64,000 nt of DNA from Candidatus Doudnabacteria bacterium. GTDB lineage: Bacteria > Patescibacteriota > Doudnabacteria > UBA920. The notes under the pieces are model-generated. The model was not told the origin of the DNA, searched no databases, and was given only the letters and a program-made list of their open reading frames with translations. Made by a program: the position numbers and the translations under genes. This document shows positions 1 through 64,000 of the stretch, piece after piece; within the stretch, counting starts at the first letter, position 1, and each line of letters starts with the position of its first letter. The stretch covers positions 73,387 through 137,386 of the forward strand of contig JAEUSF010000002.1 in assembly GCA_016788665.1 (NCBI GenBank), given 5' to 3'.

Positions 1-546
1 AGTTTTAAGCAAAAACTACAATACCTATCTTCTGCAAGCTATTTTTTATCTGGTGTTGTGGTTTTACTAAACGCAGCTCTACCAATTTTCGTCCTCTTTA
101 CTGGTATGCGGCCTCTGGAAATGACCACCATGGACTTGCTGGCAATTTTTTTGCCTTACATGGTACTTACCATATATGTACTACAAGTTTCCACTAACTA
201 CTCAGTAAGTTTTCGGGCAATCGCTTTTGCTGTGTCCAGCTTCTGGATACAAGTTAAAGCCTTAAACGCCGTTATTTGTGGACAGAAAAGCAAATTCAGC
301 GTAACTTCCAAAAAAAAGCTGGAAGGAAACTTCCTTTCCGTAATCATCCCTCATCTGACTTATGTTTGCTTAGCCATCTGGTCAATTTACACAGGCATAA
401 GCCGTGAAGGATGGTCTGCTTCGGTAATGAGTAATGTAGCGTGGATATTTTTTAACCTAAGCATGTTCGCACCTTTCATAGCAGCAGCACTGCCCAAATT
501 TAACTTCTTTGAAAAACCTATAGAGCAGCTGAAAACCGCTGCCTAA
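1..546 (+). CDS. C-terminal fragment (5' end outside window) of a processive family-2 glycosyltransferase (cellulose synthase/PgaC-like) membrane domain
   Basis: Frame 1 is open from nt 1. Multi-TM C-terminus with an F-x-V-T-x-K motif (KFSVTSKKK) of the kind that follows QxxRW in processive GT2 enzymes. The next gene follows 12 nt downstream. Confidence 0.4.
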   Translation, partial: SFKQKLQYLSSASYFLSGVVVLLNAALPIFVLFTGMRPLEMTTMDLLAIFLPYMVLTIYVLQVSTNYSVSFRAIAFAVSSFWIQVKALNAVICGQKSKFSVTSKKKLEGNFLSVIIPHLTYVCLAIWSIYTGISREGWSASVMSNVAWIFFNLSMFAPFIAAALPKFNFFEKPIEQLKTAA

Positions 547-558
547 ATTTAATACCTT

Positions 559-2079
559 ATGCACGAAAAGTCTAACGCCTCAAAAGCAGCAAGCACGCAA
601 TTATACGACCTGATATTTTTAAGCCTCCTGATGATTTTAGCTACCGCAATTTCGGCTTACTTTCTCCTACACCAAAGCATACGCCTGGACGAGTCACAAA
701 GTCTCTGGCAAAGCAGTCGCTCCTTAAAAGGGCTTATAAAAACCATCTCCCAAGATGTACACATGCCTTTATATTCGGTACTCCTACATTTATGGCAGCG
801 CTTAGTAGGTAACTCAATAGAAACAGCTAGAATACCCTCGTTATTTTTCTTTCTGCTTTCTATACCTGCTTTATATTCATTAGGCAAGCAAGCCTTCCAA
901 AAAAATATCGCTCGCTTTGCCTGCTTACTTTTTTCACTATCCCCCTTTATAAGCTGGTACGGAAACGAAACAAGAATGTACAGCCTTCTTACCTTGCTGA
1001 CCATTTTAAACCAGATCAGTTTCTTAAAACTAATAAGCAGCCTACAAAATAACCAGAACCATAGAATACTTTGGGCTTATTTTAGTCTGACCACCATCTT
1101 AGGAATATACACGCATTATTTTTTTTGGCTGGTTTTAACAACTCAATTTTTTTATCTTCTACTGACACACAAAAATTTATTAAAAAAATACTTTAATACT
1201 TTTATACTGATGCTAGGAATAATTTTATGCTCATTTGTCCCCTGGGTTTTACAAGTATTAAAAGTTGGCTTCTTTTCCAACACCACACCTCTCATAAATC
1301 TTCCAACTTATCTAAATCTTTTTAATAGTTTTACTCAATTTATTTTTGGCTTTCAAGCAGAAAAAATAAATACAATCATACTGTCTTTATGGCCAATAAC
1401 AGTATTAATGCTGTTCTTTTACCTGCAAAAAAATAACCGTCTAGACAAAAACGCTTTATATTTTTTACTAACCGCTTTTTTACCTCCCTTACTTATTTTT
1501 CTTATCAGCATAACAATTCGCCCCATTTTTGTTACCAGATACTTTATCTTCACCGTGCCCAGTTTGTTTTTATTTCTTAGCTGGCTTATATATGCCTACA
1601 GTAAAACTGTCTCCTATTTGCTCAAAACAACATTTGTATCAGCCATGATTTGCACGCTCTACTTACAAAATGTTTTACCCAACGCTCCCATTAAAGAAAA
1701 CTATCGTGCAGCCGCCTCCTACTTATCCTCCCAGTCTTCAAACCAAGATCTAATTGCAATTTCCGCCCCCTTCACCATATACCCCATAGAGTACTACTAC
1801 CAAGGTCCGGCGAAACTCGTGACAATCCCTTCCTGGAACCGATACGAAATAGGTCCGGTGCCTGAATTCTCGTTGGAAAATTTAAACTCGGAAAGCAAAA
1901 ATTTTGAGAAAGTTTACCAAAAAGTCTGGCTTGTGCTTTCGTACGACCAAGGTGAGGAAGCAGAAATAAAAAAATATTTTGATGAAAAATATCATAAAGT
2001 CGATGAACTCGTAATTTCAAACGGCCTCCGTTTATATGCCTACAAGCTCAGATACGACCCCCCAGTTTCCATACAATAA
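559..2079 (+). CDS. Integral membrane glycosyltransferase, GT39/GT83 (PMT/ArnT-like) family
   Basis: 506 aa with about 11 predicted TM helices. A DE-containing first extracytoplasmic loop (RLDESQS) and a soluble C-terminal domain give ArnT/PMT-like topology. Confidence 0.5.
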   Translation: MHEKSNASKAASTQLYDLIFLSLLMILATAISAYFLLHQSIRLDESQSLWQSSRSLKGLIKTISQDVHMPLYSVLLHLWQRLVGNSIETARIPSLFFFLLSIPALYSLGKQAFQKNIARFACLLFSLSPFISWYGNETRMYSLLTLLTILNQISFLKLISSLQNNQNHRILWAYFSLTTILGIYTHYFFWLVLTTQFFYLLLTHKNLLKKYFNTFILMLGIILCSFVPWVLQVLKVGFFSNTTPLINLPTYLNLFNSFTQFIFGFQAEKINTIILSLWPITVLMLFFYLQKNNRLDKNALYFLLTAFLPPLLIFLISITIRPIFVTRYFIFTVPSLFLFLSWLIYAYSKTVSYLLKTTFVSAMICTLYLQNVLPNAPIKENYRAAASYLSSQSSNQDLIAISAPFTIYPIEYYYQGPAKLVTIPSWNRYEIGPVPEFSLENLNSESKNFEKVYQKVWLVLSYDQGEEAEIKKYFDEKYHKVDELVISNGLRLYAYKLRYDPPVSIQ

Positions 2080-2087
2080 AGACGCGG

Positions 2088-3425
2088 TTATTTTGACAAT
2101 TTTGCCAACCCTAATGCATATTCAGGCCAAAATACTCCCGGCCCTGGCCCACCGTTACAACTCCCATCACTTTCTCCGGGAGGCTTTATCCAAAGATATG
2201 CATCTATACGCTCCTTACCAGTATTTAATGTCGGAACATTTCCAAGTGCCCTGCCGGAAGGATTACACCATTCGGAACCCAAAGCACCAAGGCCGTTTCT
2301 ACCAGTATCAATTACAAAATGCTTTCCTCCCACATAACTAGAAATTTTTTGTCCATATTCTGCATTTAAGCCAGTTTCAATAAAATTTGAAACATTCAAG
2401 CTAAATCCGTCGGCAGACCCAATACCCGATCGCTTTAGTCTGTCCGCCATTTCACTCGCACTCACCCAATTTGGATGCCCCGCATCCAAATACACATTTG
2501 TTCCATATTTTGTTTTTAAAATTTCAACTGCTTTCTTTAAAATTTCATACCGGGTATTTTTCAGCTGAGCATCTAAACAATCCGAAAGCGCTAAAGCATC
2601 GGGCTCTAAAATTATAATCGATTTTCCGTTTAAACCACTTGAAAAATCTGTTACCCATTTTAAGTATTTTTCCGCACTAGAACTACCCCCTGCGGAAAAC
2701 CCACCACAGTCACGAATAGGTATATTGTAAATAACAAGTACCGGAATTTTATTTTCAGTCTTGGCAGCAGTAACGATTTTTTCAACGTCTGCCTTTATAT
2801 TTTTATTCCACTCCCCAAACCATACGGCGGTTGGCTGTTTTAACTTTTCCATATATTTTACATCTTGCCCCCTCTGAACTTTCCAACTACTCATAACCTC
2901 ATCTAACATAATGCGCTTGGGTTCATATAAGCCCGAATCACCAGTTCGCGCACTTACCAAACCAACGGCTGGGGAAATAGACACAAGTGCAGAGCTATTT
3001 TGATTTTTCATCTGCTGTAAACTTAAAGAACTTTCTGCCTCCCCTATTTTCTTACCTTCGTAATCATAAGCTATAAAATTAATCCTGTAGGGTCCCAAGC
3101 CTTTCCAATTCCAACCACTAACATCTACAATCGCTTCTTTATGAGGATAGTCATGATAGCTATTATACATTTGGTTTAACTGGCCTCCATCAACCTGCCA
3201 AAACATATGATAAGTTTCTACAACGCGCCCTTGAACAACAGCCTTAAAAGGCTGCTGACCACTAACCTGCGCCATACGAACTGGCCACCAAATCTCAAGA
3301 GACTGCCAATCTGCTTCGACTTCAAAATTACGAAGGCCTCCCAAAACACTACCACTTACTACTAATACAACGAGTATTTTCACTCCTAAGCCGCACCTAA
3401 AAACATAACGTAAAATATTTATCAT
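2088..3425 (-). CDS. Secreted glycoside hydrolase family 6 (endoglucanase/cellobiohydrolase-like) with an N-terminal extra domain
   Basis: Signal peptide or TM anchor at the N-terminus. GH6 signatures are present: IYNIPIRDCGG (catalytic Asp region), IIILEPDALA (EPDSL-like), DAGHPNWV and WIKPPGESDG near the C-terminus. Confidence 0.7.
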   Translation of the reverse strand: MINILRYVFRCGLGVKILVVLVVSGSVLGGLRNFEVEADWQSLEIWWPVRMAQVSGQQPFKAVVQGRVVETYHMFWQVDGGQLNQMYNSYHDYPHKEAIVDVSGWNWKGLGPYRINFIAYDYEGKKIGEAESSLSLQQMKNQNSSALVSISPAVGLVSARTGDSGLYEPKRIMLDEVMSSWKVQRGQDVKYMEKLKQPTAVWFGEWNKNIKADVEKIVTAAKTENKIPVLVIYNIPIRDCGGFSAGGSSSAEKYLKWVTDFSSGLNGKSIIILEPDALALSDCLDAQLKNTRYEILKKAVEILKTKYGTNVYLDAGHPNWVSASEMADRLKRSGIGSADGFSLNVSNFIETGLNAEYGQKISSYVGGKHFVIDTGRNGLGALGSEWCNPSGRALGNVPTLNTGKERIDAYLWIKPPGESDGSCNGGPGPGVFWPEYALGLAKLSK

Positions 3426-3688
3426 AAATAAAATGTATTACGAACCTCTTCTTAATTTTTTTATTAACACTACCCTCGTGTCCAAGTGTAACAAAACCAC
3501 AATTTTATAACCATAAAGAAGCTTGTCACAATTCGTTATTATGACTTAGTTGCTAGCATTAAAATTTTTCTCCCCTTAATTTTATTTATTTTGCTTAAAC
3601 AAAATCATAAACGTATAATTTCCCCAAAATAAACCCAGTTTCAAACTTAGTAACCGTGTGGTAAAATATAGTAACTTAATAAAATTCT

Positions 3689-4063
3689 ATGAAAAATATT
3701 CTGTACCATTTATTATTTTTAGTATTTATATCGCTCATAAGCGGGTTTGTTTTACTTGGTCAGGCAGGGCAACTAGAACTTAACCAGGCGCTCGCAGTAA
3801 GCGGGGGTTTGGTACTCTATGCTTTAGCAATGGTTTTTGTCGGAGAAACCAAAGAAACAGACCAGCGCCAAAGTAACTTTAAAAATGTTTCTGCTAAAAC
3901 AGGGCTCACTGCAGCAATAGCAGTCTTATGCTTAGGACTTATGTATCAAATGCTTTTTACCAACACAATTGACTGGTGGCTTATAGCAAGCTTGGTAGCT
4001 ATAAATTTAACAAAGCTTATAACGCTAATTTTTTTAAACACCAACTCTAAGAGCCAGGTTTAA
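3689..4063 (+). CDS. Small membrane protein, unknown function
   Basis: 124 aa with 3-4 hydrophobic helices. Extended -10 element TGGTAAAAT about 25 nt upstream. Confidence 0.3.
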   Translation: MKNILYHLLFLVFISLISGFVLLGQAGQLELNQALAVSGGLVLYALAMVFVGETKETDQRQSNFKNVSAKTGLTAAIAVLCLGLMYQMLFTNTIDWWLIASLVAINLTKLITLIFLNTNSKSQV

Positions 4064-5417
4064 TTACCGTTAAAGCATTTCCACCCTCCAAAACCACAAA
4101 GAATTTTTCATCTTCACAATCAAAATCAACAGCCTTGGAATGTAAATCCAAGGCTGTTTTAAAATTTAAAACTAACCCATTTTTCGCCCAAACTTGGAAT
4201 TCCTTATCTTGTTCGTTAGTCGCTAAAAATATCCACCCAGACCTTTCAAATATTCCATTTACACTTGTATTTATATCCTGGCTAAAATCAGACAGTAAAG
4301 GCATAAAATTCAAATTGTTAAAAAAGTACAGCTGTTCGTATGCCCCGGCTACCAGCCCTGTCCTGCCGAAATACAGCTTGTCTCCTGCCAAATACAAAGC
4401 ATTGCCGTGTAATATACCGCTTCCATTGGGAGAAAAATTCGAAACTTCAACAATATTCGCCGGGTCCGAAACATTTAGAACCCAAACTTGCTTAACAGAA
4501 GGCGTGGCCACGTAGGCATAATTTCCGCTAACTTTTATGCTATTTGCAGTAGTTCCAAGCTCAAAAGACCCTTCTGCCCTTGGTGCACTAGGGTCTGTAA
4601 CATCTATAATGTAAAATTCTCGACTCTGCGATATTTCAGTGCCCAAGTAAATTCTTAAATTAGAATAATATAAACTCCTACCCGACGCAGCGCTTCCCGT
4701 AACATAGCTATAAACTAAAAAGGGCTCAGAGGGGTTTGAAATATTTATTATTTGCAGCTGGCTAACTGTGCTCAAATTTACCACATACGCCAAATCACCC
4801 ACCACCTTCACCCCACCCAAGCCCGGACCCGTATTTATAGAAGCAACCATGTGCGGATTTTCGGGCACAGAAATATCTACCACAAAAAAATCAGCGGACT
4901 GCAAAGTAGAAGAGTCGGCAGTTATATACGCAAACTTACCTTTTACATCTATGCCCGTAGCTTTTTCTCCCGTACCTAGAAATATTTGCCCGGGCAAAAC
5001 CGTTGGACTAGTCCAATTTCCCTTGAGGCTCAACCCGCAAGCATCACCTTCCCTAAAAGCGTCTTTGTGTATGTACACAAAAAACATTTCTGTCACACCT
5101 TGAGGCCAGAACACCTGACTTACAACTTTTCGCGACCAATTATTTATATACTGGGCCGAAACATTAACCCGAAACACTTCTTTAATTATAGTTTTGTTTA
5201 TAACAGCATTAAATTCGTTTTCAATTTCTGCTTTAGCAGCCTCCAATTCCGCCTGAGCTAATATAACCGCCTGCATATGAAGCTCTGAACGAAGCGCTAA
5301 AGACTGGTTTAAAAAAACCAAAGAAAAAACCGAAGCTGAAACTCCGGCAAGTAAAAATAACCCAACTATAGCTTCCAAGGATGCAAACCCTATTTTTCTT
5401 ACAACAGGATTCGCCAT
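4047..5417 (-). CDS. Type IV pilin-like protein: prepilin N-terminus fused to an LVIVD-repeat (beta-propeller-like) domain
   Basis: N-terminus KIGFASLEAIVGLFLLAG is a class III signal (G/F cleavage site with E at +5). The body carries repeated hydrophobic-x-V-hydrophobic-N/D-hydrophobic-S/T-D/N-P-S/A motifs, for example AYVVNLS...ISNPSEP, FYIIDVTDPSAP and VWVLNVSDPANI. Confidence 0.5.
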   Translation of the reverse strand: MANPVVRKIGFASLEAIVGLFLLAGVSASVFSLVFLNQSLALRSELHMQAVILAQAELEAAKAEIENEFNAVINKTIIKEVFRVNVSAQYINNWSRKVVSQVFWPQGVTEMFFVYIHKDAFREGDACGLSLKGNWTSPTVLPGQIFLGTGEKATGIDVKGKFAYITADSSTLQSADFFVVDISVPENPHMVASINTGPGLGGVKVVGDLAYVVNLSTVSQLQIINISNPSEPFLVYSYVTGSAASGRSLYYSNLRIYLGTEISQSREFYIIDVTDPSAPRAEGSFELGTTANSIKVSGNYAYVATPSVKQVWVLNVSDPANIVEVSNFSPNGSGILHGNALYLAGDKLYFGRTGLVAGAYEQLYFFNNLNFMPLLSDFSQDINTSVNGIFERSGWIFLATNEQDKEFQVWAKNGLVLNFKTALDLHSKAVDFDCEDEKFFVVLEGGNALTVIKPGS

Positions 5418-5421
5418 AATT

Positions 5422-6159
5422 CTATTCTCCTATTATCTCAGCTTTCACCAAATACCTTTTTAAAGCGGTTCCTATGGGGTAAGAAGTTTGTAAGCTCAAA
5501 ATTTTTCGACCTTCCGTATTTTGTGACAATACGGTTACATCGTCTGAATCAACAACACGCGTCTCATAAACTTTATACACGTACTCATATCCTTGCCTGT
5601 CAGTTATATTTATATAGTCCCCAATTTTAATCTCAGGCAACCTAGCAAACACACTCTTGAAATTTCCTTTTTTATACAAAAAATCCGACGAGTGCCCAAA
5701 AATGTAAACATTTCCAGCCAGACCCGCTTCTGCTGTCCCCATATAATGAACAACTCCGTTTTCCAAATTTTCCTGTAAGATTTTTTCTTCAGTCGAAGTT
5801 GCGTAAACTATAGGAGCTTGTATATTTAGCGTTGGTATTGCCAATAAATCAGGCTGTCCTTTTGGCCTAATGTTTTTAATGGGTAAATTACTTTCGTCGT
5901 AAGTCAAAAACACCTTAGGCCAAATAAGCGCCTTTATTTTTTCAGCAAAGTAACTTAAATTTAAAACCACAAACCCTAAAAGAACCGTGGAAAAAAATAT
6001 TCCATAAGTCTTTTTCCAATTTCGAGGATTTGTTTTTTCAAACCACTTTTTTCTAACTTCCTGTTCCGACACAACAGAAACTTTCACACGGCTTCTCGGC
6101 AAACTTTTTACTTTTTTATTTGTTTTTTTTTCGCTCTGCTTCATACTAGTAAAAAACAC
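5422..6159 (-). CDS. Sortase-family transpeptidase homolog (Ser at the catalytic Cys position)
   Basis: N-terminal TM anchor and a sortase-fold pattern: VYIFGHSS (His motif), GDYINITDRQGYEYVYKV, and a TLxTC-like strand ILSLQTSYP followed by Arg (KRYLV). The Cys codon position reads tct (Ser) on the minus strand at 5482-5484. Confidence 0.6.
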   Translation of the reverse strand: MFFTSMKQSEKKTNKKVKSLPRSRVKVSVVSEQEVRKKWFEKTNPRNWKKTYGIFFSTVLLGFVVLNLSYFAEKIKALIWPKVFLTYDESNLPIKNIRPKGQPDLLAIPTLNIQAPIVYATSTEEKILQENLENGVVHYMGTAEAGLAGNVYIFGHSSDFLYKKGNFKSVFARLPEIKIGDYINITDRQGYEYVYKVYETRVVDSDDVTVLSQNTEGRKILSLQTSYPIGTALKRYLVKAEIIGE

Positions 6160-6189
6160 CCTTAGACTTTGCTCAGGGTGTTTTTAGAT

Positions 6190-7437
6190 TTAGTCGTTGA
6201 ATTTTCTTCCAAACTTTCTGGCAGTTACAAACGAACCGGCCAAAACACCTAAATAGGCTAAAGCGGAAACAGGTCCCGTAACTGGCAAAGAGGTTGCCGC
6301 ACCTTTTACTTCGCCCACAGGCATGGGAACAGGGAGGGAATTTAGGTTTGCTGGCATACTAGTGCTTACGCCCGCAACCTGACCTGAGCTAGAACCACCA
6401 GAACCACCCGAAGGCGGAGTTGGCACTCCACTACCTCCAGAAGAAGGGGCAGGGCCACCGCCGCTTCCACCACCCGAACCGCCGCCGCCACTACCGCCGC
6501 CGGAAGGAGGAGTCAGACTGAAGTGCGCATTAGCTACTAAATTACCGGTTATAACAAAAGTACAGATAGGATTATTGCTGCCTATGCATGGACCGGAAGT
6601 CCAGGTGTCAGCAAAAGTTGAACCCGAGTCAGGAGTTGCGGTTAAAGTAACCTCTGTACCAGAAACATAAGTTTGAGAACAATCCTCGCCGCAGTTTATG
6701 CCTTCATCTGAACTATTAACAGTACCGGTACCGTCACCATTTTTAGTAACAGTTAAAGTATATTCCGGATTTTCCAAGTCATCTACAGTTACAGTACAAG
6801 TTTTTTCCTCACCGTTGGAAACTGTGGAATTACAGTCAGCAGAATATGAGTAAGCATAGCCTCCGTCTGAAACCAAAGTCACACCATAAGCACCAGAGTT
6901 TATATTGCTAGTCACCCCTGCTTCGGAACCGACAAAAGTTGTTAAAACTGGAGAGGTAGCGGTCAAATTTACAGTAAAATCTGGAGCTGCTTTAGTGCCA
7001 CTATTGTCATTGGTCACATTAACCACCACTTTAACTTTTCCAGGCTTTGAAGTGTTTGTAATAGTACAGGTAACGTCGTCACCAGAAGCCAAAGTTCCGC
7101 TGCAACCGCTATAACTTGCTTGGTATGCCGGCTCTTCGGTTTCGGTAATGTTAAAGCTACCTTCAATAGGGGTTAAAACTGTACCGGTTTCTTCACCAGG
7201 AAAGGTTTGCAAAAATATAGGCACGCCTGGCAAAGGAGGAATAACTACTGCGGTAATACTAAAGTTACCCGCAGTTTTACTGCCACCATTGTCATTTATA
7301 ACGTGCTTAATAACGGTAATCGTACCGTTTCCCAGAAGAGGAGCGTCGTCGGCTTTTACATGGCTAAAGTAAGCAATTTGAGAAATAATTGCTACCGAAA
7401 CAAACGTCTTGTATAAAAAAGATTTATATAAATTCAT
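6190..7437 (-). CDS. LPXTG-anchored surface protein with repeated Cna-B/prealbumin-like domains and a Gly/Ser-rich stalk
   Basis: Signal peptide at the N-terminus. Repeated T-C-T-(I/V)-T modules and a (GGS)n linker are present. The C-terminus LPVTG plus hydrophobic segment plus RKFGRKF is a classic sortase sorting signal. Confidence 0.7.
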   Translation of the reverse strand: MNLYKSFLYKTFVSVAIISQIAYFSHVKADDAPLLGNGTITVIKHVINDNGGSKTAGNFSITAVVIPPLPGVPIFLQTFPGEETGTVLTPIEGSFNITETEEPAYQASYSGCSGTLASGDDVTCTITNTSKPGKVKVVVNVTNDNSGTKAAPDFTVNLTATSPVLTTFVGSEAGVTSNINSGAYGVTLVSDGGYAYSYSADCNSTVSNGEEKTCTVTVDDLENPEYTLTVTKNGDGTGTVNSSDEGINCGEDCSQTYVSGTEVTLTATPDSGSTFADTWTSGPCIGSNNPICTFVITGNLVANAHFSLTPPSGGGSGGGGSGGGSGGGPAPSSGGSGVPTPPSGGSGGSSSGQVAGVSTSMPANLNSLPVPMPVGEVKGAATSLPVTGPVSALAYLGVLAGSFVTARKFGRKFND

Positions 7438-7500
7438 ATTGTTTATGCAAATAATTTTTTAAGTTTTTTATTTTCCCAATTATAACATATATTTAACATC

Positions 7501-7529
7501 TTGACAAGACCCCTTAAAATAGGTATAAT
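7501..7529 (+). promoter_or_regulatory. Perfect sigma70 consensus promoter TTGACA-17-TATAAT, followed by AGGAGG RBS at 7549-7554
   Basis: TTGACA at 7501-7506, a 17-nt spacer and TATAAT at 7524-7529. AGGAGG lies 8 nt before the ATG at 7563. Confidence 0.6.
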
Positions 7530-7562
7530 TTACAACACTATCCTAGCTAGGAGGATCCTCGA

Positions 7563-8033
7563 ATGAGGAAACTTGTTCTCTGTTTGTTTCTCACGGTCGC
7601 TGCAAACGCAGCTACCGTAAACATCTACCCCACGCTCGACTGCACCGTCGGAGGCACTTCGGCAGCCACAACAGGGCTGTGTGCAAATCCCAACGGTCCG
7701 ACCACAGTTGGGTTTGTTGTTGTAACCAACGACATGCTCAACCCCAGCGACCAGAACGACTGGGTCCAGGTCCTGGAGTTTCCGAATGCCGGTGGCGGCG
7801 TTGCCACCAACTTTCGACTCTACTCCGATCCGTTGACGTTTCCGAGCTTCGGCTCGGCGTCAACTACGGTGCCGTTTGCTACCCTATTTTCTGTATACAA
7901 CCCCGCGCAGGGGTTTGTGTACAACATCTACAACCCGCCTACCAACGGGGGCGGTAATGTTCCCGAGTCCGGCACCATGCTTATGGTTGCCGGAGGACTC
8001 GCAGGAATTGTTGCAGTCCGCCGAAAGGGCTGA
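7563..8033 (+). CDS. GC-rich secreted protein with a PEP-CTERM-like C-terminal sorting signal (VPESG-TM-RRKG)
   Basis: Signal peptide MRKLVLCLFLTVAANAA. C-terminus ...GNVPESGTMLMVAGGLAGIVAVRRKG. The ORF is about 58% GC against an AT-rich background. Confidence 0.55.
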   Translation: MRKLVLCLFLTVAANAATVNIYPTLDCTVGGTSAATTGLCANPNGPTTVGFVVVTNDMLNPSDQNDWVQVLEFPNAGGGVATNFRLYSDPLTFPSFGSASTTVPFATLFSVYNPAQGFVYNIYNPPTNGGGNVPESGTMLMVAGGLAGIVAVRRKG

Positions 8034-8046
8034 CGAAACAACAACC

Positions 8047-8090
8047 AAAAGGCCGACGAACCTACCAGTTCGCCGGCCTATTTTTTTATT
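8047..8090. terminator. Bidirectional intrinsic terminator between converging genes
   Basis: An A-run, an 11-bp GC-rich stem (GGCCGACGAAC / GTTCGCCGGCC with one mismatch) and a T7 run. Confidence 0.6.
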
Positions 8091-8099
8091 ATTTTTAAA

Positions 8100-8642
8100 C
8101 TATCTAGTTATACAAATAGGTCCTGTGCCAGCCAAAGCTGGTTCTACTGTCATTGCGCATACCGTAACCCTGCCACTTGTGTCTCTATACACAGAATAAC
8201 CGGTATCATAATCATCGTCCGTCGCCCACGATGCGGTTGTCGGAGTAGTGGTGCTCGGGTCAAATGGCATAGAAGTTATATAAGTAGGAACCAAACATTC
8301 AGCAATGTCGTAATACGACTGATTGGTTTTTTCACCCATACGTACTGCCGTTACCTCACTCACAGCAGAACTTGGTATGTCGGTACAGCCACTGCCTGGA
8401 AAAACACCTTTATTGTCTGCCACCCGCTGACCAATAGCGTTTAAAATTGCGTTAACATTACTGGTCCTCTGGGTGTTTCGGCTTTGAGCAAACTGCCTGG
8501 CAGGATTAATGGCAATTAAAACAATAACAGCCAAGACAGCTATCATGCCCATAACCACCAAAATTTCTATAAGCGTAAAACCTTTGTTTAACAAAGTGTA
8601 ATTTTTATTTTGCATAAATAAAATTAAATTATTAAATAGCAA
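8100..8642 (-). CDS. pilA: Type IV major pilin (PilA-like); probable true start at the Met 9 codons downstream (about 8615)
   Basis: MQNKNYTLLNKGFTLIEILVVMGMIAVLAVIV is a canonical prepilin leader (G|FTLIE) with a hydrophobic alpha1 helix. Cys pair in the C-terminal region. Confidence 0.75.
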   Translation of the reverse strand: MLFNNLILFMQNKNYTLLNKGFTLIEILVVMGMIAVLAVIVLIAINPARQFAQSRNTQRTSNVNAILNAIGQRVADNKGVFPGSGCTDIPSSAVSEVTAVRMGEKTNQSYYDIAECLVPTYITSMPFDPSTTTPTTASWATDDDYDTGYSVYRDTSGRVTVCAMTVEPALAGTGPICITR

Positions 8643-8684
8643 AAATTTATTTATGACGTGTCTAAAAAATACTGCATAAATTTT

Positions 8685-18980: not shown

Positions 18981-19510
18981 AGATATCGCTGATTAATCGC
19001 TGATAGTTACGCAGATAGACCGCTGATTTTTCTGCCCTACTTCAGCAATTGTTGTAATTCAGCTCAACTTTAGTATTTAACAAAAGCTAGTAGCCATTCT
19101 ACCACGAAAGTCAATACAGGTTCAAGAGTTAGGGCAAAAACTTCATGAAAATAAAAAAACCGCGCTTTTTTAAAACACGGCATGAACCTTAGGCTTTGAG
19201 GGAAAAAATTACGGCGACTTGCCGCTGATTTGTTCCCCACCAGCAAAAAGCTTTAACTTCCACCTCCCGGTAGTTCCTCCGCGCCAACTCGGCGCAAAGG
19301 GACGGAAGTATTTCAGGCACTTCGGCCTGATATGAAAAGCTAAGCTCGAACAGCTCGAGGCGGTCCCACGGGGTCCCTTCTACCCAACCTTCTACCCACC
19401 TCACGACGCAACGAGGAAGCCGGTTTTTCCTTTCAACAAACTCCTCTTTAGTCATGCACAAAAGTTAGCAAATTATAGACACCAAGTCAACATAAAAGTA
19501 TAATTAATTC

Positions 19511-21466
19511 ATGGACATTTCAGAAAAATACAAGCAGTTAAAAATCAGCTCTCTACCCACTTCGCCGGGCATCTATATATATAAAGACAAGGCAGATAGG
19601 ATTATTTACATTGGCAAAGCCAAAAACTTACGAGCGCGGGTAAAACAATATTTTCAAAACCACGACACCCGACCCCAAATCCCCTATCTTTTAAAAGACC
19701 TAATGTCACTGGACTACACTGTGGTAAGTTCCGAGCTGGAAAGTTTATATTTGGAAAGAACCTTAATCCAAAAACACCGCCCAAAGTACAACATAGAACT
19801 CAGGGATGACAAGTCATACACTTTTCTAGCGTTTGACTATAGCACAGAAATTCCCCAAATTTTAATTACACGAAGGATTGAAGAAAATAAATTTGAAAAA
19901 AGAAATTTTAGAGACGAAGGTAAACAGCCCCCTACCAGCTACCAGCTACAAGCTACTCACTATTTTGGCCCCTACTCTGCCGCTTACAAAGTCCGGGAAG
20001 TTCTAAAAACTATCCGCTATATTTTCCCGTACTGCTCAAATGCCAAGGTTTCAAAAAAACCCTGCTTTTACTTTCACCTGCATAGATGTCCCGGTGTTTG
20101 CGTTGGCCAAATGAGCCTTTCGGAATACAAGGCTCATTTAGAAAAAATAAAACTTTTTTTAAAGGGCAATTTTTCTCAAATTAAAAAAGAATTATCTAGC
20201 GAAATGAAGCAAGCCGCCTCAATACGCCTGTTTGAAAAAGCCGCGCGTTTCAGAAACCAAATCCGAGCTTTAGAGCTTCTGGAACAAAAGCAGCATGTTA
20301 TATTGCCCAAAAAAGTTTCCTGGGACGTTATTACTATGGCTTTTGAATCTAACACATACTGCATAAACCTTTTCAAAATTCGCGAAGGAAAACTAAGCGA
20401 CAAGCAGGATTTTGTTTTTGAAAATCATAAAAACTTGGCTCCGGAAACTTCGAAACCCGAAATTTTACAAAAATTTTTAGAAACTTACTACTTTGAAACC
20501 AGCGACCGTCCAGATAAAATTTATTTGGAATTTAAAAGCGAAAACGAATATATTATTTCAGACCTACTATACGACCGCTTTGGTAAAAAAACTAGAATTC
20601 AACAAGCAACACAGCAAGAACCTTTGTCGCTTCTAAAAATTTCCAAACAAAACGCTCAGGAATTTTTAAGGAGACATTTGGAAAGAACAGCGTCCGAATC
20701 TGACAAAGTTCAGGCGGGCATTTTACAGCTACAAGAAATTTTAAAGTTACCAGTCATCCCCCGACGCATTGAATGTTATGATATTTCCAATACCCAAGGC
20801 ACTAATCCCGTAGGAAGCATGGTGGTTTTTGAAAATGGCAAACCAGCCAAATCTCAATACAGAAAGTTTAAAATTCAAAGTAAAAATACACCTGATGACT
20901 TCACCATGATGAAAGAAATGCTCACCAGACGCTTTCTAAGAAGCGAAGGGGGGCTCCAAATTCCAAATTCTAACGAGCCCAATATAAAAAAAGTATCGAC
21001 TGCTCAACCACCCGCTACCAATCATAAATCGAGCTGGCCAATACCAGACTTGGTCGTCATAGACGGAGGCAAAGGACAACTTAACGCCGCACTTGAAACT
21101 CTGCAAAAATTTGAAATTTCGAATTTTAAGTTTCAAACCATAGGCCTTGCAAAAAGGATTGAAGAAATTTTCTTGCCAGGCAAGAGCAAGCCCATAGTAC
21201 TTTCACATTCCGAACCCGCCTTGCAAATGCTACAAAGGATTCGAGACGAAGCACACAGATTTGGAATTACTTTCCACCGCCTTCTTAGGTCAAAGCAAGC
21301 TGTTAAATCTGCTCTCGACGAGATACCAGGGGTTGGCATAAAAACAAAAAGGCTTTTAAAACAAAAATTCGGCACAGTCTCAAACATAAAAAATACCAGT
21401 TTAGAAGAACTTACTAATACAGTGGGCGAAAAATTAGCAAAAAAAATTAAGGAAAGTTTAAGTTAA
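19511..21466 (+). CDS. uvrC: Excinuclease ABC subunit C
   Basis: GIY-YIG N-terminus (GIYIYKDKADRIIYIGKAKNLRARV), UvrBC homology and a C-terminal RNase H-like/HhH region. Confidence 0.95.
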   Translation: MDISEKYKQLKISSLPTSPGIYIYKDKADRIIYIGKAKNLRARVKQYFQNHDTRPQIPYLLKDLMSLDYTVVSSELESLYLERTLIQKHRPKYNIELRDDKSYTFLAFDYSTEIPQILITRRIEENKFEKRNFRDEGKQPPTSYQLQATHYFGPYSAAYKVREVLKTIRYIFPYCSNAKVSKKPCFYFHLHRCPGVCVGQMSLSEYKAHLEKIKLFLKGNFSQIKKELSSEMKQAASIRLFEKAARFRNQIRALELLEQKQHVILPKKVSWDVITMAFESNTYCINLFKIREGKLSDKQDFVFENHKNLAPETSKPEILQKFLETYYFETSDRPDKIYLEFKSENEYIISDLLYDRFGKKTRIQQATQQEPLSLLKISKQNAQEFLRRHLERTASESDKVQAGILQLQEILKLPVIPRRIECYDISNTQGTNPVGSMVVFENGKPAKSQYRKFKIQSKNTPDDFTMMKEMLTRRFLRSEGGLQIPNSNEPNIKKVSTAQPPATNHKSSWPIPDLVVIDGGKGQLNAALETLQKFEISNFKFQTIGLAKRIEEIFLPGKSKPIVLSHSEPALQMLQRIRDEAHRFGITFHRLLRSKQAVKSALDEIPGVGIKTKRLLKQKFGTVSNIKNTSLEELTNTVGEKLAKKIKESLS

Positions 21467-21622
21467 ACTACTATATTAAGACAACGCGGCCAATTGCTAA
21501 ATAAAATACAGAATTGATTTTGCGTTTTAACTTCTTTCTTAGCTTGGTAGCCAACAATTGACAAATGCCTAACTATTTTGTACAATAATCCAGTCATTTT
21601 ATATTGTTGATTTTAAAAAAAT

Positions 21623-21838
21623 ATGAGACAAATATTGCAATTTATAGACATTTTAGTGATGGTTCTCCTAATTACCATAATTTCCCTTCAAAATAAATCT
21701 TCAGGCTTATCCAATGTGTTTGGAGGCTCCGGCAATATTGTGGCCACTCGAAGAGGTTTTGAAAAGTGGCTTTTCTACTCGACCATTGTTATTGGAAGCT
21801 TGTTCGTAATAATAAACATTTCTTTTCTGTTTTTATAA
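21623..21838 (+). CDS. secG: Preprotein translocase subunit SecG
   Basis: 71 aa with two TM segments and a SecG-like central GGSGNIVATRRGFE segment. Promoter TTGACA-17-TACAAT at 21558-21586. Confidence 0.65.
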   Translation: MRQILQFIDILVMVLLITIISLQNKSSGLSNVFGGSGNIVATRRGFEKWLFYSTIVIGSLFVIINISFLFL

Positions 21839-21910
21839 ACAAACCCCTTTTTAGACTCTAACTCCCCTTAAAATACAGTTCATGGTTCAGGGAAAATTAG
21901 CGTCAACAAA

Positions 21911-23635
21911 ATGAACGGCTACTCATACAATCCAATACCACTTTTAAAGCAAGTCTCAAAAGGATTTAAGGCTTTAAAAAACTTTCATCTTTCCGATATT
22001 CGGAAAGTTTTTTCATTAATGGGCAAAACCGAGAAAATTGTGGTTATGACTTTGGCATTGGGAGCTCTGGCAAGCCTAGCGGTTTCTGCCCGAGGTTTTT
22101 ATATAGAACAGACAAAAATCATACCGGCAGTTGGTGGCAGTATAACAGAAGGATTTGTTGGCCAACCGCAATACTTAAATCCTATACTTGCTACAAGCGA
22201 AGTCGATCAAGCTTTAACCAAATTAATATTTTCAGGACTCTATAAATACGGATCTCAAGGTGAAATAATACCTGACCTAGCCGAGGGCATGCCCCAAATA
22301 TCGGAAGACCAGAAAAGCTACACTATAAATATTAAACCCAATGCCATTTGGCACAATAACCAAAAACTTACTGCTGATGATATTGTTTTTACGGTCAATA
22401 TTTTAAAAAATCAGGACTTCAAAAGCCCTCTCAGAGGTTTTTGGCAAAACACCTTGGTGGAAAAAATTTCAGAAAATACCATAAGATTTACAACCAAGGA
22501 TATTTCCGGCCCTTTTATTCACAATCTTACTTTGCCCATAATACCTAAAAATTTATGGGAAAAAATAGATCCCGCCAGCTTCCTTCTGAGTGAAAACAAT
22601 CTAAAAGCCATAGGCTCTGGTCCTTATGCCATTGTACAAATAAACAAACTGCCAAGCGGCAAAATAGAGTCAATCACTTTATCTAGTTTTTCAAACTACC
22701 ATTCTGCCAGGGCAAACATTGAAACCTTCAGCATAAAATTTTACGACTCCGAAACGGACCAATTAAACGCCTTAAGGGGTCACGAAATCGATGCTGCTGG
22801 TATCGTACCACTGTTTGTTGAAGATATCTCACAAATTAGCAAAAACCTTAAAGAGCTCCATGCTGCTATCCCCCAATATCAAATAGCTTACTTTAACCTT
22901 AACGAAGGCCTAACTTCCCAAGATTTTATTCGTAGCGCTTTAACTTTGGCTACCGACAGGGAAAGTCTAATAAAAGAAGCTTTTAATTCCGGCAAGCAGG
23001 CCCCCGAAGACCCGTTAACAAAAAAAACTTTAAGCTCAACTTATAATTTTCAAACAGCTTCAGAAATTTTAGACAAAGCAGGATGGGTTATGCAAAATGG
23101 ACAAAGACAAAAAAATAACCAACCCCTTGGCTTAACCATAACCACAAGCGAGTCGCCCTCTAATATGAAAGCGGCCCAAAGCCTGCAAAAGCAATGGCAA
23201 AATTTAGGTATTCAAGTCAATATTGATATAAAGCCTTCCAAACAACTCATGGATGACGTTATAAAACCGCGGAAATTTCAGGTTCTAATTTTCTCTCAAA
23301 AATTCGGAGCGGACCCAGACCCGTTCTTTTTCTGGCATAGCAGTCAAAGCAAAGACCCAGGGCTTAACCTCACAGGCGTTTCAGATGCCAACTTAGACAA
23401 ATTATTAACCGAAGCCCGAAACACAACAAACTCTGAGAATCGCAATATAAAGTATGCCCAAATCAGCCAAATAATTAACTCTAAAAATTCTGTAATACTC
23501 TTAAACCAAACCGACTATTTTTATTTTATAAACCCTAAGGTACAAAATATAAATATTCAAAACCTTCATGATGTTTCTGCCAGATTTTACGACCTACCAA
23601 ATTGGTATTTAGAAACCAAACGAGTTTGGAAATAA
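21911..23635 (+). CDS. ABC transporter substrate-binding protein, family 5 (oligopeptide/dipeptide/nickel type)
   Basis: 574 aa with an N-terminal TM/signal anchor. Overall SBP_bac_5 architecture. Confidence 0.7.
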   Translation: MNGYSYNPIPLLKQVSKGFKALKNFHLSDIRKVFSLMGKTEKIVVMTLALGALASLAVSARGFYIEQTKIIPAVGGSITEGFVGQPQYLNPILATSEVDQALTKLIFSGLYKYGSQGEIIPDLAEGMPQISEDQKSYTINIKPNAIWHNNQKLTADDIVFTVNILKNQDFKSPLRGFWQNTLVEKISENTIRFTTKDISGPFIHNLTLPIIPKNLWEKIDPASFLLSENNLKAIGSGPYAIVQINKLPSGKIESITLSSFSNYHSARANIETFSIKFYDSETDQLNALRGHEIDAAGIVPLFVEDISQISKNLKELHAAIPQYQIAYFNLNEGLTSQDFIRSALTLATDRESLIKEAFNSGKQAPEDPLTKKTLSSTYNFQTASEILDKAGWVMQNGQRQKNNQPLGLTITTSESPSNMKAAQSLQKQWQNLGIQVNIDIKPSKQLMDDVIKPRKFQVLIFSQKFGADPDPFFFWHSSQSKDPGLNLTGVSDANLDKLLTEARNTTNSENRNIKYAQISQIINSKNSVILLNQTDYFYFINPKVQNINIQNLHDVSARFYDLPNWYLETKRVWK

Positions 23636-23680
23636 AATTTGCAAACAAGATTTAGTCAATTTTTTATATAAACAACACAG

Positions 23681-23767
23681 GCCCAGGTGGCGGAATTGGT
23701 ATACGCGCACGTTTCAGGTACGTGTGGGAGTAATCCCGTGGAGGTTCGAGTCCTCTCCTGGGCACCA
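23681..23767 (+). tRNA. tRNA-Leu (anticodon CAG), class II with a long variable arm, CCA encoded
   Basis: Acceptor stem GCCCAGG/CCTGGGC, anticodon stem CACGT/ACGTG with loop TTCAGGT (U33, CAG, G37), T arm GGAGGTTCGAGTCCTCT, and 3' ACCA. Confidence 0.85.
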
Positions 23768-24173
23768 AAATATTACAAGTAGAGTATCACCCTTTTGGTG
23801 ATCTCCCGAAGGGATGACAAATCTCTCCCGCGGCACCATTAAAATAAAACACACTTCTATTTAGCCAACAAATATTCTTAAATCTCGTTTGACAAAACCA
23901 ACAGGTATGCTATAATATATGAAATAAGTTTCTATTCGAAATAAAAATAGTTAATAAACACTATTTAGAATCATCGACATAGGTTTGTAAGCGTCTCGCA
24001 GGGACCCTAGTAAACGTATGCATGAATTTGACTAATGTTTGCTAATTGCGAGCAAATCTTTTTGGTCGGCCGAGTAAGCCACTAAATAAGATTCATTTCC
24101 AAGTTTTTTTTAACCTGGCAGATGACTAATTATTAAGGCCTTTAAACGCAACAAGGCCTAACATTTTTTGTAA

Positions 24174-26009
24174 ATGATAAAGAAACAAATGCCTAAGCGC
24201 TTTGGGCCAACAAAGCCAATGCAGCATATTCCTAAAGACGACGGGGTCAACAAAACCGACCCAAATCGTTTAGATATGCTCATACAAAAAGCCACTAGCC
24301 TGGCTTCCAATTTAACCACCAGTAGACACACTTCGAGCAGGCAGAATTTAAGAGTCATCCCCATGGGAGGCGTAGAAGAAGTTGGTGAAAATATGACCGC
24401 CTTTGAATTTGGCGACGATATTATAGTCATAGACATGGGTCTAGCTTTTCCGGACGACACTATGCCTGGAATAGACTATATTATTCCCGACACCAAATGG
24501 CTGGAAGAAAACAAAAAGCGCATACGTGGAGTAATAATCACCCATGGACACTTGGACCACATTGGCGCAGTCCCATACATTTTACCCAAACTCGGTGATC
24601 CGCCAGTCTACACCATGGCTCTAACTGCAGGTTTTATAAAAAAACGCCTAGAAGAGTTTGGTCTTTTAGGTCGCAGCAAAATAAACGTTTTAAATAAAGA
24701 CGACGTTTTAGCACTAGGAAGTTTCAAAATTAGATTCTTCCGACTTAACCACAGCATTCCGGACAGCATGGGACTTTCTATAACAAGTCCAGTCGGACAA
24801 ATTATTTACGCAACTGACTGGAAATTCGACCACACTCCGGCAGATGGAAAGCCAACAGAATTCGACAAAATTGCCCGCTTTGGAGCTGAAGGGGTCTTAC
24901 TATTAATGTCTGACTCTACCAATGCTGTTAAACCAGGTTACTGTGCCTCCGAAAGAGAAATAGGATTAACCATCGAACGAACCTTTGGCGATATAAAAGG
25001 AAGAATTATTTTTGCCAACTTCTCCACTAACATATCGCGTATACAGCAAGTTTTCGATGCAGCCGCCAAATTCAATAGAAAGGTAATTGTCACGGGACGC
25101 TCCTTAGTTAACAACATTGAAATAGCACTCTCTTTAGGCTATTTGAAAATTCAACCTAAAATAATTGTTAAGTCTGAAGCAGCCAAAAAATATCCAGATA
25201 ACCAAATTGTTATTTTAACAACCGGAGCACAAGGCGAAGAAGCGGCCGGACTTGCCCGTATTGCCAGAGGTGACCATAAAACGGTCAAAATAAAAAAAGG
25301 TGACACTACTATAGTTTCAGCGTCCCCCATCCCTGGCAACGAAAGAGCTATTTCCGCCATGCTGTCAAACCTTACCCGACTAGGCTCGCACGTTATTTAC
25401 AACAAAACACTGGACATACACACATCCGGACACGCCCACCAGGAAGAGCTTAAGCTCATGATGGCTTTAACCAAACCAAAGTATTTTATGCCTATACACG
25501 GCGAGCATCACATGATAGTTGCCCACGCTGAACTGGCAAAAACCATGGGCATGCCACCAGAAAATATTTTTACCCTGGACAATGGTCAAATTTTGGAAGT
25601 TGGCAGCGACAAAATTGCCAAGGTTACAACCGATGACAAAATTTCCAGTGGTTATGTATTTATTGATGGTCTTGGAGTTGGAGATGTTGGAGAAGTAGTC
25701 ATACGCGACAGACAAGTTATGGCCCAAGACGGCATGTTTGTCATAATAATTACTTTAAACCGCAGAGACGGGAAACTTATAAACCAACCTGACATTATTT
25801 CCCGCGGCTTTATTTACATGAAAGGTAACGACGACCTTATAAGAGAAGTAAAGCATGAGGTTAGAAAGCTGGTAGAAACTAAGGGTAAAGAAAAACTTGA
25901 ACCAAACTGGGCATACTTAAGAAATGTAATTCGCGACGAAGTCGGCGAATATCTGTATCAAAAAACCGAAAGACGTCCCATGGTCTTACCGGTCATAATC
26001 GAAATTTAA
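24174..26009 (+). CDS. rnj: Ribonuclease J (metallo-beta-lactamase/beta-CASP) with an N-terminal basic extension of about 60 aa
   Basis: RNase J-type opening RVIPMGGVEEVGENM, motif ITHGHLDHIG, and beta-CASP plus C-terminal domain. Confidence 0.9.
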   Translation: MIKKQMPKRFGPTKPMQHIPKDDGVNKTDPNRLDMLIQKATSLASNLTTSRHTSSRQNLRVIPMGGVEEVGENMTAFEFGDDIIVIDMGLAFPDDTMPGIDYIIPDTKWLEENKKRIRGVIITHGHLDHIGAVPYILPKLGDPPVYTMALTAGFIKKRLEEFGLLGRSKINVLNKDDVLALGSFKIRFFRLNHSIPDSMGLSITSPVGQIIYATDWKFDHTPADGKPTEFDKIARFGAEGVLLLMSDSTNAVKPGYCASEREIGLTIERTFGDIKGRIIFANFSTNISRIQQVFDAAAKFNRKVIVTGRSLVNNIEIALSLGYLKIQPKIIVKSEAAKKYPDNQIVILTTGAQGEEAAGLARIARGDHKTVKIKKGDTTIVSASPIPGNERAISAMLSNLTRLGSHVIYNKTLDIHTSGHAHQEELKLMMALTKPKYFMPIHGEHHMIVAHAELAKTMGMPPENIFTLDNGQILEVGSDKIAKVTTDDKISSGYVFIDGLGVGDVGEVVIRDRQVMAQDGMFVIIITLNRRDGKLINQPDIISRGFIYMKGNDDLIREVKHEVRKLVETKGKEKLEPNWAYLRNVIRDEVGEYLYQKTERRPMVLPVIIEI

Positions 26010-26012
26010 AAA

Positions 26013-26749
26013 GATGGGAGTCTTCTGGAAGACTCCCATCTTTTTTATTCGTCAATTAACAATTTTTCTAAATCTTTTCGCTCCCTGATTCTCTCGTAAC
26101 TATTTTCTACAAAACTTTCATAGCCATCGCTCGATTGCATATCTAAGATAAACTTTTTTTCACATAAAGTACCATTCCGCACACCCAAATAATCTAAATA
26201 GCTGCTCCATTGATACTTTTTAAGGCTCTCAACAATGCCTGAAACTTTTGGGTTCTGGTGTATATAAGCCGAAAGCCAAGCTAATTGGGAATCATTTTTT
26301 ATCAGCACTGACTTGAAAGCATCTTGGAAAAGATGCCCCACTCTACCATACTTCTTGTTAAAATATTTACTATAGCTGGTACAAATTTTAGAAACTAACT
26401 TACTTATTTCTGTATCTCCGTTTTGTCGGATTAATAAATGAAAATGGTTTGGCATTAAGCAATAACACAATAGTGTAAAAGCATCTGCTGGCAAACTTTT
26501 TCTTATATAGGAACCTCCAAGGTTTTTTTCGGCAAACGGCATGTTTTTTAAGGGAAATAAATTTTCTTTTAACCTGTAAAGAAAAAACTTAAAGTCATCT
26601 TCATCTTTAAAAATATCCATTTTCCCTACGCCACGGTTAAAAACATGATAACAAGCTTTAGGCGCAAAGTTTTTATAATCCCTATTGTTCATAGCCTACT
26701 GCTTATGCTTTAAACAAGTTTTGATGGGAGTCTTCTGGAAGACTCCCAT
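26013..26749. mobile_element. IS200/IS605-family minimal element (or RAYT/REP-like unit): Y1 HUH transposase flanked by identical 28-nt hairpins
   Basis: GATGGGAGTCTTCTGGAAGACTCCCATC occurs at 26013-26040 and again at 26722-26749 in the same orientation. The two copies flank only the tnpA gene, for a total of about 737 bp. Confidence 0.7.
26045..26692 (-). CDS. tnpA: IS200/IS605-family Y1 (HUH) transposase TnpA / REP-associated tyrosine transposase
   Basis: CYHVFNRG near the N-terminus, HUH motif LMPNHFHLL, and catalytic Tyr-containing helix (SYSKYFNKKY). Confidence 0.8.
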   Translation of the reverse strand: MNNRDYKNFAPKACYHVFNRGVGKMDIFKDEDDFKFFLYRLKENLFPLKNMPFAEKNLGGSYIRKSLPADAFTLLCYCLMPNHFHLLIRQNGDTEISKLVSKICTSYSKYFNKKYGRVGHLFQDAFKSVLIKNDSQLAWLSAYIHQNPKVSGIVESLKKYQWSSYLDYLGVRNGTLCEKKFILDMQSSDGYESFVENSYERIRERKDLEKLLIDE

Positions 26750-26774
26750 CATTCCAATATGCTATAATTGTAAC

Positions 26775-27752
26775 ATGAATAAACAAACCGTGGTCGGTGG
26801 TATTAGGCCCACCAACAAACTTCATATTGGCAACTACCTGGGCGCTTTAAAACAGTTTGTAGCTATAAGCAACGACAATCAAATTACCTCTTATTTCTTT
26901 ATTGTTGACCTGCATTCCTTAACCACTCCATTTGAACCAAAAGAACTTAAGACAAACATACTGGATGCTGCGGCCACTTACTTAGCCGCTGGTTTTAACC
27001 CAAAAAATTCCAATCTGTTCATCCAAAGTCATATACCAGAGCATGCTGAATTGGCCTGGATATTTAACTGCATAACTCCTTTAGGCGAACTGGAACGTAT
27101 GACCCAGTTTAAAGAAAAATCCCAACAACACGCAACCAATATTAACGCCGGGCTCTTAAGTTATCCGGTTTTAATGGCAGCCGATATTTTAATATATAAA
27201 CCAAACGGTGTATCGGTAGGAGAAGATCAGGTGCAACACGTTGAGCTGTCACGGGTGATTGCAAGAAAATTCAATAACAAATTTGGCAATACTTTTCCAG
27301 AACCCCAAACTTACATAAGAAAGCCATTGCGTATAATGTCACTCACGGATCCGACTAAAAAAATGAGCAAAACTGGCGACGAAGCCCTAAATATGGACGA
27401 CGAACCAAAAGAAATAGCAAGAAAGCTTAAAAAGGCCGTCACCGCATCAGAACCAGGAAAAAAATCTCCCGGTGAAGAAAACTTAATGTTTTTACTTAAC
27501 CACTTTGGTTCCGAAGAATCGGTACGACACTTTACCGAAGCACAAAACAGTGGCAAACTAAAATATTTTGAGCTCAAAGAAACCTTAGCTCAAAATATTT
27601 CCGACTACTTTGCGGAATTTCGAGAAAAGAAAAAAGAACTACTTTCCAAACCAGATTACTTGGCCCAAGTTTTAGGTGACGGTGCAAGAAAAGCAAGGGA
27701 AACTGCTCACAAAACAATCACCGAAGTCAAACAAAAAATCGGACTCCTATAA
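26775..27752 (+). CDS. trpS: Tryptophan--tRNA ligase (likely start is the ATG at 26775; the ORF is open from 26685)
   Basis: Class I aaRS HIGH-type motif (KLHIGNYLGAL) and KMSKT motif. About 325 aa. TATAAT lies 5 nt upstream of the ATG, leaderless-like. Confidence 0.9.
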   Translation: MNKQTVVGGIRPTNKLHIGNYLGALKQFVAISNDNQITSYFFIVDLHSLTTPFEPKELKTNILDAAATYLAAGFNPKNSNLFIQSHIPEHAELAWIFNCITPLGELERMTQFKEKSQQHATNINAGLLSYPVLMAADILIYKPNGVSVGEDQVQHVELSRVIARKFNNKFGNTFPEPQTYIRKPLRIMSLTDPTKKMSKTGDEALNMDDEPKEIARKLKKAVTASEPGKKSPGEENLMFLLNHFGSEESVRHFTEAQNSGKLKYFELKETLAQNISDYFAEFREKKKELLSKPDYLAQVLGDGARKARETAHKTITEVKQKIGLL

Positions 27753-27772
27753 TTTTATAGCGGTCCGATTTT

Positions 27773-28162
27773 TTGTTTGAAAAAGTCACAGGAGGATGCT
27801 CCATGTTTACTTGCGTTCTGTGGTTTTCCAAGTTTGTGGAAGTTTCAAGGCACTTCGATAAACTCGTAGCACAAGGCAACTGGGAAGGCATAACTATGCA
27901 TACCCCAAACCAAATGTGGCAACCTCAACAAGTTGGCCGCATGATGCTTATACCGGTTAAGCGAGACATTTTGCCAAAAAACTTCAATGCACGCCAGCAA
28001 CTTCCGATTTTAAAAATCTCTTTTTCTGACCAGTCACCTGTCGCAATAATTAATACGCTGCGCCACTTTGGCGCAATCCGTATCAGCGACACAGGGGTCA
28101 TAATCGACGAAGAATGGCTGGCTAAACTTGTAGGCACCATTGCGCCAAAAGCCGCAGCCTAA
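27773..28162 (+). CDS. Hypothetical protein (probable start ATG at 27803 after AGGAGGA RBS)
   Basis: 119-129 aa with no recognisable motifs. RBS AGGAGGA 7 nt upstream of the ATG. It begins immediately after the trpS terminator hairpin (27736-27772). Confidence 0.35.
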   Translation: MFEKVTGGCSMFTCVLWFSKFVEVSRHFDKLVAQGNWEGITMHTPNQMWQPQQVGRMMLIPVKRDILPKNFNARQQLPILKISFSDQSPVAIINTLRHFGAIRISDTGVIIDEEWLAKLVGTIAPKAAA

Positions 28163-28191
28163 CACTTTCAGACTGTTTACAAACGGTCTTT

Positions 28192-29616
28192 TTATTTTTT
28201 CACCAGCTCTACAACTTCTTTTATTTTATCTTCCAAAAGCTCCTTTGCATTGGCTTCCACATTTATACGAAGCAAACTTTCCGTATTGCTCTTTCTAACA
28301 TTAAACCGCCAATTTGGATAATTAAAACTTAAGCCGTCTATTTCTTCTATTTTAGAATCGCTGTACTTTTGCTTAAAAGCCGACAAGGCAGCAGCTAAAT
28401 TTGCCACTTTAAAATTCATTTCTTCTGAAATAAAAAACTTTTCCCTTAGAGTTTTTAAAATCTCCGAAAATTTTACACCTTCACCCGTGGAGGACAAAAT
28501 ATCCAGCACAATAAACAAGGGAAACAATCCGTTGTCCAAATAAAAAGTATCTTTAAAATAATAGTGTCCAGAAGTTTCGCTACCAAATACTGCACCTTCT
28601 TTTATCATTCTTTCTTTTATGAAACTATGACCAGCTTTTGTTTGGACTGGCACTCCCCCATTTTTCTCCACCATATAGTCTATAACCCTAACTACACGGG
28701 TATCGTGCACAATTTTTCCACCTGGAAACTTTTGTAAATAATACTCAGAAACTAAAGCATTCACATATGCCGGGGTGACAAAATCACCGTTTTCGTCAAA
28801 GAAAAAGCATCTATCTGCATCAGCATCCCACGCCACGCCCAAATCTGCCCCATGCTCTTTTAAAGCGGCAATTATTTCTGCTCTGTTTTCAGGTATAAGC
28901 GGATCCGGCCTGCCTAAAGGCAACGGGAAATTGCCGTCCAAACCTTCGTATACAACTTTTACGAAATTTGTTTTGGGAAAATATTTTTTTAAATATTCTA
29001 CCGACAAATTCCCCATGCCAAAATTCGTATTTGCAACTATTTTAAAGTTTTTAAACTTAGAAGTATCAAAATTGGAAATTACAAACTCAAAATACTCTTC
29101 CTTTATATCTTTCTGTATTACTGTCCCTGATTTGGAATTTGTTATTTGTAATTTGGAATTTGCATTTACCAAATCCCTGATTTGGTAAATGCCAGTATCT
29201 CCCGAAATAGGTTTACCTTTTTTCCCGACCAATTTTAAACCACCATACTCTTTTGGGTTATGACTAGCAGTAATTTGTATACCACCGTCTACGTCTAAAG
29301 TAGCGGCTGCATAGTAAAGCATATCGGTGGAAACCAAGCCCAAATCTACAACATTAACTCCAGCTTCTGTAAGACCCCGTATAACCGCCTCTGTAAACTC
29401 TTCTCCACTAAGCCTCATGTCGTGACCAACCACAATAGTTAATCCTTGATCCCCGCCTTGATCGACAGTTCGAGCTGGTTTAACCCTTGCTCCTTCACTC
29501 TCAGAAAGAAACTTAACATATGCCTGAGCAATTTTATAAACCACTTCAGTGTTAATTTGGCTCGGGTAAACTCCCCTTATGTCATAAGCTTTAAATATAG
29601 ATGTGTCGATATTCAT
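28192..29616 (-). CDS. Phosphoglucomutase/phosphomannomutase family (alpha-D-phosphohexomutase)
   Basis: Active-site loop TASHNPKEYGG, Mg-binding DADADR and sugar-binding GSETSGH motifs. Confidence 0.85.
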   Translation of the reverse strand: MNIDTSIFKAYDIRGVYPSQINTEVVYKIAQAYVKFLSESEGARVKPARTVDQGGDQGLTIVVGHDMRLSGEEFTEAVIRGLTEAGVNVVDLGLVSTDMLYYAAATLDVDGGIQITASHNPKEYGGLKLVGKKGKPISGDTGIYQIRDLVNANSKLQITNSKSGTVIQKDIKEEYFEFVISNFDTSKFKNFKIVANTNFGMGNLSVEYLKKYFPKTNFVKVVYEGLDGNFPLPLGRPDPLIPENRAEIIAALKEHGADLGVAWDADADRCFFFDENGDFVTPAYVNALVSEYYLQKFPGGKIVHDTRVVRVIDYMVEKNGGVPVQTKAGHSFIKERMIKEGAVFGSETSGHYYFKDTFYLDNGLFPLFIVLDILSSTGEGVKFSEILKTLREKFFISEEMNFKVANLAAALSAFKQKYSDSKIEEIDGLSFNYPNWRFNVRKSNTESLLRINVEANAKELLEDKIKEVVELVKK

Positions 29617-29716
29617 ATAAGATATTTTAGTATAAGTATTGTAACTTAAGCGTTAAAAATAAAAAAGACCTCGTTTTAAAAACAAGGTCAAAGAAAGAAA
29701 AGTCACATCTTCGTTA

Positions 29717-30022
29717 TTACCGACGACGCTCCCTCACCATTCTGTGGCGAATACTCCGAAAGCGATTGCGGGCGGCAAAGAGTTGTCCGACCGTTGTGAC
29801 TACGGTAAAGCACAACTGTCCGGTTACGAAGTTAATACCATAGCAGCCGCCCTGCAGGACTTCGACCCGGGTCGCTTTTTGTGCCAGACGATCAATAACC
29901 CGCTCGTCGGGTAAATCGTTAGGCACCTCGCTCATAAGCGCCGACACCCTCCTCAAGTCCCCCATAGCGACCGAGTCCAGATCCTTCTGTGTGGACCCCA
30001 AACACAATGTCTTGTGTATCAC
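29717..30022 (-). CDS. GC-rich hypothetical protein, Arg-rich C-terminus; start overlaps the stop of the upstream gene (ATGA)
   Basis: 101 aa, about 55% GC. No recognisable motif. Translationally coupled to 30019..30306. Confidence 0.4.
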   Translation of the reverse strand: MIHKTLCLGSTQKDLDSVAMGDLRRVSALMSEVPNDLPDERVIDRLAQKATRVEVLQGGCYGINFVTGQLCFTVVTTVGQLFAARNRFRSIRHRMVRERRR

Positions 30023-30342
30023 CCAAGCCTCCTTAAGTTGTAGCCCATAACACGAACTTCCAACTCGACCATACCACGCTTGCTGACCCGAACGTCAACT
30101 TCGCCTAAGGGAATATTCAAGCGGTTACTGGACGAACCACTCAGGGTCAGCGCCCCGCTCCTCAAGTCCTGTTGAAACGCATGGACCAAATCCATGCGCT
30201 CCTCCGCAGACAAGTCATCAACCTCACGCCTAGGTCGCGTCTTTTTCTTCCGTTGCACACAGCTCTTAGAGAGCACGACTTCCTGTTCGAAGCCAAAGAT
30301 CTGCATGATCCCTCCAAGGAACATGGTATAAAACAAAAACAT
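30019..30342 (-). CDS. GC-rich hypothetical basic protein (probable start 30306, MQIFGFEQE..., after GGAGGG RBS)
   Basis: About 95 aa. Own promoter TTGACA-17-TAAAAT (complement of 30341-30369). The preceding gene ends with an intrinsic terminator. Confidence 0.4.
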   Translation of the reverse strand: MFLFYTMFLGGIMQIFGFEQEVVLSKSCVQRKKKTRPRREVDDLSAEERMDLVHAFQQDLRSGALTLSGSSSNRLNIPLGEVDVRVSKRGMVELEVRVMGYNLRRLG

Positions 30343-30427
30343 TTTAATGAACTTTGTCTAAAATGTCAACACTAAATAAAAAAGCGGCAATTTTAACCGC
30401 TTAAGAAAATAAACTCTACTTAAAAAG

Positions 30428-30799
30428 CTAGTTTAAAGTGGCGTACCGAAAGCTGTATAAGGTGTCGACTACCACCACAGTCCTTTCGTCAACCCTGATC
30501 TTCACACAAATACCATCCGAATTACGACCCGGGCGCTCCTGAACCATCTGCGTTCTAAGAGGACGAAACATCCAATTGTTCTGGGCGGCGGACAACATCC
30601 ACCGGTACGCTTCCTCATCAGTCCGCGCCAGAGCCAAGGCAGCCTGCGTGCGCATAGCCTTTAACCACTCTTTAAAATCGGGGAGCTCTTTGGCAGCCCT
30701 CCCAACATCCAACTTTTCCAACTCCGCCGTCGTCATCAACCCTCCTCTAAGGAAATAAATATCAAAGCAAATACTACTCTTTTGGCAGAACAAGGTCAA
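30428..30799 (-). CDS. GC-rich hypothetical protein (probable start 30736, MTTAELEKLD..., after AGGAGGG RBS)
   Basis: About 102 aa. Promoter TTGACC-17-TAGTAT (complement of 30773-30801). Terminator hairpin AAGCGGTTAAAATTGCCGCTT plus T-run downstream. Confidence 0.4.
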   Translation of the reverse strand: MTLFCQKSSICFDIYFLRGGLMTTAELEKLDVGRAAKELPDFKEWLKAMRTQAALALARTDEEAYRWMLSAAQNNWMFRPLRTQMVQERPGRNSDGICVKIRVDERTVVVVDTLYSFRYATLN

Positions 30800-30973
30800 T
30801 AGCAGCCTATTGGCTAAAGTGCCAAAATAAAGTAAAATAAGCTACAGAATAATAACATAATACGGATCAACGGATTTTAATACCGATGATACTAATAATA
30901 CAGATGTGCGAGCATCTGCAACCGTTAGCATTATCTGAATCATCCGCATATATCTGTATATCGGCATCACATT

Positions 30974-32071
30974 ATGTCTTTTAAAATCGGGATCGTAGGT
31001 CTGCCAAACGTAGGCAAGTCCACACTTTTTAACGCAATTACCAAAAGCAAAGTCGAAGCAGCCAATTACCCGTTTGCCACCATAGACCCAAACGTGGGCG
31101 TTGTTGCCGTGCCCGACGAACGTCTAGCTAAATTAGCCGAACTGGAAAACAGTGAAAAAGTTGTACCAACAACCATTGAATTTGTGGACATTGCAGGGCT
31201 TGTAGCGGGCGCTCATAAAGGCGAAGGCTTGGGTAACCAATTCTTATCGCATATTCGTGAAGTAGACGCCATTATGGAGGTAGTTAGATTTTTTGAAAGC
31301 AAAGATATTATTCATGTTAACGGCAACGTAGACCCAAAAAGAGACATAGAAACCATTGCCATAGAACTTCAGCTAGCTGACTTACAAAACGTAGACAAGC
31401 GCTTGGAAACTATTGCCCGGCAAGTTAAGTCGGGTGAACGTGAGGCAATTGTAAAAAAAGGTGTACTAGAGAAATACAAAACAGCGCTTGAAGCCGGGCA
31501 TATGGCAAGCACGGTAACACTTACCGAAGACGAAAAAGAAAACTCCAAAGACATACAACTGCTCACGCTTAAACCCATGCTTTTTGTTTCCAACCAAGCT
31601 TTTGATTTAACGAAAAAAGAATTTCAAATTTCACCTGCCCGATCTGATCATTCAGGCGAGAATTTCAAATTGCCAGACTCAATTACAATAGATGCGCAGT
31701 TGGAATCTGAGCTGGCCGAACTAGAAGATGCCGATAGAGTGCAATATTTACAAGAGTTAGGACTTACTGAGTCAGGATTAGACAAAATTATAAAAACTGC
31801 ATACAAAACCTTGGGCCTAATAACTTTTATAACGGCAGGACCAAAAGAAAGTAAAGCCTGGACAGTAAAGCAAGGCAGCAAAGCTCCCCAAGCTGCAGGC
31901 AAAATTCACACAGACTTTGAAAAAGGTTTTATACGCGCCGAAGTTATTCAGTGGGACAAACTTTTAGAAGCCAAAGGCTATACAGGCGCCCGCGAAAAAG
32001 GCTGGCTTCGAGTAGAAGGCAAAGAATATATAATCTGTGATGGTGATGTAGTGCATTTTAGGTTTGCATAA
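30974..32071 (+). CDS. ychF: Ribosome-binding ATPase YchF (Obg-family GTPase)
   Basis: GIVGLPNVGKSTLFNA P-loop, G-domain motifs, and a C-terminal TGS domain with the typical YchF ending. Confidence 0.95.
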   Translation: MSFKIGIVGLPNVGKSTLFNAITKSKVEAANYPFATIDPNVGVVAVPDERLAKLAELENSEKVVPTTIEFVDIAGLVAGAHKGEGLGNQFLSHIREVDAIMEVVRFFESKDIIHVNGNVDPKRDIETIAIELQLADLQNVDKRLETIARQVKSGEREAIVKKGVLEKYKTALEAGHMASTVTLTEDEKENSKDIQLLTLKPMLFVSNQAFDLTKKEFQISPARSDHSGENFKLPDSITIDAQLESELAELEDADRVQYLQELGLTESGLDKIIKTAYKTLGLITFITAGPKESKAWTVKQGSKAPQAAGKIHTDFEKGFIRAEVIQWDKLLEAKGYTGAREKGWLRVEGKEYIICDGDVVHFRFA

Positions 32072-32167
32072 ATTGCTCAAATAAACGCAGACAGCTAAGC
32101 AGAAATAACGCTGAAAATAAAATACCCTGTCCAATTTGTTTCGGACAGGGTTTTACGTTTTGCTTAC

Positions 32168-32722
32168 CTAATACGGCACAACCGCGAACATGCAGCTGGG
32201 CCGAAATTTCTCGTAGACGCTTTTAAGTCGAAGCTTCTTCAAGCCCTCGTTCCCGCTCTCCTCGGTGGTCTCGGTGGTATACCCGTCCAGGTACGGATAA
32301 TACACTCCGTGGTTTTTGATAACTATCTTGTCTAGTGCCGCGACCGAACCAGATGGGGGTGCATGTCCGGACCGAGCCAGCGCCAACAACTCGTAGACTG
32401 TCGCCGGCCTGTACCGAACCTTTTCGAACTTTTCCAGCAAAGTCTCTGCGGGAAGCTCTAATCCTAGCCTCACCACCACAATCTTTACTTGGTAAGACTT
32501 AGGCGGCGGTGAGGAGAAAAGAACACCCGGAAAAGTCAAAAACCTATTATACTCGTTCAATCCCACCTCGTTCACCTGCTCCAAGAGTGGGCGGGCGAAG
32601 ACCTGAACCTCGGTCTCCAAAATAAGCCCAGCCGACTCTGCGGCATATGGCTTTTCGTACTTGCCGCAGGAAGCCAAAAAAATCAACATCAATACGCCCA
32701 ACATCTGCAAAAACATTGTCAC
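32168..32722 (-). CDS. GC-rich putative lipoprotein, unknown function
   Basis: Signal peptide with lipobox LASC. 184 aa, about 55% GC. -35 TTGACT (complement of 32778-32783) and AAGGAG RBS. Bidirectional terminator at 32117-32160. Confidence 0.45.
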   Translation of the reverse strand: MTMFLQMLGVLMLIFLASCGKYEKPYAAESAGLILETEVQVFARPLLEQVNEVGLNEYNRFLTFPGVLFSSPPPKSYQVKIVVVRLGLELPAETLLEKFEKVRYRPATVYELLALARSGHAPPSGSVAALDKIVIKNHGVYYPYLDGYTTETTEESGNEGLKKLRLKSVYEKFRPSCMFAVVPY

Positions 32723-32927
32723 TCCTTACCTTATACGACCAACAGATTTGCTAAATCATGCCAAAAAACTGCTCAAAAGTCAATACATACTATCTAGACA
32801 GAATGCCCAATAAATGCTAGAATTTAACAAATTAATCATATTCCTTGCCTATTTTACAGGTAAGGATAGAAAGCCCTATACCAGTCATTCTAAAGAATTT
32901 CCGATATAGGACGAAAGGAATCTTTCT

Positions 32928-33419
32928 ATGCCAAAGTATGAACTTATGTACCTTTTGGGCAGTACAGTTGCGGACACTGAAGTCCCCGCTGTCACCCAAA
33001 GAGTCTTAAAGCATATTGAGGACTTCGGTGGTTCTGAAGTTTCAGAACAGCAGTTAGGTAAGAAAAAATTAGCCTACCCTATTAAAAAAACCCGCAACGG
33101 ATTTTATGTTGTGGTGAATTTTGATATTGAAGCTAACAAAGTCAACGAGCTTGACGCCCGTATTCGCACCCAAGAACACGAAATAATCCGTTACATCTTG
33201 GTAAACCAAGATGAGCATTTACGAAGGCTAAGCCGGGACAAAGTAGCGCAGGCAAAGCTTACCCAAAAGCCGGAAGTTACCGAGGAAGTCGTCGCCAAAG
33301 CAGCGCCAATAGAAAAGGTAGCTAAAGAAGAAAAGCCAAGCATAAAAATTGAAGAAATAGACGATGCGGCTTTAGACAAGAAAATAGAAGAAGCTTTGAC
33401 AGAAGACCTGACAAAATAA
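32928..33419 (+). CDS. rpsF: 30S ribosomal protein S6 with a Lys/Glu-rich C-terminal extension
   Basis: MPKYELMYLL... is the S6 fold region. Operon with ssb and rpsR. Confidence 0.9.
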   Translation: MPKYELMYLLGSTVADTEVPAVTQRVLKHIEDFGGSEVSEQQLGKKKLAYPIKKTRNGFYVVVNFDIEANKVNELDARIRTQEHEIIRYILVNQDEHLRRLSRDKVAQAKLTQKPEVTEEVVAKAAPIEKVAKEEKPSIKIEEIDDAALDKKIEEALTEDLTK

Positions 33420-33502
33420 ATGCAAAATATAGAATGCTGAATGCAAAATTTCTGCATTTACATTCTGAATTCTAAATTCTTAATTCTGCATTCAACAATC
33501 TT

Positions 33503-33997
33503 ATGGATTTAAACAAAGTCATGATAATTGGCCGCTTAACACGCGACCCGGAACTCAGGACCATACCTTCCGGTGCCAATGTTTGCCAAATTGGTATTGC
33601 TACTGGTTATGCTTATACAAACCAGCAAACCGGACAAAAAGTAGAAAGCACCGAATTTCACAACGTAGTCTTATGGAGAAAGCTTGGAGAAATTGCGGCT
33701 CAATACCTAAAAAAGGGCGCTCGAGTTTACATAGAAGGCAGACTCCAAACACGCTCTTGGGACGGACAAGACGGCCAAAAGCGCTATAGAACAGAAATTA
33801 TAGCCGAAAACATGATAATGCTAGGCGACAATCCAAACCGAGGCTCCAGTCCAAACTTCTCTAGCCCCGGCTTCAGCCCAGCACCAGCAAAGCCAGCGCC
33901 TAGCCAAAACCAAACCCCTCCCCCGCCTCAAGAAGAACTTCCAACCATAGACCAGTCTATGGACGAAGGCGTAAGAGTGGAAGACATACCGTTTTAA
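33503..33997 (+). CDS. ssb: Single-stranded DNA-binding protein
   Basis: OB-fold N-terminal domain, Gly/Pro/Gln-rich tail and a C-terminal acidic tip ending DIPF. Confidence 0.95.
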   Translation: MDLNKVMIIGRLTRDPELRTIPSGANVCQIGIATGYAYTNQQTGQKVESTEFHNVVLWRKLGEIAAQYLKKGARVYIEGRLQTRSWDGQDGQKRYRTEIIAENMIMLGDNPNRGSSPNFSSPGFSPAPAKPAPSQNQTPPPPQEELPTIDQSMDEGVRVEDIPF

Positions 33998-34092
33998 ATC
34001 AAAATGCAAAAATTAAAATGAAAAATTATAAAGCCTCGCCGAGCGAAACAACTATAATTTTACACTTTTATATTTAAACTTTTAACTATTTT

Positions 34093-34335
34093 ATGAGACC
34101 TAATTACAACAATAACAACACTCAACCCCAGGTCAAAAAACAGTGCTACTTTTGTTCCAACAAAATGACCACCGTTGACTACAAGGACACCCAGACCCTG
34201 CGCCGGTTTATGACCCCACATGCCAAAATCATGTCCCATAACCGCACAGGCACCTGCCCTAAACACCAGCGCATGGTAACCTTGGCTTTAAAGCGAGCCA
34301 GACATATGGCCCTATTGCCATTTGTTTCCGCATAA
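34093..34335 (+). CDS. rpsR: 30S ribosomal protein S18
   Basis: CYFCSNK...DYKD..LRRFM...I......GTC.KHQR.V..A.KRAR is the S18 signature. Confidence 0.9.
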   Translation: MRPNYNNNNTQPQVKKQCYFCSNKMTTVDYKDTQTLRRFMTPHAKIMSHNRTGTCPKHQRMVTLALKRARHMALLPFVSA

Positions 34336-34438
34336 ACCCAAACACTGGTAAAAAAACACCAAATAACAAATACCAAATCTCAAAAAAGAGATCTTCAGGC
34401 TATTTGAAATTTGTAATTTTAATTTCGAATTTACACCT

Positions 34439-34999
34439 ATGGACATTTCAGATCTAAAACTCGGCACGATTCTTATGTACAATAATGAACCGTGGCAAAT
34501 AATTTGGTCAAACCGCATGCGCACAGCTCAAAGAAAACCGGTCATGCAAACCAAATTAAAAAATATAATCACAGGGAAAGTAATTGAATACTCTTTCAAG
34601 TTCGGTGAAAAAGTGGAAGAAGCAGACGTAACCCGAGAAAAAGCCAGTTTTCTATACGCAGACACCGACGGCACTCACTTCATGAACCAGGAATCCTTTG
34701 AAACAGTAGACATGCCGCTTGATGTAACCGAAGACCAAATACAGTTCTTAAAAGAAGGCTTTGAAGTTCAAATAGTGCGCTTCAATAACAAACCGGTTTC
34801 AGTCGAACTACCAATTAAAGTGCCTTTAAAAGTCGTAGAAGCTCCACCAGACACCAAGGGCAACAGTGGCGGTAATGTTACTAAACCGGTAAAACTGGAA
34901 ACTGGCCTTACTGTTGACGTACCTATGTTTATCAAAGAAGGCGAAACTATTAGAATAGACACCCGCACGGGCGAATATATTGAACGGGTTACAAGCTAA
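34439..34999 (+). CDS. efp: Elongation factor P
   Basis: 186 aa with three OB-like domains and a C-terminal GEYIERV-type ending. Confidence 0.85.
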   Translation: MDISDLKLGTILMYNNEPWQIIWSNRMRTAQRKPVMQTKLKNIITGKVIEYSFKFGEKVEEADVTREKASFLYADTDGTHFMNQESFETVDMPLDVTEDQIQFLKEGFEVQIVRFNNKPVSVELPIKVPLKVVEAPPDTKGNSGGNVTKPVKLETGLTVDVPMFIKEGETIRIDTRTGEYIERVTS

Positions 35000-35089
35000 A
35001 ACTCCAAATCAAGTTAATAAAAAATCACCATACGCACTAACTGTCCCCTGCTAAAAAAGGACCGGGTGGCTAAATGGTGATTTTTTATT

Positions 35090-35893
35090 TTATATTTCTA
35101 TTTCTACCACTTGCGGCGTATGGTCTGAAACCTCTTTTTGAGAGTGGTTTTTCAATAAAAGTTTCAAGTCAGGTGAAATAAATACCAAGTCCACTACCGC
35201 ACATGCGTAGGTTGTGGCCTTGTCTTTGTAATTCATATTGAAAGAAGTAACTCTTTCATCACGAAACACATTCACGAGTCTCTCTTCCAGCAAAGCAACA
35301 CTCTTTGTTCTTTGAGGTTTTTTTAAGTCCGGCTTACCGCCCACTTCTGGGTAAATATTTTCGTTTAAATTAAAATCACCAGATAGAACCGTTAATTCAT
35401 TTTCGGGTGGCAAGTTATTTAAAATTGTCCTAACCATCTCAAGTCTTCTTTCGGTATCACGGCCGTGCGTACCCCATATCCCATGCACATTAAAAATCTG
35501 CAAAATTTTATTGCTTGGAAGTTGAATACTTACTTGCAACATTCCTCTTGGAAACTCTTCGTAGCCACCGTTTTTATTCCACTCAACAAAAGACCTGTCA
35601 AACCAAATTTCTTTACTTGCCTGTATTGGGAACTTAGAAAGAACCATGTTTCCAAAAAAAGCAGGGTACTCCAAAGTCATTTCCTTTACCAATGGAAAGT
35701 AAGCATAGTACTTATAACCCAACTCTTTTAGCAAAGTTTCCTTCAAACGAAACCTTGCCGGGGCATTTAAATATTCCGTGTCTAAAACCTCCTGCAAACT
35801 TACAATATCAGCGTCCTGCTCTTTTAAAAACTCCAAAGCCGGCTTCAACAAATTACCCATCCAAATATTTAAATTTAAATACTTAATGTTCAT
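35090..35893 (-). CDS. Endonuclease/exonuclease/phosphatase (EEP) family protein
   Basis: N-terminal LNIWMG...DADIVSLQEV motif and the catalytic His/Asp pattern of the EEP fold. Confidence 0.75.
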   Translation of the reverse strand: MNIKYLNLNIWMGNLLKPALEFLKEQDADIVSLQEVLDTEYLNAPARFRLKETLLKELGYKYYAYFPLVKEMTLEYPAFFGNMVLSKFPIQASKEIWFDRSFVEWNKNGGYEEFPRGMLQVSIQLPSNKILQIFNVHGIWGTHGRDTERRLEMVRTILNNLPPENELTVLSGDFNLNENIYPEVGGKPDLKKPQRTKSVALLEERLVNVFRDERVTSFNMNYKDKATTYACAVVDLVFISPDLKLLLKNHSQKEVSDHTPQVVEIEI

Positions 35894-35963
35894 TTTAAAA
35901 TTATAAATTAAAATTTACTTATTTAAAAGGACGGCCTATGTGGCCGCCCTTTTAACACGCACT

Positions 35964-38042
35964 TTAATTCAGCCTAGAATCACTCCAGGACATTGGAGCT
36001 AAAATTGGTTTTTGAAAATCGTAAATATTTGCCGGAACAACCAAGCTGGAAGAACCCCTGTTGTTCAAAAATATTTCCCAAGACGGTACCGGCACCAAGC
36101 CCTGCTCATGAACAAAATATATTGTACTACCACTCTGCACCCAACTTCCCCACGGGTGTGAAGTATTTAAGTTGTTTATAATATAACCCGTACTAGGAAT
36201 ATTGTTATAGCCCACATTCAATACATTAGAGAATTTAAACCCAAACCCTGTAAAAATATGTGCCGAGGCAAAACCACTCTTTTGACCTCTATAAACAATA
36301 TATACTGTACCATTTTCAGAAATAAGCTGACCATTTGGATAAGTAGAAGAACCTAATACTCCACCATTTCCGCTTATTGTAAAGCTTGCTGTGGCGTTCC
36401 TGCCATAATTATCGCTCACCCTAACCTGAAAACTCGAGGACTGCGCATTTTGTGCAATGCCGGAAATAAATCCGCTTTGAGACAAAGACAACCCAACAGG
36501 CAACTGACCACTAACTACATAAAAATTATATGGTGCCGTACCGCCGTAAGCTTGCATCTGATAGCTATAGTACTGCCCCAAAGTTATAACAGGCAAAGTT
36601 GTATTGGAAAAGTTTAAAGTACCAGTATTGCCAGATCCAGAAACATTAACCATAACGGTTCCGCAAGCATAAGGACTATTTTGACACACTATTATAGCTG
36701 TATTTCCCTGCGTATTTCCGTAAACATACAAATTGCCGGCCGACAAGGATACCGATGCTACATAAGCGCTGCTATTAGATGATATATAGTAACTACCGTT
36801 GCCATAAATAGAAATATTTGCACTTTGCCCGGACGAAAGAGTTATATTGTTTTGGCTAAATGTTAAATTCTGTCCCCAACCCCCTCCGCTCACAGTTAAG
36901 TTAAGAGTTCCGCAAGTTGAGACGTTAGATGACTGGCATACTACCAGACTAGTAGAGCCCTGATTGTATGCCGTAACAGTAAGTTGATTGCCAGTTATAC
37001 TAACCGCCGCAATATATGAATTACTTCCACTGGAAATATAGTAACTTCCTGTGTAATTCTGAGAACCATAAATATAAACTGTAGTGCTCTGCCCGGCATT
37101 CATATTTAAACTACTTGGACTGAACCAAATATTACCGGAGTTAGAAGCGTTCACACTTACAAGCAAAGTTGCGCATGCATTGTTGTTATATTGGCAAACT
37201 ACCACATTTGCGCTGCCATTTCCTACTCCTCTTAAACTTAAAACATTCCCTGAAACCGTGGCCGAAACTACGTTATAATTGGAGTTTGAGGAAATATAGA
37301 ATGCCCCGCTATTTTGGTTATTGCTGTAAATGTTTATAGTGGAATTCTGATCCTGATTCAAATTTACTGTACTTTGACTAAACCACAAATTCCCATTTCC
37401 TTGCCCCGCATTTACCACAACATATATTGTATTACAAGAACCAGAAGTGTTATGACAAACATTTATAGTAGAACTACCGCTTTGACTGCCATACAAATTT
37501 AAAATTGATCCGGATACTGAAGCAGTAACAACCGAAGGATTACTGTTAGAAGAAATGTAATAAGAGGTGTTGTACCCATAGCCACTGCTACTTATAGAAA
37601 CCGCCAAACTTTGACCCACATTTAAAGTAGGATTTTGAGGACTAAACCATAAATTGCCCGAATTTCCGCAACCATAAAGACAACTGCCGACGCCTACAGA
37701 CACAGTATCAGAAGACTGGCTATTTACAGTCACATAAAACTGTTCCATACCCGAACCCAAATAAGTCGTAATATTCAAGCTGCCGTTATAGTCCGTCTGC
37801 CCTATTGGGTCAACAACAGTTGACCATAAGTTACTATTTTGAGCCTTAGCATACAACACAACCCTAGAATTAGAGTCACCATTACTAACAAAAACCTTAT
37901 AACTACCATAACCACCTTCTTGACTAACACTTAAAGAAGGCTTGCGACCGTAATTATAATACTGAGCGGAAGCTTCTGTCATTAAACCCATAGCCAGAAA
38001 ACAAACCGCGACCACACCTCCCAAAATTTTAATTGTTTTCAT
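35964..38042 (-). CDS. Secreted protein with about six tandem Big_2-like (bacterial Ig-like) repeats and a C-terminal domain
   Basis: Signal peptide at the N-terminus. About 80-aa repeats of the form NLWFSxxxxxLNxGQS..V.IxxS...YYISSNSN..VxxxSVSGN.L...G...GS..xxVC. The DNA-level tandem repeats span about 36200-37700. Confidence 0.6.
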   Translation of the reverse strand: MKTIKILGGVVAVCFLAMGLMTEASAQYYNYGRKPSLSVSQEGGYGSYKVFVSNGDSNSRVVLYAKAQNSNLWSTVVDPIGQTDYNGSLNITTYLGSGMEQFYVTVNSQSSDTVSVGVGSCLYGCGNSGNLWFSPQNPTLNVGQSLAVSISSSGYGYNTSYYISSNSNPSVVTASVSGSILNLYGSQSGSSTINVCHNTSGSCNTIYVVVNAGQGNGNLWFSQSTVNLNQDQNSTINIYSNNQNSGAFYISSNSNYNVVSATVSGNVLSLRGVGNGSANVVVCQYNNNACATLLVSVNASNSGNIWFSPSSLNMNAGQSTTVYIYGSQNYTGSYYISSGSNSYIAAVSITGNQLTVTAYNQGSTSLVVCQSSNVSTCGTLNLTVSGGGWGQNLTFSQNNITLSSGQSANISIYGNGSYYISSNSSAYVASVSLSAGNLYVYGNTQGNTAIIVCQNSPYACGTVMVNVSGSGNTGTLNFSNTTLPVITLGQYYSYQMQAYGGTAPYNFYVVSGQLPVGLSLSQSGFISGIAQNAQSSSFQVRVSDNYGRNATASFTISGNGGVLGSSTYPNGQLISENGTVYIVYRGQKSGFASAHIFTGFGFKFSNVLNVGYNNIPSTGYIINNLNTSHPWGSWVQSGSTIYFVHEQGLVPVPSWEIFLNNRGSSSLVVPANIYDFQKPILAPMSWSDSRLN

Positions 38043-38078
38043 ATAATTTATGATTAGTTTGTAGCATTATATTATGGC

Positions 38079-38609
38079 TTAAGTAAGGGGCTTTGTCAAG
38101 GTCTGCTTATTTTTTTCAAGCTTCACCCCTAAAACCGCCTTCACGGCTTCACCCGCATATACAAGCGAGGTTTTTGGCTCCGCATTACATACTTCGCCCG
38201 CCGCCCAAATCCCTGGCACCGATGTTTTCTGGTCAGCGTCCACTTTAATTTTTCCGCCAATAGTTTTTTGAGTCAAAGTCTCAAAATCTACCGGCCCTCC
38301 TCCAATTGTTATAAGAACATTTTTAGCATAATCCACCTGACCATTTTTTTGCTCGACCGCAAAACTCACAATTTGTTTATCTAAACCCATAGCCTCACTT
38401 TTATTTTTAAAACTAACGCACCTCGAGTTTTTAATTACTAACTTTATTTTTTCTTCTATTTGCCTAAGGTTTATAAACCCAAGCTCATCTTCAGTATAAA
38501 ATTCCAAAAGCGTCTTTGTTACTACCAAAGTTTTTATTCCTTCATGGTCAGCCGCAATGGCAGCGGTAGATCCGGCCAAACCGGCACCAATTATAATAAG
38601 GTCATACAT
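38079..38609 (-). CDS. Truncated thioredoxin-reductase-like FAD-binding protein (FAD domain only; no NADPH domain or CxxC); possibly a gene remnant
   Basis: N-terminal GxGxxG (IIIGAGLAGSTAA) and C-terminal TSVPGIWAAGEV (TrxB-like FAD motif). At 176 aa it is far shorter than the 325-aa paralog at 40196..41173. Confidence 0.45.
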   Translation of the reverse strand: MYDLIIIGAGLAGSTAAIAADHEGIKTLVVTKTLLEFYTEDELGFINLRQIEEKIKLVIKNSRCVSFKNKSEAMGLDKQIVSFAVEQKNGQVDYAKNVLITIGGGPVDFETLTQKTIGGKIKVDADQKTSVPGIWAAGEVCNAEPKTSLVYAGEAVKAVLGVKLEKNKQTLTKPLT

Positions 38610-38728
38610 AACTTTAGTTTAGAACCGAAAGTAAAATGTGTAAACCCCTACCCTCTTACACGAAATCTGCACAAATAAAATACCCTCCTAATGGAGGATA
38701 TATATTTACATTAAATATATGAGTGAAA

Positions 38729-39667
38729 TTATGGATTCAGCTCACGACCATCCTTTGGTTCTTTAATGCTTTCTAAAACCAAAGCGGTAACTGCTCCAAG
38801 TAAAATTATCGCTCCAGCTATCTGATAAACACCCAAAGCAATACCTAAAAATTTCCAATTTATTAAACTCAAAGCCAAAGGGTATCCAAGCTCCATAAGA
38901 GTTGCGGTTGAAGCTTTTGTATTTTTTAACCCAAAATAATAAAGCAGCAATGCAAAAAACCCTGTAAGTAGCGAAATTATAATAGTATTCCGCCAAAAAT
39001 ACGGGCTCATTAAACCAAATTGCATTTTTTCAAACGCTAGAACGTAAACGAGTAAAAACACAAAACCCAACACAAACCTTAAGCCGGTAACAAACTGGAA
39101 ATTTAAATCAAAAAGAAGAGCGCGTCCCACAACTGTTCCTCCGGCCCATAACAAAGCAGCTAATACTGCCAATGCCGGCCCATGCCAACTTACTCCCTCC
39201 ACTGCTTCCCAAATATTTAAAGGGGAAATAGCCCCAAATGAAATTAAGTACCCGCCCAACAAGGCAGGTATAACCAATAGCCAAAATTTTAAACTAATTT
39301 TTTCTTTTAAAAATACCGCTGCCAATAATATAGCAAACAAGGGCTGAAATTTTTGCAACAGAGCAGCCACGGTAAAATTGTAATTCATGGCCACTGCGCC
39401 CTGCACAAAAAGTATGGCAGCCAAGGCTGAAGCCCCAGCACCAATATACAGAAGGCCCAACATTTTTTTAAAATCAAGTTTATAAAAATCCGCTCGGTGA
39501 CGTATTAAGCCGGGCAACGAAACCAAACCATTAAACATGTGTTCTAAAAAGGCAACGAATCCAGTCCCCAAACCGCCTACCAATAAAGGCTTTCGAAACG
39601 GAGCATCACCCGCCCATAAAAGCGAAGCTAAAAAAACTATTACCGCCCCCGATTTCTTTTTATTCAT
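38729..39667 (-). CDS. EamA/DMT-family transporter (10 TM)
   Basis: Two EamA-like repeats, each with 5 TM segments. Confidence 0.7.
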   Translation of the reverse strand: MNKKKSGAVIVFLASLLWAGDAPFRKPLLVGGLGTGFVAFLEHMFNGLVSLPGLIRHRADFYKLDFKKMLGLLYIGAGASALAAILFVQGAVAMNYNFTVAALLQKFQPLFAILLAAVFLKEKISLKFWLLVIPALLGGYLISFGAISPLNIWEAVEGVSWHGPALAVLAALLWAGGTVVGRALLFDLNFQFVTGLRFVLGFVFLLVYVLAFEKMQFGLMSPYFWRNTIIISLLTGFFALLLYYFGLKNTKASTATLMELGYPLALSLINWKFLGIALGVYQIAGAIILLGAVTALVLESIKEPKDGRELNP

Positions 39668-39674
39668 GTTTGTA

Positions 39675-40073
39675 TTACTGATCCCTTAAGAGCACTTTAT
39701 TATTTATTACCACCTTCTTAACATCTCTCTCAATTTGTTCCTTTAAAGATTTTGTATTATTAAATTTTTTAAAGGGTCTTAAATAGTTTATTAACACCAG
39801 TTCAATTTTTCTGTTATATAAATTTCCCCTAAACCCTATTAAGTGTGCCTCAATTTTTGGCAAGTTATTTTTATCTATAGGCCCTATTACTATTGCTGCA
39901 TTATAACTTTTATATTTTTTATCCGATGTTTTGTATCCTGCTACCCCTGACCAGACTCCCAATTTAATCTTCATACCACTTCTTACAAATTGCCTGCGAT
40001 CCAAATTTGCCGTAGGGTACCCAAGCTTTCTGCCATAACCATCTCCTTTTATAACAGTGCCTTTGATTAACAT
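39675..40073 (-). CDS. Riboflavin kinase (monofunctional, RibF C-terminal-domain type)
   Basis: Motif GTVIKGDGYGRKLGYPTANL (compare GxVxxGxxRGxxLGFPTAN). Confidence 0.7.
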   Translation of the reverse strand: MLIKGTVIKGDGYGRKLGYPTANLDRRQFVRSGMKIKLGVWSGVAGYKTSDKKYKSYNAAIVIGPIDKNNLPKIEAHLIGFRGNLYNRKIELVLINYLRPFKKFNNTKSLKEQIERDVKKVVINNKVLLRDQ

Positions 40074-40195
40074 ATTTAAAAATATTTTCCGATCCTAATC
40101 TACGAATTAAATCCGAATCTGCTAATAACTGCGGATACACAACATCTGTAGACACCCGTAGATTTAGATTGCAGTATTGGTAAATTCGGATCGGG

Positions 40196-41173
40196 TTAAT
40201 GACCTTCTTGTTCTGCCAAATATTTCTCTACATCTAGCGCCGCCATACAGCCCATACCTGCTGCGGAGATAGCCTGTCTATATCTAGGATCATTTACGTC
40301 ACCCGCGACGAACACCCCTTCTGTATTGGTATGCGTATGATTAAAAACTTTAACATAACCTTTTTCATCTGTTTCTATACCGGCTTCTTTAAAAATTTTG
40401 GTGGTCGGAGTATGCCCAATTGCCACAAAAAAACCTTGCGCTGACAAAACCTCTTCCTGTCCGCTTTGATTATGCTTTATTTTTACACCTTCTACTTTTT
40501 CTTCTCCTATAATATCGGTGATTGCGACATTGGTTACAAACTTTATTTTGGAGTTTGCCCTAGCACGCGCCAACATTATTTTACTTGCTTTAAAATCTTC
40601 TCTTCTATGAACTATAGTCACCGACTTACCAAACTTTGTTAAAAAATTTGCCTCTTCCATTGCGCTATCGCCACCACCAGCTACCACAATGTCCTTGTCT
40701 TTAAAGAAAAAACCGTCACAAGTTGCACAAGCACTTACGCCCTTTCCCCGAAGTCGCTGTTCGTTAGGAAGACCAAGCCAATTAGCCGTAGCACCTGTTG
40801 CGATAATAACCGAATTTGCAAGAAATTCTTCTGAAGAAGTTTTTACAGCAAAAGGTTTCTTAGAAAAATCAACAGCAACAGCATTATCACGAACTAATTT
40901 TGTCCCAAATCTTTCAACCTGTTTTATCATGTTATCCATAAGCTCAGGACCCATAATACCATTTACAAATCCCGGAAAATTTTCCACTTCTGTAGTTTGC
41001 ATAAGCTGTCCGCCCGGCTCCAAACCAGCAATCACCAAAGGTTTCAAATCAGCTCTTGCGGCATATAAGGCTGCGGTAAGACCCGCCGGGCCAGAACCTA
41101 TGATTATAACGTTATGAGTAATCTTGTCTAACATAAATGTTTTGAGTGATGAGCGATAGGTTACCGGTAACAA
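40196..41173 (-). CDS. trxB: Thioredoxin-disulfide reductase
   Basis: FAD GxGxxG motif, redox-active CATCDG, NADPH-binding GGGDSAMEEA and a C-terminal FAD motif. Confidence 0.9.
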   Translation of the reverse strand: MLPVTYRSSLKTFMLDKITHNVIIIGSGPAGLTAALYAARADLKPLVIAGLEPGGQLMQTTEVENFPGFVNGIMGPELMDNMIKQVERFGTKLVRDNAVAVDFSKKPFAVKTSSEEFLANSVIIATGATANWLGLPNEQRLRGKGVSACATCDGFFFKDKDIVVAGGGDSAMEEANFLTKFGKSVTIVHRREDFKASKIMLARARANSKIKFVTNVAITDIIGEEKVEGVKIKHNQSGQEEVLSAQGFFVAIGHTPTTKIFKEAGIETDEKGYVKVFNHTHTNTEGVFVAGDVNDPRYRQAISAAGMGCMAALDVEKYLAEQEGH

Positions 41174-41258
41174 ATACTAAAAATACTTAATTCCATTAAC
41201 CCCTTAATGCTCACCAGTTACTATTATTGTCTATTTATTTTAAAGCAAAAAAACCTTC

Positions 41259-41287
41259 TTGACAAACCTAAAGACGAAGTTTATAAT
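41259..41287 (+). promoter_or_regulatory. Perfect sigma70 consensus promoter TTGACA-17-TATAAT
   Basis: TTGACA at 41259-41264, a 17-nt spacer and TATAAT at 41282-41287. Followed by an 83-nt structured 5' UTR and an AAGGA RBS. Confidence 0.55.
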
Positions 41288-41376
41288 CACAGGTCCCCTG
41301 CTTGTTTGTGGGGGAAACAGAACATTAACAAACGCCTCACACTCTGAGGCAATAAGGAGGGCGGAAAGGAAATCCT

Positions 41377-41646
41377 ATGTCCTTTTTGTTCCTGATGGTC
41401 GTGTTTGCCATGGCCTCTCTTGCACATGCCGCCGGCGCCACTATGCGCCTGAGCAGTTTCTTGAGAAAGCAAAGCCTAAAAAAACAAACACTCCCAAAAG
41501 CAGTTACGGCCCTTATGGCCGCCGCGCAGCTTTCAGAGCTAGCAAGCCTTATAGAACACGCTTCGTTCGTGCATTTTGTTGGAGCAGCGATGGTTCTGGT
41601 AGTCTTGTTAGCTGTTAAGTCAGGAACCGAAGAACATGGGTTGTAG
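41377..41646 (+). CDS. GC-rich small (89 aa) Ala/Leu-rich protein with a signal peptide and a C-terminal hydrophobic anchor
   Basis: N-terminal MSFLFLMVVFAMASLAHAAGA and C-terminal FVGAAMVLVVLLAVKSGTEEHGL. Flanked by the consensus promoter and the 41711-41752 terminator. Confidence 0.4.
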   Translation: MSFLFLMVVFAMASLAHAAGATMRLSSFLRKQSLKKQTLPKAVTALMAAAQLSELASLIEHASFVHFVGAAMVLVVLLAVKSGTEEHGL

Positions 41647-41710
41647 GCAAAACCGCCTCCCCAAAAACCCAAGGGTTTCCTGATACCATGTCACGCGAGT
41701 GACAGAATCT

Positions 41711-41752
41711 AAAATCCCCGAGAGCTTACGCTTTTCGGGGATTTTCTATTTT
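41711..41752 (+). terminator. Intrinsic terminator
   Basis: AAAATCCCCGA / TCGGGGATTTT 11-bp stem followed by a T-rich tract. Confidence 0.6.
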
Positions 41753-41808
41753 CTAAAGGATAAAGCCTGCCCGGATGACCTGTTCGGACAGAGATAAAGC
41801 CTGAACCT

Positions 41809-42882
41809 CTACTTATATTCTCCCAGTATGAGAGGTAGATCCATTTTTTCTCCGTTGCGAAGAATGGTTACCAAAATTTGGTTTCCAGCCTCATAGCGCA
41901 ACACTTCTGTATCTAACTGATTCACCTGATTAATTTCCTTTTTATTTAAATGAGTAACAATATCGTTAACTTTTATACCTGCCAAAGCGGAAGGACTCCC
42001 CACCTCAACCTTTAAAACCACAGCCCCCTTATCTGTAGGCAAATTATTTTCAGTTTGAATAGTTTTAGTCAAACCCACAAAACTCAAACCCAAATATGGG
42101 CGACTTACTTTGCCCAAAGTTTTAAGCTGTTCAACTGATGTCTTTATCGTATTTACAGGGACTGCAAACCCTATACCTTGAGCAGTTGCATCAATTAAAG
42201 TATTCATACCTACAACTTCCCCTGCCATGTTAACCAAAGGCCCGCCGCTATTACCAGGGTTTATAGAAGCATCTGTTTGAATTAAATTTTGCAAACGAGG
42301 TTTAGGATTGCTTTCAGTGCCGACATTTACCGCCCTGGAAAGCCCAGACACAACTCCGCGCGTAACAGTATTCTGGTACTTGCCCAAAGTATTCCCTATT
42401 GCAAAAACAGTTTGACCAGTTTCCAATCCACTCGAATCCGCCAAGGCCGCAGGCACGAGACCAGTCGTCTCTATTTTTATAAGTCCAATGTCGTTATATT
42501 TGTCGGTTCCCACTACCCGAGCATCATAAGTTTTGCCGTCTGCAAACATAACTGTATATTTGCCTTCCGGTTCATTTATAACATGCTGGTTAGTAACTAT
42601 ATAGCCATCTGCTGACAAAATAAACCCCGTGCCAGAAACTTCTGTTGACTCAAATTTTATAGTAGGAGTATTTTCAACTTTGTTAACCCCCAAAATATTC
42701 ACCACGCTAGACTTTGCCTTCCGTACAGCCAAAATAGCCTGCTGCTCATCTGTCGTCGGCTTTGAAGACGTTGGCTTGATAGGGTTTAACTTAACATTTT
42801 GACCAACAACCTGGGTCGAAAAAGCCAAAAAACCCCCAATTGCCACAGGTGCCAAAAATTTCGCAATTCTATTGCTTTTCAT
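41809..42882 (-). CDS. htrA: HtrA/DegP-family periplasmic serine protease with PDZ domain
   Basis: Signal/TM anchor at the N-terminus. Catalytic triad context TNQHV, D..L.K and GNSGGPLVN. PDZ domain at the C-terminus. Confidence 0.9.
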   Translation of the reverse strand: MKSNRIAKFLAPVAIGGFLAFSTQVVGQNVKLNPIKPTSSKPTTDEQQAILAVRKAKSSVVNILGVNKVENTPTIKFESTEVSGTGFILSADGYIVTNQHVINEPEGKYTVMFADGKTYDARVVGTDKYNDIGLIKIETTGLVPAALADSSGLETGQTVFAIGNTLGKYQNTVTRGVVSGLSRAVNVGTESNPKPRLQNLIQTDASINPGNSGGPLVNMAGEVVGMNTLIDATAQGIGFAVPVNTIKTSVEQLKTLGKVSRPYLGLSFVGLTKTIQTENNLPTDKGAVVLKVEVGSPSALAGIKVNDIVTHLNKKEINQVNQLDTEVLRYEAGNQILVTILRNGEKMDLPLILGEYK

Positions 42883-43087
42883 AATATTTATTTATTTATT
42901 TATACAAACCATATTATAGCAAATAATATTGTTTTCATTCATACATTTGGCATTTTAAAATATTATTCTCATTTTGATAAGGAATTTATTTTCTACCAAC
43001 GGCTTTTTAACCTTTGGGTCAGAAAGAGCTATTAGACTATCTTTATTGATTAAGATAATTAAGTAAAAAAGTCAGGAGGTGAAAAAT

Positions 43088-43183
43088 ATGGCAAAAAATT
43101 CTAAACAAGGTAGAGGCTGGCACGGCGACTCAGAAGGACATGCACGCGCCGGCAGCCAATCCCATAAAAACGACAGACGCTAA
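43088..43183 (+). CDS. Very small basic hydrophilic protein (31 aa), possibly stress-related
   Basis: AGGAGGTGAAAAAT-ATG translation signal and no competing long ORF. MAKNSKQGRGWHGDSEGHARAGSQSHKNDRR. Confidence 0.4.
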   Translation: MAKNSKQGRGWHGDSEGHARAGSQSHKNDRR

Positions 43184-43247
43184 ATGGAATAAAATCCCAT
43201 CGTCTTAAAGTATAAATTAACAAAAACTTTGCTAGGAGGTGAAAAAT

Positions 43248-43373
43248 ATGTCCCACAACCACAACAATTCCAAAAGCAGAAACACTTCCTCGAACCAAGA
43301 CTCCTGGGAACGAACATCGAAGCAAAACGAACAAGCTTCGCGCAGTAACAGAGAAGCCAACAAAACTGAATAA
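43248..43373 (+). CDS. Very small hydrophilic protein (41 aa), a paralog-like tandem partner of 43088..43183
   Basis: Identical AGGAGGTGAAAAATATG initiation region. Followed by a terminator hairpin (ATCAGCAG...CTGCTGAT) at about 43388-43425. Confidence 0.4.
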   Translation: MSHNHNNSKSRNTSSNQDSWERTSKQNEQASRSNREANKTE

Positions 43374-43614
43374 ACAAAATTAACAAAATCAGCAGCCTTT
43401 GAAAGACTGCTGATTTTAGCATTTTTAGGCTAAAAACGGCCAAAATACCTGTATACACACCAGTCTATATATGCTATACTTATTAGGCAATAACTATTGT
43501 AACAAATCTAGTCGAATTTTAATCCCATAGCTTACTTGCGCTTTCCCGCACACTAAAATTTTTATATATATTTTATAGACGGTTAAGTTCTTATTATTTA
43601 TAATTCCAAAAATT

Positions 43615-43812
43615 ATGAACGGTGTTGTAAAAAAGAAAATGGACAAAGGCTTCGGCTTTATAACCATTGAAGGACAAAATCAAGATTTGTTCTTTCACAG
43701 CAACTCTTTGGTTGATATAACCTTCGAAGAGCTAAACGTAGGCGATGCAGTTTCCTTTGAAATAGAAGATTCCCCAAAAGGAAAAAATGCAGTCAGCGTA
43801 AGAAAAGTTTAA
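43615..43812 (+). CDS. cspA: Cold-shock protein, CspA family
   Basis: KGFGFI RNP1-like motif, 65 aa. The long AT-rich 5' UTR is typical of csp genes. Confidence 0.9.
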   Translation: MNGVVKKKMDKGFGFITIEGQNQDLFFHSNSLVDITFEELNVGDAVSFEIEDSPKGKNAVSVRKV

Positions 43813-43868
43813 TACTTTTTAAAAAACCTCCCTTACTTGCCTTTGGCAACAGGGAGGTTTTTTTATTC
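43779..43868 (+). repeat. Direct repeat copy A (csp 3' end plus terminator), about 90 bp
   Basis: Matches 45606-45695 with about 3 mismatches. Confidence 0.75.
43824..43868. terminator. Bidirectional intrinsic terminator, part of the duplicated segment
   Basis: CCTCCCT...AGGGAGG stem flanked by an A-run and a T-run. The identical copy lies at 45650-45695. Confidence 0.65.
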
Positions 43869-43891
43869 TATAATAAACTTTTGTAATTAGA

Positions 43892-45526
43892 TTAATTTTT
43901 ATTCTGCTCTGCCTCAAGTCGGATACGCAGCTCATCAAATTTTTTTTCTAATTCCGAAACCTGATCATCATGTTTGTTTCTTATAAACGTACTAGTTTCG
44001 TAATACTTTTCCTCTACTAGTTTCCTCTTTTCTTTGACTTCTTCCCAACCTACTTTTCCAGACCTATATACATCGGTTATATTATCCCGCGCCTTAATCT
44101 GATCATCCTTTGCTTTTTGGGATTCTTTTATATATTCCTGTCTTATTGCCCAAAATGCCTCATTTCGATTATTCCTCAAATTAAAACTTAGGTCTCCGCC
44201 ACCGAATCTAAAAAATAAACTTCCTTGCGAACCTAACTGAACCTGTCTTGTATTTTTTTCGAACCACTCATGCTTGCTTTCTAGGGAAGTCCCGGCAGGA
44301 AAATAGGCATCATCGCTTAAACGTTTTATTAACTGCTCAAATTCATAAGCCAACCCCTGCCTGTCCACAAAGGTTATTAGGTCATTCCCATTCACTAAAG
44401 CAAAATATATGTCTATATGCTCCTTACTTCCCACCTCATTGAATTTTACCAACTTTGACCAACTAAAATCCTGAATCCCTTCGTCGGTTAAAACAATTAC
44501 CGCTCGTTGCGAACCTGCATTTTCCGGAAGCAGTTTTTTTTCCAATACTTGATCCAACGAATTAAACAGTTGTTCATTTCCACCACTTAGCCTCAAATTC
44601 GACAGCGTCTCTTCTAGCTTTTCTGAAGGAACTTTCTTATAACTATCCAAGTCAGCACCTCTTTCAAAGGTAACAACATGGTTGGTGTCTGAACTAAAGT
44701 CTGAAGGCATTTGTTTAAACGCTTCACCAAACTTTTTACCCAAACGACCATAATCGTCCGACATAGATTCGCTCCGATCCGCCAAAATGGTAATTTTGTC
44801 ATAACTGGCCATAATTTCTACCAACTTAGCGTACTGAACTTCCACTTCGTTATCTCCCGGTAATTCAAAAGCCACCCGCGCATAACGCGCTTGGTCGTAT
44901 AATCCAGACAACTGCTCCCCAGAAAGTTTTTTTATTTCTTCTGGCTTATACCTTTCTTTCGTCGCCGGATTAATTAACTGAGTAATTGGTAAAAAACCTA
45001 CTCCCCAAGAACCTGCGGCTATCCGTTTGGTATAAGTCTTACGCCGAAACTGGCGCAGTGCGGTTGGATCTATCTGAGAGGAAAACTTATATGTCTCAAT
45101 AATATTCCGAAGCAACCCGTCCAAAGCTTTAAGTCTTTCGGTACTTAAACCTTCATTTCCCTTTTCCCATTTTTTTGTTGGCCTTTCGTCACTAGAAACC
45201 TCAATGCTTATACGACTTGAATTTAGCTTTGTAAACTTTTCCTTGTTATTATATTCTTCCAAAAATTTTTCAATTTTAGTTCTAATTTCTACCTCAGCCC
45301 TCCCGTTTAATTCAGCCGCGTCGACAGGGAAGGAGTTAGCAAAATCAAAATTTTCTAAAGCTTGAGTCTTTTTTGTCTCAGCCTTTTCACCCACCAAACC
45401 AGATTTAAAGTCCGAGCAACCCGGTATTAACAAGCTAGCCCCTAAGACCACCCACCTAGCAAGCCCAAAAGCCTTTTTTTTATACTCTTCGCCTCTAAAA
45501 CCCGATTCAAAACTTCTTTCCGACAT
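43892..45526 (-). CDS. Putative lipoprotein with a von Willebrand factor A (vWA) domain
   Basis: N-terminal signal with Cys (LLIPGCSD). MIDAS motif DxSxS (ADRSESMS) and VIVLTDEG. Native-type extended -10 TGGTAATAT upstream and no SD. Flanked by the about 90-bp direct repeats. Confidence 0.6.
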   Translation of the reverse strand: MSERSFESGFRGEEYKKKAFGLARWVVLGASLLIPGCSDFKSGLVGEKAETKKTQALENFDFANSFPVDAAELNGRAEVEIRTKIEKFLEEYNNKEKFTKLNSSRISIEVSSDERPTKKWEKGNEGLSTERLKALDGLLRNIIETYKFSSQIDPTALRQFRRKTYTKRIAAGSWGVGFLPITQLINPATKERYKPEEIKKLSGEQLSGLYDQARYARVAFELPGDNEVEVQYAKLVEIMASYDKITILADRSESMSDDYGRLGKKFGEAFKQMPSDFSSDTNHVVTFERGADLDSYKKVPSEKLEETLSNLRLSGGNEQLFNSLDQVLEKKLLPENAGSQRAVIVLTDEGIQDFSWSKLVKFNEVGSKEHIDIYFALVNGNDLITFVDRQGLAYEFEQLIKRLSDDAYFPAGTSLESKHEWFEKNTRQVQLGSQGSLFFRFGGGDLSFNLRNNRNEAFWAIRQEYIKESQKAKDDQIKARDNITDVYRSGKVGWEEVKEKRKLVEEKYYETSTFIRNKHDDQVSELEKKFDELRIRLEAEQNKN

Positions 45527-45605
45527 ATAATCAATACTATTAATGATAATTTATATTACCATAAATTAGCCGTTTTTAACTTAATGCCTAACCTTACAGG
45601 CCTTA

Positions 45606-45695
45606 CAAAAGGAAAAAACGCAGTCAACCTAAGAAAAGTTTAATACTTTTTAAAAAACCTCCCTTACTTGCCTTTGGCAACAGGGAGGTTTTTTT
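45606..45695 (+). repeat. Direct repeat copy B: duplicated csp 3' coding fragment plus terminator, about 90 bp
   Basis: Matches 43779-43868. It retains the last 8 csp codons (KGKNAVNLRKV versus KGKNAVSVRKV) and the terminator hairpin. Confidence 0.75.
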
Positions 45696-46098
45696 ATTAC
45701 TACGCAGCTTGGTTTTCCGCAGGGGCGGCAACTGGCGCTGTCTGGGTTTCCGGAGCCGGGCTAACTGGTTCCGTAGTGGTAGCATCTGTCTTTTGTTCGT
45801 CTGACATAACTGTATTCCTTTCGTATCCCGCTTCGGCAGACCCGAAGTTAACAGGACTACCTTATCTGAGCGAGACCATATTAGGGTAAATTGGCCCAGT
45901 AAGATATTTAGCCAGTGACTCATTATAACACTAACCAGCAAGAATAGATAGCTAGGAAACTACTGAAAACTGTCCTCCCCATTTACAAAAAATTTTCTCA
46001 TAAAAGTTCATTAATAGTTTTTGTAACTAGGATATTATATTGACACAATTAGTTAGGTACCTTACTATTATATATAAATCTAATTCATACGAACTCGT

Positions 46099-46539
46099 AT
46101 GCAAAAACTTGAATTAAGCCCATTAAGAAAACTCTTTCATACTGTCATACTTCTTTCCAAAAAGGATATGGTACGCAGATTCGCCGAAACGAATATTCAT
46201 CTTTCACAACTTCAGTTCTGGGTATTGGTAACCATTCGCGAACACCCGACTACCTTAAATGAAATAGCAAAAAAATTTGGTATAAAGCCGCCTTCCCTAA
46301 CACCGGTTGTAAGAATGCTAGAAAAAACCGGCTACCTGCAAAAAAAACCCGACGCCCATGACGGCAGAAAGTTCCAGCTAATAAATACAAAAAAAGGTGA
46401 ACAGGTCTTAAACAAATTACCCCTAAATACTTCAAAAGATGCGCTGAATGCCGCCTTCGAAAAACTTACGTCTACTAAACAAAGACAGCTTCTAAAACTA
46501 CTAGAGGAATTAATTTCAAATTTTGAATACCATGAATAA
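46099..46539 (+). CDS. MarR-family transcriptional regulator
   Basis: Winged-HTH segment LSQLQFWVLVTIREHPTTLNEIAKKFGIKPPSLTPVVRMLEKTGYL. Directly upstream of the ABC exporter pair. Confidence 0.85.
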   Translation: MQKLELSPLRKLFHTVILLSKKDMVRRFAETNIHLSQLQFWVLVTIREHPTTLNEIAKKFGIKPPSLTPVVRMLEKTGYLQKKPDAHDGRKFQLINTKKGEQVLNKLPLNTSKDALNAAFEKLTSTKQRQLLKLLEELISNFEYHE

Positions 46540-48265
46540 AGAACCAACTTTAAAACCTACCGAACCCAGTATATTTGGCGTAGTAAAACCCTACAACAAA
46601 CTCATAATCCCGCTTATACTGCTGGCAATTTTAAGCAATTCACTTGCCCTATGGCTCCCCCGTTTACTTTCCCATGGCATAGACGCTTACTTGCGTGGGG
46701 AAATTTTGAACAACATATTCTGGCAATTTGGCATCACTGCCTGCATAATTTTTATTCTAACCTTTTTACAAAGCATTGTTCAAACTTATGCTTCTGAGCG
46801 AGTAGCTAAAGACCTTAGACAAACATTGTCTGAAAAAATCTCCTCTCAAACTTTTGCCGAGGTTCAGACAATAACCCCGTCGAAACTGTTGACTAATTTA
46901 ACTTCAGACATGGATGCAGTAAAAAACTTTGTAGGTCAGGTAATAGTAAACCTGGTCTCCTCGCTTGTTCTTATATTTGGCGCAAGCATACTCCTTCTTT
47001 CCATTAATTGGAGGCTGGGCCTAGCTGTTTTGTCCATTATTCCAATAATTGGGATTGCTTTCTTTTTAATTATACGAAAAGTTAGCGGCTTTTTTTTAAA
47101 GGCCCGAGAAATAATAGACTGGTTAAACAAAGTAATAAACGAAAGCATATTGGGTGCCGCACTAATTCGCGTTATTAATTCCCAAACTACTGAGCACGCA
47201 AAATTCTCCGCAGCAAATAGCAAAGCGCGGGAAGTTGGAACCGCCATCCTTAAACTCTTTTCAGCCCTTATTCCCATTGTAACCTTTGTCTCCAACTTGG
47301 CCGTTCTAATTATTTTAGTCTTTGGTGGTCGCTTTGTTATAAACGGCTCAATGTCGCTGGGCGAGTTCGCCTCCTTTAACAGCTATCTGGTCATTTTAAT
47401 ATTCCCAATTATTTTAATTGGGGTAATGAGTAACTTTATTGCGCAAGCCCAAGCTTCTTACGGACGTGTTATGGCGGTTTTAAATTCCCCTGCCCCGCAG
47501 GAAGACGGCAAACTATCGGCCAAACTTTCCGGCCTGTTAGAAATAGAAAATTTAAATTTAAGTTTTGGCGAAAAAACTGCGCTTAAAAATATAAATTTAA
47601 AAATAGAACCGAAAAGCAAAGTAGCCATAATTGGCCCCACAGCTGCCGGCAAAACCCAGCTCTTAAATTTAATTATCGGACTAATTAAACCCTCCTCGGG
47701 CAAAGTTAAATTCGACGGAAATAGTTTAGAAGAATATCAAAGAGAAGCTTTGTACAAACAAGTAGGACTTGTTTTTCAAGATAGTATTATTTTTAACATT
47801 TCGCTTAGGGAAAATATTGCCTTTAACACAGAGGTTAATGCGCAAGATCTGGACAAAGCTATTAAAACCGCCGAACTTGGCGAGTTTATTCAAAGCTTAC
47901 CCAAAGGTCTGGATACTGTTGTTTCTGAACGAGGCACAAGCCTTTCCGGCGGGCAAAAACAACGTATAATGCTTGCACGAGCCCTTGCCATTAACCCTAA
48001 AATTCTCTTGCTCGACGACTTTACCGCCCGTGTAGACACCGCAACAGAAAAAAAGATTCTCAAAAATGTGTCTGTCAACTACCCAGAACTTACTTTGGTT
48101 TCTGTAACACAAAAAATTTCTTCGGTTGAAAGCTATGACCAGATTATAGTTCTCATGGAAGGCGAAATTATAGCTTCGGGCAGGCACGAGGAACTTATGC
48201 ACCTATCTCCGGAATATGTCCAAATTTACAATTCACAGCAAAGCACCAATGAACTACAATCTTAA
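46523..48265 (+). CDS. ABC exporter, fused permease-ATPase (type I exporter; half of a heterodimer)
   Basis: 6 TM segments plus an NBD with Walker A GPTAAGKTQL, signature LSGGQKQR and Walker B LLLDD. Confidence 0.85.
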   Translation: MNTMNKEPTLKPTEPSIFGVVKPYNKLIIPLILLAILSNSLALWLPRLLSHGIDAYLRGEILNNIFWQFGITACIIFILTFLQSIVQTYASERVAKDLRQTLSEKISSQTFAEVQTITPSKLLTNLTSDMDAVKNFVGQVIVNLVSSLVLIFGASILLLSINWRLGLAVLSIIPIIGIAFFLIIRKVSGFFLKAREIIDWLNKVINESILGAALIRVINSQTTEHAKFSAANSKAREVGTAILKLFSALIPIVTFVSNLAVLIILVFGGRFVINGSMSLGEFASFNSYLVILIFPIILIGVMSNFIAQAQASYGRVMAVLNSPAPQEDGKLSAKLSGLLEIENLNLSFGEKTALKNINLKIEPKSKVAIIGPTAAGKTQLLNLIIGLIKPSSGKVKFDGNSLEEYQREALYKQVGLVFQDSIIFNISLRENIAFNTEVNAQDLDKAIKTAELGEFIQSLPKGLDTVVSERGTSLSGGQKQRIMLARALAINPKILLLDDFTARVDTATEKKILKNVSVNYPELTLVSVTQKISSVESYDQIIVLMEGEIIASGRHEELMHLSPEYVQIYNSQQSTNELQS

Positions 48266-50009
48266 CAAACCAGAAGCCGGAAAGAAAACTTCGACCTGGC
48301 AAGCGGGCAAAAAACTGTGGCCATTGCTCGTAGAGGAAAAAAATATTATATTTGCAGCGGTTTTAGCTGTGGCTATAAATTCATTCCTAAACCTTCTTGC
48401 ACCATGGCTTATTGCCCATGTTGTGGATGCCTATATTATTCGTAAGAATTTTGAAGGCGTGCTTACTTTCTCCGGCATAATTCTGGTTATGTATCTGTTT
48501 GGGCTTATTACGAGCTATATGCAGACCAGGCTAATGGGCGGTGTGGGACAAAGAGTGCTCTACCGTTTGCGCAACCAAGTTTTTAACAAACTCCAAGAGC
48601 TGCCTGTTGACTTCTTTAACCAAAATAAAGCCGGGGACTTAATTTCACGCATTAACAACGACACGGACAAAATTAACCTGTTTTTCTCACAGTCTGTTGT
48701 CCAATTCATGAGCAGTATTTTTCTTATGCTCGGCGCGGCCGTATTCCTACTTAGCATAAACCTTAAGCTTGGAGCGGCTACTCTTGCTCCCGCAGTACTA
48801 CTCTTAATAGTTACCAGAGCACTTTCAGCCTGGGTAAAAAACAAAAATCTAGCCAGCTCCCAGTCTTTGGGCGGCTTAAGTTCGGAAATTCAAGAGAGTC
48901 TAAATAACTTTAAAGTCATAATAGCTTTTAACCGCCGCGACTATTTTAAAAAGCGCTTCCAGGAGGTAAACAACATAAACTACGAAGCTGCAATTGCAGC
49001 CGGCGTCGCAAACAACACTTTTACCCCCATATATGGACTCGCCTCTAACTTGGGACAGCTTATTGTGCTGGTCTATGGTATTATGCTTATTTCCTCCGGA
49101 CAATTTACTGTTGGACTACTTATTAGTTTTGTGGCTTACGCTAGTAATTTCTACAATCCTTTAAGGCAGCTGGCGGCACTTTGGGCAAATTTCCAGGCCG
49201 CGCTTGCCAGCTGGGACCGCGTACATGAAATATTAGCAATGGAAAGTAATTTGCCAAAAATCACCCAAGCCTCAAACATCAAAGCAACCAATGCGCTTCT
49301 GGAATTTAAACATGTTAGCTTTGGCTACACCGAAGGCAAAGAAGTTTTGCACAATATAAATTTACTTCTTGAAAAAGGTAAAACATACGCACTTGTAGGA
49401 CCCACCGGTGGGGGTAAAACCACCACCGCTTCCTTAATGGCAAGACTATATGACCCAACCTCAGGCGAAGTATTTTTAGACGGAAAAGATATTCGTTCAT
49501 ATTTGCCTGCCGAACGTACAAAAAAAGTCGGTTTTATTTTGCAGGAGCCTATTCTCTTTACAGGTACGGTCAAAGAAAATATTTTATACGGCAACGAACA
49601 GTACTCTTCCCTTAGCGAAGAAGAGTTAACAAATATTATTCATAAAGCCGGCTTGGAAAAAATACTGGAAAGATTCGACAAAGGACTTAAAACTCAACTT
49701 ACTGCCAGCGGTGATGCGGTTAGCCTTGGACAAAAACAGCTTATTGCCTTTATGCGTGCCGTGCTTCGTAATCCTGACATACTTATACTCGACGAGGCCA
49801 CTGCTAACATAGACACCGTAACCGAACAACTCCTGGAAGAGATTTTAAAAAACCTTCCCGCCCATACAACTAAAGTTATAATTGCACACAGGCTCAATAC
49901 CATACAAAACGCAGATGATATTTTCTTCGTTAACTCCGGCTCGGTAACCGAAGCCGGCTCCATGGATCACGCCATGGAAATGCTGCTTCACAACGAAAGA
50001 AATAGTTAA
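48216..50009 (+). CDS. ABC exporter, fused permease-ATPase (second half of the heterodimer)
   Basis: 6 TM segments plus an NBD with GPTGGGKTT, SLGQKQL and ILILDEAT. Overlaps the upstream gene. Confidence 0.85.
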   Translation: MSKFTIHSKAPMNYNLNKPEAGKKTSTWQAGKKLWPLLVEEKNIIFAAVLAVAINSFLNLLAPWLIAHVVDAYIIRKNFEGVLTFSGIILVMYLFGLITSYMQTRLMGGVGQRVLYRLRNQVFNKLQELPVDFFNQNKAGDLISRINNDTDKINLFFSQSVVQFMSSIFLMLGAAVFLLSINLKLGAATLAPAVLLLIVTRALSAWVKNKNLASSQSLGGLSSEIQESLNNFKVIIAFNRRDYFKKRFQEVNNINYEAAIAAGVANNTFTPIYGLASNLGQLIVLVYGIMLISSGQFTVGLLISFVAYASNFYNPLRQLAALWANFQAALASWDRVHEILAMESNLPKITQASNIKATNALLEFKHVSFGYTEGKEVLHNINLLLEKGKTYALVGPTGGGKTTTASLMARLYDPTSGEVFLDGKDIRSYLPAERTKKVGFILQEPILFTGTVKENILYGNEQYSSLSEEELTNIIHKAGLEKILERFDKGLKTQLTASGDAVSLGQKQLIAFMRAVLRNPDILILDEATANIDTVTEQLLEEILKNLPAHTTKVIIAHRLNTIQNADDIFFVNSGSVTEAGSMDHAMEMLLHNERNS

Positions 50010-50100
50010 AACTCCTGACACTCTCAAATAAAAGCGCTCTATAAAGGAGCGCTTTTATTGTTTACCTACACGTCTTTATTTTTACCGCGGCACCAACCTG

Positions 50101-51192
50101 TTAATAATCCTTATGCCCATACTCTTTAAGTTCGTCCATTTTTTTCTTAAAAAATTTACCAAATCGTTTATCTTTTTGCCTTTTTTGCACCGTATTCATT
50201 TTATAAAACCCGGCTTCTTTTTTTAAATTGAGATAATTATTATATTTATCCTTACTAAGTTCGCCGGAAGCTACCGCCGCTCTAACAGCACAATCCGGCT
50301 CGTGAACATGAGAGCAGTCGGTGTACTTACAATTTTTTTCCAAAACAACTACATCCTCAAACGAACCCGACACACCCTGCTCGGAGTCCACAAGCCCAAC
50401 TTCGCGAATACCCGGATTATCTATTAGGATTCCCCCATTTTCTAATACGTACATTTCACGACTTGTGGTAGTATGCTTACCCTTGTCTGTGTTTTCATTA
50501 ATGCTTTTTGTTTTTATACTTTCATCACCGACAAGTTTTTTTACTAAAGAAGATTTTCCAACCCCGGAGGAACCCAAAAAACAATAAGTCTTTCGCGGGG
50601 TTATATATGTCTCCAGCTCCTGCAAACCGGATTCTTTTAAAATACTAGTGCAAATAACATGTACCCCTGGCATACGATTTTGTATTTCTGAAACTTTAAC
50701 AATCAGTTCTTCCGGAGTAACAAGGTCGGCTTTATTTAAAACCACCGCAGGCTCAATCTGACCATCTCTCGCCAGCGCAACATATCTCTCCAGCCTATTT
50801 ATGTTATAGTCGCTGTTTACCGATTCCACTACAAACACTATATCTATATTGGAAGCTATAACCTGCACTTCGTCCTTGCCGGCGGATTTTCTTTTTAAAA
50901 TTGTTTTTCTGGGAAGGATTCCCCGCACCACCGCCTGGTCCTGGTTTAACTTCTCTATAACCACCCAATCGCCAACGGCAGGATAGTCCTCCCTCGAACT
51001 CGCGTTGTATATTTGCTTACCAGTAATTTTTGCTAAGAATTCTTCATCCCCAGTTTTTACTTTGTAGCCACCCCTGTATTCAGAAATAACTCTTGCAACT
51101 AAAAATCTCTCCAGCCCCATTGCTTTTCGACCTTCTTCAAAAAACTCATTATACCCCATTGCTATTAATTCTTGCGTGTTTATATTCTGCAT
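50101..51192 (-). CDS. rsgA: Ribosome small-subunit-dependent GTPase A (RsgA/YjeQ)
   Basis: Circularly permuted GTPase with GSSGVGKSSL after the G4 region, an OB N-terminal domain and a C-terminal zinc finger C..C..H..C. Confidence 0.85.
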   Translation of the reverse strand: MQNINTQELIAMGYNEFFEEGRKAMGLERFLVARVISEYRGGYKVKTGDEEFLAKITGKQIYNASSREDYPAVGDWVVIEKLNQDQAVVRGILPRKTILKRKSAGKDEVQVIASNIDIVFVVESVNSDYNINRLERYVALARDGQIEPAVVLNKADLVTPEELIVKVSEIQNRMPGVHVICTSILKESGLQELETYITPRKTYCFLGSSGVGKSSLVKKLVGDESIKTKSINENTDKGKHTTTSREMYVLENGGILIDNPGIREVGLVDSEQGVSGSFEDVVVLEKNCKYTDCSHVHEPDCAVRAAVASGELSKDKYNNYLNLKKEAGFYKMNTVQKRQKDKRFGKFFKKKMDELKEYGHKDY

Positions 51193-51386
51193 TTGTATAT
51201 TATAGCTAAGTTTGTCTTTAAAGAATAGAAAATATAAAAAAATACCAAAAACCTTTTCTTTTGTATTTGTAAAACAAAACTAAACTGGTCGTAAGTTAAT
51301 AAAAGAAAATATGGTCCTCTGCTACAGTCTGCTATAACACATAAAAAAAAGCCTGCCTCTAAGACAGACTCGCTGCTAACGTACGA

Positions 51387-51965
51387 CTACCGCCCAACCA
51401 ACTCCCGGTTTTCGGGAACCGTCGCATGCGGCGGCGTGACCACAGGAAGACGCGGTCCAGCCTGTGCGCTAAAACGCGTGCCTACACCACACATCCAAAC
51501 CATAAGACGCGCCAGCACAGACGCCCGCTGCGCCACCTGCACCGCCGGCGGCATGCTCAGTTCCACCCTTTCGCTCGCACCGGCGAGCGACAAAACACGT
51601 ACGCACTGGTTCTCGTTAAGGCGCTGCAGAAGCAGCTCCCGTCCGTTGTCAAACCGAACCCCGTCGCGGTGAATGTAGGCGTCGACCCCCAACTGAGTGA
51701 AAGTCACCAGCTCAGTCTCCCTGACAGCAAATTCTTTCCGAAGCCGCACGGGGATATCCTCCAACATCAACTGCGCACCGGGTGGAATGCACACAGCGCA
51801 CAACATATGGGCACTGTGGTTATTGCCCTGCTCAACCACATCGCGGAATGCAGGGTCACCGGACGAGACCATCCCCATTGACCCGCCCGGAAAGCGGACC
51901 GTTACCAGCGTCTCGCCTTCATTAGCAAGGCGATTTTTGTGTGCGTGCAAGCTATAGTCGCACAT
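51387..51965 (-). CDS. GC-rich hypothetical protein (N-terminus MCDYSLHAHKNRLA...)
   Basis: 192 aa, about 60% GC. Promoter TTGACC-17-TAGACT (complement of 52022-52050) and AAAAGAGGA RBS. No assignable domain. Confidence 0.45.
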   Translation of the reverse strand: MCDYSLHAHKNRLANEGETLVTVRFPGGSMGMVSSGDPAFRDVVEQGNNHSAHMLCAVCIPPGAQLMLEDIPVRLRKEFAVRETELVTFTQLGVDAYIHRDGVRFDNGRELLLQRLNENQCVRVLSLAGASERVELSMPPAVQVAQRASVLARLMVWMCGVGTRFSAQAGPRLPVVTPPHATVPENRELVGR

Positions 51966-52099
51966 TGTGATCCTCTTTTCTACATGTAGTAAAGCCCCTC
52001 AGAAAGGAGCTTGATGCAGAAAGTCTACACAAAAAAGTAGCACTGGTCAACTCTATACATAAAAAACCTCTTTTAAATATTTAAAAGAGGTTTTTTGAA

Positions 52100-52903
52100 C
52101 TATTCCAAGTCATTAAAATCATAAACGTTCAAATGTCTATCCCCGTTTAAAGAGTCCTTTTCTATTTCTTCTAAATCCTCATCTAACAATTTTATAGCTT
52201 CTGGAGCGTTTGAATTACCAGGCTTTATTGCCAACAGAACTGAATTCCTATGTAACTGTATGTCCAAACCACCCGCTTCGACACTTGCTGTGTTGTAAAC
52301 CGGTAAACTCGCCACATCATAACCCAACTTTTTAAATACATTTTCAAATTGCTCGTAGTCTTTTGCTACTGACCCTGAATAATTTACACTCTTCCCCAAA
52401 TTTGCAAAGACTCCTTTAAATATTCCGCCTGGAACCAAAACTTCGTCCAGCCTTTTTATGGCTAAATTCGGGTAAGCAGAATAAGCAACAGAATACATAG
52501 CCAAAATTCCACCAACCGAGTTGTTCTTTATTCCTCTTAAAGTTTCTGTGCCGGTTAAACGAGCCTTGTCAGGTGGAAAGTTTCTAAATAATTCCGGATC
52601 CCTACTCAAAGCTGTAACACTAAAGTCTAACCCTTGTGCCATTGGCATTTGGCTAATTTTCTTAGCCGCATTTCCACTACCTGTGCCTATATCTAAAATT
52701 CTATTTGAGCTTAAAGTTTTTACATACTCGAAAACATGCATAAGACCACCCATTCTGTACACTACTTCCCTTCCGCTTCGCGAAGTTATATATTTATTCC
52801 CCACCAAACTTTCTGGAGCGGTTTCCTGTTTTCTGGCGTTATTTATTTGCTCAGCTATTTTTTTTCTTTCGTAATAGTATTTTATTTTTTCCACGTTTTC
52901 CAT
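52100..52903 (-). CDS. Class I SAM-dependent methyltransferase
   Basis: Motif I ILDIGTGSGNAA and the downstream Rossmann pattern. Terminator hairpin at 52062-52099. Confidence 0.75.
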   Translation of the reverse strand: MENVEKIKYYYERKKIAEQINNARKQETAPESLVGNKYITSRSGREVVYRMGGLMHVFEYVKTLSSNRILDIGTGSGNAAKKISQMPMAQGLDFSVTALSRDPELFRNFPPDKARLTGTETLRGIKNNSVGGILAMYSVAYSAYPNLAIKRLDEVLVPGGIFKGVFANLGKSVNYSGSVAKDYEQFENVFKKLGYDVASLPVYNTASVEAGGLDIQLHRNSVLLAIKPGNSNAPEAIKLLDEDLEEIEKDSLNGDRHLNVYDFNDLE

Positions 52904-52972
52904 ACCGATTTCTACTCAAATAATGTTTAATTCATTATAACAAATATTCTGTTTTACTTATTACACAACCTA

Positions 52973-53899
52973 TTGATAAAACAGTCAGTTAAGTATAGAA
53001 TTATATCCTGTAAGTTTTCAATCCCAGAGGGAGGACCGATGAACTTTTCCACATACCTTGAGGTACTGTTGTCCGCCAAAGAAGCGGCGGCAAAAATCCC
53101 CTTGGGGGTCTACGACCCCATTGTCTGGCCTGAGCTAAGACCAGACGCGCCGACAGCAATGCTGTTGTCCGCGCATCCAGACGACGAATGGCTGTCCTTT
53201 ATGCCGCTGGGTTTGCGGCTACGGCGAGAAGGCTACAACGTTGTTGTGGTCGCTGTTACCTTAGGGCGGCCCGAACAGCACGCGCGACGCCTTAGCGAAC
53301 TAACAGCTGCCTGCCGCTACGGCGGCATGGAACTGTGCGTTCCGGGACCCGAAGGCAAAGGCCTACGGGACCAAATCAGAAACGAAAATGGGGAAACATT
53401 TTCCGGCGCTGTAGAAGAGGTGCTGAAACTAACCAACCGCTACATGCCCAAAGTGTTCATAACACACCACGCGGAAGACGGACACCGGGACCACAAAAGC
53501 TGCAATCGTTTGGCCAAAATTGCGACTGCCTGCAGCAAACAGCACACATTCCTCGTCGAAACGGAATACTGGCAAGACATTGGCGAACCCAACTGCCAAC
53601 TCGAAGTAGCATACCTAGACGTAGTCCGCGTTATGGAGGGTGTCAGTTTCCACAAGGGGGAACTGGAAAGGAACCCTTACCACTTAACCTACCCTCTACT
53701 CGGTATGCTGAATGCCCAGTACGTAGAACGCGTTGTGGGGTTTGGCAACCCCGCGGCGAAATTTCAGTTCTCGGTAATACTGAAGCTGACGGTGTTTAAA
53801 ATGGGCCGCCAGTACGACTACAAACACCCTAGCCAACTCAGCACGGACCAGTCAGTGTCCATGCTCTTTCCGGAAAAACCAACCACAACGTCAGTTTAA
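52973..53899 (+). CDS. GC-rich PIG-L/LmbE-family N-acetylglucosaminyl deacetylase (probable start 53039 after GAGGGAGG RBS)
   Basis: LLSAHPDDE motif and DGHRDH (HxDH) metal-binding motif. Promoter TTGATA-17-TAGAAT at 52973-53001. About 55% GC. Confidence 0.7.
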   Translation: MIKQSVKYRIISCKFSIPEGGPMNFSTYLEVLLSAKEAAAKIPLGVYDPIVWPELRPDAPTAMLLSAHPDDEWLSFMPLGLRLRREGYNVVVVAVTLGRPEQHARRLSELTAACRYGGMELCVPGPEGKGLRDQIRNENGETFSGAVEEVLKLTNRYMPKVFITHHAEDGHRDHKSCNRLAKIATACSKQHTFLVETEYWQDIGEPNCQLEVAYLDVVRVMEGVSFHKGELERNPYHLTYPLLGMLNAQYVERVVGFGNPAAKFQFSVILKLTVFKMGRQYDYKHPSQLSTDQSVSMLFPEKPTTTSV

Positions 53900-54195
53900 A
53901 CAACTGCCGTTTTTTTATTAAACGAAGATTGAGATACATGAAGACTGACTCGCGATTTAATCCAATCTTTGTGTGTTCTTGTCTGTGGTCGCTCAGCTGT
54001 TAGCAAGCACCTCTCTTTTAGTTCAATGTATAAAGTTTCAATATGCCTCCAATGCTTTTGCTGTTCTAAATCAAAAAGCTTAGAATCTTCATCCTTAAAA
54101 ATCAAACTAAAAACACCATTCCGGGTGTGTCCCTCGACTCGGCTGCACTCGCTCGGGACAAAATAAAATACCCCATACATTGGGGTATTTTATTT

Positions 54196-54270
54196 TGGTA
54201 GCGCTACGGAGAATCGAACTCCGATTTAGTGGATGAAAACCACTTGTCCTAACCATTAGACGATAGCGCC
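54196..54270 (-). tRNA. tRNA-Glu (anticodon TTC)
   Basis: On the minus strand: acceptor GGCGCTA, anticodon stem AGTGG/CCACT with loop TTTTCAT (U33, TTC, A37), T arm GGAGTTCGATTCTCC, discriminator A and CCA. Confidence 0.8.
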
Positions 54271-54409
54271 AAAAGATTGAATTAAGAAGTAGGAATAAAG
54301 ATTAGGAATAAAACCACACTTAACTTTTGAAATTTTAACATAATTGAGCTTTTTTTTCAAGGGCTCAGTTAAGGCCAAATTTGCATTTTCCCAACAAAAA
54401 AGAGAAGCT

Positions 54410-54916
54410 CTAGGCTTTCTCAATCTTATATGGACTATTTAACTCTTCTTCGGCTCGATTAGCAAAACCAATAAACAACGCTATATCCTGAGCACTCATA
54501 GTACGCGGCTTGGTGTCTTTTATACACAGAACTCCTATAGGCTGCCCATCTTTCCGGTTACGCAACGCCATACCGGCATAAAACCTCACAAATGGCGGAC
54601 CAACTACATACGGGTTGTCAGAAAACCTTGGGTCCAGTTTAGTGTCTTCTACAATAAATATATATTTGCTGAGCATTGCATGACCACAAAAAGATATTTC
54701 TCTTTTACCTTCCTTGGTGGGCAACCCCTGGCAAGATTTAAACCATTCCCTGTCCCTGTCTATAATAGATATGGTACAAATAGGAACAGAAAACCATTCC
54801 ACCACTTCTTTTGTCAGCCTATCAAACCTTTCCTCTGGCTTAGTATCTAAGACTTGCAGACTATGCAGGCTAAGAAGCCTGGCGTCCTCGTCAACTGGCA
54901 TAGGCGAAATTTGCAT
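54410..54916 (-). CDS. Stand-alone GAF-domain protein
   Basis: DEDARLLSLHSLQVLDTKPEERFDRLTKEVVEWFSVPICTISIIDRDREWFKSCQGL is canonical GAF N-terminal consensus. 168 aa. Confidence 0.8.
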   Translation of the reverse strand: MQISPMPVDEDARLLSLHSLQVLDTKPEERFDRLTKEVVEWFSVPICTISIIDRDREWFKSCQGLPTKEGKREISFCGHAMLSKYIFIVEDTKLDPRFSDNPYVVGPPFVRFYAGMALRNRKDGQPIGVLCIKDTKPRTMSAQDIALFIGFANRAEEELNSPYKIEKA

Positions 54917-54927
54917 GTTTATTCTAT

Positions 54928-55431
54928 TTAATTGTTCGTTTTAGGAATAACCGTCTGAATACCTAAAAAATATTTCACCTCCCCCTCGTCACCAAGAATA
55001 GGAGAAATACGAATACTGGCATCGTATAGCTCTCCGTTCTTCTTTTTATTTAGTACTTGAAAAACTACTGCCTTTTTTTCTTCTAAAATGCTTTTCCAAA
55101 GCCTTTTATAAAATTCTTCTGGCATTTGCCTTCCCCATATAGCTGGGGTTTTCCCCACTACCTCATTTTGGGTATAGCCTGTTACCGCTTCCACTTGAGG
55201 ATTAATATATAAAATAACACCATTACAGTCCGTCAAAAAAACCTGGCTTCCTCCGTCTTCCAAAACTGAATTAATTGTGCCACAACGCAAGCATTTTATT
55301 TCAATCTTTGCATTCTCTCCATGCTGCTTACCCAAAAGCTTGTTGCAGCTTTTGCAGCGAAACTCGTACCAAAAGTTGGAGTCTAAGTGACTATGTGGAA
55401 ATTGTAAACTCAAATCTTCGTTTAAATTCAT
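54928..55431 (-). CDS. Zinc-ribbon plus PAS-domain protein (no output domain)
   Basis: N-terminal C-x2-C...C-x2-C (CKSCNKLL...CLRCGT), then PAS-like FLTDCNGVILYINPQVEAVTGYTQNEVVGK. Confidence 0.6.
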   Translation of the reverse strand: MNLNEDLSLQFPHSHLDSNFWYEFRCKSCNKLLGKQHGENAKIEIKCLRCGTINSVLEDGGSQVFLTDCNGVILYINPQVEAVTGYTQNEVVGKTPAIWGRQMPEEFYKRLWKSILEEKKAVVFQVLNKKKNGELYDASIRISPILGDEGEVKYFLGIQTVIPKTNN

Positions 55432-55590
55432 TGGCTTAAAAAAACAAAGCCCAACCCGACAGTTAATCTGCAGTGTTGAGCTTCGAGAGCTACTATATAA
55501 CTAGAGTAACATATATTTTTTTTATTGACAATTTTAAACTCAAACTATTTTAAAAAAAGACCTTCGCTGAACGAAAGTCTTTTTTAAAAA

Positions 55591-55956
55591 CTATTTTGCT
55601 AACTCGCCGGCATAAAAGCCACTCAATGTTTGCACAAACTTAGCTCCCCCACCATGCTGCTTGGTAAAAGCTTCGGTACCGTCCTGACCACAAATGCCTA
55701 AAATTGCTTTTTGTCCGCCCGGATGTTTCTTTATCCATTCAGTTAAGTTATAAACTTTGGAATTCACAACGGATAAACAGTTTTCTGCAGAATTAGCAAG
55801 GGCAATTTCAGACATGGTGTAAACTTTGACCTGTTCAGAATTTCCTCCCGAAGCTTTTTGCCCTGAAGCCTGGTTATTATTTGTTGTAGAAGATTGCCCG
55901 GCACAGCCAGCGGCTATAAAGCTAAATAAAAAAGTAGCAATAAGAAATTTTTTCAT
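55591..55956 (-). CDS. Cytochrome b5-like heme-binding domain lipoprotein
   Basis: Signal plus lipobox (IAAGC). VYTMSEIALANSAENCLSVVNSKVYNLTEWIKKHPGG and TEAFTKQHGGG match the cyt-b5 HPGG/His pattern. Confidence 0.55.
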   Translation of the reverse strand: MKKFLIATFLFSFIAAGCAGQSSTTNNNQASGQKASGGNSEQVKVYTMSEIALANSAENCLSVVNSKVYNLTEWIKKHPGGQKAILGICGQDGTEAFTKQHGGGAKFVQTLSGFYAGELAK

Positions 55957-56045
55957 AAGTTTATTTAATAATAGCCTTTAAATACTAATTTATCCATTAA
56001 ATTTTTGCAAATTAATTGCAATATTTTGCGTACCCTTACATTTAA

Positions 56046-56951
56046 GTGTATTATTTGCTTATGACTTGGCTTTTTTTTGCACTCCTAGCGCCCTTAATTT
56101 GGGCAATTACCAACATAATAGACAAATTTGTTTTGTCTAAGATTACCGACGACTACTGGATACCGGCAATCTTTTTTTCTTTTGCAGGCCTAGCTACAGG
56201 ACTAACTATTTTTGTTTTTAAAGGTTACGAACCAGTTACACCAGTAGTTATATTTACAGCATTAGGAGCCGGCTCTGCCTACTTTTTTGCCGAGCTTTAC
56301 TATTTTAAGGCTGCTCAAAAAGAAGAAATTTCACGAGTCATCTCACTTGTCTACCTGGACCCTCTTTTTACGGCAATTTTTGCAGCCATATTTTTAAAAG
56401 AGTTTTTTTCTTTTACCAGCTACGTTGGCGTGGCCTGCATGACCTTTGGAGCCTTCTTAATATCTTACAATTTTGAATCGGGTTGGAAAAATAAAAACAT
56501 AGCCTGGCTGGCAGTTATATCCGCTGCTTTATTTGGGGCCTCAAATATATTAAGTGACTTGTTTGTAACTGAACAAAACGCCTGGACTATTTTCGCATTT
56601 ATACGGCTTGGCACTTTCCTAAGCACTTTACCCTGGACTCTGCACAAGCGTCAGAAAATTTTAAATTTTATTCGACACCGAACACAAAACTCCGCTCTGA
56701 TATTTTTAAACAGCTTAATGGTAGTCTTTGGCACTTTACTCTTTTTATTTGCCCTCTCAAAAGGCTTTGCCACATTCACCGCTTCTTTAGCCGCACTGCA
56801 GCCTTTATTCGTCCTAATCATTGTCTGGTTTTTAAGTCAATTTTTTCCTCACATTTTAAAAGAAAATTTGAACAAAAAAACTTTTTTGCAAAAGCTGGTG
56901 GCCGCAATAATTTTGCTTGTGGGAGCTTTTCTTCTCCATTCCCAAATTTAA
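56046..56951 (+). CDS. EamA/DMT-family transporter
   Basis: 301 aa, 10 TM segments, duplicated EamA-type halves. Confidence 0.7.
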   Translation: MYYLLMTWLFFALLAPLIWAITNIIDKFVLSKITDDYWIPAIFFSFAGLATGLTIFVFKGYEPVTPVVIFTALGAGSAYFFAELYYFKAAQKEEISRVISLVYLDPLFTAIFAAIFLKEFFSFTSYVGVACMTFGAFLISYNFESGWKNKNIAWLAVISAALFGASNILSDLFVTEQNAWTIFAFIRLGTFLSTLPWTLHKRQKILNFIRHRTQNSALIFLNSLMVVFGTLLFLFALSKGFATFTASLAALQPLFVLIIVWFLSQFFPHILKENLNKKTFLQKLVAAIILLVGAFLLHSQI

Positions 56952-56991
56952 AAAACCCTGCTCCATAAAAAGGAGCAGGGTTTTTTAAATA

Positions 56992-57669
56992 CTATTTTTT
57001 TCGCTTGTCTGAAAGTATAAGTCCGTCCTTTAACTCCAAAACTCTTTCTGACATTTCGGCAAACTCTTTTTCATGAGTTACCATTACTATAGTCTGCCCG
57101 GCTTTATGAAGGTCTAAAAAAACTTTTAAAATTTCCCGTGAAGTGGTAGTGTCTAAGTTTGCTGTCGGCTCGTCGGCAAACAAAATTTTTGGGTCATGCG
57201 CAATAGCCCTAGCTATAGAAACTCTTTGTTGTTGACCGCCAGATAATTGACTGGGCAAATTATCAGCTTTTTCCTTCAAACCAACTCTTTCCAAATTCCT
57301 CATTGCCTTAGCATATGCTGCATCTGTCTCCATATCTTGCATAAGCATTGGTAAAACAACATTTTCCAAAGCAGTTAGCTCGGGCATAAGAGCATAATCC
57401 TGAAAAACATATCCCAAAGAATTTAGGCGAAACAAAGTTCTCTGGTCGCTTGGCAAAGCACTTACTTCGATATTGTCTATGAAAATCTGGCCTTGGGTGG
57501 GATGGTCTAAAAGAGAAAGCTGATACATTAAAGTGGACTTCCCCGCACCGGAAGGTCCAATTATAGAAACAAACTCACCAGATTCTATATTTAGGTCTAT
57601 ACCCTTAAGCACCTGGGTTTCCAACTCCCCACTCATATAAGTTTTTACTATATTATTTGCTTTTATCAT
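56992..57669 (-). CDS. ABC transporter ATP-binding protein (MacB/LolD/FtsE-type)
   Basis: Walker A GPSGAGKSTL, signature LSGGQQQRVSIARA and Walker B ILFADEPT. Confidence 0.9.
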   Translation of the reverse strand: MIKANNIVKTYMSGELETQVLKGIDLNIESGEFVSIIGPSGAGKSTLMYQLSLLDHPTQGQIFIDNIEVSALPSDQRTLFRLNSLGYVFQDYALMPELTALENVVLPMLMQDMETDAAYAKAMRNLERVGLKEKADNLPSQLSGGQQQRVSIARAIAHDPKILFADEPTANLDTTTSREILKVFLDLHKAGQTIVMVTHEKEFAEMSERVLELKDGLILSDKRKK

Positions 57670-57745
57670 TTTACTCCGAATGAATAGATCCGTCTTTGAC
57701 GGAAACCATAATTTTGAACTTTGATATTTACACTTTCAACTTATG

Positions 57746-59032
57746 CTACCTTCCCAATATTGAATCTAAAGTATTTTTCTTAACAATTATCCTAGCCGGT
57801 ATAAAACCCGCTAAAAGAGTTATTAGCATTAAAACTCCTGCCCTAGCCAAAGAACCGCTTACGCTTGCCGCTAAAATGCCGTCACTAAATGGAAAGTCTA
57901 AAGGATTCTGGTCGAAATATGGCTTCAAAAACAAAAACACAAGTCCAAAACCTAAAATACTACCAGTTAGTCCGTAAAAAATAGCTTGAAATATGTACGC
58001 AGTTTCTATAGCGCGAGCACTTATGCCTATGCCTTTTAAAATCCCTATATACTTTCTTCTTGTTACAGCATTAATAAAAATAACTATAAAAATAGTTATC
58101 GAGGCAACCACCAACGCAATACCTCCTATTACATTACCTAAGACTCCGAAAGTACTCTCTATGTCACGCAAAAAAGAAGGTATGGCTTCTTTATAGGTTT
58201 GCACTCTAACCTTACTTAAGTCTGTTTGGGACTTAAGAGCAAAAAGAATTTCACCTGTATCGGGAACAGAAGTTTTTATAGCTATCTCTTGAACATTAAG
58301 GTCGATATTTTGCGTAAGTTTTCTGAGCTCAGAATCCAACACAAAAGAACGCTGAGACACCTGGTCCACTTTGCTTTTTATTATACCCTTAACTATAAGT
58401 TCTTTACTTATTTGCACAGCCGAACCATTCTGCGAACCATTTATAGTTAGCCTAACCTTGTCCCCCACCTTAACACCTCTTAAAATAGTAAAACCTGGAA
58501 AATTAGCATCGGCAAAATTCGAATACTCTTTTATAAGACTGGCGCCAACTAGAATATAACCCTCGTCGCCAGGCTCCAAAGCCTTGCCTTCTAAAACTAA
58601 ATCCGAAAGTCCAGTCACCTTCTCTTCGTCTTCCGGATCTATACCAACAACAGAACCGCCATTTTCGTTAGGAGACTCTTTGCCCGACGGATTCTGTCCC
58701 AAATCTGCTCTTATTTTTCCCGACACGACAGTTCTTGCTGAAACCGCCTCGACTCCACCCAGGCTCTTAGCTAAAGAAACCAAAGTTTGGCTTTTTTCTA
58801 TGTTGGCAATACGCTCCTGAGGAGTTATAAGTATGTCGCCCGAATATCTATCCCTAAACTGTTCATAAGAGCCTGTTAAAAGTCCAACCAAAATACCATT
58901 TACCACGACCAAGTTTAAAAAGGTCAAAGTCATTATAAAAATAATAAGCACAGTAGTGCCTATGCTCGCACGTTTTATCTGCCTAAAGGCTAAAAAAAAT
59001 CCCACCTGGAGGGATATAAGATATTTTTTCAT
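57746..59032 (-). CDS. ABC transporter permease, FtsX/MacB-like with a large extracytoplasmic domain
   Basis: N-terminal TM segment, a periplasmic domain of about 230 aa and a C-terminal 3-TM FtsX module. Adjacent to the ATPase gene. Confidence 0.8.
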   Translation of the reverse strand: MKKYLISLQVGFFLAFRQIKRASIGTTVLIIFIMTLTFLNLVVVNGILVGLLTGSYEQFRDRYSGDILITPQERIANIEKSQTLVSLAKSLGGVEAVSARTVVSGKIRADLGQNPSGKESPNENGGSVVGIDPEDEEKVTGLSDLVLEGKALEPGDEGYILVGASLIKEYSNFADANFPGFTILRGVKVGDKVRLTINGSQNGSAVQISKELIVKGIIKSKVDQVSQRSFVLDSELRKLTQNIDLNVQEIAIKTSVPDTGEILFALKSQTDLSKVRVQTYKEAIPSFLRDIESTFGVLGNVIGGIALVVASITIFIVIFINAVTRRKYIGILKGIGISARAIETAYIFQAIFYGLTGSILGFGLVFLFLKPYFDQNPLDFPFSDGILAASVSGSLARAGVLMLITLLAGFIPARIIVKKNTLDSILGR

Positions 59033-59102
59033 ATGCTTATTTTAAAGGAAAACCCGAATTTAGTCCAATAAAAAAGCGACCGTTTTACTGGTCGCGTCGC
59101 GG

Positions 59103-59858
59103 CTATTGCGCCACGACTTTTTGTTGCCGGTTTAGCTCCCTGCGGGTCCCGCACGCAGCTACAAGCAGCTCCCGCGCTTTACCAAATTCCCCATTTTTGA
59201 AAAGATTACGAGCTTCTTGGGTTATCCGTTGCGATTCAGCCATGAAGTCGGGAGGGAACTCTGGCGTAATTCGCAGTAGATCTGCGCACAGCTCCTCTAT
59301 CTTCCGACTGCGAATCTCGTACTGGCCTGTACTTTGCACGCCCCCACTCACGTGCCTGCCTCTTCGCTCAGCGAGCCTGCGGGATCGCAAACTTTCGGAC
59401 ATTTTCCTTGTATGCAACCTCTCCTGCCGAATCAATGCCTCTACTTGCTGCGCAAGCCAGCAGTCCATGTCCTTTGCCAATAAGAATAGCAAGAACGATG
59501 GCTTTTTGACACCCTCCTCAGCAGCTTCCCTTACAAACCGGCTGTAAAGCCAAACCAGCCGACGAAGTGCGACAAGGAACAGCGTAAAGCAAAGAACCAA
59601 CGAGACTATCAAACTGTCTCGGCCGTCCCGCCACTTAGCAAGCCACCCATAGGTATTTTGCCAAGCAATCGTCAGACACTCTGCACCACATTCCTTTTGG
59701 TGCTTTAGAGCTTGATCCACCAAGCCCTTGTATATGTTCTGTGCCAATAAGGCAAGAGAGCTTTCAACCAGCGGGGTAAAAACTGCAATCCCCGCCGCCA
59801 GACCAAGAGCCACAGACATCACGATCACGGCAACGCACCTTTGACGGAAAATCTCCAT
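59103..59858 (-). CDS. GC-rich hypothetical membrane protein (2 TM)
   Basis: 251 aa, about 57% GC. Promoter TTGATA-17-TAAAAT (complement of 59932-59960) and GAAGGAGG RBS. Bidirectional terminator at 59961-59995. Confidence 0.4.
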   Translation of the reverse strand: MEIFRQRCVAVIVMSVALGLAAGIAVFTPLVESSLALLAQNIYKGLVDQALKHQKECGAECLTIAWQNTYGWLAKWRDGRDSLIVSLVLCFTLFLVALRRLVWLYSRFVREAAEEGVKKPSFLLFLLAKDMDCWLAQQVEALIRQERLHTRKMSESLRSRRLAERRGRHVSGGVQSTGQYEIRSRKIEELCADLLRITPEFPPDFMAESQRITQEARNLFKNGEFGKARELLVAACGTRRELNRQQKVVAQ

Positions 59859-60004
59859 ACCGCCTCCTTCAAATCAGAAAGTCTAGGGCAACGCATGGTG
59901 GCCCTCATTACCCGCATTTGGATAATAGAAGATTTTAACAGTTTTACAGAAAATTATCAATATAAAACCCCCAAAGAATTTCTTTGGGGGGTTTTATACA
60001 ACAC

Positions 60005-60358
60005 TTACATTTCTTTCATAAAGAACGTTTCTTTTACAACTTTGCCGTCTTTAACTTCATAAAAACCATACTCCTTCACAGATACTCTGTCCTGGCCTTT
60101 AAACTTTACATCCATACTTATTTCCAATAAAAAGCTGTCTTTAGCAACATACGCCTTACTCACACCGCCTCCAAAAAACTGCTCAACCGAAGCCATAACT
60201 GCCTTAGTCTTTTCCATAACCGGCAACTTCCCAACCACCACCTGACCATCCTGTTCAACATTTACCACATCATCGGCATAAAGCTCTTCTTGAGCCTGAG
60301 TATTTTTACCTTCGTTGATATACTTTATTATTTGTTCTGCTACTTCCTGAGTTGTCAT
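60005..60358 (-). CDS. Small NTF2-like/SnoaL-like fold protein (tentative)
   Basis: 117 aa with an alpha+beta pattern. Weak similarity judged by eye only. Confidence 0.3.
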   Translation of the reverse strand: MTTQEVAEQIIKYINEGKNTQAQEELYADDVVNVEQDGQVVVGKLPVMEKTKAVMASVEQFFGGGVSKAYVAKDSFLLEISMDVKFKGQDRVSVKEYGFYEVKDGKVVKETFFMKEM

Positions 60359-60412
60359 ATTATTAAATAATTCTGTTTTTCACACCCTGTATGAAAAACT
60401 ATAAATTCTAAA

Positions 60413-60700
60413 TTATGCCTTAGGCTTTCGAATATCTTTTACCAAATGCATTAAAAGATTTATTGTGTATTCGGCATTTACAGCATAATACACCTCCTGC
60501 CCTTTTCGTTCATCAACAACCAAGTTGCAAGATTTTAAGGTCTTTAAATGCTGGGAAACTGCTGGCTGACTTAAGTTTACAAGTTTAACCAACTCCCCCA
60601 CGGTCTTTCTGCCCCTAAGCAATGCTTCAATAATTCGATAACGCGAAGCATTACCTATTCCCTTTCCAAACTTTTCAATTTCATTGCACAGATCTGTCAT
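60413..60700 (-). CDS. ArsR/SmtB-family transcriptional regulator
   Basis: HTH NASRYRIIEALLRGRKTVGELVKLVNLSQPAVSQHLKTLK. Confidence 0.85.
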   Translation of the reverse strand: MTDLCNEIEKFGKGIGNASRYRIIEALLRGRKTVGELVKLVNLSQPAVSQHLKTLKSCNLVVDERKGQEVYYAVNAEYTINLLMHLVKDIRKPKA

Positions 60701-60759
60701 ATAAATATATTAGCATATGCTTATATCTTGTCAAGGCCAATTGCTGCTATAATTAGCCC

Positions 60760-61041
60760 ATGAAAAAAAAATTAAATAAAAAACAGTTTTTTTATTTTTA
60801 CATACTTCTTTGTAAAGACAACTCCCTGTACTGTGGCAGCACGAAAAATTTACAAAAACGCGAACTCGCCCACAACACCAACAAAGGTTCTGCCTATGTG
60901 CGCTCTAGAGGAGGGGGTAAAATTATTTATTTTGAAAAGTTTGACAGTTGGAGCGAAACCTTAAAACGCGAAGCCCTGGTAAAAAAATGGAATCGGAGCC
61001 AAAAACTTTTACTAACCAAATTCCAGGACAAGCGGAAGTAG
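60760..61041 (+). CDS. GIY-YIG nuclease-family small protein
   Basis: FYFYILLCKDNSLYCGSTKNLQKRELAHN is a GIY-YIG core. 93 aa. Confidence 0.8.
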   Translation: MKKKLNKKQFFYFYILLCKDNSLYCGSTKNLQKRELAHNTNKGSAYVRSRGGGKIIYFEKFDSWSETLKREALVKKWNRSQKLLLTKFQDKRK

Positions 61042-61122
61042 TCAATATTTGATATAATAACTTCAATATATTATTAGCCTTGCTTTGACTGCTCAAAAAA
61101 AAGCAGCAAAAAGCTCCAAACT

Positions 61123-61728
61123 ATGAAAACTTCGAAATATTTGTCCTTAAGTATGGCCATTTGGCTCCCTACCGCAATAACCATAACCCTTCTAAGCGCT
61201 CTGGCTTACTTGGGCGTACAACAAGTCTACAGACAAAATGCGAACGACCCTCAAATTCAAATGACACAAGAAGCGGCTAAAGAACTTTCTCAGTTGGAAG
61301 ACCTAAACTCTTTAGCGGGGACCTTGGGAAATATGGACATATACAATACTTTAAATGCTTTTATTGTTATATATGACGAATCAGGCAAACCGATTGCAGG
61401 CAATGGTTTTATAAATGACCAACTGCCAAGTTTACCCGGTGGAGTTTTTTCGGAAGCCAAGAAAAAGTCTGACCACAGATTTACCTGGGCTCCAACTCAA
61501 AATGACCGTTATTCTGCGGTTCTTAAAAGCTTCAGCGGAAAACAAAACGGTTTTATGCTTGCGGGCAGAAGCCTTAGGTTAGTAGAAGAGAGAACCAAAA
61601 ACTTTGCTTTAATATTGGCCGTAACTTGGGGCGCAGCCATGCTCCTAAGCTTTGCCATGTCTTTTATATCAGTCCGCATTTTACGCAAACAGTTTGCCTC
61701 ACATTCACACGAGCATAGCTCAATATAA
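61123..61728 (+). CDS. Membrane protein resembling the TM1-periplasmic-TM2 sensor module of a histidine kinase, ending right after TM2
   Basis: Two TM helices bracket a soluble segment of about 130 aa. A post-TM2 basic stretch (VRILRKQ) is followed by a stop. No kinase domain. Confidence 0.35.
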   Translation: MKTSKYLSLSMAIWLPTAITITLLSALAYLGVQQVYRQNANDPQIQMTQEAAKELSQLEDLNSLAGTLGNMDIYNTLNAFIVIYDESGKPIAGNGFINDQLPSLPGGVFSEAKKKSDHRFTWAPTQNDRYSAVLKSFSGKQNGFMLAGRSLRLVEERTKNFALILAVTWGAAMLLSFAMSFISVRILRKQFASHSHEHSSI

Positions 61729-61730
61729 CC

Positions 61731-62318
61731 ATGGTTCATTTTGTTAACCTATTCCTCTCTTGGATAGAAGCTTCCAAATACACACTTCTCTTTTTTGGAT
61801 CAATAGCCGAAGGCCCGATACTTACTTTAACATCGGGCTTTTTGGTACGACTTAAACAACTAGACTTGGTTCCGGCTTACTTTTTACTGGTAGCGGGAGA
61901 CTTTACTGCAGACATTGTTTGGTACAACATAGGCAGACACGGAGCAAGAAGACTTATAAATAGGTTCGGAAGTTTTTTCAACATTACTCCTGAAATTATA
62001 AGCAAGGTTGAAAAACGCTTTCACACTTACCAAACACCAATTTTATTTTTATCAAAAATCACTATGGGCTTTGGCTTTGGACTAGCAACACTTCTAGTAG
62101 CCGGTATGCTTAAAGTGCCTTTAAAAAACTATATTCTCCTTAATTTAACTGGTGGGTTAATATGGACAGCTCTTTTGCTAATACTAGGGTATTTTTTTGG
62201 CAACGCTTACATACTTGTCGCCAAACCCTTCCGTGCCATATTTTTAGCTTTACTCATACTTCTAGTTGGCTTTGGGCTCTACGGCATAAACCGTTACCTA
62301 GTAAAAAAAGAAATATGA
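61731..62318 (+). CDS. DedA/VTT-domain membrane protein
   Basis: DedA consensus segment FLSWIEASKYTLLFFGSIAEGPILTLTSGFLV...GDFTADIVWYNIGRHGARR. Confidence 0.8.
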   Translation: MVHFVNLFLSWIEASKYTLLFFGSIAEGPILTLTSGFLVRLKQLDLVPAYFLLVAGDFTADIVWYNIGRHGARRLINRFGSFFNITPEIISKVEKRFHTYQTPILFLSKITMGFGFGLATLLVAGMLKVPLKNYILLNLTGGLIWTALLLILGYFFGNAYILVAKPFRAIFLALLILLVGFGLYGINRYLVKKEI

Positions 62319-63040
62319 TATCCATAATAATTCCTACCCTGAATGAAGAAAAAGTTTTAGAAAAAACGCTCCTCGCTTTACGAAAACTTATTTCTACACC
62401 CTTTGAAATAATAATCTCTGACGGAGGAAGCAGAGACGACACCTTAAACATTGCTCGAAAATACGCTCACAAAGTTGTCGAGTGCGAAAAAGGAGTAAAA
62501 CAAACCATCGCTCTTGGCCGCAATTTGGGTGCCAAATATTCTAACGGAGACATGTTAGTTTTTCTAGATGCAGATGTGGAAATTCCTGAAATTAATACAT
62601 TCTTTGAAACGGCGGTAAATAAATTTGAAAATCAAAAAAATCTGGTCGGTCTGAGCGTTTTTTTAAAAGTCTTTCCACAACATGCCACTCTTTCAGACAA
62701 GTTATTTTTTAAGCTAGTAAATTATATACATTACACAGCAAATCATCTGTTACCGCTTGGTTCTGCTTCGGGAGAGTTTCAAATGATAACACGACAAGCT
62801 TTTTTAGCAGCAGGGGGCTACAGAACCGACTTAGCTGTGGGTGAAGATGTAGAAATGTTTTCCAGACTCAGGAAGTTAGGTAAAACCAGAATCGAAGCCG
62901 GTCTCCACGTCTTACATACCGGACGACGAGCCCATGCTGTAGGCTGGGGAAAGCTATGGTATTTATGGATAAAAAATAACTTAATTTTTATTAAATTATT
63001 TAACAGATCTTTTACCAAAGAATGGACTGCAATAAGATAG
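62315..63040 (+). CDS. Family-2 glycosyltransferase (start ATG 62315, overlapping the dedA stop as ATGA)
   Basis: MISIIIPTLNEEKVLEKTL, DGGSRDDT and a DAD motif (FLDADVEIP). Confidence 0.8.
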   Translation: MISIIIPTLNEEKVLEKTLLALRKLISTPFEIIISDGGSRDDTLNIARKYAHKVVECEKGVKQTIALGRNLGAKYSNGDMLVFLDADVEIPEINTFFETAVNKFENQKNLVGLSVFLKVFPQHATLSDKLFFKLVNYIHYTANHLLPLGSASGEFQMITRQAFLAAGGYRTDLAVGEDVEMFSRLRKLGKTRIEAGLHVLHTGRRAHAVGWGKLWYLWIKNNLIFIKLFNRSFTKEWTAIR

Positions 63041-63093
63041 CAGCGGTTAAAAAAACCGCTTCCCTATTGAATTTGGGAAGCGGTTTTTTTATT

Positions 63094-63579
63094 TTACTCA
63101 ACTATTAAATTACCTTTCATACCCATTGCTCGATGTTGTCCTACCGAACAATAGTATTCAAATGTACCTGTCTTATCTGCCGTAAAAATTATTTCAGCAC
63201 TTTTATCCGCCTGAATTTGAGGAGTACGAACACTATATTCGTCAATCACCAAATCATGGAAACCAACCTTATTATTAAAAACAATTTTTACCGTATCCCC
63301 TCTTTTAACTCGAATTTCCGCAGGAGAAAAACTAAAATTATTGCCGACTATGTTAAAAACTTTTTCCTCGGAACTTGGTTTAGTTTCCCCGCTTACCGAC
63401 CCTATAACAGCGTCTTGTTTTTCCACCATACCTGCCGCTTGTTGCTTAAGCTGGGCTGAATCTTTATTAAAAAAAACTATAGCACCTAACGCCACAACCA
63501 ACACCACAACACTAACAGTCCACATTGAGCCATGGGCTGGCTTTTTTTGGCCTTGAGAATCCTCTGAATTATTTTCCAT
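63094..63579 (-). CDS. Membrane-anchored cupredoxin (plastocyanin/azurin-like type-1 copper protein)
   Basis: N-terminal TM segment. Copper ligands GFHDLVID (His) and YYCSVGQHRAMGM (Cys-x3-His-x2-Met). Confidence 0.7.
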   Translation of the reverse strand: MENNSEDSQGQKKPAHGSMWTVSVVVLVVALGAIVFFNKDSAQLKQQAAGMVEKQDAVIGSVSGETKPSSEEKVFNIVGNNFSFSPAEIRVKRGDTVKIVFNNKVGFHDLVIDEYSVRTPQIQADKSAEIIFTADKTGTFEYYCSVGQHRAMGMKGNLIVE

Positions 63580-63696
63580 TTATTTCCTTTCATTAAATAT
63601 ACTTTTGCTATTTTAGCATATAAAAAAAATTGTTAAAAATACGCTAAAAACCGCCCCTCCAAGGCGGTCTTTAGTAAAAACAAATACTCTCTTGCC

Positions 63697-64000
63697 TTAT
63701 GGAGCCATTTCCCCTCGGTCTGTTCTGCTCATAACTATAAGCCCTGTTATCGCACGCCCGATCAGGTAGTAAACTAAAATTGCAATCAAACTCCCCCATT
63801 CCAACACTCCACCGTTCTCTAAAGTCATGGGCCTAAATACATTCAAAAAAGGGTTAACTAAAGGAGTACTTAACCTGTACACAAAATCAGTAAAGCCTGC
63901 CGCCGGGTTAGCCGCTAAAATCCTCAGCAAAAATCTAAGCGCAATCACAGATTCCAAAATCCCCACAACAAACCAAACTAACTGCGTAAGTCTAAATATC
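63697..64000 (-). CDS. YggT-family membrane protein (N-terminus probably beyond the window end)
   Basis: YggT/Ycf19-like two-TM repeat pattern. The reading frame stays open to the window edge. Confidence 0.55.
   Translation of the reverse strand, partial: IFRLTQLVWFVVGILESVIALRFLLRILAANPAAGFTDFVYRLSTPLVNPFLNVFRPMTLENGGVLEWGSLIAILVYYLIGRAITGLIVMSRTDRGEMAP

Follow-up and report, generated by a model that had tools for sequence, protein, structure and literature searches.

Is the 'transposase' gene that lies between rnj and trpS in this patescibacterium part of a mobile insertion sequence, or is it a resident gene with another function? Patescibacteria have tiny genomes that are poor in mobile elements, and this 'transposase' is among the commonest annotations of that kind in them. 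In the stretch of Candidatus Doudnabacteria DNA analyzed here (64 kb; hereafter called the window, with positions counted from its first base) the gene is enclosed by two copies of a 28-nt sequence, GATGGGAGTCTTCTGGAAGACTCCCATC, which read as an exact palindrome. An initial interpretation of the locus from its letters alone (the sequence-only reading) had described the arrangement as a minimal IS200-like element. The features of the region are listed in Table 1.

Table 1. Features of the rnj-trpS region, with their positions in the window and the evidence on which each assignment is based.
Feature	Position	Strand	Evidence
rnj (RNase J), upstream neighbour	24174..26009	+	Pfam RNase_J_b_CASP, RNase_J_C, RMMBL, Lactamase_B
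Left hairpin copy, 3' of the Y1 gene in gene orientation	26013..26040	.	Exact 28-mer; folds
Y1 HUH endonuclease/transposase-like gene, 215 aa, intact, class 2 (TnpA-REP/RAYT-type)	26045..26692	-	Pfam Y1_Tnp
YIHQNP codons, residues 143-148, with catalytic Tyr and class-2 signature Y---NP	26249..26266	-	Invariant residues
NHFH (HUH) codons, residues 82-85	26438..26449	-	H83 and H85 invariant in 45 homologues
Hypervariable-loop codons (residues 48-61, approximately), after helix A and before the pre-HUH strand	26510..26551	-	Length-variable in the alignment of 45 homologues
Right hairpin copy	26723..26750	.	Exact 28-mer; folds
TGcTATAAT, putative extended -10 element, 6 nt before the trpS ATG	26760..26768	+	Reading of the sequence
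trpS (tryptophanyl-tRNA synthetase), downstream neighbour	26775..27752	+	Pfam tRNA-synt_1b, 215 bits

The hairpins and the gene form a compact unit of 738 bp. Its start had been placed correctly at 26013, while its end, given as 26749, lies one base further. The other elements of the sequence-only reading's description of the layout agree with our measurements: the two hairpins are exact copies in direct orientation with the same orientation of the loop, the open reading frame of the Y1 HUH gene carries the reported HFHLL motif within MPNHFHLL, and the left copy begins 3 nt past the rnj stop codon (TAA, 26007-26009). This copy ends 4 nt short of the stop codon of the Y1 gene. The right copy is located 30 nt upstream of the Y1 ATG, and its end is 24 nt before the trpS start, a distance that had been estimated as about 25 nt. 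The true start of trpS is the ATG at 26775 and not the TTG at 26685, because the resulting N-terminus agrees with that of the relatives.

The putative core promoter of trpS is located outside the hairpin-bounded unit, downstream of the right hairpin, and is intact. An equivalent TATAAT or TATACT occurs 6-7 nt before the trpS ATG in three relatives (L091, L092 and L093). The spacing of the -10 element implies that the trpS mRNA would be leaderless or nearly so. A search of positions 25900-26900 against Rfam produced only generic hairpin matches far below threshold, and neither a T-box nor another leader was detected in this interval. Scanning positions 25800-27000 for consensus promoters and terminators returned just two features, a minus-strand call at the right copy and a single promoter-like site within a gene.

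Next we consider how often the palindrome occurs. The number of 28-mer copies expected by chance is zero (100 shuffles). There is no third copy in the 64 kb, even when up to 7 mismatches are allowed, and the 13-nt arms, taken as half-sites, have no extra copies above chance in the same 64 kb. The repeat is restricted to the 28-mer; the sequences flanking the two copies diverge at once and share no common or guide-like extension. The two copies are identical and located on the same strand; they start with the foot GATG and end with CATC, and have no GT[AG]G tetranucleotide. The hairpin core produced seven matches in a collection of 185,579 species genomes that does not contain the source genome; these matches come from unrelated phyla and are about at chance level. 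As the 64 kb contain no further hairpin copy, a REP population is unproven for the window genome.

The two copies differ in their surroundings. Together with A26008-12 and T26041-46, the left copy forms a 17-bp stem that is followed by a U-run on both strands. The predicted RNA folds have energies of -26.9 and -26.8 kcal/mol on the two strands (z about -7) and the DNA fold has an energy of -15.8 kcal/mol. Hence the left hairpin is likely to be a bidirectional intrinsic terminator for both rnj and the Y1 gene, a double role that the sequence-only reading had already suggested and that the fold makes plausible. The right copy has a 13-bp stem (-21.3 kcal/mol) and no U-run on either strand, so that it is not explained as a terminator. 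Both copies are presumed to be recognised by the Y1 protein. At another place in the window, a 93-nt repeat with a terminator hairpin flanks a gene for a VWA-like protein of 544 aa.

To which class of Y1 proteins does the gene product belong? The protein matches Pfam Y1_Tnp with 45.4 bits against a cut-off of 23; a Pfam assignment other than Y1_Tnp, which the sequence-only reading had named as a refuting outcome, was thus not obtained. The domain and the HUH-Y1 fold are common to all TnpA-Y1 classes and hence do not discriminate between them. The NCBIfam model REP_Tyr_transpos (NF047646) is matched with 58.7 bits, which is under its equivalog cut-off of 80; all of the 45 aligned homologues match this NCBIfam model only and none matches an IS200 transposase model. 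The 215-aa protein contains the motifs MPNHFHLL (NHFH), FQ, YIHQNP and WSS, and the residues H83, H85, Y143, H145, N147 and P148 are invariant in the alignment of the 45 homologues. It also has a helical C-terminal extension of about 65 aa and a variable loop of 25 aa. The AF2 model has a pLDDT of 87 with a block of low pLDDT at residues 51-60. The top match of this model in Foldseek is 4ER8, the E. coli TnpA-REP bound to a REP hairpin (E 2.7e-6, TM 0.70); the matches to the TnpA proteins of ISDra2, IS200 and IS608 are weaker (E 1e-4 to 1e-3). When the family profile was compared with the PDB, 4ER8 was the sole Y1 structure found. A PDB search with the single sequence gave nothing but spurious matches to TRPM8.

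Together, the motifs, the HMM and the fold agree that the protein is a class-2 (TnpA-REP/RAYT-type) member and a relative of domesticated IS200/IS605 proteins. The sequence-only reading was right in placing it closer to a RAYT than to IS200. Its label of a minimal IS200-like element does not hold: the motifs DH[VI]H and Y---Q are absent, the protein is not a core-only protein of about 150 aa, and no high-copy set of near-identical sequences is present in the 64 kb or among the proteins searched. The Y1 gene occurs once in the 64 kb. Its product is 100% identical to one Candidatus Doudnabacteria MAG protein, and no other near-identical homologue was found among 5.8 billion proteins, in which the best non-self match has 65% identity.

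The rnj-trpS junction was compared in related genomes, as the sequence-only reading had advised, and the site turned out to be polymorphic. In L093 the two genes are separated by 57 nt that contain a terminator only; this is an empty site. L091 has an orthologous Y1 unit at the same site and in the same orientation as the window, while L092 and L096 contain a different gene, which is bracketed by its own palindromes. In another relative a Y1 gene directly follows rnj in the opposite orientation, and some genomes have two or more Y1 paralogues. A homologous unit with the same arms is present in other contexts, namely between Laminin_G and DUF2298 genes (L098) and elsewhere (L097); for P0023 the same genomic context was recovered in three samples. 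The empty junction in L093 indicates that the unit came or went as a whole; gain and loss are not polarised, since the four genomes are about equidistant. An insertion had also been suspected of replacing either the trpS promoter region or the rnj terminator. The core promoter TGcTATAAT is intact downstream of the right hairpin, and the hairpin of the window occupies the place in which the empty site has an ordinary terminator.

The divergence of the orthologs gives an estimate of the age of the unit. Between the window and L091 the Y1 proteins are 67.6% identical (dN 0.27, dS 2.7, dN/dS about 0.1); the adjacent TrpS proteins are 66.2% identical and have the same dN of 0.27. The RNase J of the window is 86-91% identical to those of relatives. 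The notion that the Y1 gene evolves faster than its neighbours (65% versus 91% for RNase J) was rejected, because RNase J is exceptionally conserved and TrpS is at 66%. These substitution rates mark the insertion as ancient and show that the Y1 gene is under purifying selection, with a pace of evolution like that of a housekeeping gene. Nothing points to recent mobility: the L091 ortholog is as diverged as TrpS and the nearest other homologue among the 5.8 billion proteins is at 65%.

We then examined whether the hairpins are a property of the family. A palindrome was scored when it was common to both 120-nt flanks of a gene and above the 99th percentile of a control with mismatched loci. By this test 58 of 71 homologue loci (82%), all from Patescibacteria, have matching, lineage-specific palindromes on both flanks. 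Among 317 other genes about five have real GC-rich palindromes (approximately 1-2%), and two of these are further Y1 paralogues; apart from such few exceptions, the control rejects the idea that hairpin-bracketing is widespread among the genes of these genomes. In 24 of the 58 loci the flanking pair is inverted, and throughout the family the upstream hairpin precedes the start codon by 10-50 nt. Some related lineages (L011, L013, L054, L070 and L072) have double feet of the type CTAC...GTAG. No relatives of the family were found on viral contigs. A PaaX_M/Cas2-like gene, considered as a possible passenger of the Y1 hairpins, is not bracketed by them in L097.

Within the subclade of the window, 97.4% of the cells in the stem alignment are paired, and 4 of 18 pairs have changed on both sides compared to 0-1 in slid controls. 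The hairpin arms of L097 are identical to those of the window; L098 differs by one compensatory pair and L091 by two. These compensatory changes indicate that the stem is under selection. The pattern is seen even though the synonymous sites are saturated.

Hairpin copies also occur inside the Y1 gene of relatives, in frame, in 24 of 57 related loci. They are found at two fixed places, either 21-32 residues before the HUH motif (14 loci) or 4-11 residues after Y---NP (13 loci); no locus of the clade has a copy between these two motifs. The first of these places, 'port 1', corresponds to the variable loop at about residues 48-61. The Y1 gene of the window itself contains no internal copy. In the relatives the internal hairpins are translated as tolerated insertions, rich in G, A, P and R, in surface loops, and they track the flanking copies of the same locus. 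A few dispersed copies are present within about 10 kb on either side in 12 of the 57 related loci, and some genomes, for example L041, L065 and L028, have extra exact copies several kb away.

On balance we favour the explanation that the locus is probably a minimal 'REPtron-like' unit, that is, a class-2 Y1 HUH gene, present once and long resident, with a copy of its cognate palindrome on either side. We infer binding, cleavage and homogenisation along the following lines. Whenever the locus is single-stranded, e.g. in the lagging-strand template, each 28-mer would extrude as a hairpin of 12-13 bp. The protein would bind the hairpin, and its HUH metal site (H83, H85) and Tyr143 would cut and rejoin the ssDNA at the hairpin foot; E. 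coli TnpA-REP cuts and rejoins REP ssDNA in an in vitro assay (PMC8266576). Repeated cleavage and rejoining, or selection by one protein specificity, could prevent the two copies of a genome from diverging, and between genomes the pair may drift through compensatory changes. The same chemistry could on rare occasions add or remove the hairpin-bounded segment as a whole, and we propose that such events gave rise to the presence/absence polymorphism at rnj-trpS and to the homologous unit in other contexts. According to this scheme the arrival of the unit in the spacer, or its loss from the relative, dates far back, and the left hairpin may now have the additional task of terminating both rnj and the Y1 gene.

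How does this unit compare with known systems? It shares with the REPtrons of the E. coli yafM type (subclass 2.2; Ton-Hoang 2012, Messing 2012, Corneloup 2021, PMC8266576) the Y1 HUH domain with Y---NP, the match to 4ER8, a gene bordered by palindromes that are presumably recognised, co-evolution of protein and palindrome, and a single-copy gene with a housekeeping-like rate and vertical inheritance. Unlike the REPtron palindromes, that of the window is perfect, without a bulge and without a GT[AG]G foot. It has two detectable copies, none of them dispersed in the 64 kb, whereas REPtrons have tens to hundreds of REPs, and the protein is longer (215 versus 165 aa) and falls short of the NCBIfam equivalog cut-off. 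The window copies are direct, like the ends of IS200/IS605 elements. In canonical REPtrons the REPs form inverted pairs, and these systems 'do not appear to transpose as a unit' (PMC6006769); in contrast, the window-type unit is itself polymorphic for presence and absence and found in varied contexts. The features of canonical RAYT/REP(IN) systems (subclasses 2.2 and 2.5; Bertels groups 2 and 3) are absent with respect to dispersed REPs in 64 kb, the GT[AG]G foot and the equivalog score. The lack of dispersed hairpins in the 64 kb, the GATG/CATC feet, the NCBIfam score below cut-off and the direct copies speak against a REPtron-like view.

Other class-2 subclasses resemble the window unit in part. 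The class-2 signature Y---NP and the IS200 motifs DH[VI]H and Y[IV]ENQ (Y---Q) are defined in Table 1 of PMC6006769 (Quentin et al. 2018), a study whose data set has no CPR/Patescibacteria genomes and which does not mention 'Parcubacteria'. Subclass 2.4 (Bertels group 4; Cyanobacteria, Bacteroidetes and others; PMC6006769) has an NH[IFV]H motif, 'double-foot' palindromes, to which the 28-mer bears resemblance as an inverted dimer with its centre deleted, and in-frame REP copies within tnpA, as in the 24 related loci mentioned above. The positions of the internal copies differ, however, since those of the present clade are before HUH or after Y---NP and never in between, and subclass 2.4 has WQ and YIxNNP instead of FQ and YIHQNP. 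With subclass 2.1 (Bertels group 1/TIRYT) the protein has in common NH[YF]H, FQ, an SS-containing C-terminal tail and a length of more than 200 aa; that subclass lacks flanking hairpins, and its distal HTH/DnaA_C domain is missing from the protein of the window. Subclass 2.6 (Bacteroidetes) is similar in YIH[QN]NP, the SS tail and 'atypical' flanking hairpins that lack GTAG and have few genomic copies; by the published motif descriptions it is set apart by WQ, NH[LIV]H and a shorter protein of about 179 aa. The IS200/IS605 elements (IS200, IS608, ISDra2; subclass 1.1) have the same Pfam domain Y1_Tnp and HUH/Y1 fold. Their hairpins, subterminal and on one strand, likewise border about 0.7 kb of coding sequence and, like the window unit, they have no evident terminal inverted repeats or target duplications. 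They differ in having DH[VI]H, Y---Q and a core-only protein of about 150 aa, and a mean of 4.8 copies per genome that are 99% identical. Their left and right ends (LE/RE) are distinct and have guide tetranucleotides; the two hairpins of the window are identical.

Could the unit nevertheless be an autonomous insertion sequence of the IS200/IS605 type with low copy number or activity? The hairpins would then be the left and right subterminal ends, and the 738-bp unit would be excised as a ssDNA circle and reinserted. The compact order of hairpin, gene and hairpin with its direct repeats fits this idea, and so do the polymorphic site, which is empty in L093, the homologous unit with the same arms in unrelated neighbourhoods, the reversed Y1 gene directly after rnj in another relative and the genomes with at least two paralogues. 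The protein argues against it: DH[VI]H and Y---Q are missing from a 215-aa chain with a C-terminal extension, the only NCBIfam match is REP_Tyr_transpos, and the best structure is TnpA-REP. Moreover, neither the window nor the 5.8 billion proteins contain a near-identical copy, the Y1 gene at this site has diverged for as long as TrpS and is under purifying selection, and the family is absent from viral contigs. The ends are identical rather than a distinct LE and RE, and with an inverted pair in 24 of 58 loci they are a misfit with strand-specific LE/RE transposition. We therefore consider an insertion sequence unlikely.

A domesticated Y1 protein with a host role that moves no DNA deserves attention too, for instance a regulator that binds ssDNA or RNA hairpins and acts on its own gene and the neighbours, with the hairpins as operator, terminator or insulator sites. 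Such a role would be in agreement with the housekeeping-like rate, the single copy and the stable position, with a left hairpin that looks like a bidirectional terminator and with an upstream hairpin 10-50 nt before the start codon family-wide; the in-frame internal hairpins of relatives could act on the mRNA, and TnpA-REP is regarded as co-opted (PMC8266576). However, all 45 homologues retain the histidines of HUH and the catalytic Tyr without exception, which argues that the cleavage chemistry has been kept, and the distant exact hairpin copies (L041, L065, L028) together with the block-wise polymorphism of the site imply DNA transactions in addition to binding. A host role of this kind is in our view less likely still than an insertion sequence. 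This leaves the case that ordinary terminators or insulators were duplicated around an inserted gene and are functionally unrelated to the Y1 protein. The left copy has all the features of a bidirectional terminator, and the 93-nt terminator-bearing repeat around the VWA-like gene demonstrates that duplicated terminator modules occur in this genome. But a U-run is missing from the right copy, 82% of the Y1 loci as opposed to about 1-2% of other genes have a matching GC-rich palindrome on either side, the arms have stayed conserved, with compensatory changes, in spite of saturated synonymous sites, and the same palindrome recurs within coding sequence in relatives. The family-wide association and the covariation effectively refute a coincidence, to which we assign next to no probability.

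On the present evidence the annotation stands for a single-copy, selectively maintained, hairpin-coupled RAYT-type gene and not for an active insertion sequence, and such annotations have to be read differently. The clade presents the REP/RAYT problem in a stripped-down form, with one gene, two to four hairpins and almost no dispersed population. It may ease testing of the role of TnpA-REP-type enzymes (PMC8266576) and of how hairpin copies stay identical. The left hairpin seems to have taken over termination for an essential RNase gene, with the consequence that loss or change of the unit would affect its housekeeping neighbours.

A more far-reaching and tentative proposal, which we regard as possible rather than probable, is that the clade is an unclassified subclass of class-2 Y1 proteins that extends across the Patescibacteria and has thousands of members; we found no CPR-specific description of it in the literature. 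Its palindrome would be kept identical at up to four gene-proximal positions, i.e. both flanks and the two in-frame ports, with few or no dispersed REPs, and the main substrate of the enzyme would be its own locus. The hairpin-bounded gene, and not a REPIN population, would occasionally be gained, lost or replaced, which would make the clade an intermediate between IS200-type elements and REPtrons. The solo terminator-like hairpin at the empty rnj-trpS site could then be the footprint of a loss.

The internal copies recall yet another kind of repeat. Ogata and colleagues reportedly described, in 2000, palindromic elements of Rickettsia that are inserted in frame in protein-coding genes. The palindromes of the related loci resemble these elements in being translated as tolerated surface-loop insertions; they differ in that the host gene encodes the presumed acting enzyme, in the two fixed ports and in the internal copies, which track the flanks.

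The 28-mer GATGGGAGTCTTCTGGAAGACTCCCATC occurs exactly twice in the window, with its loop in the same orientation, on either side of a Y1 HUH gene located between rnj (RNase J) and trpS; the chance expectation for exact copies of this length is none. The two identical near-palindromes around an intact transposase gene, as the sequence-only reading had described them, are thus borne out by the exact copies, the open reading frame and the Pfam match. The repeat is the palindrome alone and has no extension past the 28-mer. The left copy, which begins 3 nt past the end of RNase J, forms together with the flanking A/T runs a 17-bp stem (-26.9 kcal/mol) with a U-run behind it on each strand; it was presumably co-opted as a bidirectional terminator. 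Because the right copy, a 13-bp stem, has no U-run on either strand, a terminator role can account for the left copy only and termination does not explain the right one. An Rfam search of the rnj-trpS interval found no known RNA family. Further copies, as expected of a REP family, did not turn up in the 64-kb window, which contains neither an additional 28-mer (≤7 mismatches) nor above-chance 13-nt arms nor a second Y1 gene.

Coordinates of the unit and of related features in the window and in the loci of relatives (L numbers)
Locus	Feature	Position	Strand	Remark
Window	left hairpin	26013-26040		
Window	Y1 gene	26045-26692	minus	sole ORF between hairpins, intact, 215 aa, Pfam Y1_Tnp match
Window	right hairpin	26723-26750		
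Window	trpS true ATG	26775		24 nt beyond right hairpin
Window	trpS -10-like box	26760-26777		TGn precedes box
L093	trpS -10-like box	6783-6800		TGn precedes box
L091	trpS -10-like box	3010-3026		
L092	trpS -10-like box	7521-7534		
L093	terminator AAAAACTCCCCTTTTGGGGAGTTTTT	6756-6781		in "empty" spacer
L092	PaaX_M/Cas2-like gene	6937-7461	minus	
L092	42-nt direct repeats	6902-6943, 7464-7505		
L096	PaaX_M/Cas2-like gene	5935-6459		
L097	PaaX_M/Cas2-like homologue	1930-2418		outside Y1 hairpins
L041	internal hairpins	10129-10151, 10436-10458		
L054	internal hairpins	343-369, 647-673		
L060	internal hairpins	3335-3357, 3643-3665		
L036	internal hairpins	469-489, 763-783		
L097	internal hairpin	1353-1373		
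L098	internal hairpin	4146-4167		
L021	Y1_Tnp paralogue	7605-8243	minus	
L027	Y1_Tnp paralogue	13486-14136	minus	
Window	26-nt inverted repeat	27727-27780		92% complementary, 2-nt gap
Window	93-nt direct repeats	43775-43867, 45606-45698		97% identical
Window	VWA-like gene	43892-45526	minus	544 aa

A "transposase" from a Candidatus Doudnabacteria (Patescibacteria/CPR) MAG matches the Y1 protein at 100% identity. Over 3,400 homologues of the Y1 protein were found, of which the next best after itself is only 63-65% identical. In an alignment of 45 homologues H83 and H85 (MPNHFHLL) as well as Y143, H145, N147 and P148 (YIHQNP) are invariant, and LFQ and WSSY motifs are also present. Quentin et al. 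(2018, PMC6006769) define IS200-type transposases (subclass 1.1) by DH[VI]H, Y---Q, a size of ~150 aa and many 99%-identical copies, and class 2 (TnpA-REP/RAYT type) by Y---NP and a low number of copies. Measured against these published definitions, Y---NP and the other motifs place the window protein in class 2. NCBIfam REP_Tyr_transpos was the only match for 45/45 homologues, under the equivalog cut-off. The sole Y1 structure found in a family profile search was E. coli TnpA-REP (4ER8), aligned over the YIxxNP...W-SS region; the same structure was the best Foldseek match of a confident AlphaFold model (pLDDT 87), ahead of the ISDra2, IS200 and IS608 transposases. The label "IS200-like" from the sequence-only reading is therefore at odds with the class-2 signatures (NHFH, Y---NP) and the fold, while its suggestion that the protein is closer to a RAYT agrees with the same data. 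The motif set NHFH + FQ + YIHQNP + SS tail fits no single published subclass and blends features of 2.1 and 2.6. We file the gene as a class-2 TnpA-Y1 in a REPtron-like arrangement, with the subclass, judged by motif comparison and not by the HMMs of Quentin et al., left unassigned, and the unit as a variant between IS200-type elements and classical REPtrons. We came across no reference to CPR genomes in that study (PMC6006769), and a literature search found no paper describing this Y1 clade in CPR bacteria; a K07491 match in an archaeon appears merely as a list entry in one 2026 preprint.

Three look-ups together with a scan of metagenomes supplied the homologue loci, of which 80 were kept out of 566 confirmed relatives; since the scan loci were chosen by two conserved peptides, they sample the clade unevenly. 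In the 71 loci with both flanks we compared 120 nt upstream with 120 nt downstream of the gene, using as threshold the 99th percentile of a control in which the upstream and downstream flanks came from different loci. A shared segment was present in 52/71 loci by direct comparison and in 58/71 once matches in inverted orientation counted too (34 of these pairs are direct, 24 inverted). These segments are GC-rich palindromes, different in each lineage, with the upstream one usually 10-50 nt ahead of the start codon and the downstream one 0-25 nt past the stop. Among 317 other genes of the same loci 27 exceeded the threshold, nearly all of them with AT-rich low-complexity sequence; genuine palindromes were present at only ~5/317, and in two of these cases the bracketed gene is itself another Y1_Tnp paralogue, with distinct hairpins of its own. 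The rarity of matched palindromes at control genes indicates that the bracketing is conserved across a very large clade of Patescibacteria; this layout corresponds to the REPtron-like arrangement of the literature. The architecture also exists with one hairpin: in a subclade whose proteins begin MKNRDYK...NRGNNKEKIFFD (L020, L021, L022, L024, L025), a strong hairpin, TGTCAAAG...CTTTGACA, stands upstream of the Y1 gene, but nothing downstream matches it. In some genomes two Y1_Tnp paralogues lie less than 10 kb apart, each flanked by a distinct palindrome, and in one relative rnj has a Y1 gene on either side; L021, L027 and the contig of P0165 are the cases observed. Despite the lineage specificity stems built on the pattern ...CAA(A)GG-loop-CC(T)TTG... 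recur, frequently bearing a (C)TAC/GTA(G) foot, in many loci (e.g. L011, L015, L017, L018, L030, L058, L065, L071, L072, L078); the GATGGGAGTCTTC arms of the window diverge from it.

Each of 57 non-redundant loci was also searched with its own hairpin core. Distant extra copies occurred in 12/57 loci (24 copies in 574 kb versus a total of 0.25 in a shuffled-core null), which indicates modest REP-like dispersal in some related genomes; most loci, the window included, had no dispersed copy within ~10 kb. In 24/57 loci the flanking palindrome recurs in frame within the Y1 coding sequence, which is intact, and takes one of two fixed places: 21-32 residues ahead of HUH, in a hypervariable low-confidence loop (14 loci), or 4-11 residues past Y---NP (13 loci), with both places used in four. 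In locus L041, for instance, one 23-nt palindrome occurs six times without a mismatch: on both flanks, twice inside the gene and twice at a distance. The window gene contains no such internal hairpin; in L097 and L098, its closest relatives, a diverged copy occupies the first place. None of the 57 loci has an internal hairpin between HUH and Y, and in this the positions in the Patescibacteria clade differ from those of the published TnpA-Y1 subclass 2.4.

In the subclade to which the window unit belongs, L097, whose Y1 is 63% identical and lies in a different genomic context, has the same 13-nt arms as the window; the arms of L098 differ from the window by one compensatory pair and those of L091 by two. 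Across eight aligned hairpin copies, 97.4% of the cells are paired, and both sides have changed in 4/18 pairs (0-1 in slid controls). This pattern argues that the stem is under selection. Within each genome both copies are identical or nearly so, even though synonymous sites are saturated between genomes; the pair thus evolves in concert, as expected if a single protein specificity reads both copies. Locus L013 has the same 11-nt arm sequences in a swapped arrangement with CTAC/GTAG feet. Quentin et al. (PMC6006769) put forward an inverted dimer with deleted centre as a route to "double-foot" REPs, and given the swapped arms of L013 the window 28-mer looks like such a dimer and may have arisen by centre deletion.

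The rnj-trpS junction was compared via RNase J relatives (86-91% identical). In L093 only 57 nt separate rnj from trpS, with an ordinary terminator (ACTCCCCttttGGGGAGT + T-run) and a TGtTATACT promoter element; removing from the window the stretch from just past the left hairpin through the right hairpin leaves 55 nt. L091 has an orthologous Y1 gene on the same strand with homologous hairpins, and one further relative has a Y1 gene immediately after rnj on the opposite strand. In L092 and L096 the junction is occupied by a PaaX_M/Cas2-like gene (~165-174 aa) that lies between copies of its own 42-nt repeat with the palindrome AACGCACGGCCGTGCGTT, and a separate rnj terminator is kept; in L094 and L095 trpS is absent from the rnj vicinity. 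The comparison suggested earlier thus yielded an empty site and an orthologous unit, and the three states of the junction indicate that the unit was gained or lost as a block. A PaaX_M/Cas2-like homologue (43% identity over 80 aa) also adjoins the Y1 gene in L097, and a link between the two gene types is possible. The L093 terminator has the 6-mers ACTCCC/GGGAGT in common with the Y1 hairpin arms, in an arrangement like that of L013. This ACTCCC...GGGAGT pair occurs only three times in the 887 kb of sequence compared, in the two L013 Y1 hairpins and in the L093 terminator; a lone remnant of the hairpin family may persist at the "empty" site (p roughly 1e-3), which is suggestive only.

RNase J is very conserved (dN 0.09), and TrpS is 66-68% identical across all four genomes (dN 0.25-0.29). 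The orthologous Y1 genes of the window and L091 are 67.6% identical (dN 0.27, dS 2.7, dN/dS ~0.1). The Y1 gene thus keeps pace with the housekeeping gene next to it and is under purifying selection, and the match with TrpS means that the event at rnj-trpS is ancient; because the four genomes are about equidistant, gain and loss cannot be polarised. Two further results point to stability: the gene for P0023 has the same neighbourhood in three samples, and no Y1 relatives were found on the viral contigs searched.

The best-supported reading, and a fairly probable one, is that of a minimal REPtron-like unit. The class-2 Y1 protein would recognise the hairpin made by the flanking palindromes on single-stranded DNA and, by analogy with E. 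coli and other TnpA-REP enzymes, for which this reaction was shown in vitro (PMC8266576), might cut and rejoin DNA at the hairpin foot; the way in which the hairpin copies stay identical we infer. The main rival, a slow but autonomous IS200-like element, would account for the block-wise polymorphism at rnj-trpS and for hairpin-Y1-hairpin units in different contexts. However, the protein has class-2 signatures and diverges like a housekeeping protein, a near-identical copy was found neither in the window nor among 5.8 billion proteins, the ends are identical instead of distinct, and the inverted arrangement is frequent in the family; we consider this rival unlikely. A canonical RAYT/REP label, on the other hand, is not fully earned by the REPtron-like unit, because the 64-kb window has no REP population, the hairpin has no GTAG foot and the HMM score is sub-threshold.

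Some other features of the region were observed. The inverted repeat located right at the stop codon of trpS probably serves as the terminator of that gene; its sequence is unlike that of the Y1 hairpin. A TATAAT/TATACT box lies 6-7 nt ahead of the trpS ATG in 4/4 genomes, which suggests that the trpS mRNA is leaderless in these Doudnabacteria-like genomes. The 93-nt repeat around the VWA-like gene includes a GC-rich terminator hairpin with A/T runs and a TTGACT -35-like element, and looks like a duplicated terminator-promoter module.

Follow-up and report, generated by a model that had tools for sequence, protein, structure and literature searches.

A duplicated cold-shock gene tail and terminator brackets a vWA lipoprotein gene in a Candidatus Doudnabacteria genome

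Results

Genes and signals at the locus

We analysed a 64-kb stretch of Candidatus Doudnabacteria DNA (64,000 nt, referred to as the window), within which a cold-shock protein gene (csp), a vWA lipoprotein gene (V) and a small open reading frame (S) lie next to each other, with two copies, A and B, of a direct repeat (R) bracketing V. The coordinates are reported in Table 1. Two relatives, L081 and L082, carry the same neighbourhood and are used for comparison throughout.

Table 1. Features of the csp, V and S neighbourhood (positions in the window).
Feature	Coordinates	Strand	Description
csp promoter and 5' leader	43449..43614	+	conserved with L081 and L082
csp, intact 65-aa cold-shock protein gene	43615..43812	+	Pfam CSD
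Repeat copy A	43775..43867	+	csp codons 54 (part) to 65, stop, 3' spacer, terminator; completes intact csp
Terminator hairpin A	43821..43863	both	predicted; common to the convergent csp and vWA genes; fold energy, U-run 3' of the stem on each strand
V, 544-aa vWA lipoprotein	43892..45526	-	signal peptide and lipobox, OmpA-C-like domain, vWA with MIDAS DxSxS, C-terminal coiled coil (predicted)
V upstream region, putative extended -10 promoter TGGTAATAT	45527..45605 (promoter 45561-45553)	-	read from the sequence
Repeat copy B	45606..45698	+	displaced csp tail KGKNAVNLRKV and stop, then terminator; csp 5' part absent
Terminator hairpin B	45652..45694	both	predicted; same sequence as A; minus-strand end of the small-ORF unit, between S and the vWA gene
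S, 35-aa acidic Pro/Ala/Thr-rich small ORF	45700..45807	-	candidate gene; ORF and AAAGGA; unannotated in the deposited record
S leader, putative extended -10 promoter TGTTATAAT	45808..45930 (promoter 45930-45922)	-	read from the sequence

The csp protein is 100% identical to MBL8029932.1 and shares 89% and 88% identity with its orthologues in L081 and L082, respectively. Residues 1–64 match the Pfam CSD family (PF00313, 1.5e-17), a full-length cold-shock domain that identifies the product as a predicted CspA-family cold-shock protein. The region upstream of csp aligns by blastn with L081 (508–909) and L082 (361–739) at ∼75% identity, starting from 43449/43467. Promoter-like sites are found here at 43452–43480 and 43576–43604, and the leader matches no Rfam family.

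The product of V is identical to MBL8029933.1, and its gene has the GC content of the genome. The family alignment and the structural model place invariant residues L33, G36 and Cys37 after a hydrophobic helix (residues 12–32), marking V as a predicted bacterial lipoprotein with a lipobox. The match of V itself to Pfam VWA_2 (3.4e-4, 21.7 bits) falls under the cut-off of 27; across the family, VWA_2 is matched by seven of 15 members and VWA by six of 15, with best E-values of 3e-5 and 7e-6. The MIDAS residues of the DxSxS motif (D250, S252 and S254) are invariant in alignments of both 12 and 15 sequences. An AlphaFold model of V (pLDDT 85.6) was matched by Foldseek with a probability of 1.00 to the vWA domains of CMG2/ANTXR2, LapA, TRAP and Rpn10, and the matches also include the PorE C-terminal domain. 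As modelled, V carries a vWA domain with a MIDAS motif and a Rossmann-like vWA fold, in keeping with the vWA lipoprotein of 544 residues described by the first-pass annotation.

Beyond copy B on the minus strand lies S, which had been reported as a GC-rich, acidic ORF with a ribosome-binding site that ends at copy B. That description stands, with the length corrected from 34 to 35 residues, the position from 45702–45806 to that in Table 1, and the ribosome-binding site from AAGGA to AAAGGA, 8 nt ahead of the ATG. The S region has a GC content of 0.53, against 0.40 for the window. L082 carries a homologous 32-aa ORF adjoining the csp terminator, in which the ATG, the AAAGGA and the sequence MSDExKTD are kept and the length differs by an in-frame 12-nt indel. 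A hand count over 26 codons gave differences of 7:6:10 at codon positions 1:2:3. In both genomes the stop codon sits within 1–3 nt of the terminator T-tract, and a counterpart of the putative S promoter, TGTTATACT, occurs in the matching place in L082. As the ORF, start and ribosome-binding site are kept and the indel is a multiple of three, we consider S a conserved, as yet unproven, candidate small coding gene.

The deposited record numbers csp, vWA and MarR consecutively (MBL8029932–34 range), which leaves S unannotated; no pipeline calls it a gene, it is absent from the protein collection, and an exhaustive search of 1.84 billion representatives returned 0 homologues. Other roles for the region were considered and rejected. 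For a structured RNA, the only Rfam hit at the gathering or E≤1 threshold was PyrR on the terminator (E=0.3), a spurious one. For a tmRNA, ARAGORN found none, and the folding of the S leader was not significant in the window (z −1.0) or in L082 (z +0.7). S as an attenuating leader peptide of the vWA gene was rejected too, as in L082 the S-terminator unit faces csp rather than vWA.

Hairpins A and B have minimum free energies of −23.8 kcal/mol on the plus strand and −24.3 kcal/mol on the minus strand, with z-scores of −5.6 to −6.6 and no equally stable sequence among 200 shuffles for either copy. A U-tract lies directly 3' of the stem on each strand (GGGAGGTTTTTTTATT on the plus strand, GGGAGGTTTTTTAAAAAG on the minus strand), in A-tract/U-tract symmetry. 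Hairpin A begins 14 nt after the csp stop, and the vWA gene stop is 24 nt past copy A; for S, the stop codon and the end of copy B are 1 nt apart. We predict that the hairpin is a bidirectional intrinsic (Rho-independent) terminator, and both copies presumably work in vivo. Such terminators between convergent genes are of an established kind, and the one in R resembles them in its GC-rich hairpin between stops, its A-tract and T-tract flanks and its U-run on either strand. It differs from the usual case in that it was copied along with a gene tail; the terminator itself is ordinary.

The direct repeat

A repeat search of the window gave a direct repeat of 93 nt at 97% identity with a spacing of 1831 nt (blastn E=5.6e-41 between copies), bearing out the direct repeat of about 90 bp with about three mismatches noted earlier. 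A comparison of the region with itself, which the first-pass annotation had proposed as a check, recovered two copies with sharp edges at both ends and no blastn similarity beyond them. There are only these two copies in the window, and the 35-nt hairpin core likewise occurs exactly twice, with 0 occurrences expected from 100 shuffles.

R contains the last 11 codons of csp and the stop, the 3' spacer, and a strong hairpin with a U-tract on each strand, beginning at the second base of csp codon 54. The earlier description of R as the csp 3' end plus terminator was thus right, while its extent of eight codons with ends at 43868 and 45695 gives way to 11 full codons plus stop and the limits in Table 1. 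Copy B resembles Csp over residues 55–65 only, as expected of the truncated csp remnant that had been proposed, and there is no second csp gene elsewhere in the window.

The copies differ at repeat positions 14, 22 and 24, all within the csp part, and are identical over the final 69 nt. Finding all three mismatches in the first 24 nt has a probability of P=0.016 under uniform placement, and this clustering fits with both terminators being under constraint.

Comparison with relatives

The csp, V and S neighbourhood was found in three genomes only (the window, L081 and L082), and is common to a small clade of Candidatus Doudnabacteria. The order in the window is csp, terminator, V, csp tail with terminator, S. 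In L081 it is csp, terminator, V, with no S and no second copy of R; here the V orthologue has 58% amino-acid identity and is convergent to csp. In L082 it is csp, terminator, S, V. Given the gene orders of L082 and L081, the R-S and R-V adjacencies both exist outside the window, and the genomes differ in whether they have the small-ORF unit and in where it stands with respect to V. This varied architecture speaks against an ancient stable duplication shared by all relatives, which the first-pass annotation had named as the competing outcome of such a comparison. With three genomes and no outgroup carrying the neighbourhood, the ancestral order cannot be polarised.

Wider searches did not extend this set. 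Neither a vWA gene nor S lies beside csp in any of 80 more distant csp loci from a metagenome scan (csp identity ≤78%), nor in the P0020 locus. Searching with the vWA orthologue of L081 for nearer members of the clade gave nothing new, and the ABC transporter used as a synteny anchor in species-representative genomes gave 80 loci, of which 0 were syntenic and many were from Bacteroidota. Exact-protein look-ups of the window vWA protein, csp and S found none indexed.

The csp-V block lies in a different genomic context in L081 and L082 than in the window, and of a HEPN_AbiU2 gene, intact in L081, the window has just a 94-aa stump. L082 has a decayed second csp tail and terminator beside V, scoring 30 against 15.1 ± 2.4 for shuffles (p=0.0005; p=0.0007–0.003 against real sequence). 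The neighbourhood is rearrangement-prone.

V as a possible newly arrived gene

The layout R-V-R resembles attL-island-attR, and it is conceivable that a vWA cassette of 1.7 kb, new to the site and possibly mobile, entered a csp-R-S locus and carried or generated the copy of the csp 3' end, like a target-restoring island. Copy B, beside S, keeps the Asn codon of L081 and L082, as expected of a displaced original end, and the csp-R-S adjacency is found in L082. V, however, is native to the locus, being beside csp in L081 and one unit off in L082; its GC content is typical of the genome, and more distant vWA homologues show neither flanking repeats nor a csp beside them. The association is also missing from three vWA outgroup loci. 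The sole gene between the repeats is V, and ORF and profile searches between and next to them detected no recombinase or transposase; the neighbours of the bracketed segment are csp, S, MarR and an ABC transporter.

An integrase-mediated island, for which attL and attR direct repeats at the 3' ends of tRNA, tmRNA or protein genes likewise bracket a segment and leave the target intact, was rejected: no tyrosine or serine recombinase gene lies in or beside the segment, what is bracketed is a single gene native in relatives, and the repeat spans a complete terminator. A transposon or insertion sequence was rejected as well, as there is no transposase ORF, no inverted repeats were found at the segment ends, and a duplication of 93 nt is far outside the 2–14 bp range of transposases. 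We regard the insertion of a new cassette as unlikely. Of the earlier proposals, duplication by recombination that reused the csp terminator is retained, whereas the vWA segment as an inserted novelty and a site-specific mechanism are not.

Relationship of the two repeat copies

Polarised against L081 and L082, one change (Asn to Ser) is derived in copy A and two are derived in copy B. The copies share derived bases against both relatives, including an Arg codon, the 3' spacer, the hairpin interior and the form of the T-tract, and differ from each other at 3/93 sites, compared with 22/66 csp third positions between the window and L081. This comparison shows A and B as sister copies, and the common derived bases place the duplication, or a later homogenisation, in the window lineage. 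Gene conversion of an older duplication could also give rise to their near-identity.

csp genes are often multi-copy, and copy B could be the rest of a second full csp paralogue (csp2-terminator-S), the 5' part of which was deleted as the vWA upstream region joined codon 54; its tail does translate to a plausible Csp C-terminus. The shared derived positions and the 69 identical nt would nevertheless require the paralogue to be very young or homogenised, and L081 and L082 have a single csp at the locus, as does the window. This origin seems quite unlikely to us.

A stretch of perfect identity of 69 nt exceeds many assembly k-mer sizes, and with both csp-R-S and csp-R-V alleles in relatives, the same assembly graph, in which two tails enter one exact repeat that has two exits, would fit a csp-R-S chromosome accompanied by a 1.83-kb circle of R, V and the V upstream region that is separate or excised, or a mixture of strains. 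Against this, the junction at 45605/45606 shares only ∼7 nt with csp and cannot be created by k-mer overlap, and the three private differences in copy B imply a second physical copy under either topology. A circle of 1.8 kb that lacks a replication gene is implausible as a replicon, and the contig is 151 kb. We hold an assembly ambiguity to be highly improbable.

Discussion

The repeat is probably the scar of a local change of gene order in the csp, V and S neighbourhood, an ordinary rearrangement that calls for no new kind of element. V and S would each be a self-contained unit with its own promoter, gene and terminator, and in the window lineage they would have ended up in the reverse order to L082. 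The event would have duplicated R, so that csp keeps an intact 3' end and terminator (copy A, also serving V) and S keeps the terminator that it abuts in L082 (copy B), with a useless csp tail attached. We infer the direction of change and the route of recombination from these arrangements.

The likeliest route is a 3'-end displacement, with one homologous anchor and one illegitimate join. Incoming DNA comprising csp, R, V and the V upstream region, derived from a sister chromosome or from another, closely related, cell, would pair with the recipient csp region, and its far end would join illegitimately inside the recipient csp at codon 54, pushing the original csp tail, terminator and S downstream. 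The distal end of the V upstream region is the new junction with copy B; this region gave no blastn alignment to the sequence upstream of the L081 vWA gene.

Orphan 3' fragments left by the displacement of 3' ends are described for T6SS, Rhs and CDI effector-immunity loci, and homology-facilitated illegitimate recombination is given as the cause (Kirchberger et al. 2017, PMC5361080, citing Jackson 2009, Poole 2011 and de Vries & Wackernagel 2002). As in those systems, the conserved 5' part of the gene stays in place, a new 3' end and downstream gene adjoin it, the old 3' end and its gene are pushed back, and a dedicated recombinase is unnecessary. Here, in contrast, the displaced piece comprises only 38 coding nt and a terminator, the 3' ends are near-identical rather than polymorphic, a housekeeping cold-shock gene takes the place of a toxin gene, neither downstream gene is an immunity gene, and the route is deduced. 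As a rule, this route removes DNA from the recipient, and a duplication is not its usual result.

The same outcome could be reached by duplication of the block followed by loss of the redundant copies. Swapped gene orders are classically explained by tandem duplication and random loss, a process familiar above all from mitochondrial genomes; as in the present locus, neighbouring units trade places, and a duplicated piece is left behind as the mark of the event. It would need at least three events here, and remnants of the lost copies were not found. The 9-mer CCTCCCCAT at ∼45975, upstream of S, was considered as what might be left of a terminator or of the vWA 3' end, and was rejected as not significant (p=0.28 and p=0.09). 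No vestige of V or of another terminator was detected in this part of the window, so that a duplication and the losses after it are without any trace. The data fit either route, and we consider displacement the most likely.

The identical 69-nt stretch has the length needed for recombination of the RecA type; the product would be csp-R-S, with V lost. A further-reaching reading, which we hold to be very doubtful, is that the csp tail and terminator act as a recurrent, integrase-free recombination site, at which single-gene cassettes such as V and S are added, swapped and excised in reduced CPR genomes, so that V could be lost and regained at the population level. The observations cited for it are the three cassette orders in three relatives, the decayed second unit in L082, and the bracketing of V by 69 nt of perfect identity. 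If true, it would provide a crude on/off switch for a surface adhesin, the vWA surface lipoprotein.

For the local change of gene order that we favour, the by-products would be a vWA surface lipoprotein that could be deleted by direct-repeat recombination and a conserved, unannotated small transcription unit, S, neither of which alters the current understanding of any system. The locus is a minor record of evolution and above all a cautionary case, in that a duplicated gene tail and terminator mimics the footprint of a mobile insertion, whereas relatives reveal a reshuffling of resident genes. It would also show that the small genes of a streamlined CPR genome each keep a complete promoter-to-terminator unit through rearrangement.

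The csp 3′ end and its terminator are duplicated

A repeat search of the window, whose GC content is 40%, found a single direct repeat of 93 nt (R; copies A and B in the table), with 97% identity between copies 1831 nt apart and a blastn E of 5.6e-41. This bears out the repeat proposed in the first-pass annotation, with slightly corrected coordinates; blastn found no similarity outside either repeat boundary. R starts at the second base of codon 54 of csp and therefore comprises 11 codons, the stop codon, a 14-nt spacer and the terminator. Mismatches occur at three repeat positions, 14, 22 and 24, and the final 69 nt are identical. Copy B matches Csp residues 55–65 only, consistent with its earlier description as a csp remnant, and no further csp was found in the window beside the intact gene.

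Features of the csp locus and its surroundings, in window coordinates
Feature	Position	Strand	Description
GC-rich island	41377-41646	+	GC 0.53; fold z -3.75
Small hydrophilic ORF	43079-43183	+	34 aa
Small hydrophilic ORF	43239-43373	+	44 aa
csp upstream stretch	43449-43614	+	~165 nt
csp	43615-43812	+	Complete cold-shock domain protein, Pfam 1.5e-17
Copy A of R	43775-43867		
vWA lipoprotein ORF (V)	43895-45526	-	544 aa
19-aa ORF	45584-45643	+	MPNLTGLTKGKNAVNLRKV
Copy B of R	45606-45698		
Small ORF (S)	45700-45807	-	35 aa; AAAGGA upstream; stop 1 nt from copy B
Paired ABC exporter genes	46523-50009	+	
HEPN_AbiU2-type stump	53896-54180	-	94 aa, N-terminal

The hairpin core within R occurs exactly twice in the 64 kb, against an expectation of 0 in shuffles. 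Its computed folding energy is -23.8 kcal/mol for the plus strand and -24.3 for the minus (z about -6), and a U-run lies 3′ of the stem on either strand in copies A and B alike; the hairpin is a predicted bidirectional intrinsic terminator (T), overlooked by a simple pattern scan because of its long loop region. The 19-aa ORF, whose ATG is in frame with the copy B csp tail, lacks any evident ribosome-binding site and probably arose by chance.

The bracketed gene and the small ORF beyond copy B

The csp, vWA and MarR proteins of the window have identical counterparts (MBL8029932.1, MBL8029933.1 and MBL8029934.1) on a 151-kb contig of a Candidatus Doudnabacteria MAG. V had been described as a vWA lipoprotein, and this holds: an L-x-G-C lipobox and DxSxS are both invariant in its family, and its AlphaFold model (pLDDT 85.6, pTM 0.78) resembles the solved vWA domains of CMG2/ANTXR2, LapA and TRAP, with the match to Pfam VWA_2 falling below threshold. 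In the model, the N-terminal part resembles the OmpA-C-like C-terminal domain of PorE, which suggests that V joins a cell-wall-anchoring module to the vWA domain and to a coiled coil at the C terminus. A long helical pair makes up the final 100 residues. Residues 105–135 hold a block, SSDERPT..W..GN..LS..R, that is invariant across the family.

S is called by no pipeline, and an exhaustive search of 1.84 billion representatives detected no database homologues. Its region is GC-rich because of the Pro/Ala/Thr/Glu content of S. A homologous unit is present in L082, one of the two relatives described below, with the ATG, AAAGGA ribosome-binding site, reading frame and N-terminal MSDExKTD all conserved, as is the extended -10 (TGTTATAAT against TGTTATACT). 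A 12-nt in-frame indel and substitutions in a 7:6:10 ratio by codon position (hand count) separate the two units, and in both the stop abuts the terminator T-tract. The S leader gave no significant fold and no Rfam match. S is a conserved promoter-to-terminator unit, putatively coding.

Gene order differs among relatives

No close relative of the source genome is present in the collections, where the two best csp matches, from L081 and L082, have 89% and 88% identity and the remainder 80% or lower. In L081 (GCA_964523855.1), csp and the terminator are followed by a convergent 540-aa vWA orthologue (58% amino acid identity), with neither S nor a second repeat copy. In L082, a Logan contig whose csp is about 98% identical to that of L081, the ~270-nt S unit separates the terminator from the vWA stop. 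Three genomes therefore display three orders: csp-T-V (L081), csp-T-S-V (L082) and csp-T-V-(csp tail + T)-S (window). The comparison with relatives proposed in the first-pass annotation thus shows a layout that is not common to all, and a vWA gene that is resident rather than a newcomer. Beyond these genomes, 80 csp loci of greater divergence, another csp locus and three vWA outgroup loci lacked both the csp/vWA/S association and flanking repeats.

The context around the csp-V block in L081 and L082 is unlike that of the window, and a HEPN_AbiU2-type gene intact in L081 (4714–6204, 496 aa) is reduced in the window to an N-terminal stump, which together indicate that the region has been rearranged repeatedly. 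The L081 gene adjoins a tRNA-Glu also present in the window, where 267-aa and 308-aa genes stand in its place. Between L081:850–910 and L082:690–1012, the flanking genes are 97–98% identical and the difference is the presence or absence of the S unit, which in L082 has TTTTTATTTT at either end. Divergence between these two is locally higher in the hairpin interior (8/28 nt) and the last vWA codons, hinting that a more distant donor supplied a replacement allele.

Other features were observed nearby. The csp upstream stretch, possibly a long cold-shock 5′ leader, has roughly 75% identity with L081 and L082 and no Rfam match. The tandem 34- and 44-aa ORFs have an identical 17-nt ribosome-binding site and start (AGGAGGTGAAAAATATG), both begin MKNM and neither has a Pfam match; the former resembles stress-induced KGG-type peptides. 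The second GC-rich island has no Rfam match; its best reading is an Ala-rich ORF of 89 aa, preceded by an AAGGAGG site and encoding a signal peptide and, at the C terminus, a hydrophobic helix. Homologues of the ABC exporter genes in Pedobacter, Mucilaginibacter and other Bacteroidota are 57–61% identical to them, roughly the level seen for most CPR homologues, which suggests transfer between phyla.

Copies A and B are sisters

Polarised against L081 and L082, copy A carries a single derived change, AAC to AGC, which replaces Asn with Ser; copy B carries two, AAT to AAC, which is synonymous, and GTA to CTA. Derived states common to both copies are an AGA codon, the TAATAC spacer, the entire interior of the hairpin and the form of the T-tract; by sequence, each copy is the closest relative of the other. 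Between them 3/93 sites differ, compared with 22/66 csp third positions between the window and L081, which places the duplication, or else a later gene conversion that homogenised the copies, in the window lineage. All three differences fall inside the first 24 nt (P=0.016), which fits constraint on both terminators while the copy B csp tail drifts.

L082 contains a decayed second csp tail and terminator at 943–1010, with the S promoter on one side and the vWA stop on the other (p=0.0005 against shuffles and 0.0007–0.003 against real sequence, from one 80-column alignment). It is suggestive of more than one duplication in the clade, the one in L082 being perhaps older and independent. The GGGAGG arm is missing from this copy, and TTGAGC sits at the expected place of the S -35.

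A probable rearrangement reusing the csp terminator

The first-pass annotation proposed a duplicative insertion or recombination reusing the csp terminator, an interpretation that is partly right. No recombinase or transposase is encoded between or beside the repeats, the bracketed segment has no terminal inverted repeats, and V has genome-typical GC content and is resident in relatives; a foreign cassette at a site-specific target, with the 1.7-kb vWA segment as the novelty, is therefore unsupported.

The layout, csp 5′ part-R-V-upstream followed by csp tail-R-S, is the product expected from 3′-end displacement. An incoming csp-R-V segment would anchor in csp by homology, its far end would join illegitimately at csp codon 54, and the original csp tail, terminator and S would be shifted downstream. 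T6SS effector-immunity arrays and Rhs loci have an outcome like the displaced csp 3′ end, ascribed to homology-facilitated illegitimate recombination (PMC5361080). An identical layout would result if the block were duplicated and redundant copies then lost; this needs more events, and a remnant of the lost copies was not detected. The junction of the vWA upstream region with the csp tail has only about 7 nt in common with csp and copy B carries private substitutions, so the second physical copy is real, whatever the assembler made of the 69-nt exact repeat. An alternative topology, csp-R-S plus a 1.83-kb R-V circle as excision product, would fit the same assembly graph.

As read from these comparisons, the window locus is a rearrangement scar reusing a predicted bidirectional terminator, and so adds one more case to a class of event already known. 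The data allow, but do not support, repeated shuffling of cassettes at the csp terminator without an integrase; if that were true, the vWA lipoprotein would be excisable.
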